The notes under the pieces were generated by a model that made no database searches, was not told the origin of the DNA, and saw only the letters and a list, made by a program, of their open reading frames with translations. DNA of 64,000 nt from Phyllobates terribilis. Taxonomy: Eukaryota. This document shows, in pieces, positions 1 through 64,000 of this stretch. The stretch is from assembly GCF_046119375.1 (NCBI RefSeq), contig NW_027362764.1, forward strand, positions 72,912,001 to 72,976,000, in the 5' to 3' direction. The position numbers and the translations under genes were made by a program. Every line of letters starts with the position of its first letter. Within the stretch, counting starts at the first letter, position 1.

Positions 1-188
1 TGTACCCCAAAAAGTCAGCTGGCCAGGCAAAAAAAAATATCCCAGAAAATGGTGAGACAGACAAAAAAAAATTTTTTTGATTTACAAACTTCTGAATTAT
101 TTTTCACCACCTAAGGTAAAAAAGAAGAAGCACATTTGGTATCGCCGTAATCTTACTAAGGCCGCTATCAGACGGCCGTATGTTCTCT

Positions 189-1392
189 TGTGGCGCCTCT
201 GAGGGTTCGGTCACCACAGAGGTACTGCATCTCAACCAGAGGTGTGGTATCTCACTCTCAGGTAAGGAAGGAGTACTGATCGGGACCCTAACACCTGCAT
301 CCAAAACACCACTCCAGGCCAGCAGGAGGGGGCAAGATGCCTCTGGTTCTTGCTGAGCCCCTTTCATGGCTGGAGTGGGGGGGGACCCAGAGAGGGGGAA
401 CCATGTAGTGGGTGTGGGTGGAGGAAGTAGCTAAGGGGAGCACATGAGAGGAAGGTATAAAAAGGGAAGCCATCTTAGAAAGACAGATCAGTCCAGTCAG
501 AGGAGGAGAGAGAGAGAGAACAGTCTACAGTGAGAGGAGTGGAGGAGGACTCTGCAGGAGCTCTGCTCAGGAGGAGGGCCTGAGGAGAGGCCCAGGTCTG
601 AAGAAAGAGGAGAGGGAGCAGGAAGGGCTCCAGAAACTGAAGAAGGGACCCCAGGGGTACGGGCAGTGCTGGAAGCCACCCGTACACCCGAATCTACCAG
701 GAGGTGGAGGGGTCAGGCCACACAAAGGGGACCGGTCCCTCAGCTAGCAGAGAACTCTATGTCTTAACTAGAAACCGGAGGCTGCAGTATTTCAAGTCCT
801 GCAGCCAACAGTCCATATCAGTCTCACCAAGAAGGTAGCTATATAGGACCCAGGGGACGGAACAGACGTCGCCCGATAAGGCCCGCAGGTACCGGATTGG
901 GACACTAGAGAGACGGCCAGAGAGAAGACACAGAAGGGGGTCCTGCTAAGTACTCCGGAGCTATCTGAGGGTGGACTGAACCCCTCACTGAGTAAGCGCA
1001 GCACGACGAGGGAAGTTACTTTGGCGTCTGTAACTTGGACTGCAATAACCGTGAGTAAAGACCCAGAGGACTGCACTTCCTTGTCTCTGTGTTTCTTTCT
1101 GCGCCATCAGTCCCTGCACTACAACGCCCAGCACAACCTATCCCATCTACACTGCCCTGGAGCTAAGCTCTACCTGTGGAGAGCCACACCATCCCTGCTG
1201 CAGTAACATCATCAGCTCCAGAGGTCATGCTCCACAGCGGCGGCTCCCTTAGCCGCATGCCACAGGTGGCGTCACGAACTTTATAAACTATAATCCCCTG
1301 TAAATATACCCCTTTTGAATGACCGCCACTGTGACATCCCCCAGCATCTACCGGCCCAGCACTGAGTACCCCACGGCCCAGGGGGCGCGTCA
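189..1392 (+). mobile_element. Solo LTR of a Ty3/Gypsy family (family A; tRNA-Ser(CGA)-type U5)
   Basis: Starts TGTGGCGCC and ends GCGTCA; 4-bp TSD CTCT at 185-188 and 1393-1396; TATAAAA at 456-462 followed by GCCATCTT; AGTAAA polyA-like signal near 1054; termini homologous to the LTRs at 39134 and 40956. Confidence 0.9.
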
Positions 1393-4169
1393 CTCTCATG
1401 CCAGAGAATCAGGTCGATTATGCTAATGACACTCAGATCAAACTCTGTCACCTGAGTATGATCCAATTTTCTAGCATGAGAGAATCATATCACGGTTGCG
1501 GAGAGGATGGAGAACTTAATTTCTCCATCTCCTCCATTGTCTCTGTCTGCAGTAATCGGACTGCACTCAGATGACATCCAAGTGCAGTCTGATGTGTTAC
1601 ATGCACCTATAGACTTGTATGGGTGTGCATGGTCTGATTGTTGGATGCACTCGCAGAAGGCTATGATTTTTTTCTCATAGCAAATCAGCATGAGAAAAAA
1701 AGTGCTAGTCTGCAATCCGATAAAACATCAGATAGCAGTCGGCCATGTTATACCCTTGTGTGAGTGAGCCCTAACCTGAAAAATCAGGTTTCCAGGTCGT
1801 TTTTACCGCACAATCAACACCGTAAAAACAAAGGCCAAAAAAAGCAATGACAGAATTGCACCTTTTTCACCACTTCACCGCACTTGGAATTGTTTCCCCG
1901 TTATTCAGTACATTGTCAAATGAACAGTGTAATTCAAAAGTACAACTCGTCCGGCGAAAAAAAACAAGCCTTCATGTGGCTATGTCGACCAAAATATAAA
2001 AAAATAGTTATGGCTTTTAGAAGAAGAGGAGGAAAAAACGAAAAGGCAAAAAAGGAAAAATTGCCCAGTGCTAAACGCGTAAAGTCACAAATAAACAGTG
2101 GTTGATATAGTTAAATCCGAAATATACTAAGTTCATGTTAGACATCAGAGGCTTTTTTATATACATACATATATATACTGTATATATATTCATGGTCGAA
2201 GATTTGTACCATTTTTATGTTTTGGACCACTACTGCTTTTGACTTGGAAATATTAATGAAAAATACAGACCAAAATGCTGCCATGTGAAAGTGGCCTAAG
2301 TGGCCCATTTTAACTTCTGCCTGCGGAAGTGGCCTAAACTCACATCTCTAGTCAGGCTTCTATTCCTCTGTCCTTGTTTTACCTTCTCTCATAAATCTAC
2401 TACATTTTTTTAAGCATTAGAGAAGCAGAGAATTTCTCTCCACAAGGCAGGGATGGGTTAGGTGGAGGAGGCTGGGAATGGCAGAGGCGGGTGAGGCGGG
2501 TAAAATACTTGTTCTATTTGTTTTGTAGCAGGGAGGATGCCACTAATATGTATTTCCTGCACAGAATCTGAGGCAGTTTATTTTAAGGTATTTTGCTCTT
2601 TTGAAAAGAAAAAAAACATGTTAGCAAATATAAGTCTGTACTTAAATAGAGGTAAAAGGAATTCATCTTTATTTACTCTGTAACTTAGAGGACAGCTTAC
2701 AGACAAGAGCCGATGTGAATGCCTCAGGGCAAAACACTGTGAAGACTCCCTTCTATTACCGTATGTTGGAAGGAGGGAACTGCGGGTCACAAAAAAACAA
2801 GCTACAGCTAAAACATTAACATTGGATTACAATTCCAGATTAAAAGGTTACATATAGTAGCAAAATCAAACCATGATAAAGATGTACAAATAACAGCGTT
2901 ATCATCTTCTGCATAGTTCTGCCATACACTGCTCAAGTAATACCATCAGGGCAGGCTTCAGGTTTACGGCGACATAGCCCTAGTGGGTCTCTCTTCACTG
3001 TCAGAATTTTTCCTCTTCTCCTTCGAAGAACTATTTTTATTTTTTGGTTGATATGAGCTGCAGTGTTTATTGATACCATTTTGGAGTATATACGACTTTC
3101 TGATCTCTTTTTATTCCACCTTTTTGGGGGTTTAAGTAACCAATAATTATTGATTGATTTGATTTTTTTTTTAATTTCAGCATTAACTATACAAGATAAA
3201 TATAATATTTTATTGATTTGGACAATTACATTAAGCTTAATTTTAATTTTTGTTCTGGGAAAAAGGGGAGTATTTGAACTTTTATATATTTGTTTTAGTT
3301 TTTTTCTTAATATTTTTCATTGTTTGTGATTTTACATTTTTTATTTGTTTTTCCAGTGGGCTTGTACCTGTGATTCCTTTGTACAGTACACTGCAATACT
3401 ATAATATTGCAATGTATTGAAAAATTGCTGTTCTCCTCTGTATACAAACATGGCAGACACGGGGGGGGGGCTTCAGTAGACCCATGGCTAACATGATAAG
3501 GCCTTTGGCACCCCATTTCCAGCCTCTTAAATGTTACTGTACAATTAGCAGTAGCATCCAAGAGTGTGTGCACACAAGGGTTTTTCAGGCTGTAGTTTTC
3601 ACACTTCCTTCGAATATCTTGGTTATATTGAATAGTTGTAGTGGCTTGCATCTGTTCACACTTGGCTTATTCTGGTTGGAGGTGCTGCTCAGTTTTTTTA
3701 TTCTTGTAGTATACTCTTTTCTGACAATGGACTCCTCCCATCAGCCTAAGGTGTTAATTACAGCTGGATCCTGCCTGCCCTTAAATTTGTAGGCTTTCAG
3801 CTCGAAAGAGATATATAAGTTTAGGGTTCCATTAAAAGGGGTACACCTTGTTGCAGCTGATGGGCTCTCATGAATTTGTGTGCTATGTACCTTAATTTTT
3901 TAACATATTTTCTATAGAAGCAGTGCAGTTACTATTTCATATATGCAATGTTTATTATAGCATTTCAGAGCACAGCTGTACTTTTTTGATGGCAGTGTTA
4001 GTGCGGCAGCCCATCAGTGGGTGCTATGTGGCATATCAATTGAGACACAGAACGGCATCGGTGCCACACTTAGTTGTTGTTTTTTTACACTGGGGAATTT
4101 AGTATTTAAGAAGGGGTTGTCCGTCTACGTAGTGGACAACTCCTTTAATGTTCGTGCTGTATACTTTTA

Positions 4170-5788
4170 CAGTGGCATGTAAAAGTTTGGGCACCCTTGG
4201 TCAAAATTACTGTTATTGTAAACAGTTAAGCAACTTAAAGAAATTATCTCTAAAAGGCCTAAAGTTAAAGATGACACATTTCCTTTGTATTTTAGGCAAA
4301 TAAAAATTATATATTTTTATCTTTTACATTTTAAAAATTATAAAAAGGAAAATGGGCACATGCAAAAGTTTGGGCATCCTGCATGGTTAGTACCTAGTAG
4401 CGCCCCCTTTTAAAAATACCACAGCTGTTAAACGCTTTTTGTAGCCAGCCAAGACTCTTTCAATTCTTCTTTGAGGGATTTTCATCCATTCTGCCTTGGA
4501 AAATTCTTCCAGCTCTGTGAGATTTCTGGGTCATCTTGTATGCACTGCTATTTTGAGGTCTAGCCACTGTTTTTCAATGATGTTCAGATCAGGGGACTGT
4601 GAGGGCAATTGTAAAACCTTCAGCTTGCTACTTTTGAGGTAGGCTATTGTGGATTTTGATGTGTGTTAAGATCATTATCCATTTGTTGAAGCCATCCTCT
4701 TTTCAACTGCAGCTTTATTACAGATGGTGTTATGTTTGCATCCAGAATTTGTTAAAATGGCATTGAATCCATTTTTTGCTCTACCCGTGAAATGTTCCCC
4801 GTGCCATTGGCTGCAACACAACCCCAAAGCATGATTGATCCACCCCTGTGCTTAATGGTTACCAAGATGTTCTTTTCCTAAAATTCTGTGTTTTTTTTTC
4901 TCCACATATACCTTTGATCATTGTGGCCAAAGAGTTCTATTTTAACCTCATCAGTCCACAGGACTTGTTTCTAAAATGCATCTGGCTTGTTTAGATGTTC
5001 TTTTGCATAGTTCTAATGCTGAATTTATGGTGAGGACGCAGGAGACGTTTTCTTCTGATGTCTCTTCCATGAAGGCCATATTTGTGCAGGTGTCTCTGAA
5101 CAGTAGAGCAATGTACCAAAATTCCAGAGTCTGCTAAATCTTTCTGAAGATCTTTTGCAGTCAAGAGGGGGATCTTAATTGCCTCTTTAGCAATCCTACA
5201 AGCAGCTCTCACTGAAATTTTGCTTGGTCTTCCAGACCTTATCTTGACCTCCACTGCTCCTGTTAACTACCATTTCTTAATTACATTTTGAAGTGAGGAA
5301 AGGGCAACTTAAAATGCTTTGCTATCTTCTTATAGCCTTCTCCTGCTTTGTGGGCCTCCACCATTTTCATTTTCAGAGTGCTAGGCAACTGCTTAGCAGC
5401 ACCCAAAGCTGCGTTTTTTTGGCACAAGGTTAGAGGAGGCTGAGTTTTTATAAAGCTGGGAAATTTGCATCACCTAGCCTTTCCTAACGATGATAGTGAA
5501 TAAGCCATAATCCTAACAGACTAATTAAAGTCTGAAACCTTGGTCAAAGTTATCTGAGAACACAAATCTCCAAGGGTGCTCAAACTTTTGCGTCAGTCCA
5601 CTTTCCTTTTTGTAATTTTTAAAATGTAAAAAATAACAAAATATATATTTTTTTGCCAAAAAATATAAAGGAAATGTGTCATCTTTAACTTTAGGCCTTT
5701 TAGAGGTCATTTAATCTTCAACTTGCTTAACTGTTCACAATAACAGTATTTTTTTTACCAGGGGTGCCCAAACATTTACATGCCACTG
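4170..5788 (-). mobile_element. Tc1/mariner DNA transposon, full length, decayed, with long IR/DR-type TIRs
   Basis: TA-flanked CAGTGGCATGTAAAAGTTTGGGCACC ... GGTGCCCAAACATTTACATGCCACTG; TIRs of about 210 bp with an inner repeat of AAAAGTTTGGGCA; transposase remnants inside. Confidence 0.92.
4387..5406 (-). pseudogene. Tc1 transposase pseudogene (about 340 codons, disrupted)
   Basis: ORF 4991-5254 reads RSGRPSKIS...STVQRHLHKYGLHG (Tc1 HTH region); C-terminus GATRY* at 4387; start codon appears mutated to TTG at 5406. Confidence 0.85.
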
Positions 5789-6567
5789 TATATATTGATA
5801 GATCATACTTTTGCATATGTGGCAATATCAAATATGTTTATTTTATTTTTTTTTGTATTGGGAAAAAGTGGTCTGATTCAGAGAGCAACAAGGGGCATTA
5901 ATAAGCCCCCGTCAGCTATGGCATCCCATCGCCACCCAGAAATCATGTTGCGGGATGGTGCCACTTAAAGGATGCTCTCAAAGATTGACAGTGATGTTTA
6001 AGTGGTTAAACAGCAGCGATCGACACTAGCTCTGATCGCCAATGTTAGAGGCGGGCGCTGGCTGTATAGCACAGCCAGCACCCGACGTGTAGGGTGTGAA
6101 CTCAGCTCCTGAGCCCATTCCATACATCTCCACCCTACATGTGCAGTACATATATGGAGAATGTCAGGAAGGGGTTAATGGTGTGTCCTCTTCCAAAAAC
6201 AGTAGCAATACAACCCATGGAGAGGTGTGGCACTGTTTCTGTCTGACACTGGTAGGGGGGCATATACTTTTCATATCACAATGTCAGTCCTGTTGGAAAT
6301 AAGGCCATTTGTGAAGCAGCAGCTGGATATTTCTTTCACTTTGCTTAAACTTACTGAGTAAACACATCTGCCGCCATGAATTAGAAAAGTGTCACCTGGC
6401 TGCCCTACAGCTCTCAATATTCATCCTCACGGGCGGCTGACACCGCATAGTAGCCGGCATCTAAAAATAATTCTCAGGAATATTTTGTGGTTGTACGATG
6501 ATATTTCGACAGTACATAAAAATATACACAGATAACATAGAAGTTCTTGAGTTCACTGGTAAGCAGT

Positions 6568-6598
<31 letters not shown>

Positions 6599-6769
6599 GA
6601 ACACTCAATGTCAAGCAGCAGCTGCAAAAGCACGCAAAGATTTTATAAAATGTGGAAAAAGAGAGATTAAAAAATCTGCAATCCAAATAGAGTACTACCC
6701 TTCTATAACACCCTAGTCCAAATCTATATGCCTTAAGGGCTGTCAGTTAAACACAGCCGACATTCACCA

Positions 6770-7092
6770 TGAGAGGCAATTCAAACATCAGTATAGGAAA
6801 GGGTTCTCTACAGTCAAAGCAGTCAAACCTTGGGATTCTATATACCAAGAAGTGGTAATGGCATATACAATGGTAAAAGTCAATGAACAATGTTTAATTG
6901 ATCCACAAAAATTACCTGACAGCTATGTGGGGTCAGAGAGGAATGCATTTCTCCCACCCATCCTGTTCATTGATAGAGAATTGGCTATGGTTGGTTGCAA
7001 GGTTTTTTTTCTACCTTCCTCTGGACCAAACCACTAAGTAAGGTTGAATATAATGGATGCGTATGGTTTTGTCAACCTAAGTGACTATGTAC
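6770..7092 (+). mobile_element. Degenerate CR1-type LINE 3' end
   Basis: Resembles the anuran CR1 3' end (GAAAGGGTTCTCTACAGTCAAAGCAGT..., CCTTCCTCTGGA..., terminal GACTATGTAC); recognised by eye only. Confidence 0.4.
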
Positions 7093-7364
7093 GTACACTT
7101 CTAAAAATTCCCCCCGTCACTGGGTATAATCTCCATTTTGAAATTAAAGGGATGGTCCCATCTTATTGAATTATCACCTATCCACAGGATAAGGGATAAC
7201 CGGATTATTGTTGGGGGCCGACCGCTGAGAAAAATGGGCTTTGAAGTTCCCAGTCTGAATGGAGTGGAGTTTGCACGTGTTGACGACCGCTCTATCGATT
7301 GTCTATGGGATTGGAGATAGCCAAGCATTTGGTTTGGTGGTACCCCCACACTGTTGTGATCACT

Positions 7365-7960
7365 GATGCAGCAGCAATAAAGGCAAACAGTTCTGGGATG
7401 TATTAAGAGAAGCATAGAGTCTAGATCACATGAAGTAATTATCCCCCTCTACTTCTTGGTCAGACCTCATCTGGAATACTGTGTACAGTTCTGGACACCA
7501 CATTTTATAAAAGACATTGAAAAACTGGAGCAAGTTCAGAGAAGAGCTACCAGGATGGTGAGCGGACTGCAAACCATGTCCTATGAGGAACGGTTAAAGG
7601 ATCTGGGAATGTTTAGCTTGCAAAAAAGAAGGCTTAATAGCTGTCTACAAATATCTGAAGGGCTGTCACAGTGTCATCCTTATTCTCATTTGCACATGGA
7701 AACACAAGAAGCAATGGAATGAAACTGAATGGGAGAAGATACAGATTAGATATTAGAAAAAACTTTTTGACAGTGAGGGTGATCAATGAGTGGAACAGGC
7801 GATCACGAGAGGTGGTGAGTTCTCATTCAATGGAAGTTTTCAAACAGAGGCTGGACAGACATCTGTCTGAGATGGTTTAGTGAATCCTGCATTGAGCAGG
7901 GGGTCAGACACGAGGACCCTGGAGGTCCCTTCCAATTCTAATATGCTATGATTCTATGAT
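7365..7960 (+). mobile_element. CR1 LINE, 5'-truncated 3' fragment
   Basis: ORF2 C-terminal peptides [12 protein letters not shown]...[12 protein letters not shown] and KLNGRRYRLDIRKNFLTVRVINEWN; ends in CR1-type ATTCTATG repeats at about 7945-7960. Confidence 0.88.
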
Positions 7961-8988
7961 CAGCAACTTATCACTTATCTTGTGCTTGGGTGATAACTTG
8001 CTAAGTTGGGAGAACTCTGTTACGAATAGTTTACCAAAGTAAAGTGTGCGGCACCACTCATTTGTGCGGCACCACTCATTTGTGCAAGTTTTGACTTTAT
8101 TTTTCGTCACCAATCCAATAAGAATGCAGCAAGCCTAAAGAAATGAATCCGCACGATGGGGGAAGCATCACTCTCATCATCATCATGCCTCCCCCCCCCT
8201 CCTCCTCTCTCCCAAGATGCTGTTTCATTATCACACCACTATTCAAAGCTGAGGTCTGAGCAGCGCCACCGTCAGGTGCCGCTAGCTGACATTGCCATGG
8301 CTCAGCAGTACGCCTGCCATCCGCCGTCAATACAGGATGATTACACTTCTCTCCAGGACAAGTCATTTCTGCATTGCTTTCAGCCACTCAGATGAAAACC
8401 TTTTTTTTTTTTTCTTCCCCTGAGCCAAACGTGACATTGCACAAGAGATTAGAAGCCATTTCCACAACTGTGCACACATAGCAGTTGACATCAGGAGGGG
8501 GGGCACATTCTTTCATTTCCAATGCACATCAGGCACCAAGTTGTTCCCTGCCGCCACCATACAATATGCGTCGCCTCCCTACTGCATGAAGAAATTGCTA
8601 ATTAAAAGCATTCCTGCAAGAGTCACTCCTCAAGTCTTCAGGTATTCTCTCCTCTGGCATCACCATTAACCCCTCCACTCCCTAGAAGAATAAAAAGATG
8701 CAGCAGAGCCAAGATTGTTATCTGCAATGATCAGCTTTTACATAGGACAATAGGAATTGTGCAGAACTTTTACACAAACACAACCCCAAAGAGTTACATT
8801 TTGACACATCTTCTCCGCTACATTGTTACATCGCTGCTTTTCGCACTGCTTGGCACCTGCCCATCATTCACAACTAGTTAAATAGGGCAACGAGTAAAAG
8901 TCGCCTTATTTTATACGTCTGTGTCATCCGGATAAGTAAAATACAATCAAATCTCAAAGTAAAAAAAAAAAAAGACAGATAAAATTAC

Positions 8989-9057
8989 CTTGTCCAAGCA
9001 GTTGACTTTTTCTGTGGGGTACACGACTCTGCCACAGCGGGCACACTGGGGGTTCAT
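8989..9057 (-). CDS. NEBL: First coding exon of LIM-nebulette (LASP-2, NEBL short isoform); LASP1 not fully excluded
   Basis: The minus strand reads ATG...AAG|GTAATT and encodes [23 protein letters not shown]: 69 nt ending at a GT donor, the same 23-codon first exon as in the LASP family. Q4 and VV match LASP-2 ([17 protein letters not shown]) better than mammalian LASP1 (MNPNCARCGKIVYPTEK). Confidence 0.9.
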
Positions 9058-9295
9058 TTTCTTAGACTCGTTAAAAGAATTTTTAAAAGAGCAGTAATGC
9101 AAAAAATAAATGGAATAAAAAGAAAGTGCCCCCTTGGCACTGATGTCCTACAGTTTCCGCAGGCACAGGGAGCTGTCAATGATCAGGCGGTGGAAGTGCT
9201 GATCAGCTGGAGACAGAATACATCACACTGCAGTCCCAAGGCAGATGTGTGAGTGTGTGCGACTGTGTACAGCGAGCATCTAAGCTCCCCCCAGT

Positions 9296-9301
9296 CCGCC
9301 C
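9296..9301 (-). promoter_or_regulatory. GC box (GGGCGG) in the putative LASP-2 promoter
   Basis: CCGCCC on the plus strand about 240 bp upstream of the ATG; position only, no TSS data. Confidence 0.3.
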
Positions 9302-9310
9302 TGCCTCCTC

Positions 9311-9620
9311 TTTTTTTTTTTCAGTTTTTTTTTTTTATTGCTTTATTGAAATGTACAATTTACAAATGCAACACTCGGGTTGATCTTGGGAATATTGACA
9401 GATTTGTTGCAGAAGGTTCTACATCTGTGCCATTCATATTAATAGTGTATGCAGAAATCCATGCACTTGCTGCAGAAAAAGCGCCGGTTGGCACGGATAG
9501 GACATGTTTTCAGAAGTTTCTGCATTCACGCCTCAACACTTCTTCCCATACCACAAGTAACCGAGCTCTCACCTCATTCTTGTAAAGTGTCAGTCACCAG
9601 CTCCAATCTACTTTTAAGTC
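9311..9620 (-). other. Poly(A)-tailed fragment (possible retroposed 3' end)
   Basis: The minus strand ends in two AATAAA (plus-strand TTTATT at 9334-9339 and 9342-9347) followed by A-tracts (T runs at 9311-9321 and 9325-9336). Confidence 0.35.
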
Positions 9621-10019
9621 ACAGAAAAGAAAAAAAATGAATAATTAAAGACAAAAAGGAAGGAATTTATCAGTTGCAGAATTCTTAAACTCAGTTTTGC
9701 TGGAGGTAACATTGTTGCCAGAACGGTATATGGGTCCTTTGCAGTCCAATAGCTCATTATAATGCACAATTACACCTGTTTTGGAGGTGGTAGTGGCCCC
9801 TGTGACAGCACAGGTTGCATTAATGTCCACTCCTGACTGCCGCTATTAGCAACAAATTTATCAAAATATTGCACGGTTGATTATAAATTGGTTGCATCTT
9901 TAAATATGCCTAGAGATGTTTCTTTAACGTCCACTTACTGGAGTGACATTTTTTTCTTTTTTGAGGGGGGATTCATCATGAGAAGAACTTTTGAAGTCAG
10001 TTTTGCTGGAGGCTGTGGG

Positions 10020-11201
10020 CAGTGGCGTACCGCCTATGGCGGCAGGCCACGCGACTGCTATGGGGCCCGTGAGCCGGGGGGGCGCCCCCCGCATCGTGCC
10101 CCCCCGCACAGCTAGCATCGCCCCCCGACCCGCATTTAACTGTATCTGCAGATGTCAATACAGTTGAAGGCAATGATGGAGGAGGAAGCGTCATGTGACA
10201 CTCCCGCTCCCATCATTCCCCCTCTGCGTCACTTCATCACACCATGCTGGGTCAGGCAGTGGAGCTGATGAGAGAGACGCGCTGCAGAGACCTAAGCAGC
10301 GGGGGAACGAGGAGCTGTATGTATTTATTTATTTAAAAATGGTGCTCATATTACTGGAGGACTGTGGCTGTTCTATGCCCTATGGGGTCCGCACTATACC
10401 CTGTGGGGGCCACATTATGCCCTATGGTGACCACACTAAGCCATATGGGGTCCACACTATGCCCTATGGGGGCCCCACTAAGCCCTATGGGGGCCGCATT
10501 ATGCCCTATGGGGGACCCCACTAAGCCCTATGGGGGCCGCACTATACCCTATGGGGGCCGCACTATACCCTATGGGGGCCGCACTATGCCCTATGGGGGC
10601 CGCACTATGCGTGGAGGGGGTGCATTTTATTGCATGGAGGACCATGGGGGTGCATTATACTATATGGAAGGCTATGTGGGGCTATTACAATATTTGGAGG
10701 ATTATGTGGGGCCATTATACTGTGTACAAGCAAGTATACAGTGTGAAGGTTTGTGTGGGGTCCAGCTTACTGTTTGGATGGCTAGTGCGGGCCATTATAC
10801 TATATGTAGGCCCATTATACTGCATGGAGGGCTGTGTGCCAGTCATAGTTGGGGGATCATACTGTGTTGGGGTCACCATACTTTGCCTTGGGAGTTGAGG
10901 TGAGGTACAATATGGTCATTATACTGCACATGTGGAGGAATTCACCATAGGGGTATCATAATGTGTTTAGGGGGGGAGCACTTTTGTTGGCATCATACTT
11001 TATGGGGGCAATGAAAGAGGAATCTAGGACTTCAGCAGGAGGAAAATTACTATGTAAAGGATGGAAAGTTGTGAGATCTGCTCTTCTGTGACCCTGACAA
11101 TTATTTAATTTTTGTTGTTGTTTCTTTCTTTTTTTTTTTGGTGGGGGAGACCCAATCAGAACTTCTGCTATGGGGCCCCATGATTTCTATCTACGCCCCT
11201 G
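10020..11201. mobile_element. Non-autonomous hAT element (MITE)
   Basis: TIRs CAGTGGCGTA and TACGCCCCTG; perfect 8-bp TSD GCTGTGGG at 10012-10019 and 11202-11209. Confidence 0.88.
10370..10610. repeat. 21-bp tandem repeat (CCCTATGGGGGCCGCACTATR) inside the hAT MITE
   Basis: About 11 degenerate copies; explains the repetitive ORFs at 10195-10903. Confidence 0.85.
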
Positions 11202-11467
11202 GCTGTGGGGGAATTTACACCAGTGTTTTATTTGATAAAAACTTACAAATATTGTTGTACAAAAAATTTGCAACTTCTTAATATTTTACTCCACTATTAA
11301 AAAGTGTGTGGCAATGTGGGTGCTTTTAGCAATGTACAGAGGACGATGTAGATCCAGCTTCACGGAGTTAAAACCATAACATTTTATGGTGCCTCTAGCA
11401 CCTGTGTTCATGGTGCTATTTATTTCCCACCACGAATAAAGGTGCTACAGGCATCAGAAATGCGCTA

Positions 11468-11623
11468 GTAAACTTCTTACATGGTGTATTCCTTACATGG
11501 TAAACTTCTTACATGGTAAACTTCTTACATGGTAAACTTCTTACATGGTGAAATTCTTACATGGTGAAATTCTTACATGGTGTACTTCTTACATGGTGTA
11601 CTTCTTACATGGTGTACTTCTTA
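11468..11623. repeat. 16-bp satellite (AACTTCTTACATGGTG), segment 1
   Basis: Direct tandem copies with variants GGTAAAC, GGTGAAC and GGTGTAC. Confidence 0.95.
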
Positions 11624-12555
11624 GGCTAAGTGTCCACGATGCAGAAATGCTGCATATTTTTTCCGCTTCTCCCTGGCAGGAAAAACAGATTTTACATGCA
11701 TTTTTCCTGCCAGGTAGAAGCGTTTGTAAATTGTTTTTGCATGCATTTCTGCATGCGGGTTATCAAGCGCTTTCCAAGCGATTTTAGCATCACTTGGAAA
11801 GTGCTTGATAACTTGGTCACACTATATAAATCCATGCAACCGGCATGGATTTATATAGTGTGACCAAGTAATAGTTAAAAAAAAGAATAAGAATGGTAAA
11901 AAATAAAAAATAAAGATTATACTTACCTTCCGATGGCCCCCGGTGTTTTCTCCGCTGCGTCCGGTCTGTTGTATCGGTCACGGTGGTGTGAAAGGACCTG
12001 CCATGACGTCATTTAGTCATGTGACAGGTCACGCGACCGTCGACGTCAGCGGTCGCGTGACCTGTCACATGACTAAATGACGTCATGACAGGTCGTCAAA
12101 CCACCGTGACCCATACAACAGACTGGACGCATCGCTGAGGAGACCAGGGGCCATCAGAAGGTAAGTATAATCTTTAATTTTTTACTTTAAATTCTTTTTT
12201 TAACAGGTTCTATGGTACCTGGGTCTGGATGAGAGTCTCCTCTTCTCCAAACCTGGGTACCATCCACACATTGAACCGTATGATATCCGCTTGTGCAAAT
12301 GTGCTGACATGGATAATATGCGTTTCAATGCAAGTCAATAGCGGCAATTACTCTGCGTGTCCGCAAAATTAATGGACATGCTGCGTATTTTTCCGCAATG
12401 ATAATCCACAGCAGAAATTTCCGCAGCATGTGCACAGCACATGAATATTATCATTGGGGACCATGGGGAACGTATTACCAAGCATTTTTTAAGCGTTTTC
12501 CCTGCGGAAATTCCACCGCAAAAGCGCTTGAAAAACGCATAGTGGGCAAGCAGCC
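11624..12555. mobile_element. PIF/Harbinger-like palindromic MITE inserted in the 16-bp satellite
   Basis: Imperfect TIRs GGCTAAGTGTCCAC and GTGGGCAAGCAGCC; flanked by TTA and TGA (probable TWA TSD with one change); internal hairpins at about 11812-11868 and 11915-12175. Confidence 0.55.
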
Positions 12556-12990
12556 TGAGATGGTGAACTTCTTACATGTTGTACTTCTTACATGGTATAC
12601 TTCTTACATGGTATACTTCTTACATGGTGAACTTCTTACATGGTAAACGTCTTACCTGGTGTACTTCTTACCTGGTGAACTTCTTACCTGGTGAACTTCT
12701 TACCTGGTGTACTTCTTACATGGTGAACTTCTTACATGGTGAACTTCTTACATGGTGAACTTCTTACATGGTGAACGTCTTACATGGTGAACTTCTTACC
12801 TGGTGAACTTCTTACCTGGTGAACTTCTTACCTGGTGAACTTCTTACATGGTGAACTTCTTACATGGTGAACTTCTTACATGGTGAACTTCTTACATGGT
12901 GAACTTCTTACATGGTGAACTTCTTACATGGTGAACTTCTTACATGGTGAACGTCTTACATGGTGAACTTCTTCCATGGTGTACTTCTTA
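12556..12990. repeat. 16-bp satellite, segment 2
   Basis: Tandem AACTTCTTAC(A/C)TGGTG copies running up to the Gypsy insertion. Confidence 0.95.
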
Positions 12991-14010
12991 TGACTCGCCC
13001 CCTGGGCCGTGGGGCACTCGGAACCGGGCTTCAGGGCAATGCTGGGAGTAGTAGTGGCGACCCGGTTCCGTGGCTCTGGGTGGTCAGACCAGTGGTAGTC
13101 TGCTATGTGCTGTAGGTAATGTCCGACTACTCCACCCGTGGATTGCGGTCAGGGCTAACCGCCGCTGCAGTGCAGACCGCTGGGGCTGATATAAATGTGC
13201 AGCACTGAATAGTTCAACTCCCCACGGGAGGAGTATGGCCCCAGGGCAGTATATATAATGGATGATGGAGGGGATGATTCCGACCGCGATAGTCAGGAAA
13301 CGGAGGCCTCTTAAACAGTTCAGGGTCTTTATTAGGACAGGTAAAATGACCCAGAAACAGGCCCGGCTAGGAGGGGGCCTGGATGTCTGAGAACAAGTGG
13401 GAAGCTGGCCATGGTCAGGGTGAGGGTGTAGGCCTACCGTGCTCTCTGTGCTCCTTCTGGCTATTTCCCTCCTTATAGTGTAACAGCCCACGTTCCCGAG
13501 CTCACCGTGTCCTCTCACCCGTATGGCTTGCAACTTGGGTCCCTTTCTACTCCCGGCCTGGTACGGCTTTGCTGGTCCCTTCTGCTGTGGCGGAGCCTCC
13601 GGGCTTCTTAGGCCAAGGAGCATACAGTCCCCTGCGGACTGGTTATCTGCTGTAGGACGTGGAATCCTCACAGCCTCAGACACCAAAGTCTGGTAGATTA
13701 ATTTCTCTATCTGCCAGGACAGGCTCACTTCGCCTCTTGTCCCTGGCTCGTGGCTCTCCTACTGCCACACATCCTCTTAGGCTGCAACACAACTGTCTGT
13801 CCCTGCTCTGGGACACCTCTCAATCCAGAGACAGGTTGTCCAGTTCTCCCTAACCCTGCCCCCAGCTCCAGCTTTTATAGGGACAGCCTGCTCCCCCTAC
13901 TGGTCTGGGACAGGAGGTGCTGCATGCTTATGGTCCTTGACTAGAGGACCTCCCCCTTGCTCTCAGACACAGCTTTATTATATTTGTGGCATCCAGGCCA
14001 GGGTGACACA
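12991..14010 (-). repeat. Gypsy-1 3' LTR
   Basis: Element-sense TGTGTCACCC...GGCGAGTCA; near-identical to 21201-22220; AATAAA at about 13330-13335. Confidence 0.95.
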
Positions 14011-14396
14011 TTCCTGCCTAGTAAAATTTAGTACTCCGGGACTAAACAATAAACAAAGATAATATGCATGACCATAAAACATTAGTAGACAAACGACGCA
14101 CAGGTTGAGTTCTTAAGGTCACAGTGTGGTCTGTGACCGGGTGTCCATATCACCAACACAACGGGGAGCCTTAACCAGGTGGGGGTCTGTCTTAGCCCCA
14201 AGTCCTTTACAGTCTTAGTTCATTCCTTGGTCAGGCTCCGAATGCAGTCCATACAAAGTCCCTGTTATTAAAAGTTCATAACCTTTGAGTCCGTACGGTA
14301 ACTGTAAGAAACTGAAATACACAATTACTAATCATGCATGTAATTTTGCAAACATTTAGCACTTGGCAACAGGGTTATTTACAGTTTAAGTGCACC

Positions 14397-17300
14397 CTAT
14401 ATTCTCCAGCGAGCGGGTATCTGCCCCTTTGTGCTCCTGGTTGACCTGCGTAACCCACTGTCTGGTGGCGGACCGACCTGGCTTTCCCCACTAGCGTTAG
14501 GGGTAGAGCTACCAGCTTGGTGTACAGGTAGGGTGTAGCGTCGGCGTCCCTGCCTCCTGCTAGGCAGGGACGCTGTTCCCCTCACCTCTCCGCTCCGTGC
14601 CCGGCGTCTTCCTCCCGCACTGCTGGCAGCGCGCGCTGCTTCCCGGCCACTGTGCTTAGGGCGCGCGCGCGTGCTCCCCCTCTCTTAAAGGGGCCGCGCG
14701 CGCCGTCCTAAGGAGTCCCCGGCCAATGGCCGGAGGACCTCACCATATATAAGGCACCTCCTCCAAAATGGAGGTGCCCGAGCAATGTTGTTGCATAGCC
14801 TATCACTCTGCTTCAGCCCTCAGGTCCCGTTACCAGATACCTGCCAGTTACCTGCCAGATTCCTGCTTGATACCTGCCTGATACTTGTCTATCTACTTGC
14901 ATTCCTGCGGTCCGACAGTCTGCCTACCAGCCCTGCCAGTCTGTCTATGGATCTGATTGACCGCTCACCTGGGAGCGCTCATCTGCTACCTGCCTGCTAG
15001 CCTACCTGGGGGCTCTGCCATAACGTGCTGTGACCACCTGCCTGTCCAGAGACTCTTACCCGCTCACCTGGGAGCATCCGCCTGCTACCTGCCTGCTAGC
15101 CTACCTGGAGGCTCTGCCGTCACGTGCTGTGACCACCTGCCTGTCCAGAGACTCTTACCCGCTCACCTGGGAGCGTCCGCCTGCTACCTGTCTGCTAGCC
15201 TACCTGGAGGCTCTGCCGTCACGTGCTGTGACCACCTGCCTGTCCAGAGACTCTTACCCGCTCACCTGGGAGCGTCCGCCTGCTACCTGCCTGCTAGCCT
15301 ACCAGGAGGCTCTGCCGTCACCTGCTGTGACCACCTGCCTGTCCAGAGACTCTTGCCCGCTCACCTGGGAGCGTCCACCTGCTACCTGCCTGCTAGTCTA
15401 CCTGGAGGCTTAGCCATCACTTGCCGTGACCACCTGCCTGTCCAGAGACTCTTGCCCGCTCACCTGGGAGCGTCCACCTGCTACCCGTCTGCTAGCCTAT
15501 CTGGAGGCTTAGTCGTCACTTGCTGTGACCACCCGCCTGTCAAGAGACTGTCCCCGTCTCTTGCCGTGACCTCCTGCCCTTCTACCCAGAGACTGTCCCC
15601 GTCACTTGCCGTGACCTCCTGCCCTTCTACCCAGAGACTGTCCCCGTCACTTGCCGTGACTTCCTGCCCTTCTACCCAGAGACGTCCCCGTCACTTGCCG
15701 TGACTACCTGCCCACCTACCCTGGGAGCCACCCGCTTCCTTACAAGGACTGCCCCTTTGTATCGTTGCTCAGAGGTTCCACCTCCCAGACCCGTTACATA
15801 GGGCAGGCAGCTGTCTACGGGTCCTTTGGCTTACCGCAGGCATGGCAGGCTCACTGTCAGCAGAGGGTTGACTCTCCTGGGTTTCTGGTACCAGCTCTTC
15901 TGCCTCTGGGACTGCTTGTTCTTCTTCACTTTCCTGCTCTGGTGTAGGTTGCTGCTGTATGGGTTGCAGGAAATGCAGGACGGGTACCACTATAGCATCG
16001 TTTATTCGAGTCCAGGACTGAGGGAACTCTCCGAGAACGGTGCTGATCATTTCTTCCTTGTCCTCTGCGGGTTCAAGGTCACTTTGATCCTCCTCTGCAT
16101 TCCGTAGTTGCTCAGGGCACCTTTTTAGGTGGTCTCTGGAGACGGTACTAGTGGTTTCTCCTCCATCCTTGGTGATCACGCACACCTTCGATTTGTCATG
16201 ATCAGACTGCAGTACGGTGTAGGGTTCCCTTTCCCACTGGTCGTCCAACTTATGTAGCCTTCTCTTTCGCTTCAGGACCTGCTCACCAGGTTCTAGGGGA
16301 CCAGCAGGGGTGTGTTGGTTGACGAGTCTTTCTTGCCTTTCTCTCAACTGGGCCAGGCTCTTCTCCACACTCTTCTGTACCTTCTTGTACTGCAGTCGCC
16401 TTTCCGTATCCCAGTCCGCATCCGGGGAGGTGTCCTCAGGTGTTAGGACTCCCATCTCCAGGTCCATGGGCAGCTTACCTGGTCTGGCTCGCATCAGGTA
16501 AGCCGGGGTGCAGTTTGTAGCATTCACCGGGATATGGTTGTATAAGTCTATTAGGTCCGGCAGTTTTTCTGGCCACAGGCTGCGTTCCTCCAGGGGCAAT
16601 GTTTTCAGGAGATCAATGACTATATTGTTCATTTTCTCACACATCCCGTTGGTTTGTGGGTGGTAAGGCGTTGTCCGAATCTTCTTACAGCCATAAAGGT
16701 TGCAGAACTCTTGGAAGATTTCGGCTTCGAACGCTGGACCCTGGTCTGTCAGAACTTGTTCTGGATACCCGTGTGGACAGCAGAAGTATTGCTGGAAGGC
16801 TCTGGCCGCCCTTTGGGCTGTCAAGTCTTTTACCGGGACCACCACTAGAAAATGGGAATAGCGGTCCACAATTGTCAGGGAGTAGATGTATCCTGACCGG
16901 CTTGGAGCCAATTTGACGTGGTCCAGAGCTACCAGCTCAAGAGGCTGCTGGGTGACGATGGGCTTCAAGGGTGTCTTCTGGCTGGTGCGGTCTTTTCTCC
17001 TTAAGTTACAAGGGCCACAGTCCCTGCACCACTTCTCTACAGCCCCTCTCATGCCGACCCAAAAGAACCTCTTAGCAGGAACTCCAGTTTCTTCCAACCG
17101 AAGTGCCCCGCTCTGTCATGGTAAGCCCCCAGGACCATAGCTGCATCCCGCCTTGGGACCACGACTTGCCAGGTCAGCTCGTGTGTCCGGTGGTTGACAA
17201 GTCTTCAACACAGCTTGCCTTCATAGAGGAACAGCTTGTTCTTCTCTTTCCATAGCTGCTTGGCTTCCTCTGAAGCATCCGGATCTAAGTGGGCGTCTTC

Positions 17301-19727
17301 CTGGGTCAGCAGATCTTTCACCAGGCGGATTGCAGGGTCACTATCTTGGGTCTCGGCCCAGCTGTGGTGAGGTAGGGGATTGATCATAACGGTTGTTAAA
17401 TCTTCCTCCTTCACGCGGTGGGAGTATTGAGCAGCTCCGTACCGGTGAAACGCGGGGAGTTCTACCTCCTCCAGCTCTTCTGGGTCTTCGTCACCTTCAG
17501 GTAAGTGAGGCATTCTCGATAGGGCGTCAGCGTTGGCATTGGTTCTGCCTGCCCGGTACTTGATCATGAAGTCATAATTGGAGAGACGGGCCATCCACCG
17601 CTGTTCCAGGGCACCAAGTCTTGCCCTGTCTAGGTGTGTTAACGGGTTGTTGTCCGTGTACACAGTGAACTTTGCGGAGGCCAGGTAATGCTTGAAGCAT
17701 TCCGTTATGGCCCACACCACCGCCAAGAATTCTAGCTTGAAGGAGCTGTAATTCTCCGGGTTCCTCTCGGTGGGCCTCAGCTTCCCGCTGGCGTACGCGA
17801 TCACCCTTTCTCTGCCCTGTTGGTTTTGTGACAGTACGGCTCCCAGTCCCACATTACTGGCGTCTGTGTGGAGAATAAAAGGCTGGCCATAATCAGGGTA
17901 GGCCAGGATCTCATCCCCTGTGAGGGCCATCTTCAACTGGCGGAAGGACTCCTCTTCCGGTTTATCCCACTTGAAGGGTGGCTTTTGGCTTCTGGACTTA
18001 GACTGTCCTATCAGGAGGTCCTGCATAGGAGCTGCCATCTTAGTGAACCCGGGGATGAACCTTCGGTAGTAGCCTACCAACCCGAGGAACTGCCTCACTT
18101 CTTTGATGTTTGAGGGGCTTGGCCAGCTCTTGATCGCTGTGACCTTGTCAGGGTCGGGGGCTACTCCTTCCGCACTTACCATGTACCCTAGGTACTGGAC
18201 TTTCGGTTTCAATAGGTGACACTTTGATGGTTTCACCTTCAGGCCATAGCCTGCCAGGGCTTCGAACACCTCGGCCAGGTGCTTTAGATGGTCCTCGTAA
18301 GTCTTTGAATAGACGATCACGTCATCCAGGTAAAGGAGGACCGTCTCGAAGTTTCGGTGCCCTAGACAGCATTCCATCAGCCTCTGGAAGGTCCCTGGTG
18401 CGTTGCAGAGCCCGAAGGGCATACAGTTGAACTCGCTCAGTCCCATCAGGGTGGTGAAGGCGGTCTTCTCCTTGTCAGCGTCTGCCACAGGAACCTGCCA
18501 GTACCCGCTAGTAAGGTCCAAAGTAGAAAAGAAGTTAGCTGATTTTAGTGCGGCTAAAGACTCCTCTATTCTAGGCAGCGGATATGCATCTTTGTGGGTG
18601 ATACGGTTGATTTGTCTATAGTCCATGCACATTCTCATGGTGCCGTCTTTCTTTTTTACCAGAACCAGGGGGGCTGCCCAGGGGCTACAGCTATCTCTAA
18701 TGACCCCAGCTTCTTTCATTTCTCTTAGCATGCCCTTTGCGTTCTGATAATGTGCAGGGGGTACAGGTCTGTGTCTCTCTTTTATTGGTGGGTGGCTCCC
18801 CTTGGGGATATGGTGTTCTATCCCTTTTACTCTGCCGAAGTCTAGCGGGTGCTTACTAAAAATTCTCTTGTACTCCTGGACCACCCGGTAGACTCCTTGT
18901 TTTTGGTGCAGGGGAGTGGAGTCAGCACCCACATGGAGTTTCTGGCACCAGTCCTCCTTTTGTTTCTGGGAGCCATTACCCTCCGCCTGTGGAGATGGAG
19001 GCAAAGGCTCCACGGCCCTGATAGCTTTGTGTTAGACAGCAAACAGTTTGGCAAGTGTAGCGTACCTGGGTAAGTTTACCTCCCTCTCCCCAATGTTGAG
19101 AATGCGAACAGGCACCCTCCCATGACGGACATCAACCACCCCCCGGGCTGTCAAAATGGTGGGCCTGCTGTCTGAGTACACGGGTTCTACCATGGCTTTG
19201 TAGTCTCTACCTCTCAACCCGATTGCAGTCCGACACCAGATCATCATTTCACTTTTGGGAGGCATGGAAATGGGGAATGGGTCACTCAGTCTTACGCTAC
19301 CGATCTCACCACCAAACAGTTCTACCTGCTGCCGTCTCATCAGGGCTTTCATCTCCTTGTTGAGGACTCTCTGTTGACTGGAACTAGCATTCACCGCCAC
19401 CTGTTGTAGAATTACAATTACCTCTGAAAGACCATTTTCAATCACGTTAGTACCCACAGTTATTTTAGGGTGACTTTCACGACGGTCAATGTCCACAATA
19501 ATCACTCCCTGTGCCGGTAGTTCAACTTTACCAATTTTAATGGTCATCTCCTTGAACCCCATCTGCGGCACAGGCAAGCCATTACTGGCGATGATGCTCA
19601 AGTCACTGTCTGGATACCGTGTTATATCAGCATCAGTCCAATACTGCTTAAAAAGTACATAAGGGAAAGTAGTTACTTGCGACCCGGTATCCAGCAAGGC
19701 GCTCATGGGGATACCGTCCAGCACCAC
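14397..19727 (-). pseudogene. pol: Gypsy-1 pol (protease, RT, RNase H, integrase), with stops and a nested LTR in the integrase tail
   Basis: ALLDTGSQVT (protease, ORF 19032-19727); YLDDVIVYS and RNase H DAS/TDNNPL (ORF 17205-19013); integrase ORF 15769-17097; tail LRRSTRSTKGQIPARWRI* at 14397-14528 is homologous to the Gypsy-2 tail LRRSVRSTRGKPPARYTE. Confidence 0.93.
14534..15798 (+). mobile_element. Solo LTR of a sushi/Tf1-type chromovirus nested in the Gypsy-1 integrase tail
   Basis: TGTAGCG...CGTTACA; 5-bp TSD TAGGG at 14529-14533 and 15799-15803; start and TATA/hairpin region match the LTRs of the element at 51939-57458; contains about 6 x 99-bp and about 4 x 45-bp tandem repeats. Confidence 0.92.
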
Positions 19728-19785
19728 GGGTAAAACCGGGCGCCCCCAACGTACTTATTGCGCCAATTGTAAGGGCCTGGTGATC

Positions 19786-20779
19786 TTACGCCTGGGGGTT
19801 GTCCCTCTGCCCCAGGTTGGACCCGTTTAAATTACAGTACCTGGAAATGTGTCCGGGCTGGTTGCATCGACGGCAAATGGGCTGCCCATCCTCTGCGTAG
19901 CTGTCTGTGGGCCTCCCTCGGAACGACGGGGTCCTCCTCTGTCGACGCCACGGGACATCCTCCGGACTTGAAGCCAACTCGATGGGTCTTGACGGGTCCA
20001 CTTGTAACACCTGGACGGTCCTGGTCAATGCCGCAACGCTCCTGGTCAGCTCCTGGACTTGGTGGTGCAGATCTTTCGATGGGGCTTGGTTCAGGGCCTG
20101 TGCATCGGCCCCCACAGAGTCCATAGAGGAGGGCGCCGCCTCCTGGTGGTAGGTGAGAGCAGGGCGCCGGGGGGTTATAGCGCCACTTGTTGACGGGTTC
20201 ACGGAGCACCCTTATGACCCTGTCCTTGAATTGGGCAAAGGTCAGGTCAGGGTTCTGAAAGAACATGAGGCGCAGCTGGGTCCTGTGGGCACTAGACAGC
20301 AGACCTTCTATGAACTGTTCTGTTAGTAGCTTATCCTTATCCTGCACGCTGCCAGGGTCAGCTTGTTTGATGGCTCTCAAGGCTTCCTGCAAATTTAGGG
20401 CATAGTCTCTGATGCTGTCCTGTGCCCGCTGCTTACATCCGTAGAACCGCATTTTAATTTCAGCGGAGATACGTTTATCAAAGATACCCCGCAGCCGGGC
20501 CAGAATGTCCTTTACGGTCCTTTTCTCCTCAGCGGGCCATGACTTTACCTCCCGCTGGGCTGCGCCAGTTAACTGCCCTGTCAGTATGCTAATCTTCTGT
20601 TCCTCTGTCAGGGGGTAAACTTGGAACAAACTTTATAGCCTTTCCTTAAAGTCAGGTAGGGCATGGGGCTCCCCTGAATACTTAGGCAGCCAGGTCGCTC
20701 CAGGGATGTAGGGCAGGGAAAATGGCATCACCGCTGCTGCAGCTGTGCTGGTGGTAGTGGGCGCCTCTGTGTCCGACAT
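19786..20779 (-). pseudogene. gag: Gypsy-1 gag (capsid plus CCHC zinc knuckle), with a premature stop and a frameshift
   Basis: ATG at 20779, MSDTEAP...LPYIPGATWLPKY; ORFs 19832-20629 and 19786-20202; knuckle CRRCNQPGHISRYC. Confidence 0.88.
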
Positions 20780-21177
20780 CTTCCTCCCCCCCAGTTAAGC
20801 GTGGCCTACCTTCCGACGATCCTCTTCTGTAGGCCGCGGCTCCGCTGGTGCTGCTCCGGACGAGGACCTTGCGTCGCGTCCTGGTGACGTCAGTGTCGCT
20901 CTCTCTCCCTTCCAGGACCTTGCGCAGCGTCGGTGCGTGGGGCGGAGCTTCCGGTCTCGCGCGGTTTGGACGTCCACACCCCTCTTCTTCCCGCACGGCG
21001 TCCTGAAGATGGCGTCCGATGGCGGGAAAACGTCTGAAGATGGCGGGAACCGACGGAAGATGGCGGGAGACGGCTGAAAATGGCGGGAAACGGCTCTGGA
21101 TGGCGGGAAACCTCTTCTTCAGGTACGAGTACAGTCTTTTTCAGGCACGCAATACCCGTCTGTGGTGGGTTGGTCGC

Positions 21178-21196
21178 AATCCTGCCGACTACGCCA
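21178..21196 (-). promoter_or_regulatory. Primer-binding site, tRNA-Ser(AGA/TGA type)
   Basis: TGGCGTAGTCGGCAGGATT is complementary to the 3' end ...AATCCTGCCGACTACG-CCA of vertebrate tRNA-Ser; lies 4 nt from the LTR end. Confidence 0.92.
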
Positions 21197-21200
21197 AAGC

Positions 21201-22220
21201 TGACTTGCCCCCTGGGCCGTGGGGCACTCGGAATCGGGCTTCAGGGCAATGCTGGGAGTAGTAGTGGCGACCCGGTTCCGTGGCTCAGGGTGGTCAGACC
21301 AGTGGTAGTCTGCTATGTGCTGTAGGTAATGTCCGACTACACCACCCGTGGATTGCAGTCAGGGCTAACCACCGCTGCAGTGCAGACCGCTGGGGCTGAT
21401 ATAAATGTGCAGCACTGAATAGTTCAACTCCCCACGGGAGGAGTATGGCCCCAGGGCAGTATATATAATGGATGATGGAGGGGATGATTCCGACCGCGAT
21501 AGCCAGGAAACGGAGGCCTCTTAAACAGTTCAGGGTCTTTATTAGGACAGGTAAAATGACCCAGAAACAGGCCCGGCTAGGAGGGGGCCTGGATGTCTGA
21601 GAACAAGTGGGAAGCTGGCCCTGGTCAGGGTGAGGGTGTAGGCCTACCGTGCTCTCTGTGCTCCTTCTGGCTATTTCCCTCCTTGTAGTGTAACAGCCCA
21701 CGTTCCCGAGCTCACCGTGTCCTCTCGCCCGTATGGCTTGCAACTTGGGTCCCTTTCTACTCCCGGCCTGGTACGGCTTTGCTGGTCCCTTCTGCTGTGG
21801 CGGAGCCTCCGGGCTTCTTAGGCCAAGGAACATACAGTCCCCTGTGGACTGGTTATCTGCTGTAGGACGTGGAATCCTCACAGCCTCAGACACCAAAGTC
21901 TGGTAGATTAGTTTCTCTATCTGCCAGGACAGGCTCACTTCGCCTCTTGTCCCTGGCTCGTGGCTCTCCTACTGCCACACATCCTCTTAGGCTGCAACAC
22001 AACTGTCTGTCCCTGCTCTGGGACACCTCTCAATCCAGAGACAGGTTGTCCAGTTCTCCCTAACCCTGCCCCCAGCTCCAGCTTTTATAGGGGCAGCCTG
22101 CTCCCCCTACTGGTCTGGGACAGGAGGTGCTGCTTGCTAATGGTCCTTGACTAGAGGACCTCCCCCTTGCTCTCAGACACAGCTTTATTATATTTGTGGC
22201 ATCCAGGCCAGAGTGACACA
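21201..22220 (-). repeat. Gypsy-1 5' LTR
   Basis: Paired with 12991-14010 and adjacent to the PBS. Confidence 0.95.
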
Positions 22221-23008
22221 CTTACATGGTAAACTTCTTACATGGTGAACTTCTTACATGGTGAACTTCTTACATGGTGTACTTCTTCCATGGTGAACTT
22301 CTTACATGGTAAACTTCTTACATGGTAACCTTCTTACACGGTGTACTTCTTACACGGTGTACTTCTTACACGGTGTACTTCTTACATGGTGTACTTCTTA
22401 CATGGTGTACTTCTTACATGGTGAACTTCTTACATGGTAAACGTCTTACATGGTAAACGTCTTCCATGGTGAACCCATGGTGAACTTCTTACATGGTAAA
22501 TGTCTTACATGGTGTACTTCTTACATGGTGAACTTCTTACATGGTGAACTTCTTACATGGTAAACGTCTTACATGGTGTACTTCTTACATGGTAAACTTC
22601 TTACATGGTAAACTTCTTACATGGTGAACTTCTTACATGGTGTACTTCTTACATGGTAAACTTCTTACATGGTAAACTTCTTACATGGTGAACTTCTTAC
22701 ATGGTGTACTTCTTACATGGTAAACTTCTTACATGGTAAACTTCTTACATGGTGACCTTCTTACACGGTGTACTTCTTACATTGTGTACTTCTTACATGA
22801 TGTACTTCTTACATGGTAAACTTCTTACACAGTGTACTTCTTACATGGTGAACTTCTTACATGGTGAACTTCTTGCATGGTGAACTTCTTGCATGGTGTA
22901 CTTCTTACATGGTGAACTTCTTACATGGTGTACTTCTTACATAGTGAACTTCTTACATGGGGTACTTCTTACATGGTGTATTTCTTACATAGTGAACTTC
23001 TTACATGG
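22221..23008. repeat. 16-bp satellite, segment 3
   Basis: About 49 tandem copies resuming at the CTTA TSD. Confidence 0.95.
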
Positions 23009-24028
23009 ATAGTTATTGGACGTATAGCATTATTTTAAACATAAATGAATAAAATGTATGGTTTTAACTTTATGAAGCTGGATCTACCTCCTCCTCCTTA
23101 CGTGTATCCCGTTTCCGGCATTGATGCTGGTCCGTGCTCCGGAGTATTACAGGCTGTGTGGGTGAGCTGGCTACTCCCTTGCTACTTTGTTTTTTACAAT
23201 TCAAAAAAGATTTAAAGGGAACCTGACAGCTTCCCCTGGTCTCCTGCAAACCGCCACCATGTATTTATTGCTACCTTATACCTTTCCTAACTAGGGATGA
23301 ACGGATCTGTGGAAGTTTTGATTCTGGCACCAGACCAAACTATAGTCTAAAGTTTGGTTCGGGTGCCAGAACTGTACTCGAACTTGAACCTTGAACCTCT
23401 CTCTCTCTCTCTTCCCCGGACTCCCGGAACTGTAAAACGGACTTCCAGGAGAAGTCTGTGTTCGGAGTTCAGCACCCGAACTTTACAGTTCAGCTATACT
23501 AATCTTTATTCCTAACAAGTCCATTTTATTGTCTCATTGATTTTTTCCTAGGGCAAAAAACAATGTTATGACTGTGATGGCAATATGCTAATTAGTAGGT
23601 GACTGGTCTTGGGAGCGTTATTTTCACTGTGGCCGTGATTTTGCAAGAGCGTAGTCAAAGCCTGCTCTTTGCAAATCTTCGCTCACTGGCAATTTGCAGT
23701 TAACGATGCATACACACCCTGACTTCATCAGCGCACTGCGCATGCCCACGGGGGTGGCTGGTACATACGACACACTGGGCATGCAATATAATTTGCAAGA
23801 GCGGCATCACCACCAAATCTTTGCAAATCTCTAGCTCCCTGACAATGTGCCACATCCAGTTTACTGCAAATTATCAGGGAGCCACTGATTTGCAAAGATG
23901 CGACGGTGATGCCGCTCTTGCAAATTATATTACTCACGTCCACAAGGACATGATAACATGATTAGTGGGATAATTAGTCTGGGGACAACAATGCCCCACT
24001 AATTAATGCAGTCCACTAATTAGCATAT

Positions 24029-25301
24029 TGTAGCACCCCGAGGACTCGGCTGCTACAGGAGTATTGCACCTCAAACCAGAGGTGTGGTATTCCACTCCCG
24101 GGTAAGGATGGAGTGTGGGACAGAGCTCAGATAGCTGCATGCACTACACTCACCCCATTTCCGGGGGACAGAACATCGGTACTCCCACCAGATAGATGTG
24201 CAGGTACGACAGCGTCTGTCCCTGGCTGGAGTGGGGGGGGGGGAGGAACATCCCAGTAGTGTAGGAGCAGATAGGGGAGGGACTCTGGGCATAGGTAGGA
24301 GCCCATTGGGTGCTAGTCACCTGGGCTCGGGTGTCAGAGGGAGTATATAAGGTGGGCACCATCTTGAGACAGGGTCTGTTCAGCCTGGAGGAGTGGAGAA
24401 AGGAGCTCAGCCAGAGAGGGCTGAGGGGGAGCTGTGGCTCCGTCTGGGCCCAGCTCCAGAGCCAGGCCTGAAGCATAGAGAGGGAAGGAAGAAGAGGAAC
24501 ACAAGGAAAGGCCCAGAGACGCAAGCAGAAGGAACCCTGAGATCCCACGAGTGAACTAAAACGGGTGAAGGGTTGGCAGAGAAGGGTACCGGATCCCAAA
24601 CTGGTGGAGGTCAATCATCCTTAGCCAGGAACCGGAGGTCGTGGTCAAGCTTTGGCACGACCCCTCGCCACATCCACCAGGAAGGCACGCCACATAGGGT
24701 CAGGAAAGCCGGAGAGAGGTTTTGCCCCATAAGGCCCGAGGAAGCCGGACATAGGTGGGTCCCTGGTGAGGACGTCCAGTAGGAAGGAAGAGAGGGGAGC
24801 TCTGGACCACGCTCTGGAATCGCCTGGGAGTTGGCCGAGTCCCTGACCTGGTGGACGCAGCACGGCTCGGGTGGTCCTACTGTGCACAAGGATCTGATAA
24901 AGAACTGTGAGTAAAGCTTTTGAAACTGCACTTCCCGCCTCTGTGTTCCTGCCGTCACACCTGCACCCTCAGCTCTGGGACACCCGCACCATCACTCCCA
25001 TCATCATCTCTAACAGATCTGCCCTGAGGCCATACTCCTCCCGTGGGGAGTCATCTCATTCTCAGCTGCACAAACAACACCGGCCTCAGTGGACTGCCGT
25101 GCAGCGGCGGTTCCGTGACCGCAATCCACGGGTGGCGTAGTCGAACATTCTAACATCTACTGCTAAATACTGCCGCTCAGTTTGACTCCCTGGGCACGGA
25201 CCGGGTCACCGCCACCAGACTACTACCCCCATCTGATCCGGCTCCGGGTAAGCCCCCGTGCGCGCGATGCCGCACGACACAGCAGGCCCAGGGGCGCGTC
25301 A
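24029..25301 (+). mobile_element. Solo LTR related to the LTRs of the CSD element; no TSD detected
   Basis: TGTAGCACCCCGAGG...GGGGCGCGTCA; 5' part closely matches the LTR at 42177; TATAAGG plus CACCATCTT at about 24346; flanks ATAT and ACTT do not match. Confidence 0.85.
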
Positions 25302-26142
25302 ACTTCGCCACAGCAGTTGTCATATCGCCACATGCAGAAATCAATAAGACAATAAAAAGGGCTTGTTAGGAAGGCTTTAAAGATAACAATAAGTACATGT
25401 AACGGTTTACTGGGCCTGGGGAAGCTCTCAGGTTCCCTTTAAGTGTAATTTATTTTTTGGAACTTTTTTTAAAAAATTGTAAAACAGTTGAAAATCTGAA
25501 TGGCATGTATCAAGTCTTTAGAGTCAGTTTTCTGATGTCACAAAGTGGCAAATTTTGGCAAACTTCATTCTTGCACATAAATTTTTCAATTTCTCGCTAC
25601 TTTTGCACTATTTATGAAATGTGATATTTTTTCAAAATAATTCCTATAAGGTGGGTGGTATAAAAAGTGGAGTAACTTTTGTAAAAAGAAGTGTAATATT
25701 TTTACACTCACCAAATTTATCAAACATCATGGAACAAATTTGGATCAAATAACGGAAATGAAGCCACTAGAAAAAGTGACTTTAAAAAGACCCTGCATAA
25801 TAACTTCCCCCAGTAAGGAGATGGTATAAGAAGGGAAACATTAGTAATGTCAGAAGATGAGCCAACTTTATCATACATCATGTGAAACTTTAAGAAATTT
25901 GATGCAAATAATGGCAACACAGCTTCAAGGAAAACTGACTTCAAAAATGATAAATGTACCCCGAAGCCCACTATAGTAAGGTGTAGCAAATTTATTGATA
26001 GGAACAAGCCTCTAAATTTCACACATCTTTGGACTACTAGAAAGCTAGTGTAGAATTCAACTACAATATGTGCCAGTATTCTGGCTTACATTGTAGTAAA
26101 CTTGTTGCGAAGGAATTGGTCCCACCCATTTTTTGTGGGACA

Positions 26143-27400
26143 AACATTTTTATTAAGTTTTCAAAAGAATACAATAAAGTCACAATAAAAAGAAGCTTTA
26201 ATTTTACATAATAAAGTAGAATAAATCTTAAAGAAAACTTGATTATACAATCATTGTAACAAATAACAGGTCCTAAGACCAGTAGAGACAGTGTCATGAT
26301 TCCTCCCTTCAGCGTGTCATGGGCACAGTGAATGATAGCTCAGTCATCCAATCGGGTGCAGGGGCGTGCTTAGCTGTCAGTGTGTTGATGGACAGCTCAG
26401 CCATCCAATCTGGTGCAGGGGTGTGCTGAGCTGTTGTTACTTTGACAGCTCGGCCGTCCAATCAAAGACTGGGAGTTTCTGGGCTACTTGCAGGTGCTCT
26501 CTGTTTCTAATTAATGCCTTGCTACTTAGCTGAGCTCTCAGCTCAAATCTCTGCCAATAGTAGCATTCACTCGGTAGGTGCTGTTTACCAGGTATTCTGT
26601 GCTCTGTTCATTAATGTTTTGCTGCCTGACTTTGGACCTGGTTCTGACTATCCGCTTGCTCAACCCCTTTGCTCTGATCCGCTATTCTCCGGGTATTCTG
26701 ACTTCGGACTGTGACCTGACTTTGCCTTTTGCTTATTACGTGCTCTCTTGGTATCTGTCCCCGGAACGTTTGACTATCCTGCCTCATGGCTTGTCTGTGA
26801 ACGGTGACTAGCTTTACAGGCAGTATACAAGATGTTAAGAAGTACATAAATAATGTCAAGTTAATTGTAGGATTTGGGGGCAAGGGAAAATAAAAGAAAA
26901 GAAAAAAGAAGAGGGGGGGTAGGATGCCCATGAAAACCAGACTCTAGAATAGAGGTTCAAGCTGTCTCGGTTCTCAGCCATAAGGGACTCCGTATGTTCT
27001 GTATGATCTAATTCAATGATACATTCCCTAGAAGAAGGTGTTATGGATGATTTCCATTGTCTAGGAGAACTTACGGATCGGGCAGTGAGAAAAAAACGTA
27101 ACAAGCCTTTTTTAGTTGCGGAGATAGGTCCAGAGAGGAGTGCTATCTGAGGAGATGGGACCAAATGGATACCAGTCACTTGATGATGGATTTCAAAATG
27201 CCAGAATGACTGCGGAAGATGGCAGGACCAGAATTGGGTCATAGTACCTATTCCAGCTCCACATCTCCAGCACAAGTTGGAAGTCACTGGGAAAATTCTT
27301 CATAGGGGTTTAGGGCATCTGTACTAACGAGCTAAGATTTTAAAGTTCTTTTCTTGGGCATATGATATCTTACGAGTCAGGAAAAAGATTAATTTCCTAC
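26143..27400 (-). mobile_element. L1-clade LINE 3' fragment, interrupted by a solo LTR
   Basis: ORF 26856-27287 contains CWRCGAGIGTMTQFWSC (L1 ORF2 C-terminal cysteine motif); AATAAA-containing 3' end near 26150; boundaries approximate. Confidence 0.7.
26292..26818 (+). mobile_element. Probable solo LTR (5-bp TSD type)
   Basis: TGTCATG...TTTACA; flanks GACAG and GGCAG (4 of 5 match); three CCAATC boxes in tandem. Confidence 0.55.
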
Positions 27401-28042
27401 CGGTAGCCACTCTTTCAGTAAGGAGGCCGAACAGCGTTGTAGCACTATTTACATGCAGAATAACTCTATATCTGCAGGAAAATACCGTTTGGGGTCATGA
27501 CAGGTTCCCTATAAGCTGCATCATATTTTTATGTTTTTTTTTCTCAATTAACCTGTGAAATCTTGTTTTTCAGAATATGTATTTTTTAATCATTATTTGG
27601 TCCTTAAAATACAGCATTTAATTTCTATTCTTTTTTTTTTTTGCTGATTATATCAAAATTTTAATTCTGTAATTTTTTGTGTATTTTTTTACAATTTTCT
27701 CTAAATATTCTGAATTACATTTTAAATATATTTAGTTAGGTGTATACATTAAGGGAATATCCTATATGTATAACATTTGTGTCATTCAGTATATATTATT
27801 TTCTTTATAGAGGAGCACACAGAGGGTTTTTTTCTAATGGAATCTCAATAATGACTAGCGGTCTGCTGTACAGGGTCTGTGCATACAGTGTGTGCATGAT
27901 GCCGAACAGTTAAAATTCATCTATTACCTCTGTAGGACTCAATAAATTCCAAGGCATTGTTTGAGAGTGGAAGAATTATCTGGTGTCTAACAGAAACAGC
28001 GGCACTGTTAAGAAGAGGTTTTGTCTGGTATTGCAGAAACTG

Positions 28043-28777
28043 TCTACACAAACGGTTAGAAACCGACTCCATGAGGGTGGTATGAGGGCCCAACGTCCAC
28101 AGATGGGGGTTGAGCTCACAGCCCAACACCGTGCAGGACGCTTGGCATTTGCAACAGAACACCAGGATTGGCAAAGTCACCACTGGCGCCCTGTGCTCTT
28201 CACAGATGAAAGCAGGTTCACACTGAGCAAATGTGACAGATGTGACAGAGTCTGGAGACGCCGTGGAGAGCGATCTGCTGCCTGCAACATCCTTCAGCAT
28301 GACCGGTTTGGCAGTGGGTCAGTAATGGTGTGGGGTGGCATTTCTTTGGAGGGCCGCACAGCCCTCCATGTGCTCGCCAGAGGTAGCCTGACTGCCATTA
28401 GGTACCGAGATGAGATCCTCAGACCCCTTGTGAGACCATATGCTGGTGTGGTTGGCCCTGGGTTCCTCCTAATGCAGGACAATGCCAGACCTCATGTGGC
28501 TGGAGTGTGTCAGCAGTTCCTGCAAGATGAAGGCATTGAAGCTATGGACTGGCCCGCCCGTTCCCCAGACCTGAATCCGATTGAGCACATCTGGGACATC
28601 ATGTCTCGCTCCATCCACCAACGTCACGTTGCACCACAGACTGTCCAGGAGTTGGCGGATGCTTTAGTACAGGTCTGGGAGGAGATCCCACAGGAGACCA
28701 TCCGCAACCTCATCAGGAGCATGCCCAGGCGTTGTAGGGAGGTCATACAGGCACGTGGAGGCCACACACAATACTGA
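28043..28777 (+). pseudogene. Tc1 transposase, N-terminally truncated, catalytic domain open
   Basis: WRPVLFTDESRF, FLLMQDNARPH, WPARSPDLNPIEHIW; 34 residues between the second D and the E. Confidence 0.9.
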
Positions 28778-29030
28778 GCCTCATTTTGTTTTAAGGACAT
28801 TACATCAAAGTTGGATCAGCCTGTAGTGTGTTTTTCCACTTTAATTTTGGGGGTGACTCCAAATCCAGGCCTCCATTGGTTAATAAATTTGATTTCCATT
28901 GATGATTTTTGTGTGATTTTGTTGTCAGCACATTAAGCTTTATACAGAACAAAGTATTCAATGAGAATATTTCATTCATTCAGATCTAGGATGTGTTATT
29001 TGATTGTTCCCTTTATTTTTTTGAGCAGTG
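28043..29030 (+). mobile_element. Tc1 (DD34E) transposon, 5'-truncated
   Basis: Right TIR ...CCCTTTATTTTTTTGAGCAGTG followed by TA; no left TIR found; 5' boundary approximate. Confidence 0.85.
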
Positions 29031-30904
29031 TACATACACACATAGATATTCTATATGCATTATATATACCTTACTTGCTGATATGCACGTTTTCACAGGG
29101 GTGATTGGATGTGATGTCTTCAACAGAGGTCATGTAGACAAAGCGGCTGGTGGCACTAAATGACCACTGATCACTAAATATTTACGGATCGGAGGTCATT
29201 CCTAAAAAGGCTCATTCACAATATAAATGCACCATGAGCTTCATGACAATGAAAACAGCTGCTTCGCATTACAAATACTCGAGATAAGAAGGGGGCATTG
29301 TCTTGGACTCAGATAAAAGCAATGAGCCAAACCCACAGAAGTGAAGTCATGTATGCTTAGATGACTTTGATGTGGGTAAATCTCCAGTGGAGTGTTTTGT
29401 CTTCATATTGTATAATTACCTTTTTTTGCACCCACTGCGCTTCACAGCCTCAGTGTTTCATAATAAGGATGAGCTAAAATAACACATGAAATGATGAGAT
29501 CTCCAACCTTCAAAGTGAACACCAGGGAAGAGCTTTTGCTTTACTTGCCAACATTTTGTCTTTCCAGGTGGTCTACAAAAAGTGCATCTACCATTTCCAC
29601 TAAAATGTACAGAAGAACTTACAACAGTAAATATGCCATATACTCAAATAACCTTTAGTTCTGTCCTTTCACACAAATTGTCTCACTGCCCTTATCCCCC
29701 ACAACTATGTAAAACTTTTTTAATGCTCATTAAAGTTTATGTCCAATTCCCATGCTTGGTAATATACAATTGTGAAGCCCAGCTGTGCTTGGTATCACAA
29801 GTCCTAGAAGGGTGTATTGAAGGATTCCTCCACAAGAGGCCCCCATAACCATTCACACATCTCCACCTTCCACCTCAGACTACGAGAGGGAGCCCGTTAG
29901 GGAGATATAAAAGGGAAGGTGGAGCCCGGCAGCCTTAGTCTAGACTGGAACTGACAGAGAGCAAACCTGTTGAGAGAGTTCCTGCAGTAGAAGCCTGAGA
30001 GAGGTCAGCCTGCAGTGGAGCTTTTCCAGATCGAGACTCGGTGTAGCTCAGTGAGGTGAGCTTTAGGTGTGCCGGCGCCTTAAGATCAGTGAAGAGCGAC
30101 ACGCTGCCGTTAGTGTGAGTAGCCTATTGAGGGTCCGAGTAGGCCGAAGGCGAAGAGTAGAGAGAGTTAGTTCATAGGGGGCTTAACTAGCTCACCCTGA
30201 AGAAGCAATTACCGGACACCGGGTTCGAAGCTTGCCGGGATCTCCATGACCCAGTAAGATAAACCGGAATCCCTGGAGAACTGCAGGTCCCAGGATCGCT
30301 AAAGTGCTGATACTTACCAGAGCCAGGAGACACATAGGCCCCGTAGGTCGGAAGCGTGCACTCCAAGAGAAGGCCCTACCACAAGGTCAGCCAGCGCAGG
30401 ACAGAGACAAAGTTAGGCCTAGCTCCAGGCAGGTCAGAAACTTATTACGCAGCAGCAAGAACCAGGAGGCCCAAAACCTGCTCATTGGGGAGGATCCGGA
30501 CATACACCCTTCACCCTACAATGCTCCGGGGAGTGCCTGAATTTCCATCAGTAAAAGGTACTGAAGTGACTTTTGTGTCCGTCCCTGTTCTTGCTTCGAC
30601 ACGGCTGAGTCTCCTTGTCCTGCATCCCCGTTCTTATACTGCCCTGAGGCCCAGCTCCACCTGTGGGGAGCTATACCATCAAGCTGCCTTATCATCAGCC
30701 TCAGTGGACTGCGCAGCGCTGGTGAATATCATCAGAAACCATAGGTGGCGTCACAAACTTTTTAATAAAGCTTAACATCTATCAACGCCTTTTTAAAGAG
30801 AGACCCCAGAGTACGGGCCCGGGAGCCGACCACCGCGACCTCCTTAAGGCTAAAGGCCTGCGTAACCGAGTCATCCCCATCCCCTGGGCTTGTCATTCTC
30901 TTTC

Positions 30905-30923
30905 TGGCGTCACGAACAGGATT
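30905..30923 (+). promoter_or_regulatory. Primer-binding site, tRNA-Ser(CGA type)
   Basis: TGGCGTCACGAACAGGATT is complementary to ...AATCCTGTTCGTGACG-CCA, recalled as the 3' end of a vertebrate tRNA-Ser(CGA); lies 9 nt from the LTR end. Confidence 0.85.
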
Positions 30924-31271
30924 GCGTGCCCGCTGCTATGATGCCGTGTTTTGCCCGTTGCCACCGGGTACTGTGCGCCTTTATTCTGAACTGTGTACGT
31001 AAAGTTGTGGTGAAGGTTGCCGCTGAGCGAGAAGAAGGGCGTAACCGCGGGACAAGAAGGGGCGTACCTGCAAAAGAGCGCGAAGTCCCGGACACGCCCC
31101 ACGCCTCGACGTCAAAGCAGGAAGCGCCAGGTCCTGAAAGGAGCATCGCTGAACGCTCTGACGTGGGACGCAAGCGACGCAAGGTCCTGAAGATAACCGT
31201 CACCTGCGGAGCTGCGGCCTACCGGAAGAAAAAACAGAAGGTAAGCCACGGTTCACTAGGGGGGCGATAAG

Positions 31272-32333
31272 ATGTCCGTCGAACAGCAGAACGCCGACCT
31301 ACCGGTCAACGTCCCCGAAGTCCAACCCGCGCCCGATGATGAGCAGGCCGAAGCCGCCGCTCCACCAACAGCTCCTGTAACACCTGTAATTCCTATGACT
31401 TTACCGTACATTCCTGGAGCAAAGTGGCTCCCTCAGTACAACGGCAAACGAGATACCCTGTCTGGATTCAAACGGAAGATATGTGGTATCTTAGACATGT
31501 ACTCTATGACCGGCAAACAAAGAGCTGCCATTGTATTAGGACAACTGACCGGTTCTGCGGAGCGGGAAGTGGAAACATGGTCAGCCGCAGACCAGGAGTC
31601 AGTGTCCGAAATATTCCAAAAACTACAGACTGTATTTGAGGACCTTACTGAGGCGGACCTCCAGATGAGGTTCTACAGCTGCTCTCAACAACCAGAGGAC
31701 AATGTTCGGGACTACGCCTGGCGTCTCCAAGGGGCCCTGCGGGCTCTGAACCAGGTTAGTCCAACCAGCGTTGAGAATGAGAACAGAATGCTTAAGGAAC
31801 AGTTTGTCCGGGGACTGAAGTCTCCAGAGGAGAGCAGGACTGTGCGTTGGTGGTCCCTGGATCATCCGAATGCCACCTTTGACAATCTTAAGGAAAAGGC
31901 TATAAAATGACTGCAGCCCCTGGAAACAAATGCCATCCAACGTTACCAGGGTGGGGCTACTCCAGTGCCTGCTACACCCACATTTTCCCCAGTGGCTGCT
32001 GAAGCTAAGGTTCCAGCAACGTCCCCTAAAGAACTGGACAGTCTGCGCTCTGAGGTGCGTCAGTTGAGCAAGACCCTGACCACCGTGCTGAGTGCCCTGC
32101 AGCTGCGGACGGAGCCCGAGGAAGGAGGGAAGATCCTGCTAGCCGACAGCCCTGAGGATGTCCCCTGGATGCGGAGGAGGAGGAGGCCAACACCACCCTC
32201 GCCAAGGACCAGTGACCAGCGCCGCCCACCGAGGGAACCAACCTGCCACCGATGCCGTAAGACCGGACACCTCGCCCAGAAGTGTCCTTTAAACGAGAAA
32301 ACCCTGGGTCCGAGGGCCGACACCCAGGAGTAG
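31272..32333 (+). pseudogene. gag: Gypsy-2 gag with one in-frame stop (31908-31910)
   Basis: ORFs 31272-31910 and 31965-32333 share a frame; knuckle CHRCRKTGHLAQKC; homologous to the Gypsy-1 gag. Confidence 0.9.
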
Positions 32334-35300
32334 ACTCACCAGGCCCATCAGACTGGTACAACAGGTTCGTCGTAGGAAGACCTTTCCTGTCCATTGTATT
32401 GGACGGGATCCCAATGCATGCCCTGCTGGACACAGGATCTCAGGTAACCATCATGCCTGACGTTCTCTACAAGAGGTTCTGGTCCATGGACGATCTACGT
32501 CCGCCAGCTCCAAATTTGTCTGTGTATGCTTCAAATGGACTCCCCCTTAACCTACTCGGGGTTAAGAATGTGACTGTAAAGGTGGGGAGAGTGGAGCTGA
32601 AGGACCAGGGACTAATTGTAGTAGAGACCAATCCTGATGACACTAATCCGTACATGGTACTTGGCACTAACATTGTTGGTAACTGTTTGGGAGAGGTTGT
32701 GTTCTTACTCCAACAGATCACCGACACTGCCAAACCAGGACAGAGGAGGGCACTGCAGAAGGAGATCCGCGTCCTGATGTATCAACATCAAGTAAGGTTG
32801 ACAGATGGTGAAATCGGTAACGTGAGGGTAACAGACCCCATACCCATTGTCATCCCCCCAATGAGTGAAATGCTCATCTGGTGTAGAGCTGCCATAGGTC
32901 TTAGAGGACAGAGCTACCAGGCGGTAGTAGAACCCCTTTGCTCCGAGCATAGACCCACGCTCTTAACCGCCAGGGGAGTGGTAGATGTACGTAATGGGAG
33001 GGTGCCTGTCCGTCTTCTTAACCTAGGGGAAGATGAGGTCAAACTGCCACGTTATGCCACTGTTGCCAAATTACATGCTGTCAATAATAACTGCATCCAT
33101 GAGGCGGAGTCCTTAACCTCACCAGATGAAGTAGAGGATAATGACCCTGCAACCCAGGTGGAAGATTGGTGTCAACAGCTCCATGTTGGGACAGACACCA
33201 CTCCTGCCCATCAAAAACAGGGTATACACCGGGTGGCTCAAGAGTACTCGCAGGTGTTCAGTAAACATCCACTAGACTTCGGGAGGATTAAGGGGGTTCA
33301 ACATCATATCTCCACAGGCAGCCATTCCCCAATCAAAGAACGCTATAGGCCTATACCCCCAGCTCACTACCAGAAGGCAAAAGAAATGCTGCATGACATG
33401 AGGAAGGCGGGAGTAATTATGGATAGTTGTAGTCCCTGGGCAGCTCCCCTAGTGCTGGTTAGGAAAAAGGACGGGAGCATGAGAATGTGTGTAGATTACC
33501 GTCAAGTAAATCGTAGTACACATAAAGATGCATACCCTTTACCACGCATAGAGGAGTCCCTGGCTGCCTTAAAGTCTGCAAATTACTTTTCCACCCTTGA
33601 CCTCACTAGTGGATACTGGCAAGTAGCTGTGGCTGAGGAGGATCGGGAGAAGACGGCCTTCACCACCCCGATGGGACTCTGCGAGTTCAACAGCATGCCG
33701 TTTGGACTCTGCAATGCCCCCAGAACGTTCCAGAGATTGATGGAGTGCTGCCTGGGACACCGCAACTTCGAGACTGTGTTACTTTACCTGGATGACGTAA
33801 TTGTGTACTCCAGAATGTACGAGGACCACTTGAAACACCTGGCAGAGGTATTTGAGTCACTGTCCCGGTACGGGATGAAGTTGAAGCCCTCAAAGTGCCA
33901 CCTGCTCAAGAGGAAGGTACAGTACCTGGGACACATTGTCAGTCCGGAAGGTGTAGCACCAGACCCGGAGAAAGTCACAGCCATCCAGAAGTGGCCGGAG
34001 CCGAAGAACCTCAAGGAGGTGCGTCAGTTCTTGGGACTAGTAGGATACTACCGGAGGTTCGTAAAGGACTACACAAAGAAAGCAGCTCCTCTGCAAGACC
34101 TCCTGGTAGGGCAGTCCCCCAAAGGCAAAAACCCTCCATTCCGCTGGGGTAAGGAGCAAGCCGAGTCGTTTCAGGAGATGAAGGAGATCCTGACAGGTGA
34201 TGAGATCCTAGCCTACCCTGACTACAGCCAACCGTTCCTGCTGTATACGGATGCCAGCAACGAAGGCCTGGGCGCTGTCTTAAGTCAGAAGCAGAATGGG
34301 CAAGAGAAAGTCATCGCATACGCAAGCAGGAAGCTCCGTCCGACTGAGAGGATCCCAGAGAGCTATAGCAGCTTCAAGTTGGAGTTCCTGGCCTTAGTCT
34401 GGGCCATCACTGAAAGATTCAAGCACTATCTGGCTTCCAGCAAGTTCACTGCCTATACTGACAACAACCCCTTGACCCATCTTGAAACAGCTAAGTTGGG
34501 GGCTCTGGAACAACGATGGATGTCTCGGCTGTCAAACTACCAATTTACAATTAAATACCGGGCGGGCCGCAAGAACGCCAACTCCGATGCCCTGTCTAGG
34601 ATGCCTCACCAGTCAGACACAGAAGAAGAAGTGGATGACCTGGAAGAGATAGAGCTACCTGCCTTTCACCAGAGTGGGATGATCCATGAGCAACGAGCCT
34701 CCAGGAAGCCACGTGAAAAGACGTTAAACCCCCTTCCTCACCACAGCTGGAAAGAGACCCAGGACAGCGACCCGGTTGTCAGCCGCATCAAACAGCTGAT
34801 AACCCAAGAAGGTGCCTCCCTGGAGAAAGATGCGTCTCTCCAAGCAAAGCAGCTGTGGAACGAGAGAAGCCGGCTGTTTATCTACCGCGAGAAGCTGTGC
34901 CGGAGGTACGTTAATCCAAGAACCCACGAGATGGTATGGCAGATAGTGGTCCCAAAGACAGACATCCAGATGGTATTAGAAGCTTACCACGATCAAGCGG
35001 GGCACTTTGGCTGGAAAAAGCTAGAGACCCTGCTGAAATGTCGATTCTACTGGGTAGGAATGCGCAGCTCCATTGAAAGGTGGTTGCCGGGACTGTGGAC
35101 CCTGCGGCCTAAGAAGAAAGGACTTCAGCAGCCAGAAGGCACCCCTGCAACCCATCAAGACGACTAGGCCCCTGGAGATCGTGGCCCTGGACCATGTCAA
35201 GTTGTCACCCAGTCGGTCAGGATACTCCTATGCCCTGACCATGGTGGATCATTACTCACGTTTCCTGGTGGTCGCCCCCGTCAAAGACCTGACGGCAGAG

Positions 35301-36422
35301 ACAGCAGCAAAAACGTTCCAAGCGTATTTCTGCAGACCCCATGGATACCCTGAGCAGGTGCTGACGGACCAAGGCCCGGCCTTTGAGGCTGAATTGTTCA
35401 AAGAGTTCTGCCATCTCTACGGGTGTAAAAAGATAAGAACTACGCCTTACCACCCACAAACAAACGGTCTCTGCGAAAAGATGAACAACATCATCATCGA
35501 CCTGCAAAAGACCATACCACTTGAGGAGAGAAACCAGTGGCCAGACCTACTACCAGACCTAGTGGATCTGTACAATCATATACCAGTCAGTTCCACGAAT
35601 TGCACTCCGGCATATCTCATGCGGGCAAGGCAAGGAAAGCTGCCCATGGATTTGGAGCTTGGTGTTGTTGAACCTGAAGCTGATATGACCACTGAGGACT
35701 GGGACACCACCAGACAAGAGCAGTACAGAAGAGTACAAGCTTGTGTCAAGGACAGTCTTACTCGGGTGAGAGAAAAGCAGGAAATGCACTACAACAAAAA
35801 CGCTCCAGCAGAACCTTTCACACCTGGTGAAACAGTACTAAAAAGGAAAAGACGCAACCACAAACTTGATGACCAGTGGGAAAAAGACCCCTACACTGTG
35901 TTACCGTCAAGATTTGACAACAAAAAGACTTGTATAATCAGTCGTGATGGAGGAAGAACATCTGCTACAGTGTCCAGGGATCATCTAAAATTGTGTCCAC
36001 ATCTACTAAAGACTCAGGAAGAAGTGCCTCTCACAACCCAGGAAGAACCTAAAGAAACAGTGATCCACACTGACCTAGGAGACTTTCCAGCGGATTGGCC
36101 TCAAATAGGAGGTGCAGTAATCATTCCAGTACTCCAATTCTATGAACTGCCAGAAAACCCTCCACAGCAAGTTGTACCTGTAAATGCTGCAGAAGAGCCA
36201 GCTCAAGAAGTGTTCCCGGATGAAGGATCACCGGCAGGAGCAGAGCAAGAGGGCCCTAGCCTTGCCAGTCCAAGAGAGAGGTTAAGGCAGTTTTACAACA
36301 TGGCCACACGTAGAACTGGTAGAGTAACTGAGGATACAGATACTGACACTCCACCAACCACAGCACTACGCAGATCAGTACGCAGCACGAGAGGTAAACC
36401 CCCTGCTAGGTACACTGAGTAA
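32282..36422 (+). pseudogene. pol: Gypsy-2 pol (PR-RT-RH-INT) in the -1 frame to gag, with one frameshift near 35085
   Basis: 961-aa ORF with LLDTGS, YLDD, RNase H and the integrase zinc-finger start, plus a 449-aa ORF with the integrase core (TDQGPAFE...YHPQTNGLCE). Confidence 0.95.
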
Positions 36423-38361
36423 AATATCAAAATTTCTGAGAGTGTAGATAGTTACCCCTGGGGTATTGTATTTTAAAATGTAATGTACTGCATAATTGTG
36501 TATTTCCCATGCAAATGTACATTATTTTGTGTTTTGCTTATTTTTGAACAGTTTAAGTATATGGACACTTTGCCTAATTACTTCTTTATTTATCAAAGGA
36601 CTGCGTGGCTGAGGACTGTGTGCAGCCCAAAAACTTTTATTGTATATAATTGTGCTCCCTGGAGTGCCCTTTAGGTGACCTCAGAAGGAAAACCTGTCTG
36701 GAGTGGCACGTGTGGAGGTCCAACTCAGGATCTTCATGCCCTGCAGCCACCCCAGGGCCTACATAGAGGGTTTAGGACAGGTCCCTCAAAACCACCAAAG
36801 TACTCTACCTTGTGAGATGGACATCCTTCTTGGGAACCTCACCACCAGAGACTTGGATTCTGAGGACACTCTGTAATTGTTATGCAACGTTTAAGATTCG
36901 TGCCTCCCATAAAGGGAAGATTGTTCTAATATTGCTTATATTTCCAATTGTTGTTATAAAATGTACTTCAGCCCGGGAGTGCTGAGTTTAACTAGGGTGG
37001 AATGTGAAGCCCAGCTGTGCTTGGTATCACAAGTCCTAGAAGGGTGTATTGAAGGATTCCTCCACAAGAGGCCCCCATAACCATTCACACATCTCCACCT
37101 TCCACCTCAGACCACCAGAGGGAGCCCGTTAGGGAGATATAAAAGGGAAGGTGGAGCCAGGCAGCCGTAGACTAGACTGGAACTGACAGAGAGCAAACCT
37201 GTTGAGAGAGTTCCTGCAGTAAAAGCCTGAGAGAGGTCAGCCTGCAGTGGAGCTTTTCCATATCGAGACTCGGTGTAGCTCAGTGAGGTGAGCTTTAGGT
37301 GTGCCGGCGCCTTAAGATCAGTGAAGAGCGGCATGCTGCCGTTAGTGTGAGTAGCCTATTGAGGGTCCGAGTAGGCCGAAGGCGAAGAGTAGAGAGAGTT
37401 AGTTCATAGGGGGCAGAGGAGCTTAACTAGCTCACCCCAAAGAAGCAGTTACCAGACACCGGGTCCGAAGCTTGCCGGGATCTCCATGACCCAGTAAGAT
37501 AAACCGGAATCCCTGGAGAACTACAGGTCCCAGGATCGCTAAAGTGCTGATACTTACCAGAGCCAGGAGACACATAGGCCCCGTAGGTCGGGAGCGTGCA
37601 CTCCAAGAGAAGGCCCTACCACAAGGTCAGCCAGCGCAGGACAGAGACAAAGTTAGGCCTAGCTCCAGGCAGGTCAGAAACTTATTACGCAGCAACAAGA
37701 ACCAGGAGGCCCAAAACCTGCTCATTGGGGAGGATCCGGACATACACCCTTCACCCTACAGTGCTCCGGGGAGTGCCTGAATTTCTATCAGTAAAAGGTA
37801 CTGAAGTGACTTTTGTGTCCGTCCCTGTTCTTGCTTCGACTCGGCTGAGTCTCCTTGTCCTGCATCCCCGTTCTTATACTGCCCTGAGGCCCAGCTCCAC
37901 CTGTGGGGAGCTATACCATCAAGCTGCCTTATCATCAGCCTCAGTGGACTGCGCAGCGCTGGTGAATATCATCAGAAACCATAGGTGGCGTCACGAACTT
38001 TTTAATAAAACTTAACATCTATCAACGCCTTTTTAAAGCGAGACCCCAGAGTACGGGCCCGGGAGCCGACCACCGCGACCTCCTTAAGGCTAAAGGCCCG
38101 GGTAACCGAGTCATCCCCATCCCCTGGGCTTGTCACAATCCACTGTTTTCAAATAGGTAGCTCCACTTTATCAGCATTTCGCCAGCACTATAGGTATCTG
38201 AACTTTCCTTTCCTCACTTCCCAGTATGCTTTGTTTTTGCCATTATTTTGCCTGTCCCAAAACTGTAAGCCCACCTCTCTATTATGCCTGTATGTAGTTT
38301 AAAAGATAGTAGAGCAAGAGCATAGAGACAATAACCAGCCAACAATTCTTATAAAGATACA

Positions 38362-39133
38362 AAAACCCACCACCGCTTCCCGTAGAGATAGAAAGATCTG
38401 CCACCACTTCCTGTAAAGATAGAAAGTCCTGCTATCACTTACTGTAGAGATATAAAGACCCACCCCCACTTACTGTAGAGATAGGGAGACCCACCCCCAC
38501 TCACTGTAGAGATAGGAAGACCCATCACCACTTACTGTAGATATAGAAAGACCCGCCCCAATTTCCTGTAAAGATAGAAAGACCTGCCCCCACTTACTGT
38601 ATAAATAGAAAGACCCACCCCCACTTACTGTAGAGATAGAAAAACCTGCCCTCACTTACTGTAGAGCTATAAAGACTCATCCCCACTTACTGTAGAGATA
38701 GAAAGACCTGTCCTCACTTACTGTAGAGATATAAAGACCTGTCCCCACTTACTGTAGAGATATAAAGACCTGTCCCCACTTACTGTAGAGATAGAAAGAC
38801 CTGTCCCCACTTACTGTAGAGATAGAAAGATCTGTCCCCACTTACTGTAGAGATAGAAAGACCTGTCACCACTTACTGTAGAGATATGACTCACCCCCAC
38901 TTACTGTAGAGATAGAAAGACCTGTCCCCACTTTCTGTAGAGATAGAAAAACCTGTCCCCACTTACTGTAGAGATAGAAAGACCTGTCCCCACTTACTGT
39001 AGAGATAGAAAGACCTGTCCCCACTTACTGTAGAGATAGAAAAATCTGTCCCCACTTACTGTAGAGATATAAAGACTCACCCCCACTTACTGTAGAGATA
39101 GAAAGACAACCCCACTTACTGTAGAGATAGAAA
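38362..39133. repeat. 31-bp satellite (TAGAAAGACCTGTCCCCACTTACTGTAGAGA), segment 1
   Basis: Tandem 31-mers, most degenerate at the left edge. Confidence 0.95.
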
Positions 39134-40394
39134 TGTGGCGCCCCTGAGGGTTCAGTCACCACAGAGGTACTGCACCTCACCCAGAGGTGTGGTGTCTCCT
39201 TCTCTCAGGTAAGGAGGGAGTGCTGCCCGGAACCCCAACACCCACATTCAACACTACACTGCTCCAGGCCGGCTGGAAGGGCAAGATGCATTGTGTTTTC
39301 CTCCTTAGCCCTGTCCCTGGCTGGAGTGGGGGGAACCAAAGGTAGGGGGAACCAGTAGTGGGTGTGGGTGGAGGAAGCGGAGTAGGGGAGCACCATTGTA
39401 AGAGGTATATAAAGGGAAGCCATCTTAGGGTGGCAGTTCAGTCAGTCAGTGAAGAAGTGAGTGAGAACAGTCAGGGAGCAGAGTCTCTTTAGGAGCTCTG
39501 CTCCACAAGTGGGGCCTAGTGATAGAGGCCCAGGAGGGGAGCAGAGGAGAAAGGCTCCGTTCTATAGAAGGGATCCCAGGGGGTACGGCGAGTGCAGGAC
39601 GGCACCCGTACGCCACGAATCTGCCAGGTGTCAGAGGGATCAGGCCGCAAGAAGGGGACCGGCCCCTGGAACAGCCGTGTTACTCCAGGTCTCGGCTGGA
39701 AAAACCGGAGGCTTCTGACTTTTATAGGGCAGTTGCCACAGCCTCATCTTAGTCACCGTGAGGGTCAAGTAGGTCCGGGAACTCCAGGTTGCCCAGAGGG
39801 ACTTCAGAGCACCCGAGCGGGACTGTGAGTGGGGAAGCGCTGGGCAGGAGGGAGAAGACCCAGCGTGAAGTCGGTCAAGGAAAGCAACATAAGAAAGCGG
39901 GGTTCCGTCAAGTACTCCTGACACATCTGAGGAAGAGCTGAACCCCCGGTCTGGTGAACGCAGCGCGACGTGGGAGGCTGACACCCGTACAGTGCACCTG
40001 TGGAGCTTACATAAAAACTGTGAGTAAAAACTCGGATGACTGCACTGCACTGCCTCCGTCCATTATTTCAGCTGCGCCATCTCTCCCTCTGCACTACAAG
40101 CCCCAGCATCACCACCCACCATCAAACTCCACACTGCTCCCGGGGGCTCGCTCCACCTGTGGGGAGCCGAAACACCTCAGATGCCATCCCATCACCCCCC
40201 GGAGGTCTGCAGCAGCGCTGGTAAACCTTACCAGGTACCACAGGTGGCGTCACGAACTCTATAAATCCCCTATAAATAGAAAGCCGCTTTTTATTGACCG
40301 CCCTGGGCCTTGGACCGGGTCACCGCCACTGTGATATCACCCCCTGCATCTATCGGCCCGGCACCGAGTACCCCACGGCCCAGGGGTCGCATCA
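39134..40394 (+). mobile_element. Solo LTR A1 (family A)
   Basis: TGTGGCGCC...TCGCATCA; TSD GAAA at 39130-39133 and 40395-40398. Confidence 0.93.
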
Positions 40395-40955
40395 GAAAGA
40401 CCTGTCCCCACTTACTGTAGAGATAGAAAGACCTGTCCCCATTTATTGTAGCGATAGAAAGACCTGTCCCCACTTACTGTAGAGATAAAAAAAACCTGTC
40501 CCCACTTACTGTAGAGATAGAAAGACTCAACCCCACTTACTGTAGAGACAGAAAGACCTGTCCCCACTTACTGTAGAGATAGAAAGACCTGTCCCCACTT
40601 ACTGTAGAGATAGAAAGACCTGTCCCCACTTACTGTAGAGATAGAAAGACTCAACACCACTTACTGTAGAGATAGAAAGACCTGTCCCCACTTACTGTAG
40701 AGATAGAAAGACCTGTCCCCACTTACTGTAGAGATAGAAAGATCTGTCCCCACTTACTGTAGAGATAGAAAGACCTGTCCCCACTTACTGTAGAGACAGA
40801 AAGACTCATCCCCACTTACTGTAGAGATGGAAAGACTCAACCCCACTTACTGTAGAGATAGAAAGACCTGTCCCCACTTACTGTAGAGATAGAAAGACCT
40901 GTCCCCACTTACTGTAGAGATAGAAAGACAACCCCACTTACTGTAGAGATAGAAA
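40395..40955. repeat. 31-bp satellite, segment 2 (about 18 units)
   Basis: Tandem 31-mers between the two family-A LTRs. Confidence 0.95.
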
Positions 40956-42172
40956 TGTGGCGTCCCCGAGGGTTCAGTCACCACAGAGGTACTGCACCTC
41001 ACCCAGAGGTGTAGTGTCTCCTTCTCTCAGGTAAGGAGGGAGTGCTGCCGGGAACCCCAACACCCGCATTCAACACTACACTGCTCCAGGCCGGCTGGAA
41101 GGACAAGATGCATTGTGTTTTCCTGCTGAGCCCTGTCCCTGGCTGGAGTGGGGAGAACCAAAGGTAGGGGGAACCAGTAGTGGGTGTGGGTGGAGGAAGC
41201 GGAGTAGGGGAGCACCATTGTAGGAGGTATATAAAGGGAAGCCATCTTAGGGTGGCAGTTCAGTCAGTCAGTGAAGAAGTGAGTGAGAACAGTCAGGGAG
41301 CAGAGTCTCTTTAGGAGCTCTGCTCCACAAGTGGGGCCTAGTGATAGAGGCCCAGGAGGGGAGCAGAGGAGAAAGGCTCCGTTCTGTAGAAGGGATCCCA
41401 GGGGTACGGCGAGTGCAGGACGGCACCCGTACACCCCGAATCTGCCAGGTGTCAGAGGGATCAGGCCGCAAGAAGGGGACTGGCCCCTGGACCAGTCGTG
41501 TTGCTCCAGGTCTCAGCTGGAAAAACCGGAGGCTTCTGACTTTTATAGGGCAGTTGCCACAGCCTCATCTTAGTCACCGTGAGGGTCAAGTAGGTCCGGG
41601 AACTCCAGGTTGCCCAGAGGGACTTCAGAGCATCCGAGCGGGACTGTGAGTGGGGAAGCGCAGGGCAGGAGGGAGAAGACCCAGCGTGCAGTCGGTCAAG
41701 GAAAGGAACATAAGAAAGCGGGGTTCCGTCAAGTACTCCTGACACATCTGAGGAAGAGCTGAACCCCCGGTCTGGTGAACGCAGCGCGACTTGGGAGGCT
41801 GACTCCCGTACAGTGCACCTGTGGAGCTTACATAAGAACTGTGAGTAAAAACTCGGATGACTGCACTGCACTGCCTCCGTCCATTATTTCAGCTGCGTCA
41901 TCAAACTACACACTGCCACGGGGGCTCGCTCCACCTGTGGGAAGCCGAAACACCTCAGCTGCCATCCCATCACCCCCCGGAGGTCTGCAGCAGCGCTGGT
42001 AAACCTTACCAGGTACCACAGGTGGCGTCACGAACTCTATAAATCCCCTATAAATAGAAATCCGCTTTTTATTCACCGCCCTGGGTCACGGACCGGGTCA
42101 CTGCCACTGTGATATCACCCCCTGCATCTATCGGCCCGTCACCGAGTACCCCACGGCCCAGGGGTCGCGTCA
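40956..42172 (+). mobile_element. Solo LTR A2 (family A)
   Basis: About 4% divergent from A1 over the first 290 bp, plus a deletion of about 43 bp; flanked by GAAA at 40952-40955 and 42173-42176. Confidence 0.93.
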
Positions 42173-43460
42173 GAAATGTAGCGCCCCGAGGGTTCGGCCG
42201 CTACAGGGGTATTGCACCTCTGCCAGAGGTGTGGTATTCCACTCCCGGGTAAGGATGGAGTATGGATCAAGACTCAGCTGCATACAGCACACACACCCCA
42301 TTTCCGAGGGACAGCTCAACGGTGCTCCCACTAGACAGAAGTGCAGGCACGACCGACTATGTCCCTGTCTGGAGTGGGGAGGGAGGTGGAATACCCAGTG
42401 CTGTTGGGGCAGATAGGGGGTTGTTCCTGAGCGTAGGAAGGAGCCCATTGGTTGCTGGTCACCTGGGCTCATGGTCAGAGGGAAGTATAAAAGGTGGGCA
42501 CCATCTTAGATCTAGGTTCGTTCTGTCCAGGGAGGAGAAGACAGGGAGTAGAGGCTCTGTAGGAGCTCTACTCCAGGAGGGCCTAGTGAGAGGCCGAGGA
42601 GGAGGTGAAGGGGAGCTGTGGTGTCACCTCAGCCCAGCTCCACGAGAAGGGAGGAGAAGGAGGAACAGGAAAGAAGGGGGAGAGACAGAGAAACAGAAGG
42701 GCTCAGGAACAAGAAGGTGGAAGGGACCCTAAGAACCCATGAGAATCCAGGGTGCAGGGTCAGGCAGATTAAGGGAGCCGGATCCCAAGTTGGTGGAGGA
42801 GAAACTACCCTCAGCCAAAGACCGGACGTCGTGATCATTTATTGGTGCGACACCTCATCAAACCTACTAGGAAGGGACCATATAGGGCAGCGGAGGACGG
42901 GGCCCACATTTAACCGCACAAGTCCGCGGTAGCTGGACAAAAGTGGGTCACTGGTGAGGCAGGCCAGAGGAAGGATTGAAGGGGGTCCTGAGCCATACTC
43001 CTGAGCTGCCTGGGAGTTGACCGAGCCCCTCACCTGGTGGATGCAGCACGGCTCGGGCAGTCATTGCCAGCTGAAGTGACTTGGATATTAACCGTGAGTA
43101 AAGACCCTGGACTGCAGAACGTTGTCTGTGTGCTTTTTCGCTCCTCCGGCACTACCGGTACTGGGACTCTCACCACCATCACTCCCACCATCCACTACAC
43201 TGCCCTGGGGCCGCAGGCTTCCCGTGGGGAGTCACATAATCCCAGCTGCATACATCATCGGCCCCAGCGGTCTGCCCTGCAGCGGTGGTTCCTGATAACC
43301 GCAATCCACGGGTGGCGTAGTCGGACATCTCTTAAAACATCTAAAAGACTGCCACTGGTCTGACCACCCTGAGCCACGGGACCGGGTCGCCACTACTACC
43401 CCCATCGTCTCCCTATCGCCCGGTTCCGAGTGCCCCACGGCCCAGGGGGCGAGTCAGCTT

Positions 43461-43479
43461 TGGCGTAGTCGGCAGGATT
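43461..43479 (+). promoter_or_regulatory. PBS, tRNA-Ser(AGA/TGA type), of the CSD element
   Basis: TGGCGTAGTCGGCAGGATT after the same GCTT spacer as in Gypsy-1. Confidence 0.92.
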
Positions 43480-43574
43480 TTTACCAACCCGCCACAAACG
43501 GGTATTGCGCGCCTGAAAAGAGACTGTTATTTTGTTTTAAAGATGGCGCCCGCCCTAGAAGAACGAGCGCCATA

Positions 43575-45231
43575 ATGTGCGCGCCAAAAGACCACAAGAG
43601 GCCGCCTCCCATCGTGGGCCAGGTCCCAGAATGGCGCCAAAGAGGAAGCCCGCCCCCAACAACCATGAGCACGGCTGTGGAGATGTCCATCAAGGTGGGG
43701 GGGCTGCCCCTGAGAGTGATTGTCAGCAGAATGCCCCAGGACCACCCCTCATGGGGGCGGAAAGAGAAGAAAACTGCGGGGCAGGGGGTGGTCTGGATCA
43801 CTCTGGCCAGGCCGCACCCTGAGATGGAGAAAGGAGCCAGCTCCAACACCTTGGCAAGGGGCCTGCTGCAGGCCGCACCACCATGCAGCTTCACAGAGCT
43901 GCTAGCCCACCTCCCCAAGGGAGACCCCGAGTATGCGCGGGCGGCGCTGGAGGAGCTGGACCGGAGGATGGTCCGGGCGCAGCAGGACGTGATTGCCGGG
44001 TGGAAAGAAGAAATGGCTCGGCGGGCTGTGACCCTGCAGCAGGAGGCGCCGTCGACATCCAGCAGCACACCAGCCACCGAGGGCAGTGAAGACAGAGCGG
44101 AGGCTGAAGACGACACCGTGGAGGAGGCCGCGACAGCAGAGGCAGGTAACGGAGACGCCCCTACCCCGAACCCCGGGGCCGCCGACCTGCCCCTGCACCC
44201 TGTTGCGGAGCCCAACGTACCTGGACCCGCCGTCAACACCGTGCCTCCACCGCCACCAACCGGCCCCCAGGCCGTCGATGCTGCCAGTGAGCCCCGCCCC
44301 ACGCCGTGCCCTCTGACCCCGGGCGTGCTCAGCAGAACACCATCGCAGGCTCGGCCGCAAGGCCTAGCGCCCCCGGGCGCCGCTTCCCCGTCGGAACCCC
44401 CTGCTCCCGCTGTATCACCCCTGGGTGCAACTAGGAAACGACCACCGCGGGCCTGGTTGCAAGGCCGCGTACCCCCGGGCGCCGCCAACCCGCTCGCGCC
44501 CCCTGCCTCTGCAGTACCACCACTGGGCGCAGATCTTTTCGCCCAACATACCTGTCCGGATGGGCTTCCTTTTGTCTGGCCCCCCGAGTATGTTAACCCC
44601 CGCCTTCGGAGGAGCCCGCCCGCGGAGGTTGGAGTATCATCTGAGCCCCTCATACCTGCTCCGGCGCCTCAGGAAACCCCCCAGCTGCTGTTGGAGGACG
44701 CCCAGTTTGAATGGGACCCCACTGGGGAGGACCTGATGGGGTTCACACAGGAAACACGGGCGGACGCAGCCGAACGGCGGGAGGCCTGCCGCCAACAGCT
44801 AGAGATGTTTGAGAGGGAGCATCGAGAGCGGCGCGTGAAACAAGAGAAGCTGCAGGTCCAGAGCGCGGAGCAGGAGATGAAGACTCGGCAAGACCCCCGA
44901 GCTGCCCGCGGTCCCCGAGTCACCGGGACTGTTGTGAAGTTTCAGATGGAGCGCGGCTGAGGTTTCATCTGAGACCATCAGCGACACGTTCGTAACGAGG
45001 AGGGATGTAGAGAGCCACCTGCCGGAAGGTCATCGAGGGCAGGATCTCTATCCAGGGAATGTGGTATCTTACACCCGGCACCAAGGCGTGAAGGGATGGT
45101 ACGCCCTCCACGTCCACAGAGTAGTAAAGGAGGAGGAACAGCACTACTCGGACTCTGAGTACCAAGAGGACCCGGACGGGCCTGAAGACTATGAGGAGCA
45201 AGGAGCGGCTGGAGGGTATCGCTACCTGTAA
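43575..45231 (+). pseudogene. Coiled-coil and Pro/Ala-rich protein with a C-terminal Y-box-like cold-shock domain; this copy has a stop and a frameshift within the CSD
   Basis: The 461-aa ORF ends ...RVTGTVVKFQMERG* followed by GFI; a +1 shift at 44970 continues ETISDTFVTRRDVESHLPEGHRGQDLYPGNVVSYTRHQGVKGWYALHVHRV...YRYL* (stop at 45229-45231). This matches the CSD pattern GTVKWF...G(F/Y)GFI...DVFV...G..V.F...G.KG..A.NV. Confidence 0.8.
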
Positions 45232-47170
45232 ACAGTAGCATGCCAGTGTAAATAGTTACCCGTCAGGGTACAAAGGAACTGTTTGGGACTGTTTCAAATT
45301 GAGTGTGGTGCCCGTTGGGACTGATATAGGACTGTTTGACTGTTGCCCTATCCCCTAGGTAACCTGGCTGAGGACTGACAGCAGCCATCCCTCTTCCCTT
45401 TAACAGGCTGAGGACTGTGAGCAGTCATTCCCCCTTTTCAACCGGCCGAGGACTGGGAACGGCCAATCCCTTGTATATAGTTGCGCTTCCTAAAGCGTCC
45501 CCTACTTGTTTTATACAAAAACCGCAACGTCTACCTCAAGATTAACTGGACTGTTGCACCTTTACCTGGTAGCAAGTTGCACCGCGGCCATGATCCAAGA
45601 ATCCAAGAATGTGCTTTACTTAAAAATGTTTGACATGAGAAAGTTTTATATGCTGCTAGGTGATAATGCAAGAGTTTTATACGATGTTTTATACAAAAGA
45701 GTTCCGGAAGTATTGAAAATGTTTTTTATAATGCCTAGTGAAAAGAAAAGTGTGTCCCATAAAGGGAATTGAACAATGTCGTCCGTTTCTGATGTAAAAG
45801 GTTATTGAAAAAGTTTGCATGTCCTGTAATTAATTGTTTTTCCTCTTTTCCAGCCCGAGGACGTGCTGTGCTTTACCAGGGGGGAATGTAGCGCCCCGAG
45901 GGTTCGGCCGCTACAGGGGTATTGCACCTCTGCCAGAGGTGTGGTATTCCACTCCCGGGTAAGGATGGAGTATGGATCAAGACTCAGTTAGCTGCATACA
46001 GCACACACACCCCATTTCCGAGGGACAGCTCAACGGTGCTCCCACTAGACAGAAGTGCAGGCACGACCGACTATGTCCCTGTCTGGAGTGGGGAGGGGGG
46101 TGGAATACCCAGTGCTGTTGGGGCAGATAGGGGTTGGTTCCTGAGAGTAGGAAGGAGCCCATTGGTTGCTGGTCACCTGGGCTCATGGTCAGAGGGAGGT
46201 ATAAAAGGTGGGCACCATCTTAGATCTAGGTTCGTTCTGTCCAGGGAGGAGAAGACAGGGAGTAGAGGCTCTGTAGGAGCTCTACTCCAGGAGGGCCTAG
46301 TGAGAGGCCGAGGAGGAGGTGAAGGGGAGCTGTGGTGTCACCTCAGCCCAGCTCCACGAGAAGGGAGGAGAAGGAGGAACAGGAAAGAAGGAGGAGAGAC
46401 AGAGAAACAGAAGGGCTCAGGAACAAGAAGGTGGAAGGGACCCTAAGAACCCACGAGAATCCAGGGTGCAGGGTCAGGCAGATTAAGGGTGCCAGATCCC
46501 AAGTTGGTGGAGGAGAAACTACCCTCAGCCAAAGACCGGACGTCGTGATCATTTATTGGTGCAACACCTCATCAAACCTGCTAGGAAGGCACCATATAGG
46601 GCAGCGGAGGACGGGGCCCACGTTTAACCGCACAAGTCCGCGGTAGCTGGACAAAAGTGGGTCACTGGTGAGGCAGGCCAGAGGAAGGATTGAAGGGGGT
46701 CCTGAGCCATACTCCTGAGCTGCCTGGGAGTTGACCGAGCCCCTCACCTGGTGGATGCAGCACGGCTCGGGCAGTCATTGCCAGCTGAAGTGACTTGGAT
46801 ATTAACCGTGAGTAAAGACCCTGGACTGCAGTACGTTGTCTGTGTGCTTTTTTGCTCCTCCGGCACTACCGGTACTGGGACTCTCACCACCATCACTCCC
46901 ACCATCCACTACACTGCCCTGGGGCCGCACTTTTCCCGTGGGGAGTCACATCATCCCAGCTGCATACATCATCGGCCCAAGCGGTCTGCCCTGCAGCGGC
47001 GGTTCCTAATAACCGCAATCCAGGGGTGGCGTAGTCGGACATCTCTTAAAACATCTAAAAGACTGCCACTGGTCTGACCACCCTGAGCCACGGGACCGGG
47101 TCACCACTACTACCCCCATCATCTCCCTATCTCCCGGTTCCGAGTGCCCCACGGCCCAGGGGGCGAGTCA

Positions 47171-48513
47171 GAAAGACCTGTCCCCACTTACTGTAGAGAT
47201 AGAAAGACCTGTCCCCATTTATTGTAGCGATAGAAAGACCTGTCCCCACTTACTGTAGAGATTTAAAAAAAACTGTCCCCACTTACTGTAGAGATAAAAA
47301 AAACTGTCCCCACTTACTGTAGAGATAGAAAGACCTGTCCCCACTTACTGTAGAGATAGAAAGACCTGTCCCCATTTATTGTAGCGATAGAAAGACCTGT
47401 CCCCACTTACTGAAGAGATAAAAAAACCTGTCCCCACTTACTGTAGAAATAGAAAGACTCAACCCCACTTACTGTAGAGACAGAAAGACCTGTCCCTACT
47501 TACTGTAGAGATAGAAAGACCTGTCCCCACTTACTGTAGAGATAGAAAGACCTGTCCCCACTTACTGTAGAGATAGAAAGACCTGTCCCTACTTACTGTA
47601 GAGATAGAAAGACCTGTCCCGACTTACTGTAGAGATAGAAAGACTCAACCCCACTTACTGTAGAGATAGAAAGACCTGTCCCTTCTTACTGTAGAGATAG
47701 AAAGACCTGTCCCTACTTACTGTAGAAATAGAAAGACCTGTCCCCACTTACTGTAGAGATAGAAAGATCTGTCCCCACTTACTGTAGAGATAGAAAGACC
47801 TGTCCCCACTTACTGTAGAGATAGAAAGACTCACCCCCACTTACTGTAGAGATAGAAAGACTCAATCCCACTTACTGTAGAGATAGAAAGACCTGTCCCC
47901 ACTTACTGTAGAGATAGAAAGACTCACCCCCACTTACTGTAGAGATAGAAAGACTCAACCCCACTTACTGTAGATATAGAAAGACCTGTCCCTACTTACT
48001 GTAGAAATAGAAAGACCTGTCCCCACTTATTGTAGAGATAGAAAGATCTGTCCCCACTTACTGTAGAGATAGAAAGACCTGTCCCCACTTACTGTAGAGA
48101 TAGAAAGACTCACCCCCACTTACTGTAGAGATAGAAAGACTCAATCCCACTTACTGTAGAGATAGAAAGACCTGTCCCCACTTACTGTAGAGATAGAAAG
48201 ACTCACCCCCACTTACTGTAGAGATAGAAAGACTCAACCCCACTTACTGTAGAGATAGAAAGACCTGTCCCCACTTACTGTAGAGATAGAGAAACCTGTC
48301 CCCACTTACTGTAGAGATAGAAAGACGCAACCCCACTTACTGTAGAGATAGAAAGACCTGTCCCTACTTACTGTAGAGATAGAAAGATCTGTCCCCACTT
48401 ACTGTAGAGATAGAAAGACCTGTCCCCACTTACTGTAGAGATAGAAAAACCTGTCCCCACTTACTGTAGAGATAGAAAAATCAGTCCCCACTTATTGTAG
48501 AGATAGAAAGACC
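47171..48513. repeat. 31-bp satellite, segment 3 (about 43 units)
   Basis: Tandem 31-mers resuming at the GAAA TSD. Confidence 0.95.
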
Positions 48514-51346
48514 AGTCAGAGAACTTATTTTTTAAATAAAGTGATTTGCAGATTTCTAGTTATCATATTTTCTATAAAATGAGATCAAGCTTCTGAAAAA
48601 AAACAGGAATCCTTTAAATATGTAATAGTCACCAACTAAACTGCGGCCATGCTATGCTAATAGCGCAGCATGCTTGGACGCCAACGTGGTCAATCTCATT
48701 CACTTTCAATGAGAGGGCTGATACCCAAATAAAAGGCAAGATACAATATCACCATATGGTCAAGTTGGCAGCTGTTTCAAGTTAGGTGCAGCCTATTGGC
48801 GAGCCTGTCTATCATTCCACACCAGTCTCAATTAGGTGGGTCCCTACATTTAGACACCTTAGATAGGTGTCTTTCAAATGCTCATATACACCTGACATTG
48901 TACGCTGTGCAAGCCATTTATCATCTCGCCCGTTGTACAATATCAGGGAAAACAATAAATACGTTGTTGACATCCTTTACCCAACTGTTCACATGTTGCT
49001 ATTTTTATGTTTTATGTGCAGATATTATTATCATATTTTATAATGTTGGCAGAAGTGGTGTCAAAATTGTTACATGTTAGGTGGGTGACATGGCACTTGA
49101 GAAAATTGTCCCTGATGCCATATTGCTGGGGGCATCAGGGACAATTTGATCTTTTACTAGGAAGGTTCAGATGGCATACTGATCATTAGGTCAGGCATGT
49201 AAGACATCGGAGTCTCCCCACATCACTGTCAGAGACATTATAAGAGTTAATCTGGAGTAGAACCACCTAGAAACCCCAATGATCTTAAAGGGGGAAGCCA
49301 CCTCTGAGCAGCTCACCCACATTATACTGTTCCAACCAAGAACTCTACCTTCTGAGTACCAGAATGCATATGTTCCTCTTGAAAATGACTTCTAAGCTTA
49401 CAGCAGGACATTAAAGTTGTGGTAGTTGCAGACCATGTCAGGGAGTTCATTCAAGACATCCATGCACAGATTAGATAGTTAGCTTCTCCCACTTGAATTG
49501 ACAGATATTTTTTGGACAACCTTATGTTATACCATTTTAAAATTAACAGTTATTGTTATATTTTTCCTATATGTTGGAAAGGGGGAACGAAAAAGTAAAA
49601 AACAGCAGCCAGATGTTTGCTATGATACGTTTTAGTTTGTGGAGTGCATTATGTGGTTTTGATCCTGGTTTTTCCACTTAAAATCAAATAGATAACATCC
49701 AAGTACCACCAAAACGAGGGTCATACACCATGTTGGACAGTAAAACAGTTTTTATATCCCCTGTGGGGGCAAATATGTTTTTTTTGGAGATGGAATTATC
49801 AAGTGCTGTGGTGTCTAATACAGATGCGTTAAAATTCACCCCTTTTACCTGGCACCTCTCACTGAACTTACTTTTCCAACTTTGTACATGTTCTAAAAAA
49901 CACATTTTGCAAAGGATAACAGAGGTTATGGAGGGATGTCTAGAGAGGTTTAACATTTAATATCTACTGTACTTTCTTTGGTGGTCTAAGAATATGAAGG
50001 TTTACTATTGATAATCATTATGTCAAGTGATCCAGGATTGTTCAAGGTGCCCAACTGTTGGCCAAATTGCTCATTTGACCATCATGCATGATTGGTTTGG
50101 TGGAGCGTGTATATGGGGAAAGTAAAGTAAGCAGCTTTCTAACCTCTTTAGTGGTGGCTTATGTCCTGGGAAATCTGGCCTTCCCTCTAACATTGCCACA
50201 AGATGAGAGTTTAGGCTTTATGGTGTTTGGTCTTTTCACTTCTGTATTGGCAAAAATTAGTCACAGGGAATTAGTTTAATCTATGTGGAGCTAGACAAAA
50301 GGAAATTTACCACATATAAAAAGCAATTTTCTTGTTGTGATGGAATCATAATATATAGGCAGTGACCAAAGGGTAATGCTAAAATAAATATGCATAAATT
50401 TCCAGATTTATTCAGATGGAAAAAGCCAATGACTTTCCGTAAAGTGGGCAATCATCTCAAGACCATCTAGATTGTAAGCTCCTAAGGACACGACTCTCTC
50501 AATACTACATTATTCAAACTCTGTTTTGCGGGGGTTTTTTACATTATTTTACCCATCATTCCTAAAGAATTTCAGGGATCTATAAAAGGTCATTAACAGT
50601 CCAAAGTTCGTCTGGACTACCCCAAATTTTTCAGAAACAATCAATAAAACTGTCATTACATATCTCATCTGGCATCCTGAAGCCCATTAAGGATTTTTTG
50701 TTGGACTACAAATCTTATCATCTTTGCGTTCATATCATATTTTATTGGGATATGAATCCCACAAATAATTTGTCCCAATTTTGGCACATTATTGCCTTTC
50801 ACCCACTTTTCATTATTGTGCATGTAAAAGAGAGATGACTGCTAAAGCCTGTGCGGCCATTATGGGAGATTAGGAAACTGTGGCCTGACTTTTTCACTAA
50901 CTATCACTAGCTGTGGTTGTCTAAATATTAAAGGGTTATTCTCATCTTCTTAAATGGGTAAAATTACAAATTGCTTGTAAAAACACGCAACTTTGCTGTT
51001 TACTTCTTAATAAAAATAATTTCAAGAACGGAGGGATTTTTAATTTCATAGTTTACTGCTTGTTGCCTAGGTCTTTCAGAGGTGGTCAGTCTCCTAGGCA
51101 ATGGTGTGGTATGCAGTGGAGGCTCTGTTTTATAAAGCTGGTAAGTGCTGATCTGAAGCTGGCCAGATCACTGAATGCTGCAGCATTGGGAGTGCATATG
51201 TCAGGCCAGTGTCACTCTGATGCTACTGGCCCAAACTGTCAATCATCAGAAGCGCACTGATACTGACAAGCAGGAAGTCAGGAGGAATGGAGCGGTGCAC
51301 TCTTGAAGACAGAACATGGGATAAATCCTTTAAATAATAACTTAGC

Positions 51347-51709
51347 AAATAGGTCCAATTGTTTAGACTCACCTGGTGAGGTGGATCCTCCAAGCCCAAA
51401 GTCCGGGTGGGTACACAGGCCATGGGCATCGGTGTAGCAGTCAATTGATGCACGCGGGAAACGGGTAGTATAAGTGCTGGCGGCTGCAGGCAGACAGGAG
51501 ACGGGGAAGTAGTAGCAGAGGTACTTGAGACTGCAGCTAAACAGGAATAGGAACACTAAAAGTCTTAATATTAAGACACAGGTGTGTGTCTTTGTACGCC
51601 TTATATAGGCCCAGGAGATGATCACATGGGAGCACCTGCAAAGCCCGATGTGGAGCACAACACAGTTCAGTGGACGAGGGTGAGGGGAGCAGGCCCCGGA
51701 TCTAGAACA
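51347..51709 (-). repeat. Dispersed LTR-like repeat; partial second copy at about 58007-58122
   Basis: About 115 bp (GGTCCAATTGTTTAGACTCACCTGGTG...GATGCACGCGG) is shared with 58007-58122; TATA-like CCTATATAAGG on the minus strand near 51600; no TSD found. Confidence 0.45.
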
Positions 51710-52699
51710 GATGTGTAACACTAATGAGCTCTCAACATCATAACTAAAATGAGGATCATATGCAAATATGTCAAGTAGCCAAGTCATGACAACTGCATGG
51801 TATACAGCGTGTCTGTTGTGTAGCCTAGTATTCTCAGTATTATCATTCACGTCAATCAAAAAATTCCAGGGCAACCTCAGATTAATGGATACTAGAAGTC
51901 TTTAACTACATCATACGGATGTTTCATTCCTGTCATCATGTTACGGGTCCGGATGGTGGAACCACTGTGCCATGGTACAAGGAGAGACCAGAGGGGTGTA
52001 ACTAAGTGCCAACCCGGACCGACTCTGGCTACACGGCGGCTTGGTCAACTCTGTAAACCAAGGAGGGACCAGGAAGGTGGACCAGGTGCCACTCTGGGAC
52101 CGACCTCGTGCAAGAGCAGGCGACTCCCACAGAACTGACAGCCGAAGCTGACAGGCACAGCGGGTGGACTGGCAGTGCTGGAAGACAGGCAGGCGGCAAT
52201 GGCTGGTAGTCAGGCAGGCGGGCACGGCTGGTAGTCAGGCAGGTGGGCACGACTGGTAGTCAAGCCGGCAGGCACAACTGGTAGACAGGCTGGTGGGCAT
52301 GGCTGGTAGACAGGCTGGCGGGCACAGCTGATCAACAGGCTGACGGGCAGCACGGGGACCTGAGGACTGGAGAGGCAGTTTAATGCAAACAAACCACAAC
52401 ATTGCACAGGCACCTCCATTTTGGAGGAGGTGCCTTAAATAGCAGATGTCCTCCATCCATTGGCCGGGGACATTTTAGGATGGCACGCACGGCCCCTTTA
52501 AGAAGCAGGGAGCACGCTCGCGCCCTAAGCACAGTGCCTGGGGATCTGCGTGCAGCGCACGCACACCGGGCAAGGAGGGCTGGAGAGCCAGGAGGAGGAG
52601 CGGAGGACGGCGGGCCGGTGCCGCGACGGTAAGGGGGTCGGCGCCTCTGCTGGGCAGGAGGCAGAGACGCCGGCGCTACAGTACCTTCCCCTTTACGCC

Positions 52700-55600
52700 C
52701 CCTTTTCTTCAAGCCGGCAAGAAATTTTTCCAGAAGAAGATGAACATTAATGTTCTCCCTGGGCTCCCATCATCTCTCCTCAGGACCAAACCCCTTCCAA
52801 TCCACAAGAAAAAAAGTTTTTCCCCTTACCCTCTTGGTAACCAAAATGTTCTCTACCTCAAAAATGTCCTCAGAGCTGACTGGAGCTGGAGCGGTACCCG
52901 TATCATCAGAGAAAGGATTGAGGACAACAGGCTTGAGGAGAGACACATGGAAGGAATTGGGGATCCGTAACGAGGCAGGGAGTTTCAACTTGAACGCCAC
53001 TGGATTAATTTGGCTCAGAATCTCGAACGGACCGATGAAGCGCGGATCCAACTTGTAAGAAGGTATCCTGAGACGGACATACTTGGAGGAAAGCCATACC
53101 TTGTCCCTCAGACGGAATAGAGGCGGGTCAAGACGTCTCTTATGTTGCTTCATCCGCTCAGAGGATTGAAGCAGTGCCGTTTTCGTGTCCTCCCAAATCA
53201 CCGAAAAGTCTCTGACGAGAGACTCCGCAGCAGGATTGTCAGCTGAAGTAGAAACAGGAAACGGAATATTGGGATGCTGACCATACACTACAAAGAATGG
53301 AGATTTGGCTGAGGATTCACTCACATGGTTATTGTAGGAAAATGCGGCCCAAGGTAGGAGCACCACCCAGTCGCTATGGTGAACGTTGACGAGATGCCGA
53401 AGGAAACTAGTGAGGATCTCATTGATACGCTCAACCTGACCATTGGACTGAGGATGATAGGCCGAAGAGAAGTCCAATGCAACATTCAGCAGCTTACATG
53501 TGGCTCTCCAGAAGTGTGAAGTAAACTGAACTCCTGTATCCGAGATAATATGGAGAGGTAGGCTGTGGAGACGGAAGATGTGAAGGATGAAGTCTTTGGC
53601 TAGCAGTGACACATAAGGAAGACTTGGCAAAGGAATGAAGTGAGCCATCTTGGAAAAGCGGTCAGCGACCACCCAAATGACACTACAACCGGCCTATACA
53701 GGAAGATCCGTGATGAAATCCATTGCGATATGATGCCACGGAGCAGAAGGCACGGGAAGAGGAAGAAGTTGACCAGTCGAAAGTTGCCTAGGTGTCTTGT
53801 TACGGGCACAGGAAGAGCAAAATCCGCAACGTCCTTGAATAGAGTCGGCCACCAATAATGTCGGAAAATTAGCAGAAGCGTCTTCCTCTGACCGGCATGT
53901 CCAGCCAGTTTGGACAAATGACCCCAGAGTAAGACCCCCCTCCTATCCGGGGGGAAGATAAGACAGGTCAATCGGGGCGACAGTCATTATTCTGGAGGGA
54001 TCAATGATGTGCAGAGACTCCTCCTCTTGATCGGTAGACAGAAATGAGCGAGAGAGCGCGTCTACCTTAATATTCTTGTCTGCTGGACAGAAATGGAGAG
54101 TGAAGTTGAAGCGAGCAAAGAACAAGGACCATCTGGCCTGACGAGGATTGAGTCGTTAAGCAGATTGCAAGTAGGAGAGATTCTTGTGATCCGTATAGAT
54201 GACCACTGGGTACAAAGCCCCCTCTAGCAAGAACCGCCATTCCTCCAATGCTAATTTAATAGCAAGCAGTTCTCAATCTCCAATGGAGTAATTGCGCTCT
54301 GAAGGAGAGAAGAGCTTGGAAAAGAAGCCACAAGTTACCATTTGCCCGGACGAGGACTTCTGGGTGAGAACTGCTCCAGCCCCAGAGGAAGAGGCATCAT
54401 CCTCCAGGAAGAACTGCTTGTTACAGTCAGGACGATGAAACACCGGGGCAGAGGATAAGGCTTGTTTCAAGGATACAAAGGCGTTTTCCACCTCGGGAGT
54501 CCATTCCTTGGAGTTAACCCCTTTGCGGGTCAGAGCAGAAAAGGGAGCTGTCTGGGAGGAAAAATGAGGAATGAACAGACGGTAATAATTAGCGAACCCC
54601 AGAAACCGCTGAATAGACTTCAGCCCCTCAGGTCAGGGCCACTTTAGAATGGCAGACACCTTTTCGGGATCCATCTTAAGCCCGGTCTCCGAGATTATGG
54701 ATCCCAGAAAGGGAAGAGAAGTCTGTTCAAATACACATTTTTCGAATTTGGCATACAGACGATTCTTCCTGAGCCTCTGCAATACCTGTCGAACGTCTCT
54801 TCGATGCGAGGGCAGATCAGAAGAGAACACCAGGATGTCGTCCAGATACATTACCACGCACGAGTACAGAAGATCTCGGAAGATATCATTCACCTGTTCT
54901 TGGAAGACTGCTTGTGCATTGTAGAGTCCGAATGGCATCACGCGGTACTTCTAGTGGCCATCCCGGGTGTTGAATGCCGTCTTCCATTCATCACCCTGGC
55001 GAATCTGGATCAGATTGTATGCGCCACGGAGATTGAGCTTAGTAAAGACCTTAGCGCCCTTGAGACGGTCAAACAACTCGGAGATGAGAGGCAGAGGATG
55101 CTTGTTTTTGAGAGTGATTTGATTTAGACCCCTATAGTCGATACACAGGCGAAGAGAGCCATCCTTCTTCTTGAGGAAGAAGAAGCCTGCTCCCGCAGAA
55201 GAGGTGGATTTCTGGATGAATCCCCTAGCAAGATTCTTTTTGATGTATTCGGACATGGCTCGGGTCTCAGCCAATGACAGGGGGTAAATTCGACCTTGGG
55301 GAGGTGAAGCACCAGGAATGAAGTCGATAGGACAGTCATACTGCCTATCTGGTGGTATCTAGTGGTAGTGTCTCAGCCTCCTTCAAAGACGTCAGCGTAA
55401 GACCAGTAGGGTGCCGGTAAACCGGGCAAATTGGCTGGAGTGGACGGAGGTCGAGCAGGACGGACAGGAACCTAGCAGGTTTTGTGACACTCCTGACCCC
55501 AATGGAGCACCTCTCCCAAACTCCAGTTTAAAACCGGCTCATGTGTTTGAAGCCAGGGCAGTCCAAACAGTAAAGAGTGGGAGAGGCTGGACAGCACGTA

Positions 55601-55890
55601 GAAGGCGATTTTTCTGAGTGTAGCATTCCTACCTGAAGAACTACAGGCTCAGTGACAAACAAGATGGACTCTGAAAGAAGCTTCCCATGCTCAGAGGAGA
55701 CTGCTAACGGATCCGCAAGACGTTGAATAGGGATCTGATACTGCTCCACAATGGCCTGTTGGATGAGATTCCCAGCAGCACCGGAATCCAGATAGGCAGT
55801 CTCGAAGAAGTGTATCTTACCGCAGGTTATCGATACAGACAAAGTCAGGGATGGAGAGGAAGAATTTTTTTGCCAGGACGACCTCTCCAA
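52700..55890 (-). pseudogene. pol: Chromovirus pol fragments: protease, RT, RNase H, integrase with chromodomain
   Basis: YLDSGAAGNLI (protease); [11 protein letters not shown] and YLDDILVFS (RT); DASSSGAGAVL (RNase H); integrase SAYHPQSNGQVER; chromodomain FEVENILVTKRVRGKTFFLVDWKGFGPEE. Confidence 0.92.
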
Positions 55891-55896
55891 GTGATC

Positions 55897-56798
55897 CTAG
55901 GCACTGGAGTTTACCGGTCTCTCTGGACAAGAGCGGATTAGATGTTCCAAGCTGCCACAGTGAAAACATCTTCCCTCAGCGCGGAGGACCTCCTGGCGAG
56001 ACTTGCCCATCTTAACCTGGTCTACCTGCATAGCTTCAGGGGTGGAAGCCGAGGTAGAGGCCTGTAGAGAGACTGGCCTTTGGAAGGTTGGTGCAAGTCG
56101 CAGAGATTTTCTCTCACGAATCACCTCCTCTGAACGCTCCTGGAACCAGACGTCGATCCAAGTGGCCAAAGACACCAGGTCGTCTAGAGAGATGGGTATG
56201 TCTTGACCGACTAGTTCATCCTTGATCCGGCCAGAAAGGCCCTCCCAAAAGGTAGACACCAGGGCCTTGTTATTCCAGGCCAGTTCAGACGCGAGGGTAC
56301 GGAAACGCACAGCGTACTGGCCTACTGTGAGGCTCCCCTGACGTAGACGAAGAAGAGAAGAGGCAGTCGCGGATGTGCGACTGGGTTTATCGAAAACCCT
56401 CCGGAAGGCCGCGAGAAAAGCCTGGAGATTAGACACTAGAGGATCCCCTCTCTCCCAGAGGGGTTGAGCAACGCCAATGCCTCTCCGGTGAGATGCGACA
56501 TGATAAACGCCACTTTAGCCCGGTCTGAAGCGAACTGATGAGCCAGGAGCTCAAAGTGCAGCGTGCACTGGTTGATGAAGCCCCGACATAGAGGGGTTCA
56601 CCGCCAAAGCGTGATGGAGCAGATAGTCAGGGTCCTAAGCTGGGTGCCACAGTGCCACTGGATTGAGGTGCCGCGGAAGCGGATTCCGCTTGGTTAGAGA
56701 TGGGCACAACGAGGGTGGACAGCTCGTCCAAGTGAGAGTTAACAGTCCTCTTGGTACAGGTCAGAGAGCGAAGAAGCTTGAGAGCCACCGGATTCCAT
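55897..56798 (-). pseudogene. gag: Chromovirus gag, frameshifted
   Basis: ATG directly after the PBS; LRLRQGSLTVGQYAVRFRTLASEL (retrotransposon gag) and knuckle CFHCGSLEHLIRSC. Confidence 0.85.
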
Positions 56799-59700
56799 GG
56801 CCTGTGCAAACTGTTACGGGTCCGAATGGTACAAGGAGAAACAAGAGGAGCACAACTAAGTGCCAACCCGGACCGACCCTGGCTACACGGCGGCTTAGTC
56901 GACTCCATGAACCAAGGAGGGACCGGGAAGGTGGACCAGGTGCCACTCTGGGACCGACCTCGTGCGAGAGCAGGTGACTCCCACGGAACTGACAGCCAAA
57001 GCTTACAGGCACTCCGGGTGGACTGGCAGCGCTGGAAGACTGGCAGGGGGTAACGGCTGGTAGTCAGGCAGGCTGGCACAGCTGGTAGACAGGCTGGCGG
57101 GCACGGTTGATAGACAGGCTGGCGGGCAGCATGGTGACCTGATAACTGGAGAGGCAGTTTAATGCAAACAAACCACACCATTGCAGAGCCACCTTCATTT
57201 TAGAGGAGGTGCCTTAAATAGCAGATGTTCTCCCTCCATTGGCCAGGGACATTTTAGGACAGCATGCGCGGCCCCTTTAAGAAGCAGGGAGCACACGCGC
57301 ACCCTAAGCACAGTGCCCAGGGATCTGCGCGTGGTACACGCACCACGGGCAAGCAGGGAAGGAGAGCCAGGAGACGGAGCGGAGGACGGCGGGCCGGGGC
57401 CGCGACAGTAAGAGGGTTGGCGTCTCTGCCGGGCAGGAGGCAGAGAGCCGGCACTACACATCATAATGAGGTATCTAGAAGTTCTGCAGCTGTCTCCCAG
57501 TATCTGACCTTTGAACACTTCCATACATTTTCTATTTAAAAAAAAAAAGAACAGATAACTGAGTACACAACGGCACCCATGCAGCAAGAATTTTCTTCCA
57601 GTTTTCTTGTGTTAAAAACTTGCATATTTTTGCTCAACACCTAGCTGTGTAAAAATGTAGCAACTTTTGGTGCCTTTACACTAACTCAGCCTACTCTATT
57701 AAAAGTGGGCAGAATCTAGCGGAAGGCGACGTGTCCTCACACTGCCCCAAAAATTGACTATAATTTACGCCACAGAAGTGGAGTAGATGATAACACAATA
57801 GTACTTCAATCCAGGACTGGAATACATTTTCTGACACTGGCACATGGACAGGGGACAGATGCCCCACATTCTTTAGATGCATAAGCCTTGAAATGAATTT
57901 GTTGCATCTTATTGTTGATAAAGACCGGAGTACAAGGAGTACTATTCCCCCCAATGAGTCAGACATTACATTTAGAGCACAAAGATCTCTCAGAATGTTT
58001 TGGGGGGCAAACAGGTCCAATTGTTTAGACTCACCTGGTGATGTGGATCCTCCAAGCCCAAGGTCCGGGTGGGCCCACGGGCCAAGGGCACTGGTGCAGC
58101 AGTCAATTGATGCACGCGGAAAACGTGTGCTCTGTTCTTGTCTTACGGCATTTTCATATCTTATTTTTCCCCCTTCCGTTTTGGCTAATAGTACAGCAGA
58201 CCCATCCCCATAATATGTTGCCCCTAAATAGAGCAGTATATTATGGTGACAAAGTGCTTTAGTATATACTTGCTGAATACTAATGATTAATTGAACTTGA
58301 GAGGGACCAGGAAGCAGGGAACCTACAGAACATTGGGATGAAAGAAGTGGGGGAATTGGTGAAGATCAGAATTGTTTCTTTATTTTTTTATACTACTCAC
58401 TGCTTTTGGAAAAAAAAATAATTAGGCGAAAAAACACATTAATTTTAATTTATGTTTATATAGGGAATTTGGAACTCTAAATCTGAAAAATTGAACTTAG
58501 ACTACTATCAAGATACAATTTAAAAAAATAATCAACACAGAATTTTGGAATTGACCCCTAATTCATCAAACCATTTCCACAAGAATTCTGGTGTAAAAAT
58601 GCATAAACTGTTTTAAAACGTTTGCGGAACTGGAATTTGCACAAAAATTGTGTGACTTTTGCCATTTTTACAACATTTTCAGCCAGTTTGCCAACTTTTA
58701 GAAAAGTTGGTTGATGCTCAGGCGGGACAGTGTATGGCCAAGAGTGACCTACAAATTCATCATAATTTACGCCACAAAGTGCTGTAAATTATGACATAAC
58801 TGTACACTAGCCCCTGACTGGCAAACATCTCTGGTGTTGGTGCATGTCAGTTAAAAAATGCACCAAATTCATTTAAGAAGAGCAAGCCTTAATGAATTCA
58901 GTGCATCTTAATCCAATGTTCCCTTCATTAAGACTGACTTGCATGATCGGGGGGTGAATCGGGGCCATAGTGTTATAATGTGGAGATTCTCTTTTACTAC
59001 AAAACTGGATTTTTCTTTATGGAAATGGCTGCAAAACCATTACAGAACAGCAAGTTCACTTGTACAATAGGGTGAGAAAATTTTATTGAATCATTATTCA
59101 AAGTATCCACAAAGTAAAATGTTAAAGTTTGCATTGTACATCATTAGTGCCTGGCAGCATGACATTTGTGGTATCTGTATCCGGATGTTTATGGCTCTAT
59201 AATATATGCAGAAGTAATTGAAGTTTCAGCTATAAATGTTTGCTTGCCAGCCAAGTCCAAGGTCATGACAGAGGTGACACTAAACAGTAGCACGCAGTTC
59301 CAGTTCACTGCCTGCCCTTTGTTGACCAGTAACAAGAGAGTGATTCTTTCCACTGTGATCCATCTTAAAGTGCTCCAGGGATCCAGAGCAGCCATGAAAT
59401 CTAATAAACTTGCTAAATGAAATTACCATAAAAATAAAACTATTGTAAAAAAAGAAAATCTAGAAAAATAAGATTATGCCCGTAGAAATGTTCGTACTGC
59501 ACAATCAGGATCCGTGGGCGCTCCACATGAGGTTTTATGTTGCCTCTTTGAGACACCATAGTCTCCATTAGAAGTTAGCCAGCCCACTTCTCTATGCATA
59601 CATTGGCTGTGACAGAGGAGGGGGCTGGCTTAGATATTGAAATCAGAAGTCAACCAGTCCCCTTAACACACAGCTTGGGTCATGTACCAACATAAAAAAT

Positions 59701-60624
59701 GCTAACAAATTAAAGCTGTGTAAGAAGGAAGACTTGCCTAGGGACAGGTGCGGAGCTCTGGCGCCACAACTGCCAGTGTCCTGCCCAGTGTTGCCAGGGG
59801 ACGGGATTAAGAGTGCACGGGAGACTTCCTGGACAGTGCTGGGGGACAGAGGAGAGGTACGGAAGAGAGTAAGTCAGGTGTCTGTGCTCGCGCGAGAGAG
59901 ACAGTTGGTTGTAGAGAGCAGACCGGCAGTTGGGGAGAAACTGTCTGTCCTGCCGACAACGAGAGAGAGACGTGCTGCCCTGTCCTCGGTGAAATAGAGA
60001 CGTGCTGACCTGTCTGCGGTGACAGACGAACGGGTGACGGACGAACGGGTGACACAGCTTGCCGCAAAACAAGGGGCGTGCGGTCTGTACCGGGCCTACA
60101 GAAAGTGATCGTTCAGTTACCTGCATCACCACAGTTTTCCAGACGACATCTGACGGTGACCTATGGGTGAGGACGCACCCGGGATTGGTGATCCTAACGC
60201 AGTTTGTTGTACGCCGGAGGAGCTTGCTACGGCTCTTAAAGGAGTCGTGACCGCTGTTGTGTGGTCAAAAGGACTGGGGGCCCAGTGGGTGAGACCGCCC
60301 ACTGCAGCCAGAAGACGGACACCCTCCAGAGTGAGTGTCTGAAGACGGACGTAGTTATCGCTAAAGGACAGATAAGTGCAAGCCTCCAGTAATCTACCTT
60401 CTCTTATTCAGCCTGAACTTTTGGGACTGCGCCGTATTGTTCATCCTTTCCGTGTTATAGTTAAACCACAATCGTTTATTGTCCGATTTTACTGTTTTAT
60501 TGTTGTGTTACTTAAATTTACACTCCTTGCGTGGAGAAACCAAATCTTGAATTAAACCTCTGCCATACTCTCTGCGTGCTGTGTGCGGCATCCGAGCCTT
60601 TTAACATTTGGCGTAGTCGGCAGG

Positions 60625-61569
60625 ATGTCGTCCCCAGATGCAGTTGCAGGCATGGCAGACCAGGCCAGCGCAAGAGCCCCTACAGCTAGCCTACCCCTTG
60701 GCGCCATGTTGAATAATCTCCCAAAGTTTACCAGAGACAACATGATGCTGTGGGATTGGGTAGAACTGGTTAAGAGCATGCTACGGATGCACCCAATGAC
60801 CCCCGATATGCAAGCAGAGATAGCTTTGCTGGCTTTAGAAGGAGAAGCTCGACAGTCAGTAATGTTTCGTTCCCCCACTGACCGAAATACGGTGGAAAAG
60901 GTGGTACAGATCCTAGAAGAAATGCATGGGGACCCTACTAATGTGGCAGAGTTAAGGATGCGACTGTTCCAACAGGTACAAAGGGAGGGGGAGACTGTGA
61001 CCCAATATGTCAACGCCCTACAGAGTGTGTACACTTACATCACTAGGAAAACGAACCTAGAAGACGTGGGAGTGGGGCCCCCAAACCTAGTACTTAGGGA
61101 CCAGTTCGTAGCCGGCCTCAGAGATGCGCAGCTGAGACAGGCCTTGCGAGAGCGCTTGCGCACCAACCCGCGTATGGCATTTCTGGAGGCAGGGGCAGAG
61201 GCCCGTGTGAGGGAACAGGAGATGGGGGCAGTGACCCTGGCAGGGATGGACCGGGGCAATGCAGTGCCCCCGTCACCCGCGGCCGAACCAGAATGGGCCC
61301 GAGAGATGCGGCGGGAGATCCAAGAAATGCGAGAAGAGTGGTACAATATTCGAGTGGCTCAATCAGTGAGAGCCGGAACAGTTGACCAGAGACCCCCGGG
61401 CGAAGTAAAGGATGAGCCCACACCTCGAGTTGGAACAGAGCCCTATCGGGTGGCCCGACGACCCCCTGCAGACAGGGGACCAACGTGTTGGAATTGTGGG
61501 GGCATGGGGCATTACGCCAAGAGCTGTGCCAGTCGAGGAAGGCCTCTGTCCCGACAGCCGTTAAACTGA
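60625..61569 (+). CDS. gag: Gypsy-5 gag, open
   Basis: MSSPDAV... capsid-like region (LFQQVQREGETVTQYVNALQ) and knuckle CWNCGGMGHYAKSC; the ATG overlaps the end of the PBS. Confidence 0.88.
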   Translation: MSSPDAVAGMADQASARAPTASLPLGAMLNNLPKFTRDNMMLWDWVELVKSMLRMHPMTPDMQAEIALLALEGEARQSVMFRSPTDRNTVEKVVQILEEMHGDPTNVAELRMRLFQQVQREGETVTQYVNALQSVYTYITRKTNLEDVGVGPPNLVLRDQFVAGLRDAQLRQALRERLRTNPRMAFLEAGAEARVREQEMGAVTLAGMDRGNAVPPSPAAEPEWAREMRREIQEMREEWYNIRVAQSVRAGTVDQRPPGEVKDEPTPRVGTEPYRVARRPPADRGPTCWNCGGMGHYAKSCASRGRPLSRQPLN

Positions 61570-61829
61570 CGGGCTCCGGGTGTAAGGGACGCAACCCGGA
61601 GCGGAGGAAGACAGCGAGTCCCGAAGACTTAATATCCATGAGCCCGACAGTGTGGGCCAAGCTTGGCGGACGGCTGGTTCACTGCTTGATCGACACGGGA
61701 TCTCAAGTGACCACCATGGGAGAAACTTATTTCCGTCAGCGGTACCCAGAGATGGCACGAAATGAAGGGGGTCCCTTGATAAAGCTCACAGCCGCTAACC
61801 AACTGCCCATTCCGGTTACAGGAGTAGTG
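61560..61829 (+). pseudogene. pol: Gypsy-5 protease N-terminal part, truncated by an insertion
   Basis: HCLIDTGSQVTT...LTAANQLPIPVTGVV in the -1 frame; the reading breaks at TGTAACATCCC (61830). Confidence 0.85.
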
Positions 61830-63638
61830 TGTAACATCCCTGGCGGCGTGCTTGCATGGCTTACCACCTCCCACCATGCAAGACCGCAATCTTACCTATC
61901 AGGCCAGGCTGCACATTTTGCTCCAGTACCTGCTGTTTGTATGTCTCTTGTCTGCTGGCTTAGGGCGGCGGCGCTGTTACTTCTTGATTCTTAAAGCTAC
62001 AGTGTGCGCAGTCCTAATGCATCCCCAGCCTATTGCTGTGAGTCACTGGATACTTAAACTCCCTCCACCCAGTAGGATGTGCCTGAGCAACACTTTCCAT
62101 CTGTGTGTTTCTTGCAACTGAGTTGCCAGGTCCTGTCCTGTATCTAGTCTGTTTCTGCCACCCTGGGGGCTGTATACCCAGGCCTGTTACCTGTACCCGT
62201 GACTTCTAGTCAGTTTCCGCCACCCTGGGGGCTGAGTTCCCAGGCTCGTTCCTGTATCTTGTTCCTGGTTCAGATCTTGTCTGAACAGTGTCTTAGTCCA
62301 TTACCTGTTTGTCTCTATGTCTGTGCCTTTCCCTTTTCCTGCAGTGTCTGAGCCTGCGCCTAGCTCCAACTCGTTCTCTCTGTACTTCTGTTTGTGAGTT
62401 TTGTGTCCACTCGCTACTTCATTGCAAGTACCTTGTGTGTATCTGGTTCTGCTTGTTCTGTTTTCCTGCCTCCGCATCTAACTTCTGTGTTCCAGCTATC
62501 TTCTTGTGTTTTCCAGTCTGTTCCATGTGAACAGAGCCCTGTCCTGTCTACCGCATCAGCGGGTTTTGCTCTGCTCTGCTTGTCCACCGCTTGTGCGGGT
62601 TTTGCTCTGCTCTGCTTGTCTACTGCACCTGCGGGTTTTGCTCTGCTCTGCTTGTCTACCGCATCTGTGGGTTTTGCTCTGCTCTGCTTGTCTACCGCAT
62701 CTGCGGGTTTTACTCTGCTCTGCTTGTCTACCGCATCTGTGGGTTTTGCTCTGCTCTGCTTGTCTACCGCATCTGCGGGTTTTGCTCTGCTCTGCTTGTC
62801 TACCACACCTGCGATTTTGCTCTGATCTGCTTGTCCACCGCACCTGCGGTTTTGCTTTGCCCTGCTTCTTTACCGCACCTGCGGGCTTTGCTCTGCTCTG
62901 CTTGTTTACCGCATCTGCGGGTTTTGCTCTGCTCTGCTTGTCTACCGCATCTGCGGGTTTTGCTCTGCTCTGCTTGTCTACCGCATCTTCCGGGTTTTGC
63001 TCTGCTCTGCTTGTCTGCCGCATCTGCGGGTTTTGCTCTGCTCTACTTGTCTGCCACATCTGCGGGTTTTGCTCTGCTCTGCTTGTCTGCCGCATCTGCG
63101 GATTTTGCTCTGCTCTGCTTGTCTACCGCATCTGCGGGTTTTGCTCTGCTCTGCTTGTCTGCCGCACCTGTGGCTCCGTTTCTGTGTCCCTGTCTGTACT
63201 GGTCCCTATCCTGCCTGCGTTCCTACCTGCCAGTGCCCGCCTGTCTGCATGCCAGCCGTGCCTGCCAGTGCCCACCTGTCTGCATGCCAGCCGTGCCTGC
63301 CAGTGCCCACCTGTCTGCATACCAGCCGTGCCTGCCAATACCCACCTGTCTGCATACCAGCTGTGCCTGCCAGTATCCACCGGTCTGTATGCCAGCCTAA
63401 CCTGCCTGTTCCTGCATTCCCCGGCGTGGGTCAACAGCTGTAACCGGGGTCTCACCTGGAGTAGCACCTGGTCCCTCTGCTCGGTTTCTCCCTGGTTGAC
63501 AGAATCGACTGAGCCGCCGTGTGACCTTGGTCGGACCGAGTTGATACTTAGTTACGCACCTCCAGGCACTCCTCGGTTCATGGTACAGTGGGATCACTAA
63601 TCATGCTCACGCAAGTCAGTCCGGACGTGTGCGTAACA
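61830..63638 (+). mobile_element. 5' LTR (1.8 kb) of a sushi-type chromovirus nested in the Gypsy-5 protease
   Basis: TGTAAC...GCGTAACA, followed by the self-priming PBS TTGCTCAGGC and a sushi-type gag; the TSD cannot be checked because the other end lies outside the window. Confidence 0.85.
62533..63170. repeat. 36-bp tandem repeat inside the LTR
   Basis: GTTTTGCTCTGCTCTGCTTGTCTACCGCATCTGCGG, about 17 copies; followed by about 5 copies of a 35-bp unit at 63226-63400. Confidence 0.92.
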
Positions 63639-63651
63639 GTTTGCTCAGGCC

Positions 63652-64000
63652 ATGGTTCTCGTTGAGCCCCACGGCCCTTCGCTCTCAGAGACATTTGAAT
63701 CCTTGTCTGGCGAATACGTGCACCAAGAAAAAAAAAATTCTCAAGCTGAGGTCCAGGCGATTTACGCACCAGCCCAAATGGAGCTATCAGCACTCGTTCC
63801 TGCGGATCCACCACAGTATTATGGGGACCCAAAACAAAGCCTTGCGTTTGTGGAGCAATGCATGCTACATTTCAAATTTTATGCTCACTATTTTCCCACT
63901 GATCGGGTTAAAGTAGCATTTCTGATGTCCTACCTAGCGGGTGATGAGTTGAAATGGATCACACCCCTATGGGAAGCATGGGATCCTATCGTCTTGGACC
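63652..64000 (+). CDS. gag: Sushi-type gag, partial (runs off the window)
   Basis: Open from the ATG at 63652: ...DPPQYYGDPKQSLAFVEQCMLHFKFYAHYFPTDRVKVAFLMSYLAGDELKWITPLWE, a typical sushi/PEG10-like capsid N-terminus. Confidence 0.85.
   Translation, partial: MVLVEPHGPSLSETFESLSGEYVHQEKKNSQAEVQAIYAPAQMELSALVPADPPQYYGDPKQSLAFVEQCMLHFKFYAHYFPTDRVKVAFLMSYLAGDELKWITPLWEAWDPIVLD

Follow-up and report, generated by a model that had tools for sequence, protein, structure and literature searches.

What allows an LTR element that has neither gag nor pol, and whose one gene encodes a protein with a cold-shock domain (CSD), to multiply in a frog genome? The element lies in a 64,000-nucleotide stretch of Phyllobates terribilis contig NW_027362764.1 (positions 72,912,001 to 72,976,000; hereafter the window) and is 5.0 kb long, with a 5' LTR with TG...CA ends at 42177-43456 and a 3' LTR at 45887-47170 that differ by 26 mismatches in 1281 aligned bases (about 2% diverged). 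These and the internal features described below are on the forward strand. The element is bounded by 4-bp target site duplications (TSDs; GAAA at 42173-42176 and at 47171-47174), the right-hand one being followed by a 31-bp satellite. The 5' LTR contains a TATA-like box at 42486 and a poly(A)-like hexamer, AGTAAA, at 43097-43102, overlapped by a putative splice-donor-like GTRAGT at 43094-43099, and its final 360 bp (the U5 side) is 87-88% identical to autonomous Gypsy LTRs. The primer binding site (PBS; 43461-43479), 4 nt past the LTR and complementary to tRNA-Ser, and the polypurine tract (PPT; 45878-45886) are each identical in an autonomous partner, and a putative splice-acceptor-like pyrimidine tract plus CAG is located at 45830-45853, 33 nt upstream of the 3' LTR. 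The PBS matches the 3' end of genomic tRNA genes, with ARAGORN calling tRNA-Ser in 4 of 12 stretches of one set and Ala in 1 of 5 of a second set, the remaining stretches receiving no call. Within the 2.43-kb interior, tblastn found no gag or pol, although the same search detects pol elsewhere in the window. An Rfam search gave two matches, both at chance level. Alignment, ARAGORN and tblastn together confirm the initial annotation of an LTR element with young LTRs, a TSD, a tRNA-Ser PBS, a PPT and an interior without gag or pol.

The single ORF (43575-45231) encodes 553-554 amino acids in unbroken sister copies, and in the window it is broken by an in-frame stop at 44958-44960 and, in comparison with an unbroken copy, by a deletion of 8 nt after 44968. 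The initial annotation had placed the stop correctly, and the frameshift that it reported is corrected to this 8-nt loss. Of the three ATGs offered as starts, that at 43575 is in the long frame and that at 43543 opens a short upstream frame, while that at 43631 opens a second, overlapping frame (43631-43822) that starts MAPK, is 152 amino acids long in sister copies and closes early in the window copy; the first ~85 codons may be coding in both frames. Residues 1-110 have pLDDT values below 50 in the structure prediction, and are followed by a predicted helical hairpin or long helix without a family match (43890-44045, residues 106-157; dN/dS 0.28-0.43), a Pro/Ala-rich linker that is predicted to be disordered and differs in length among subfamilies (44046-44700; dN/dS 0.33-0.55), a conserved WD...LMGF motif with a second long, charged helix running into the CSD (44703-44912; dN/dS 0.08-0.30), and the CSD itself (PF00313; 44913-45129). 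The coiled coils proposed on either side of the linker are supported only as two long predicted helices. The N-terminal part has no Pfam match and no usable Atlas match, and the CSD is the only domain that Pfam finds in unbroken ORFs. Derivation of the ORF from helper gag or pol was considered and rejected, as comparison found no similarity, and the Foldseek matches listed are CSD proteins, none of them with a capsid fold.

CSDs bind single-stranded RNA or DNA via the aromatic residues of RNP1 and RNP2, and the CSD of Y-box proteins is nearly identical among vertebrate members, with W65, F74, F85 and H87. At the Pfam PF00313 cut-off of 27 bits, neither of the two ORF pieces of the window copy gives a match alone, and the ORF, when an X is placed at each break to keep it open, scores 18.1 bits, below the cut-off. 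Three of three natural unbroken queries exceed it (29.1-33.4 bits), natural unbroken copies overall score 29.1-39.5 bits, above the gathering cut-off, and the AlphaFold2 model of a sister copy contains a five-stranded OB barrel with pLDDT 76-91 over the barrel, such that the CSD originally called from the broken copy is recovered in unbroken ones by both HMM and fold. Its designation as Y-box-like fares less evenly. A diverse CSD profile favors YBX1 (53.7 bits) over CspA (44.8), LIN28 (24.5), CSDE1 (20.9) and CARHSP1 (17.1), and the loop length fits, but a narrower profile gives a tie (CspA 30.9 and YBX1 30.2 bits) and Foldseek ranks CspA first (target TM-scores of 0.84-0.88 to CspA/CspC and 0.76 to YBX1). 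YBX1 and YBX2 are the top-scoring solved relatives, with YBX1 trailing CspA in Foldseek and sharing about 30% identity with the family CSD (31-33% in the structural alignment). CARHSP1 and CSDE1, raised as domain donors by local motif likeness, were rejected on profile scores far below that of YBX1, and an Atlas search with the CSD part returned CSD clusters from bacteria and viruses at 0.86-0.87, to be read as leads only.

The YB-1 CSD has four stacking residues, W65 and H87 among them (PMC7498358). At the W65 position only one of 12 family rows has Trp and at the H87 position none of the 12 has His; the F74, F85 and basic K118 positions are mostly kept, and the Y72 position is aromatic. The family protein is predicted to be an RNA binder, and with the W65 and H87 positions changed its affinity or specificity may differ from that of YB-1. 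It shares with YBX1 and YBX2 the barrel fold of the CSD and a long loop 3-4, but its CSD is C-terminal, behind two long helices, and the Y-box C-terminal extension is not seen in the family alignments. With about 30% identity to YBX1 and two RNA-stacking residues lost, it falls outside the Y-box proteins, and its donor can be named only as probable. The probable origin of the domain is capture from a host Y-box gene, earlier than the split of the poison-frog lineages that carry it.

The window copy is one of many LTR-flanked copies in the genome, whose existence the initial annotation had made a test of its reading, and the family numbers some 10-30 thousand copies, divided among several subfamilies. 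A rough extrapolation gives about 17,000 copies of 5 kb, or ~1% of the 10-Gb genome. Undisrupted copies have interiors of 2.3-2.55 kb with no pol match, some copies have identical LTRs, and the 4-bp TSDs match in 19 of 36 copies (script-scored; two of the 19 are doubtful). Related proteins were found in three frog genera, all labelled as poison frogs, and the literature searched contained no description of such a family, in agreement with the initial annotation. With dispersed insertions and a helper with common cis signals, the family is a non-autonomous LTR element, set apart from TRIM and LARD elements by its selected ORF, from TR-GAG by the lack of gag, and from autonomous Ty3/Gypsy elements by the lack of gag and pol.

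A damaged candidate for the autonomous helper is present in the window on the reverse strand (12991-22220), with LTRs at 22220-21201 and 14010-12991 (98.3% identical), a TAAG TSD, the same PBS, and gag and pol; the domains of the autonomous partner are PNMA (23 bits, below the cut-off), CCHC, a weak protease, RT, RNase H and integrase. This Ty3/Gypsy (Metaviridae) element with a PNMA-like gag and a tRNA-Ser primer resembles the family in its TG...CA LTRs, 4-bp TSD, PBS and PPT, and has U5 and the leader's initial ~70 nt in common with it. The family differs in lacking gag and pol, in having its own U3/R, in an ORF without detectable similarity to the helper, and in its donor motif, which is absent from the helper. 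Helper LTR pairs are 98.6-99.9% identical (eight pairs listed), and 40 sampled LTR-PBS junctions comprise 18 with gag-pol, 14 with the CSD ORF, four of the family without a CSD, one with gag only, and three others. When 68 LTRs are placed on a tree by their U5, the family and autonomous classes interleave, with at least seven changes forced by well-supported branches; six autonomous U5s nest inside the clade of the window copy's subfamily (support 100/100), and one family copy (L138) has a helper-type 5' LTR. The helper is the likely source of the gag and pol that copy the family.

Selection on the protein was examined with 13 natural unbroken ORFs compared between subfamilies. The CSD dN/dS is 0.11-0.21, far below the value near 1 that the initial annotation had named, together with breaks in all copies, as the mark of a one-off passenger, and shifted frames give 1.2-2.0. 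In subfamily A (21 copies), pN/pS is 0.32 for variants present in at least two insertions vs 0.71 for private variants (p = 7e-5), and in subfamily B (13 copies) it is 0.19 vs 0.35 (p = 0.004); within the CSD the values are 0.13 and 0.03 for A and B respectively, with a CSD p of 0.11 in A alone. The ORF is under purifying selection, which is strong in the CSD, and the scarcity of amino-acid changes among shared variants shows that new insertions arise preferentially from copies with a sound protein. The idea that copies with the stop codon form a lineage that spreads was rejected, as the window's stop codon is present in just 4 of 347 copies having that sequence context and three of these four are not clustered in the tree, in which seven reverse-oriented rows are uninformative. 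One CSD deletion occurs 280 times, vs 6,526 undeleted copies, and six deleted copies are scattered among full-length ones; this deletion recurs at microhomology and has not taken over, and a spreading CSD-less lineage is unsupported for it. A second deletion (81 occurrences) does show two pairs of copies that group together.

How might the protein serve the element? We propose that it binds its own full-length RNA, stabilizes it and aids its entry into helper particles, a reading of this family with one selected gene that we hold to be about evenly balanced between right and wrong. The family RNA would be transcribed from its own U3 and co-packaged with helper RNA in helper particles, U5 swaps being the expected trace of a minus-strand jump between two co-packaged RNAs. 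The CSD protein would act mainly in cis, as a Y-box-like coat on the RNA that encodes it, with the basic helix ahead of the barrel adding RNA affinity, and would raise the success of its own RNA; an essential role is no part of the proposal. Two reports provide precedents in the host protein: YB-1 stabilizes retroviral RNA and supports particle production (PMC6040738), and its CSD unwinds RNA (PMC8464072). The selection pattern favors action in cis, although a small number of active loci per cell would also yield purifying selection, and a diffusible protein could then mimic cis action. Family copies that lack the CSD are both young and common (4 of the 18 in the junction sample), which makes it likely that copies can spread to some extent with no such domain in cis. 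The fuller history, in which a satellite retroelement dropped gag and pol, captured a host Y-box CSD and made it into a cis-acting RNA coat and adaptor, wins places in helper Gypsy particles, trades U5 and now forms about half of the elements with these termini, is advanced more tentatively, and we think it somewhat more apt to fail than to hold.

Retroviral Rev and Rem are extra non-gag proteins that act on their own unspliced RNA, and the family protein might similarly bind its own RNA and either block splicing between the donor in the LTR and the acceptor that precedes the PPT or export the unspliced genome. GTRAGT over the poly(A) hexamer is present in 47 of 49 family LTRs vs 0 of 19 autonomous LTRs, and all 17 family ends listed have the pyrimidine tract and CAG 33 nt before the 3' LTR; however, AG at the acceptor position is also present in 19 of 19 autonomous ends, and the donor motif may instead tune poly(A) use. 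As precedent, CERV of the C. elegans element Cer1 is likewise an extra non-gag protein with the potential to act on the unspliced RNA of its own element, and it is required for the export of unspliced RNA (PMC10309623). CERV belongs to an autonomous element and is the product of a spliced mRNA, and the abstract mentions no CSD in it, whereas the family ORF is inside the putative intron, removal of which would also take out the PBS, such that the protein could be obtained only from unspliced RNA. Four contig sets (type guessed) cover the stretch piecemeal, and the predicted splice is not among the 15 joints listed of 33, which speaks neither for nor against. On balance we consider this explanation unlikely.

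Rather doubtful too is a trans-acting protein that lifts the whole output of helper and passenger, through RNA stability, translation or piRNA escape, with a small number of active loci per cell keeping copies intact. The CSD-less copies with near-identical LTRs, which number in the hundreds, and the equal shares of family and helper in the sample (18 and 18 of 40) are consistent with it, but if copies shared the protein freely, amino-acid changes would not be expected to be weeded out one copy at a time, yet variants common to several insertions are strongly depleted of them; nor have intact copies given way to the shorter deletion forms. Y-box proteins mask or translationally repress RNA in oocytes, and the family protein could conceivably suppress helper RNA in this manner and so free particles for itself, perhaps tolerated by the host as a brake. 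That family and helper have termini in common and exchange U5 implies that they compete for one set of particles, and the N-terminal helix is conserved without a known match; nonetheless, helper copies are also young and abundant and nothing in evidence links the protein to helper RNA, making this improbable. That the ORF is a functionless captured host fragment or a highly eroded gag, as the broken window copy and the breaks in 6 of 14 sampled CSD copies might suggest, is very improbable, being largely refuted by the dN/dS of 0.11-0.21 across several subfamilies and the shared-variant depletion, with the related proteins in three genera and the lack of both helper gag/pol similarity and a capsid fold among the Foldseek matches listed also against it.

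Non-autonomous LTR elements are generally non-coding or have eroded gag and pol, and the ORF of the Xenopus 1A11/Xretpos group is of CCHC/leucine-zipper, gag-like make. LINE-1 ORF1p has a long helix followed by an RNA-binding domain and shows cis preference, and is an RRM-fold protein of an autonomous, non-LTR element. The family protein too has a long helix and then its RNA-binding domain, with a cis preference that we infer, but here the domain is a CSD and the element an LTR element that is non-autonomous. The 1A11/Xretpos elements are likewise frog LTR elements with an ORF, no pol and transcription in the embryo; compared by description only, they differ in having tens to hundreds of copies that are thought immobile, and the available part of PMC4585706 mentions no CSD. 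The plant TR-GAG, LARD, TRIM and BARE-2 elements similarly obtain their enzymes from a helper (PMC13570524), but are non-coding or have eroded gag/pol, whereas the frog family retains a selected gene of non-retroelement origin. It does so under strong selection across subfamilies and genera while still multiplying, and poses the testable question of what limits the access of a passenger RNA to the helper particle, and whether a passenger can encode its own solution. It would also be a case of a transposon enlisting an RNA-binding domain from its host and altering the binding face, the reverse of the usual domestication, and the family puts a name to a hitherto unannotated share of the LTR content that underlies the size of poison-frog genomes.

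Target-site specificity was considered, since three insertions in the window are at one phase of the 31-bp satellite, yet other copies have TSDs and flanking sequences with no such relationship, and the family is therefore not site-specific. The left-hand GAAA of the window copy doubles as the right-hand TSD of a solo LTR at 40956-42172, inside the 31-bp satellite.

The element at 42177–47170 (plus strand), delimited by its LTR and TSD structure, has a 5' LTR (42177–43456) and a 3' LTR (45887–47170) that show 26 differences across 1281 aligned bases, with the 4-bp duplication GAAA at both flanks. The primer-binding site, at 43461–43479, proved complementary to tRNA-Ser gene 3' ends in a pattern search of the same genome, and the polypurine tract is at 45878–45886; ARAGORN called Ser for four of 12 stretches matching the PBS and Ala for one of five in a separate set, the rest receiving no call. 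Nothing in the 2.43-kb interior matches gag or pol. These features agree with the initial annotation, which had also described a damaged reading frame; the stop is present (44958–44960), although the frameshift it placed near 44970 is an 8-nt loss after 44968. The long frame so disrupted runs from 43575, which may be the ORF start. A second, overlapping frame (43631–43822 in the window) begins MAPK in 11 of 13 unbroken copies, stays open for 150–196 aa in seven (sister copies L031, L033, L040, L047, L083, L090, and L092), and is joined to the main frame in natural copies L036 and L088. No third-position excess is seen over the overlapped first 85 codons, and this frame may reflect either dual coding or an RNA-level constraint.

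Neither ORF piece of the window copy matches Pfam when taken separately, and an X read-through matches the cold-shock domain (CSD, PF00313) below the Pfam cut-off. Natural unbroken sister proteins pass it (3/3 in one set and 2/2 in another), and an AlphaFold2 model of helix plus CSD (mean pLDDT 79) matches CspA, YBX1/2, and other CSDs, so that the proposed domain is upheld by both profile and predicted structure. Its proposed Y-box affinity holds in part: with a profile built from 12 diverse family CSDs, YBX1 scores highest (53.7 bits, with CspA 44.8, LIN28 24.5, CSDE1 20.9, and CARHSP1 17.1), but CspA and YBX1 tie with a narrower profile and Foldseek ranks CspA first. One protein labelled Anomaloglossus has a YBX score of 33, against ≤19 for all others. 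Relative to the YB-1 RNA-contact residues W65, Y72, F74, F85, H87, and K118, as given in PMC7498358, the family retains F74 and F85 and is mostly basic at K118, whereas Y72 is replaced by Trp, W65 and H87 are gone, and a Trp-Tyr pair has appeared after G119.

A 411-bp query from the CSD region, run against the 10.6-Gb frog genome G000, had 4,330 first-look candidates, of which 40 were scored (91–100%); the CSD is unbroken in 25 of 30 loci listed, about 10 of these being segmental duplicates. Other LTR-flanked copies, as anticipated, are plentiful: of 20 examined at 10 kb, 14 keep both LTRs complete (1.2–5.8% diverged) on either side of a 2.4-kb interior, interrupted by an insertion in one of them, and four have an unbroken 553–554-aa ORF from a conserved Met. 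With the PF00313 profile there were 33,380 first-look candidates, 150 of which were scored, and 29 of the 30 loci listed were classed as eight host CSDE1, one remnant of Y-box-like type, and 20 members of other subfamilies of the element. A host CSDE1/UNR copy at G000:C1:734.43-734.45 Mb (L051-L056) is intron-poor and partly duplicated, with long open frames. Most of 17 further-subfamily loci at 10 kb share the anatomy; LTRs are identical in three and 99.7–99.8% identical in three more, all six with unbroken ORFs, and transposition of the family is therefore very recent. A search for the junction of LTR end and PBS found 48,435 occurrences (control 0). Forty of the first 41 junctions listed, a non-random sample drawn entirely from the opening 9 Mb of a single contig, lead to 18 gag-pol elements, 14 CSD copies (eight with unbroken ORFs), four family members without the CSD, one gag only, and three others; scaling from this sample gives about 17,000 CSD copies with the exact junction (roughly 10,000–25,000). 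Identical copies that recur with matching flanking DNA on several unplaced contigs (L014-L020, L023-L025, L043, and L046) indicate multiplication within a larger repeat unit, and head-to-tail tandems share one LTR at L047, L089, and L187-L190.

Between four subfamilies (13 ORFs picked for being unbroken; Nei-Gojobori method, with dS close to saturation in part), dN/dS is 0.11–0.21 for the CSD, far from the value near 1 expected of a passenger, 0.08–0.30 for the WD motif and helix 2, 0.28–0.43 for helix 1, 0.33–0.55 for the Pro/Ala linker, and 0.40–0.76 for the first 85 codons. In shifted-frame controls the ratio is roughly 1 or higher, save for the +2 frame across those 85 codons. Within subfamilies, amino acid changes are scarcer in variants that several insertions share than in private variants, in both subfamily A (0.32 vs 0.71, p 7e-5) and subfamily B (0.19 vs 0.35, p 0.004), with shared values within the CSD of 0.13 and 0.03 respectively, single-segment tests being mostly not significant. 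Deletions of the CSD originate at microhomologies. One has 280 occurrences, compared with 6,526 undeleted copies, and its carriers are dispersed across the tree (five changes for six copies, equally low in 124/500 shuffles); another (81 occurrences) shows some clustering. Together the selection pattern and scattered deletions suggest that the protein favours, but may not be essential to, its encoding copy. The window's stop defines no lineage, being present in 4/347 comparable copies.

The gag-pol elements at the shared junction are Ty3/Gypsy, with PNMA-like gag with CCHC, protease, RT, RNase H, and integrase, and are candidate helpers. Their PBS, PPT, 4-bp TSD, and the initial ~70 nt of their leader are the same as in the CSD family, and four align at 81–88% to the final 360 bp of the window LTR but not to its U3/R; comparison found no similarity of the family ORF to helper sequence. 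In a U5 tree of 68 LTRs (three of 71, lacking an anchor, left out) helper and family interleave with eight changes, at least seven forced, and six helper U5s nest within the window element's subfamily. From these sequences we infer that helper and family RNAs are packaged together, with U5 swapped at first strand transfer.

GTRAGT overlies the poly(A) hexamer in 47/49 family LTRs and 0/19 helper LTRs, and 17/17 family ends listed have a pyrimidine tract and CAG 33 nt upstream of the 3' LTR, where helpers have TTTAG (ends compared for 36/40 loci). Splicing between these putative sites would excise PBS and ORF. On the preferred reading, which we give even chances, the CSD protein would be a cis-preferring, Y-box-like coat on the element's own full-length RNA, improving its survival and uptake into helper particles, much as PMC6040738 describes for host YB-1 and retroviral RNA; YB-1 also unwinds RNA with its CSD (PMC8464072). 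Control of splicing or export by the protein, with a Rev/CERV-like precedent in PMC10309623, is unlikely, and action as a trans-acting booster slightly more so. An interfering satellite is improbable, and a mere passenger, given the dN/dS values, scarcely credible. An antisense splice-donor-like motif also occurs in helper leaders. Leaders of helpers (e.g. L134, L166) and subfamily B carry repeated CCGCCATC(TT) motifs and the window leader (43539–43640) ATGGCG motifs, which we take to resemble YY1 sites.

This is a real non-autonomous LTR element, apparently new in carrying a selected host-type RNA-binding gene. Titles and abstract openings outside subscription journals revealed no LTR element with a CSD, and 'cold shock' is absent from a review of accessory domains (PMC6338049) and from the main text of poison-frog genome papers (10.1101/2023.11.06.565769, PMC6278860), whose repeat libraries and supplements, like Repbase and Dfam, may list the family without describing its gene. 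The first of these genome papers reports 66,046 LTR elements matching unknown repeats, and the second high Gypsy expression in ova. The closest kinds are 1A11/Xretpos, frog elements without pol (PMC4585706), and plant TR-GAG/LARD (PMC13570524). All named relatives found by protein searches and by an exhaustive profile search are Phyllobates, Ranitomeya, or Anomaloglossus, though protein sets mask repeats and other frogs may carry the family. These relatives are protein models annotated either as uncharacterised or as fusions with neighbouring genes. A separate pair, P0111/P0153, retains the Trp, and the searches turned up nothing else related to it. Models P0004, P0154, P0155, P0014, and P0029 join ORF pieces to a Harbinger-type transposase, R3H-domain, vomeronasal receptor, or other host genes. 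These fusions are probably annotation artefacts, although they may reflect exonisation.

Within the window, a damaged helper copy (22220–12991, minus strand) sits in a 16-bp satellite and has a 99-bp tandem array at 14961–15549. Other Gypsy gag/pol pieces lie at 31389–36413 (+; 68% identical to helper protein), 53145–55331 (−; 34%), and 60718–61826 (+; 25–32%). Two solo LTRs of a sister family (39134–40394 and 40956–42172; 93.5% alike, each with a GAAA duplication) occupy the same phase of a 31-bp satellite, which may mean that insertion is favoured locally or that the satellite block was duplicated long ago; the CSD element lies in the right-hand duplication of the second. Further solo LTRs (24029–25301 and 189–1392) are ~70% related to the family.
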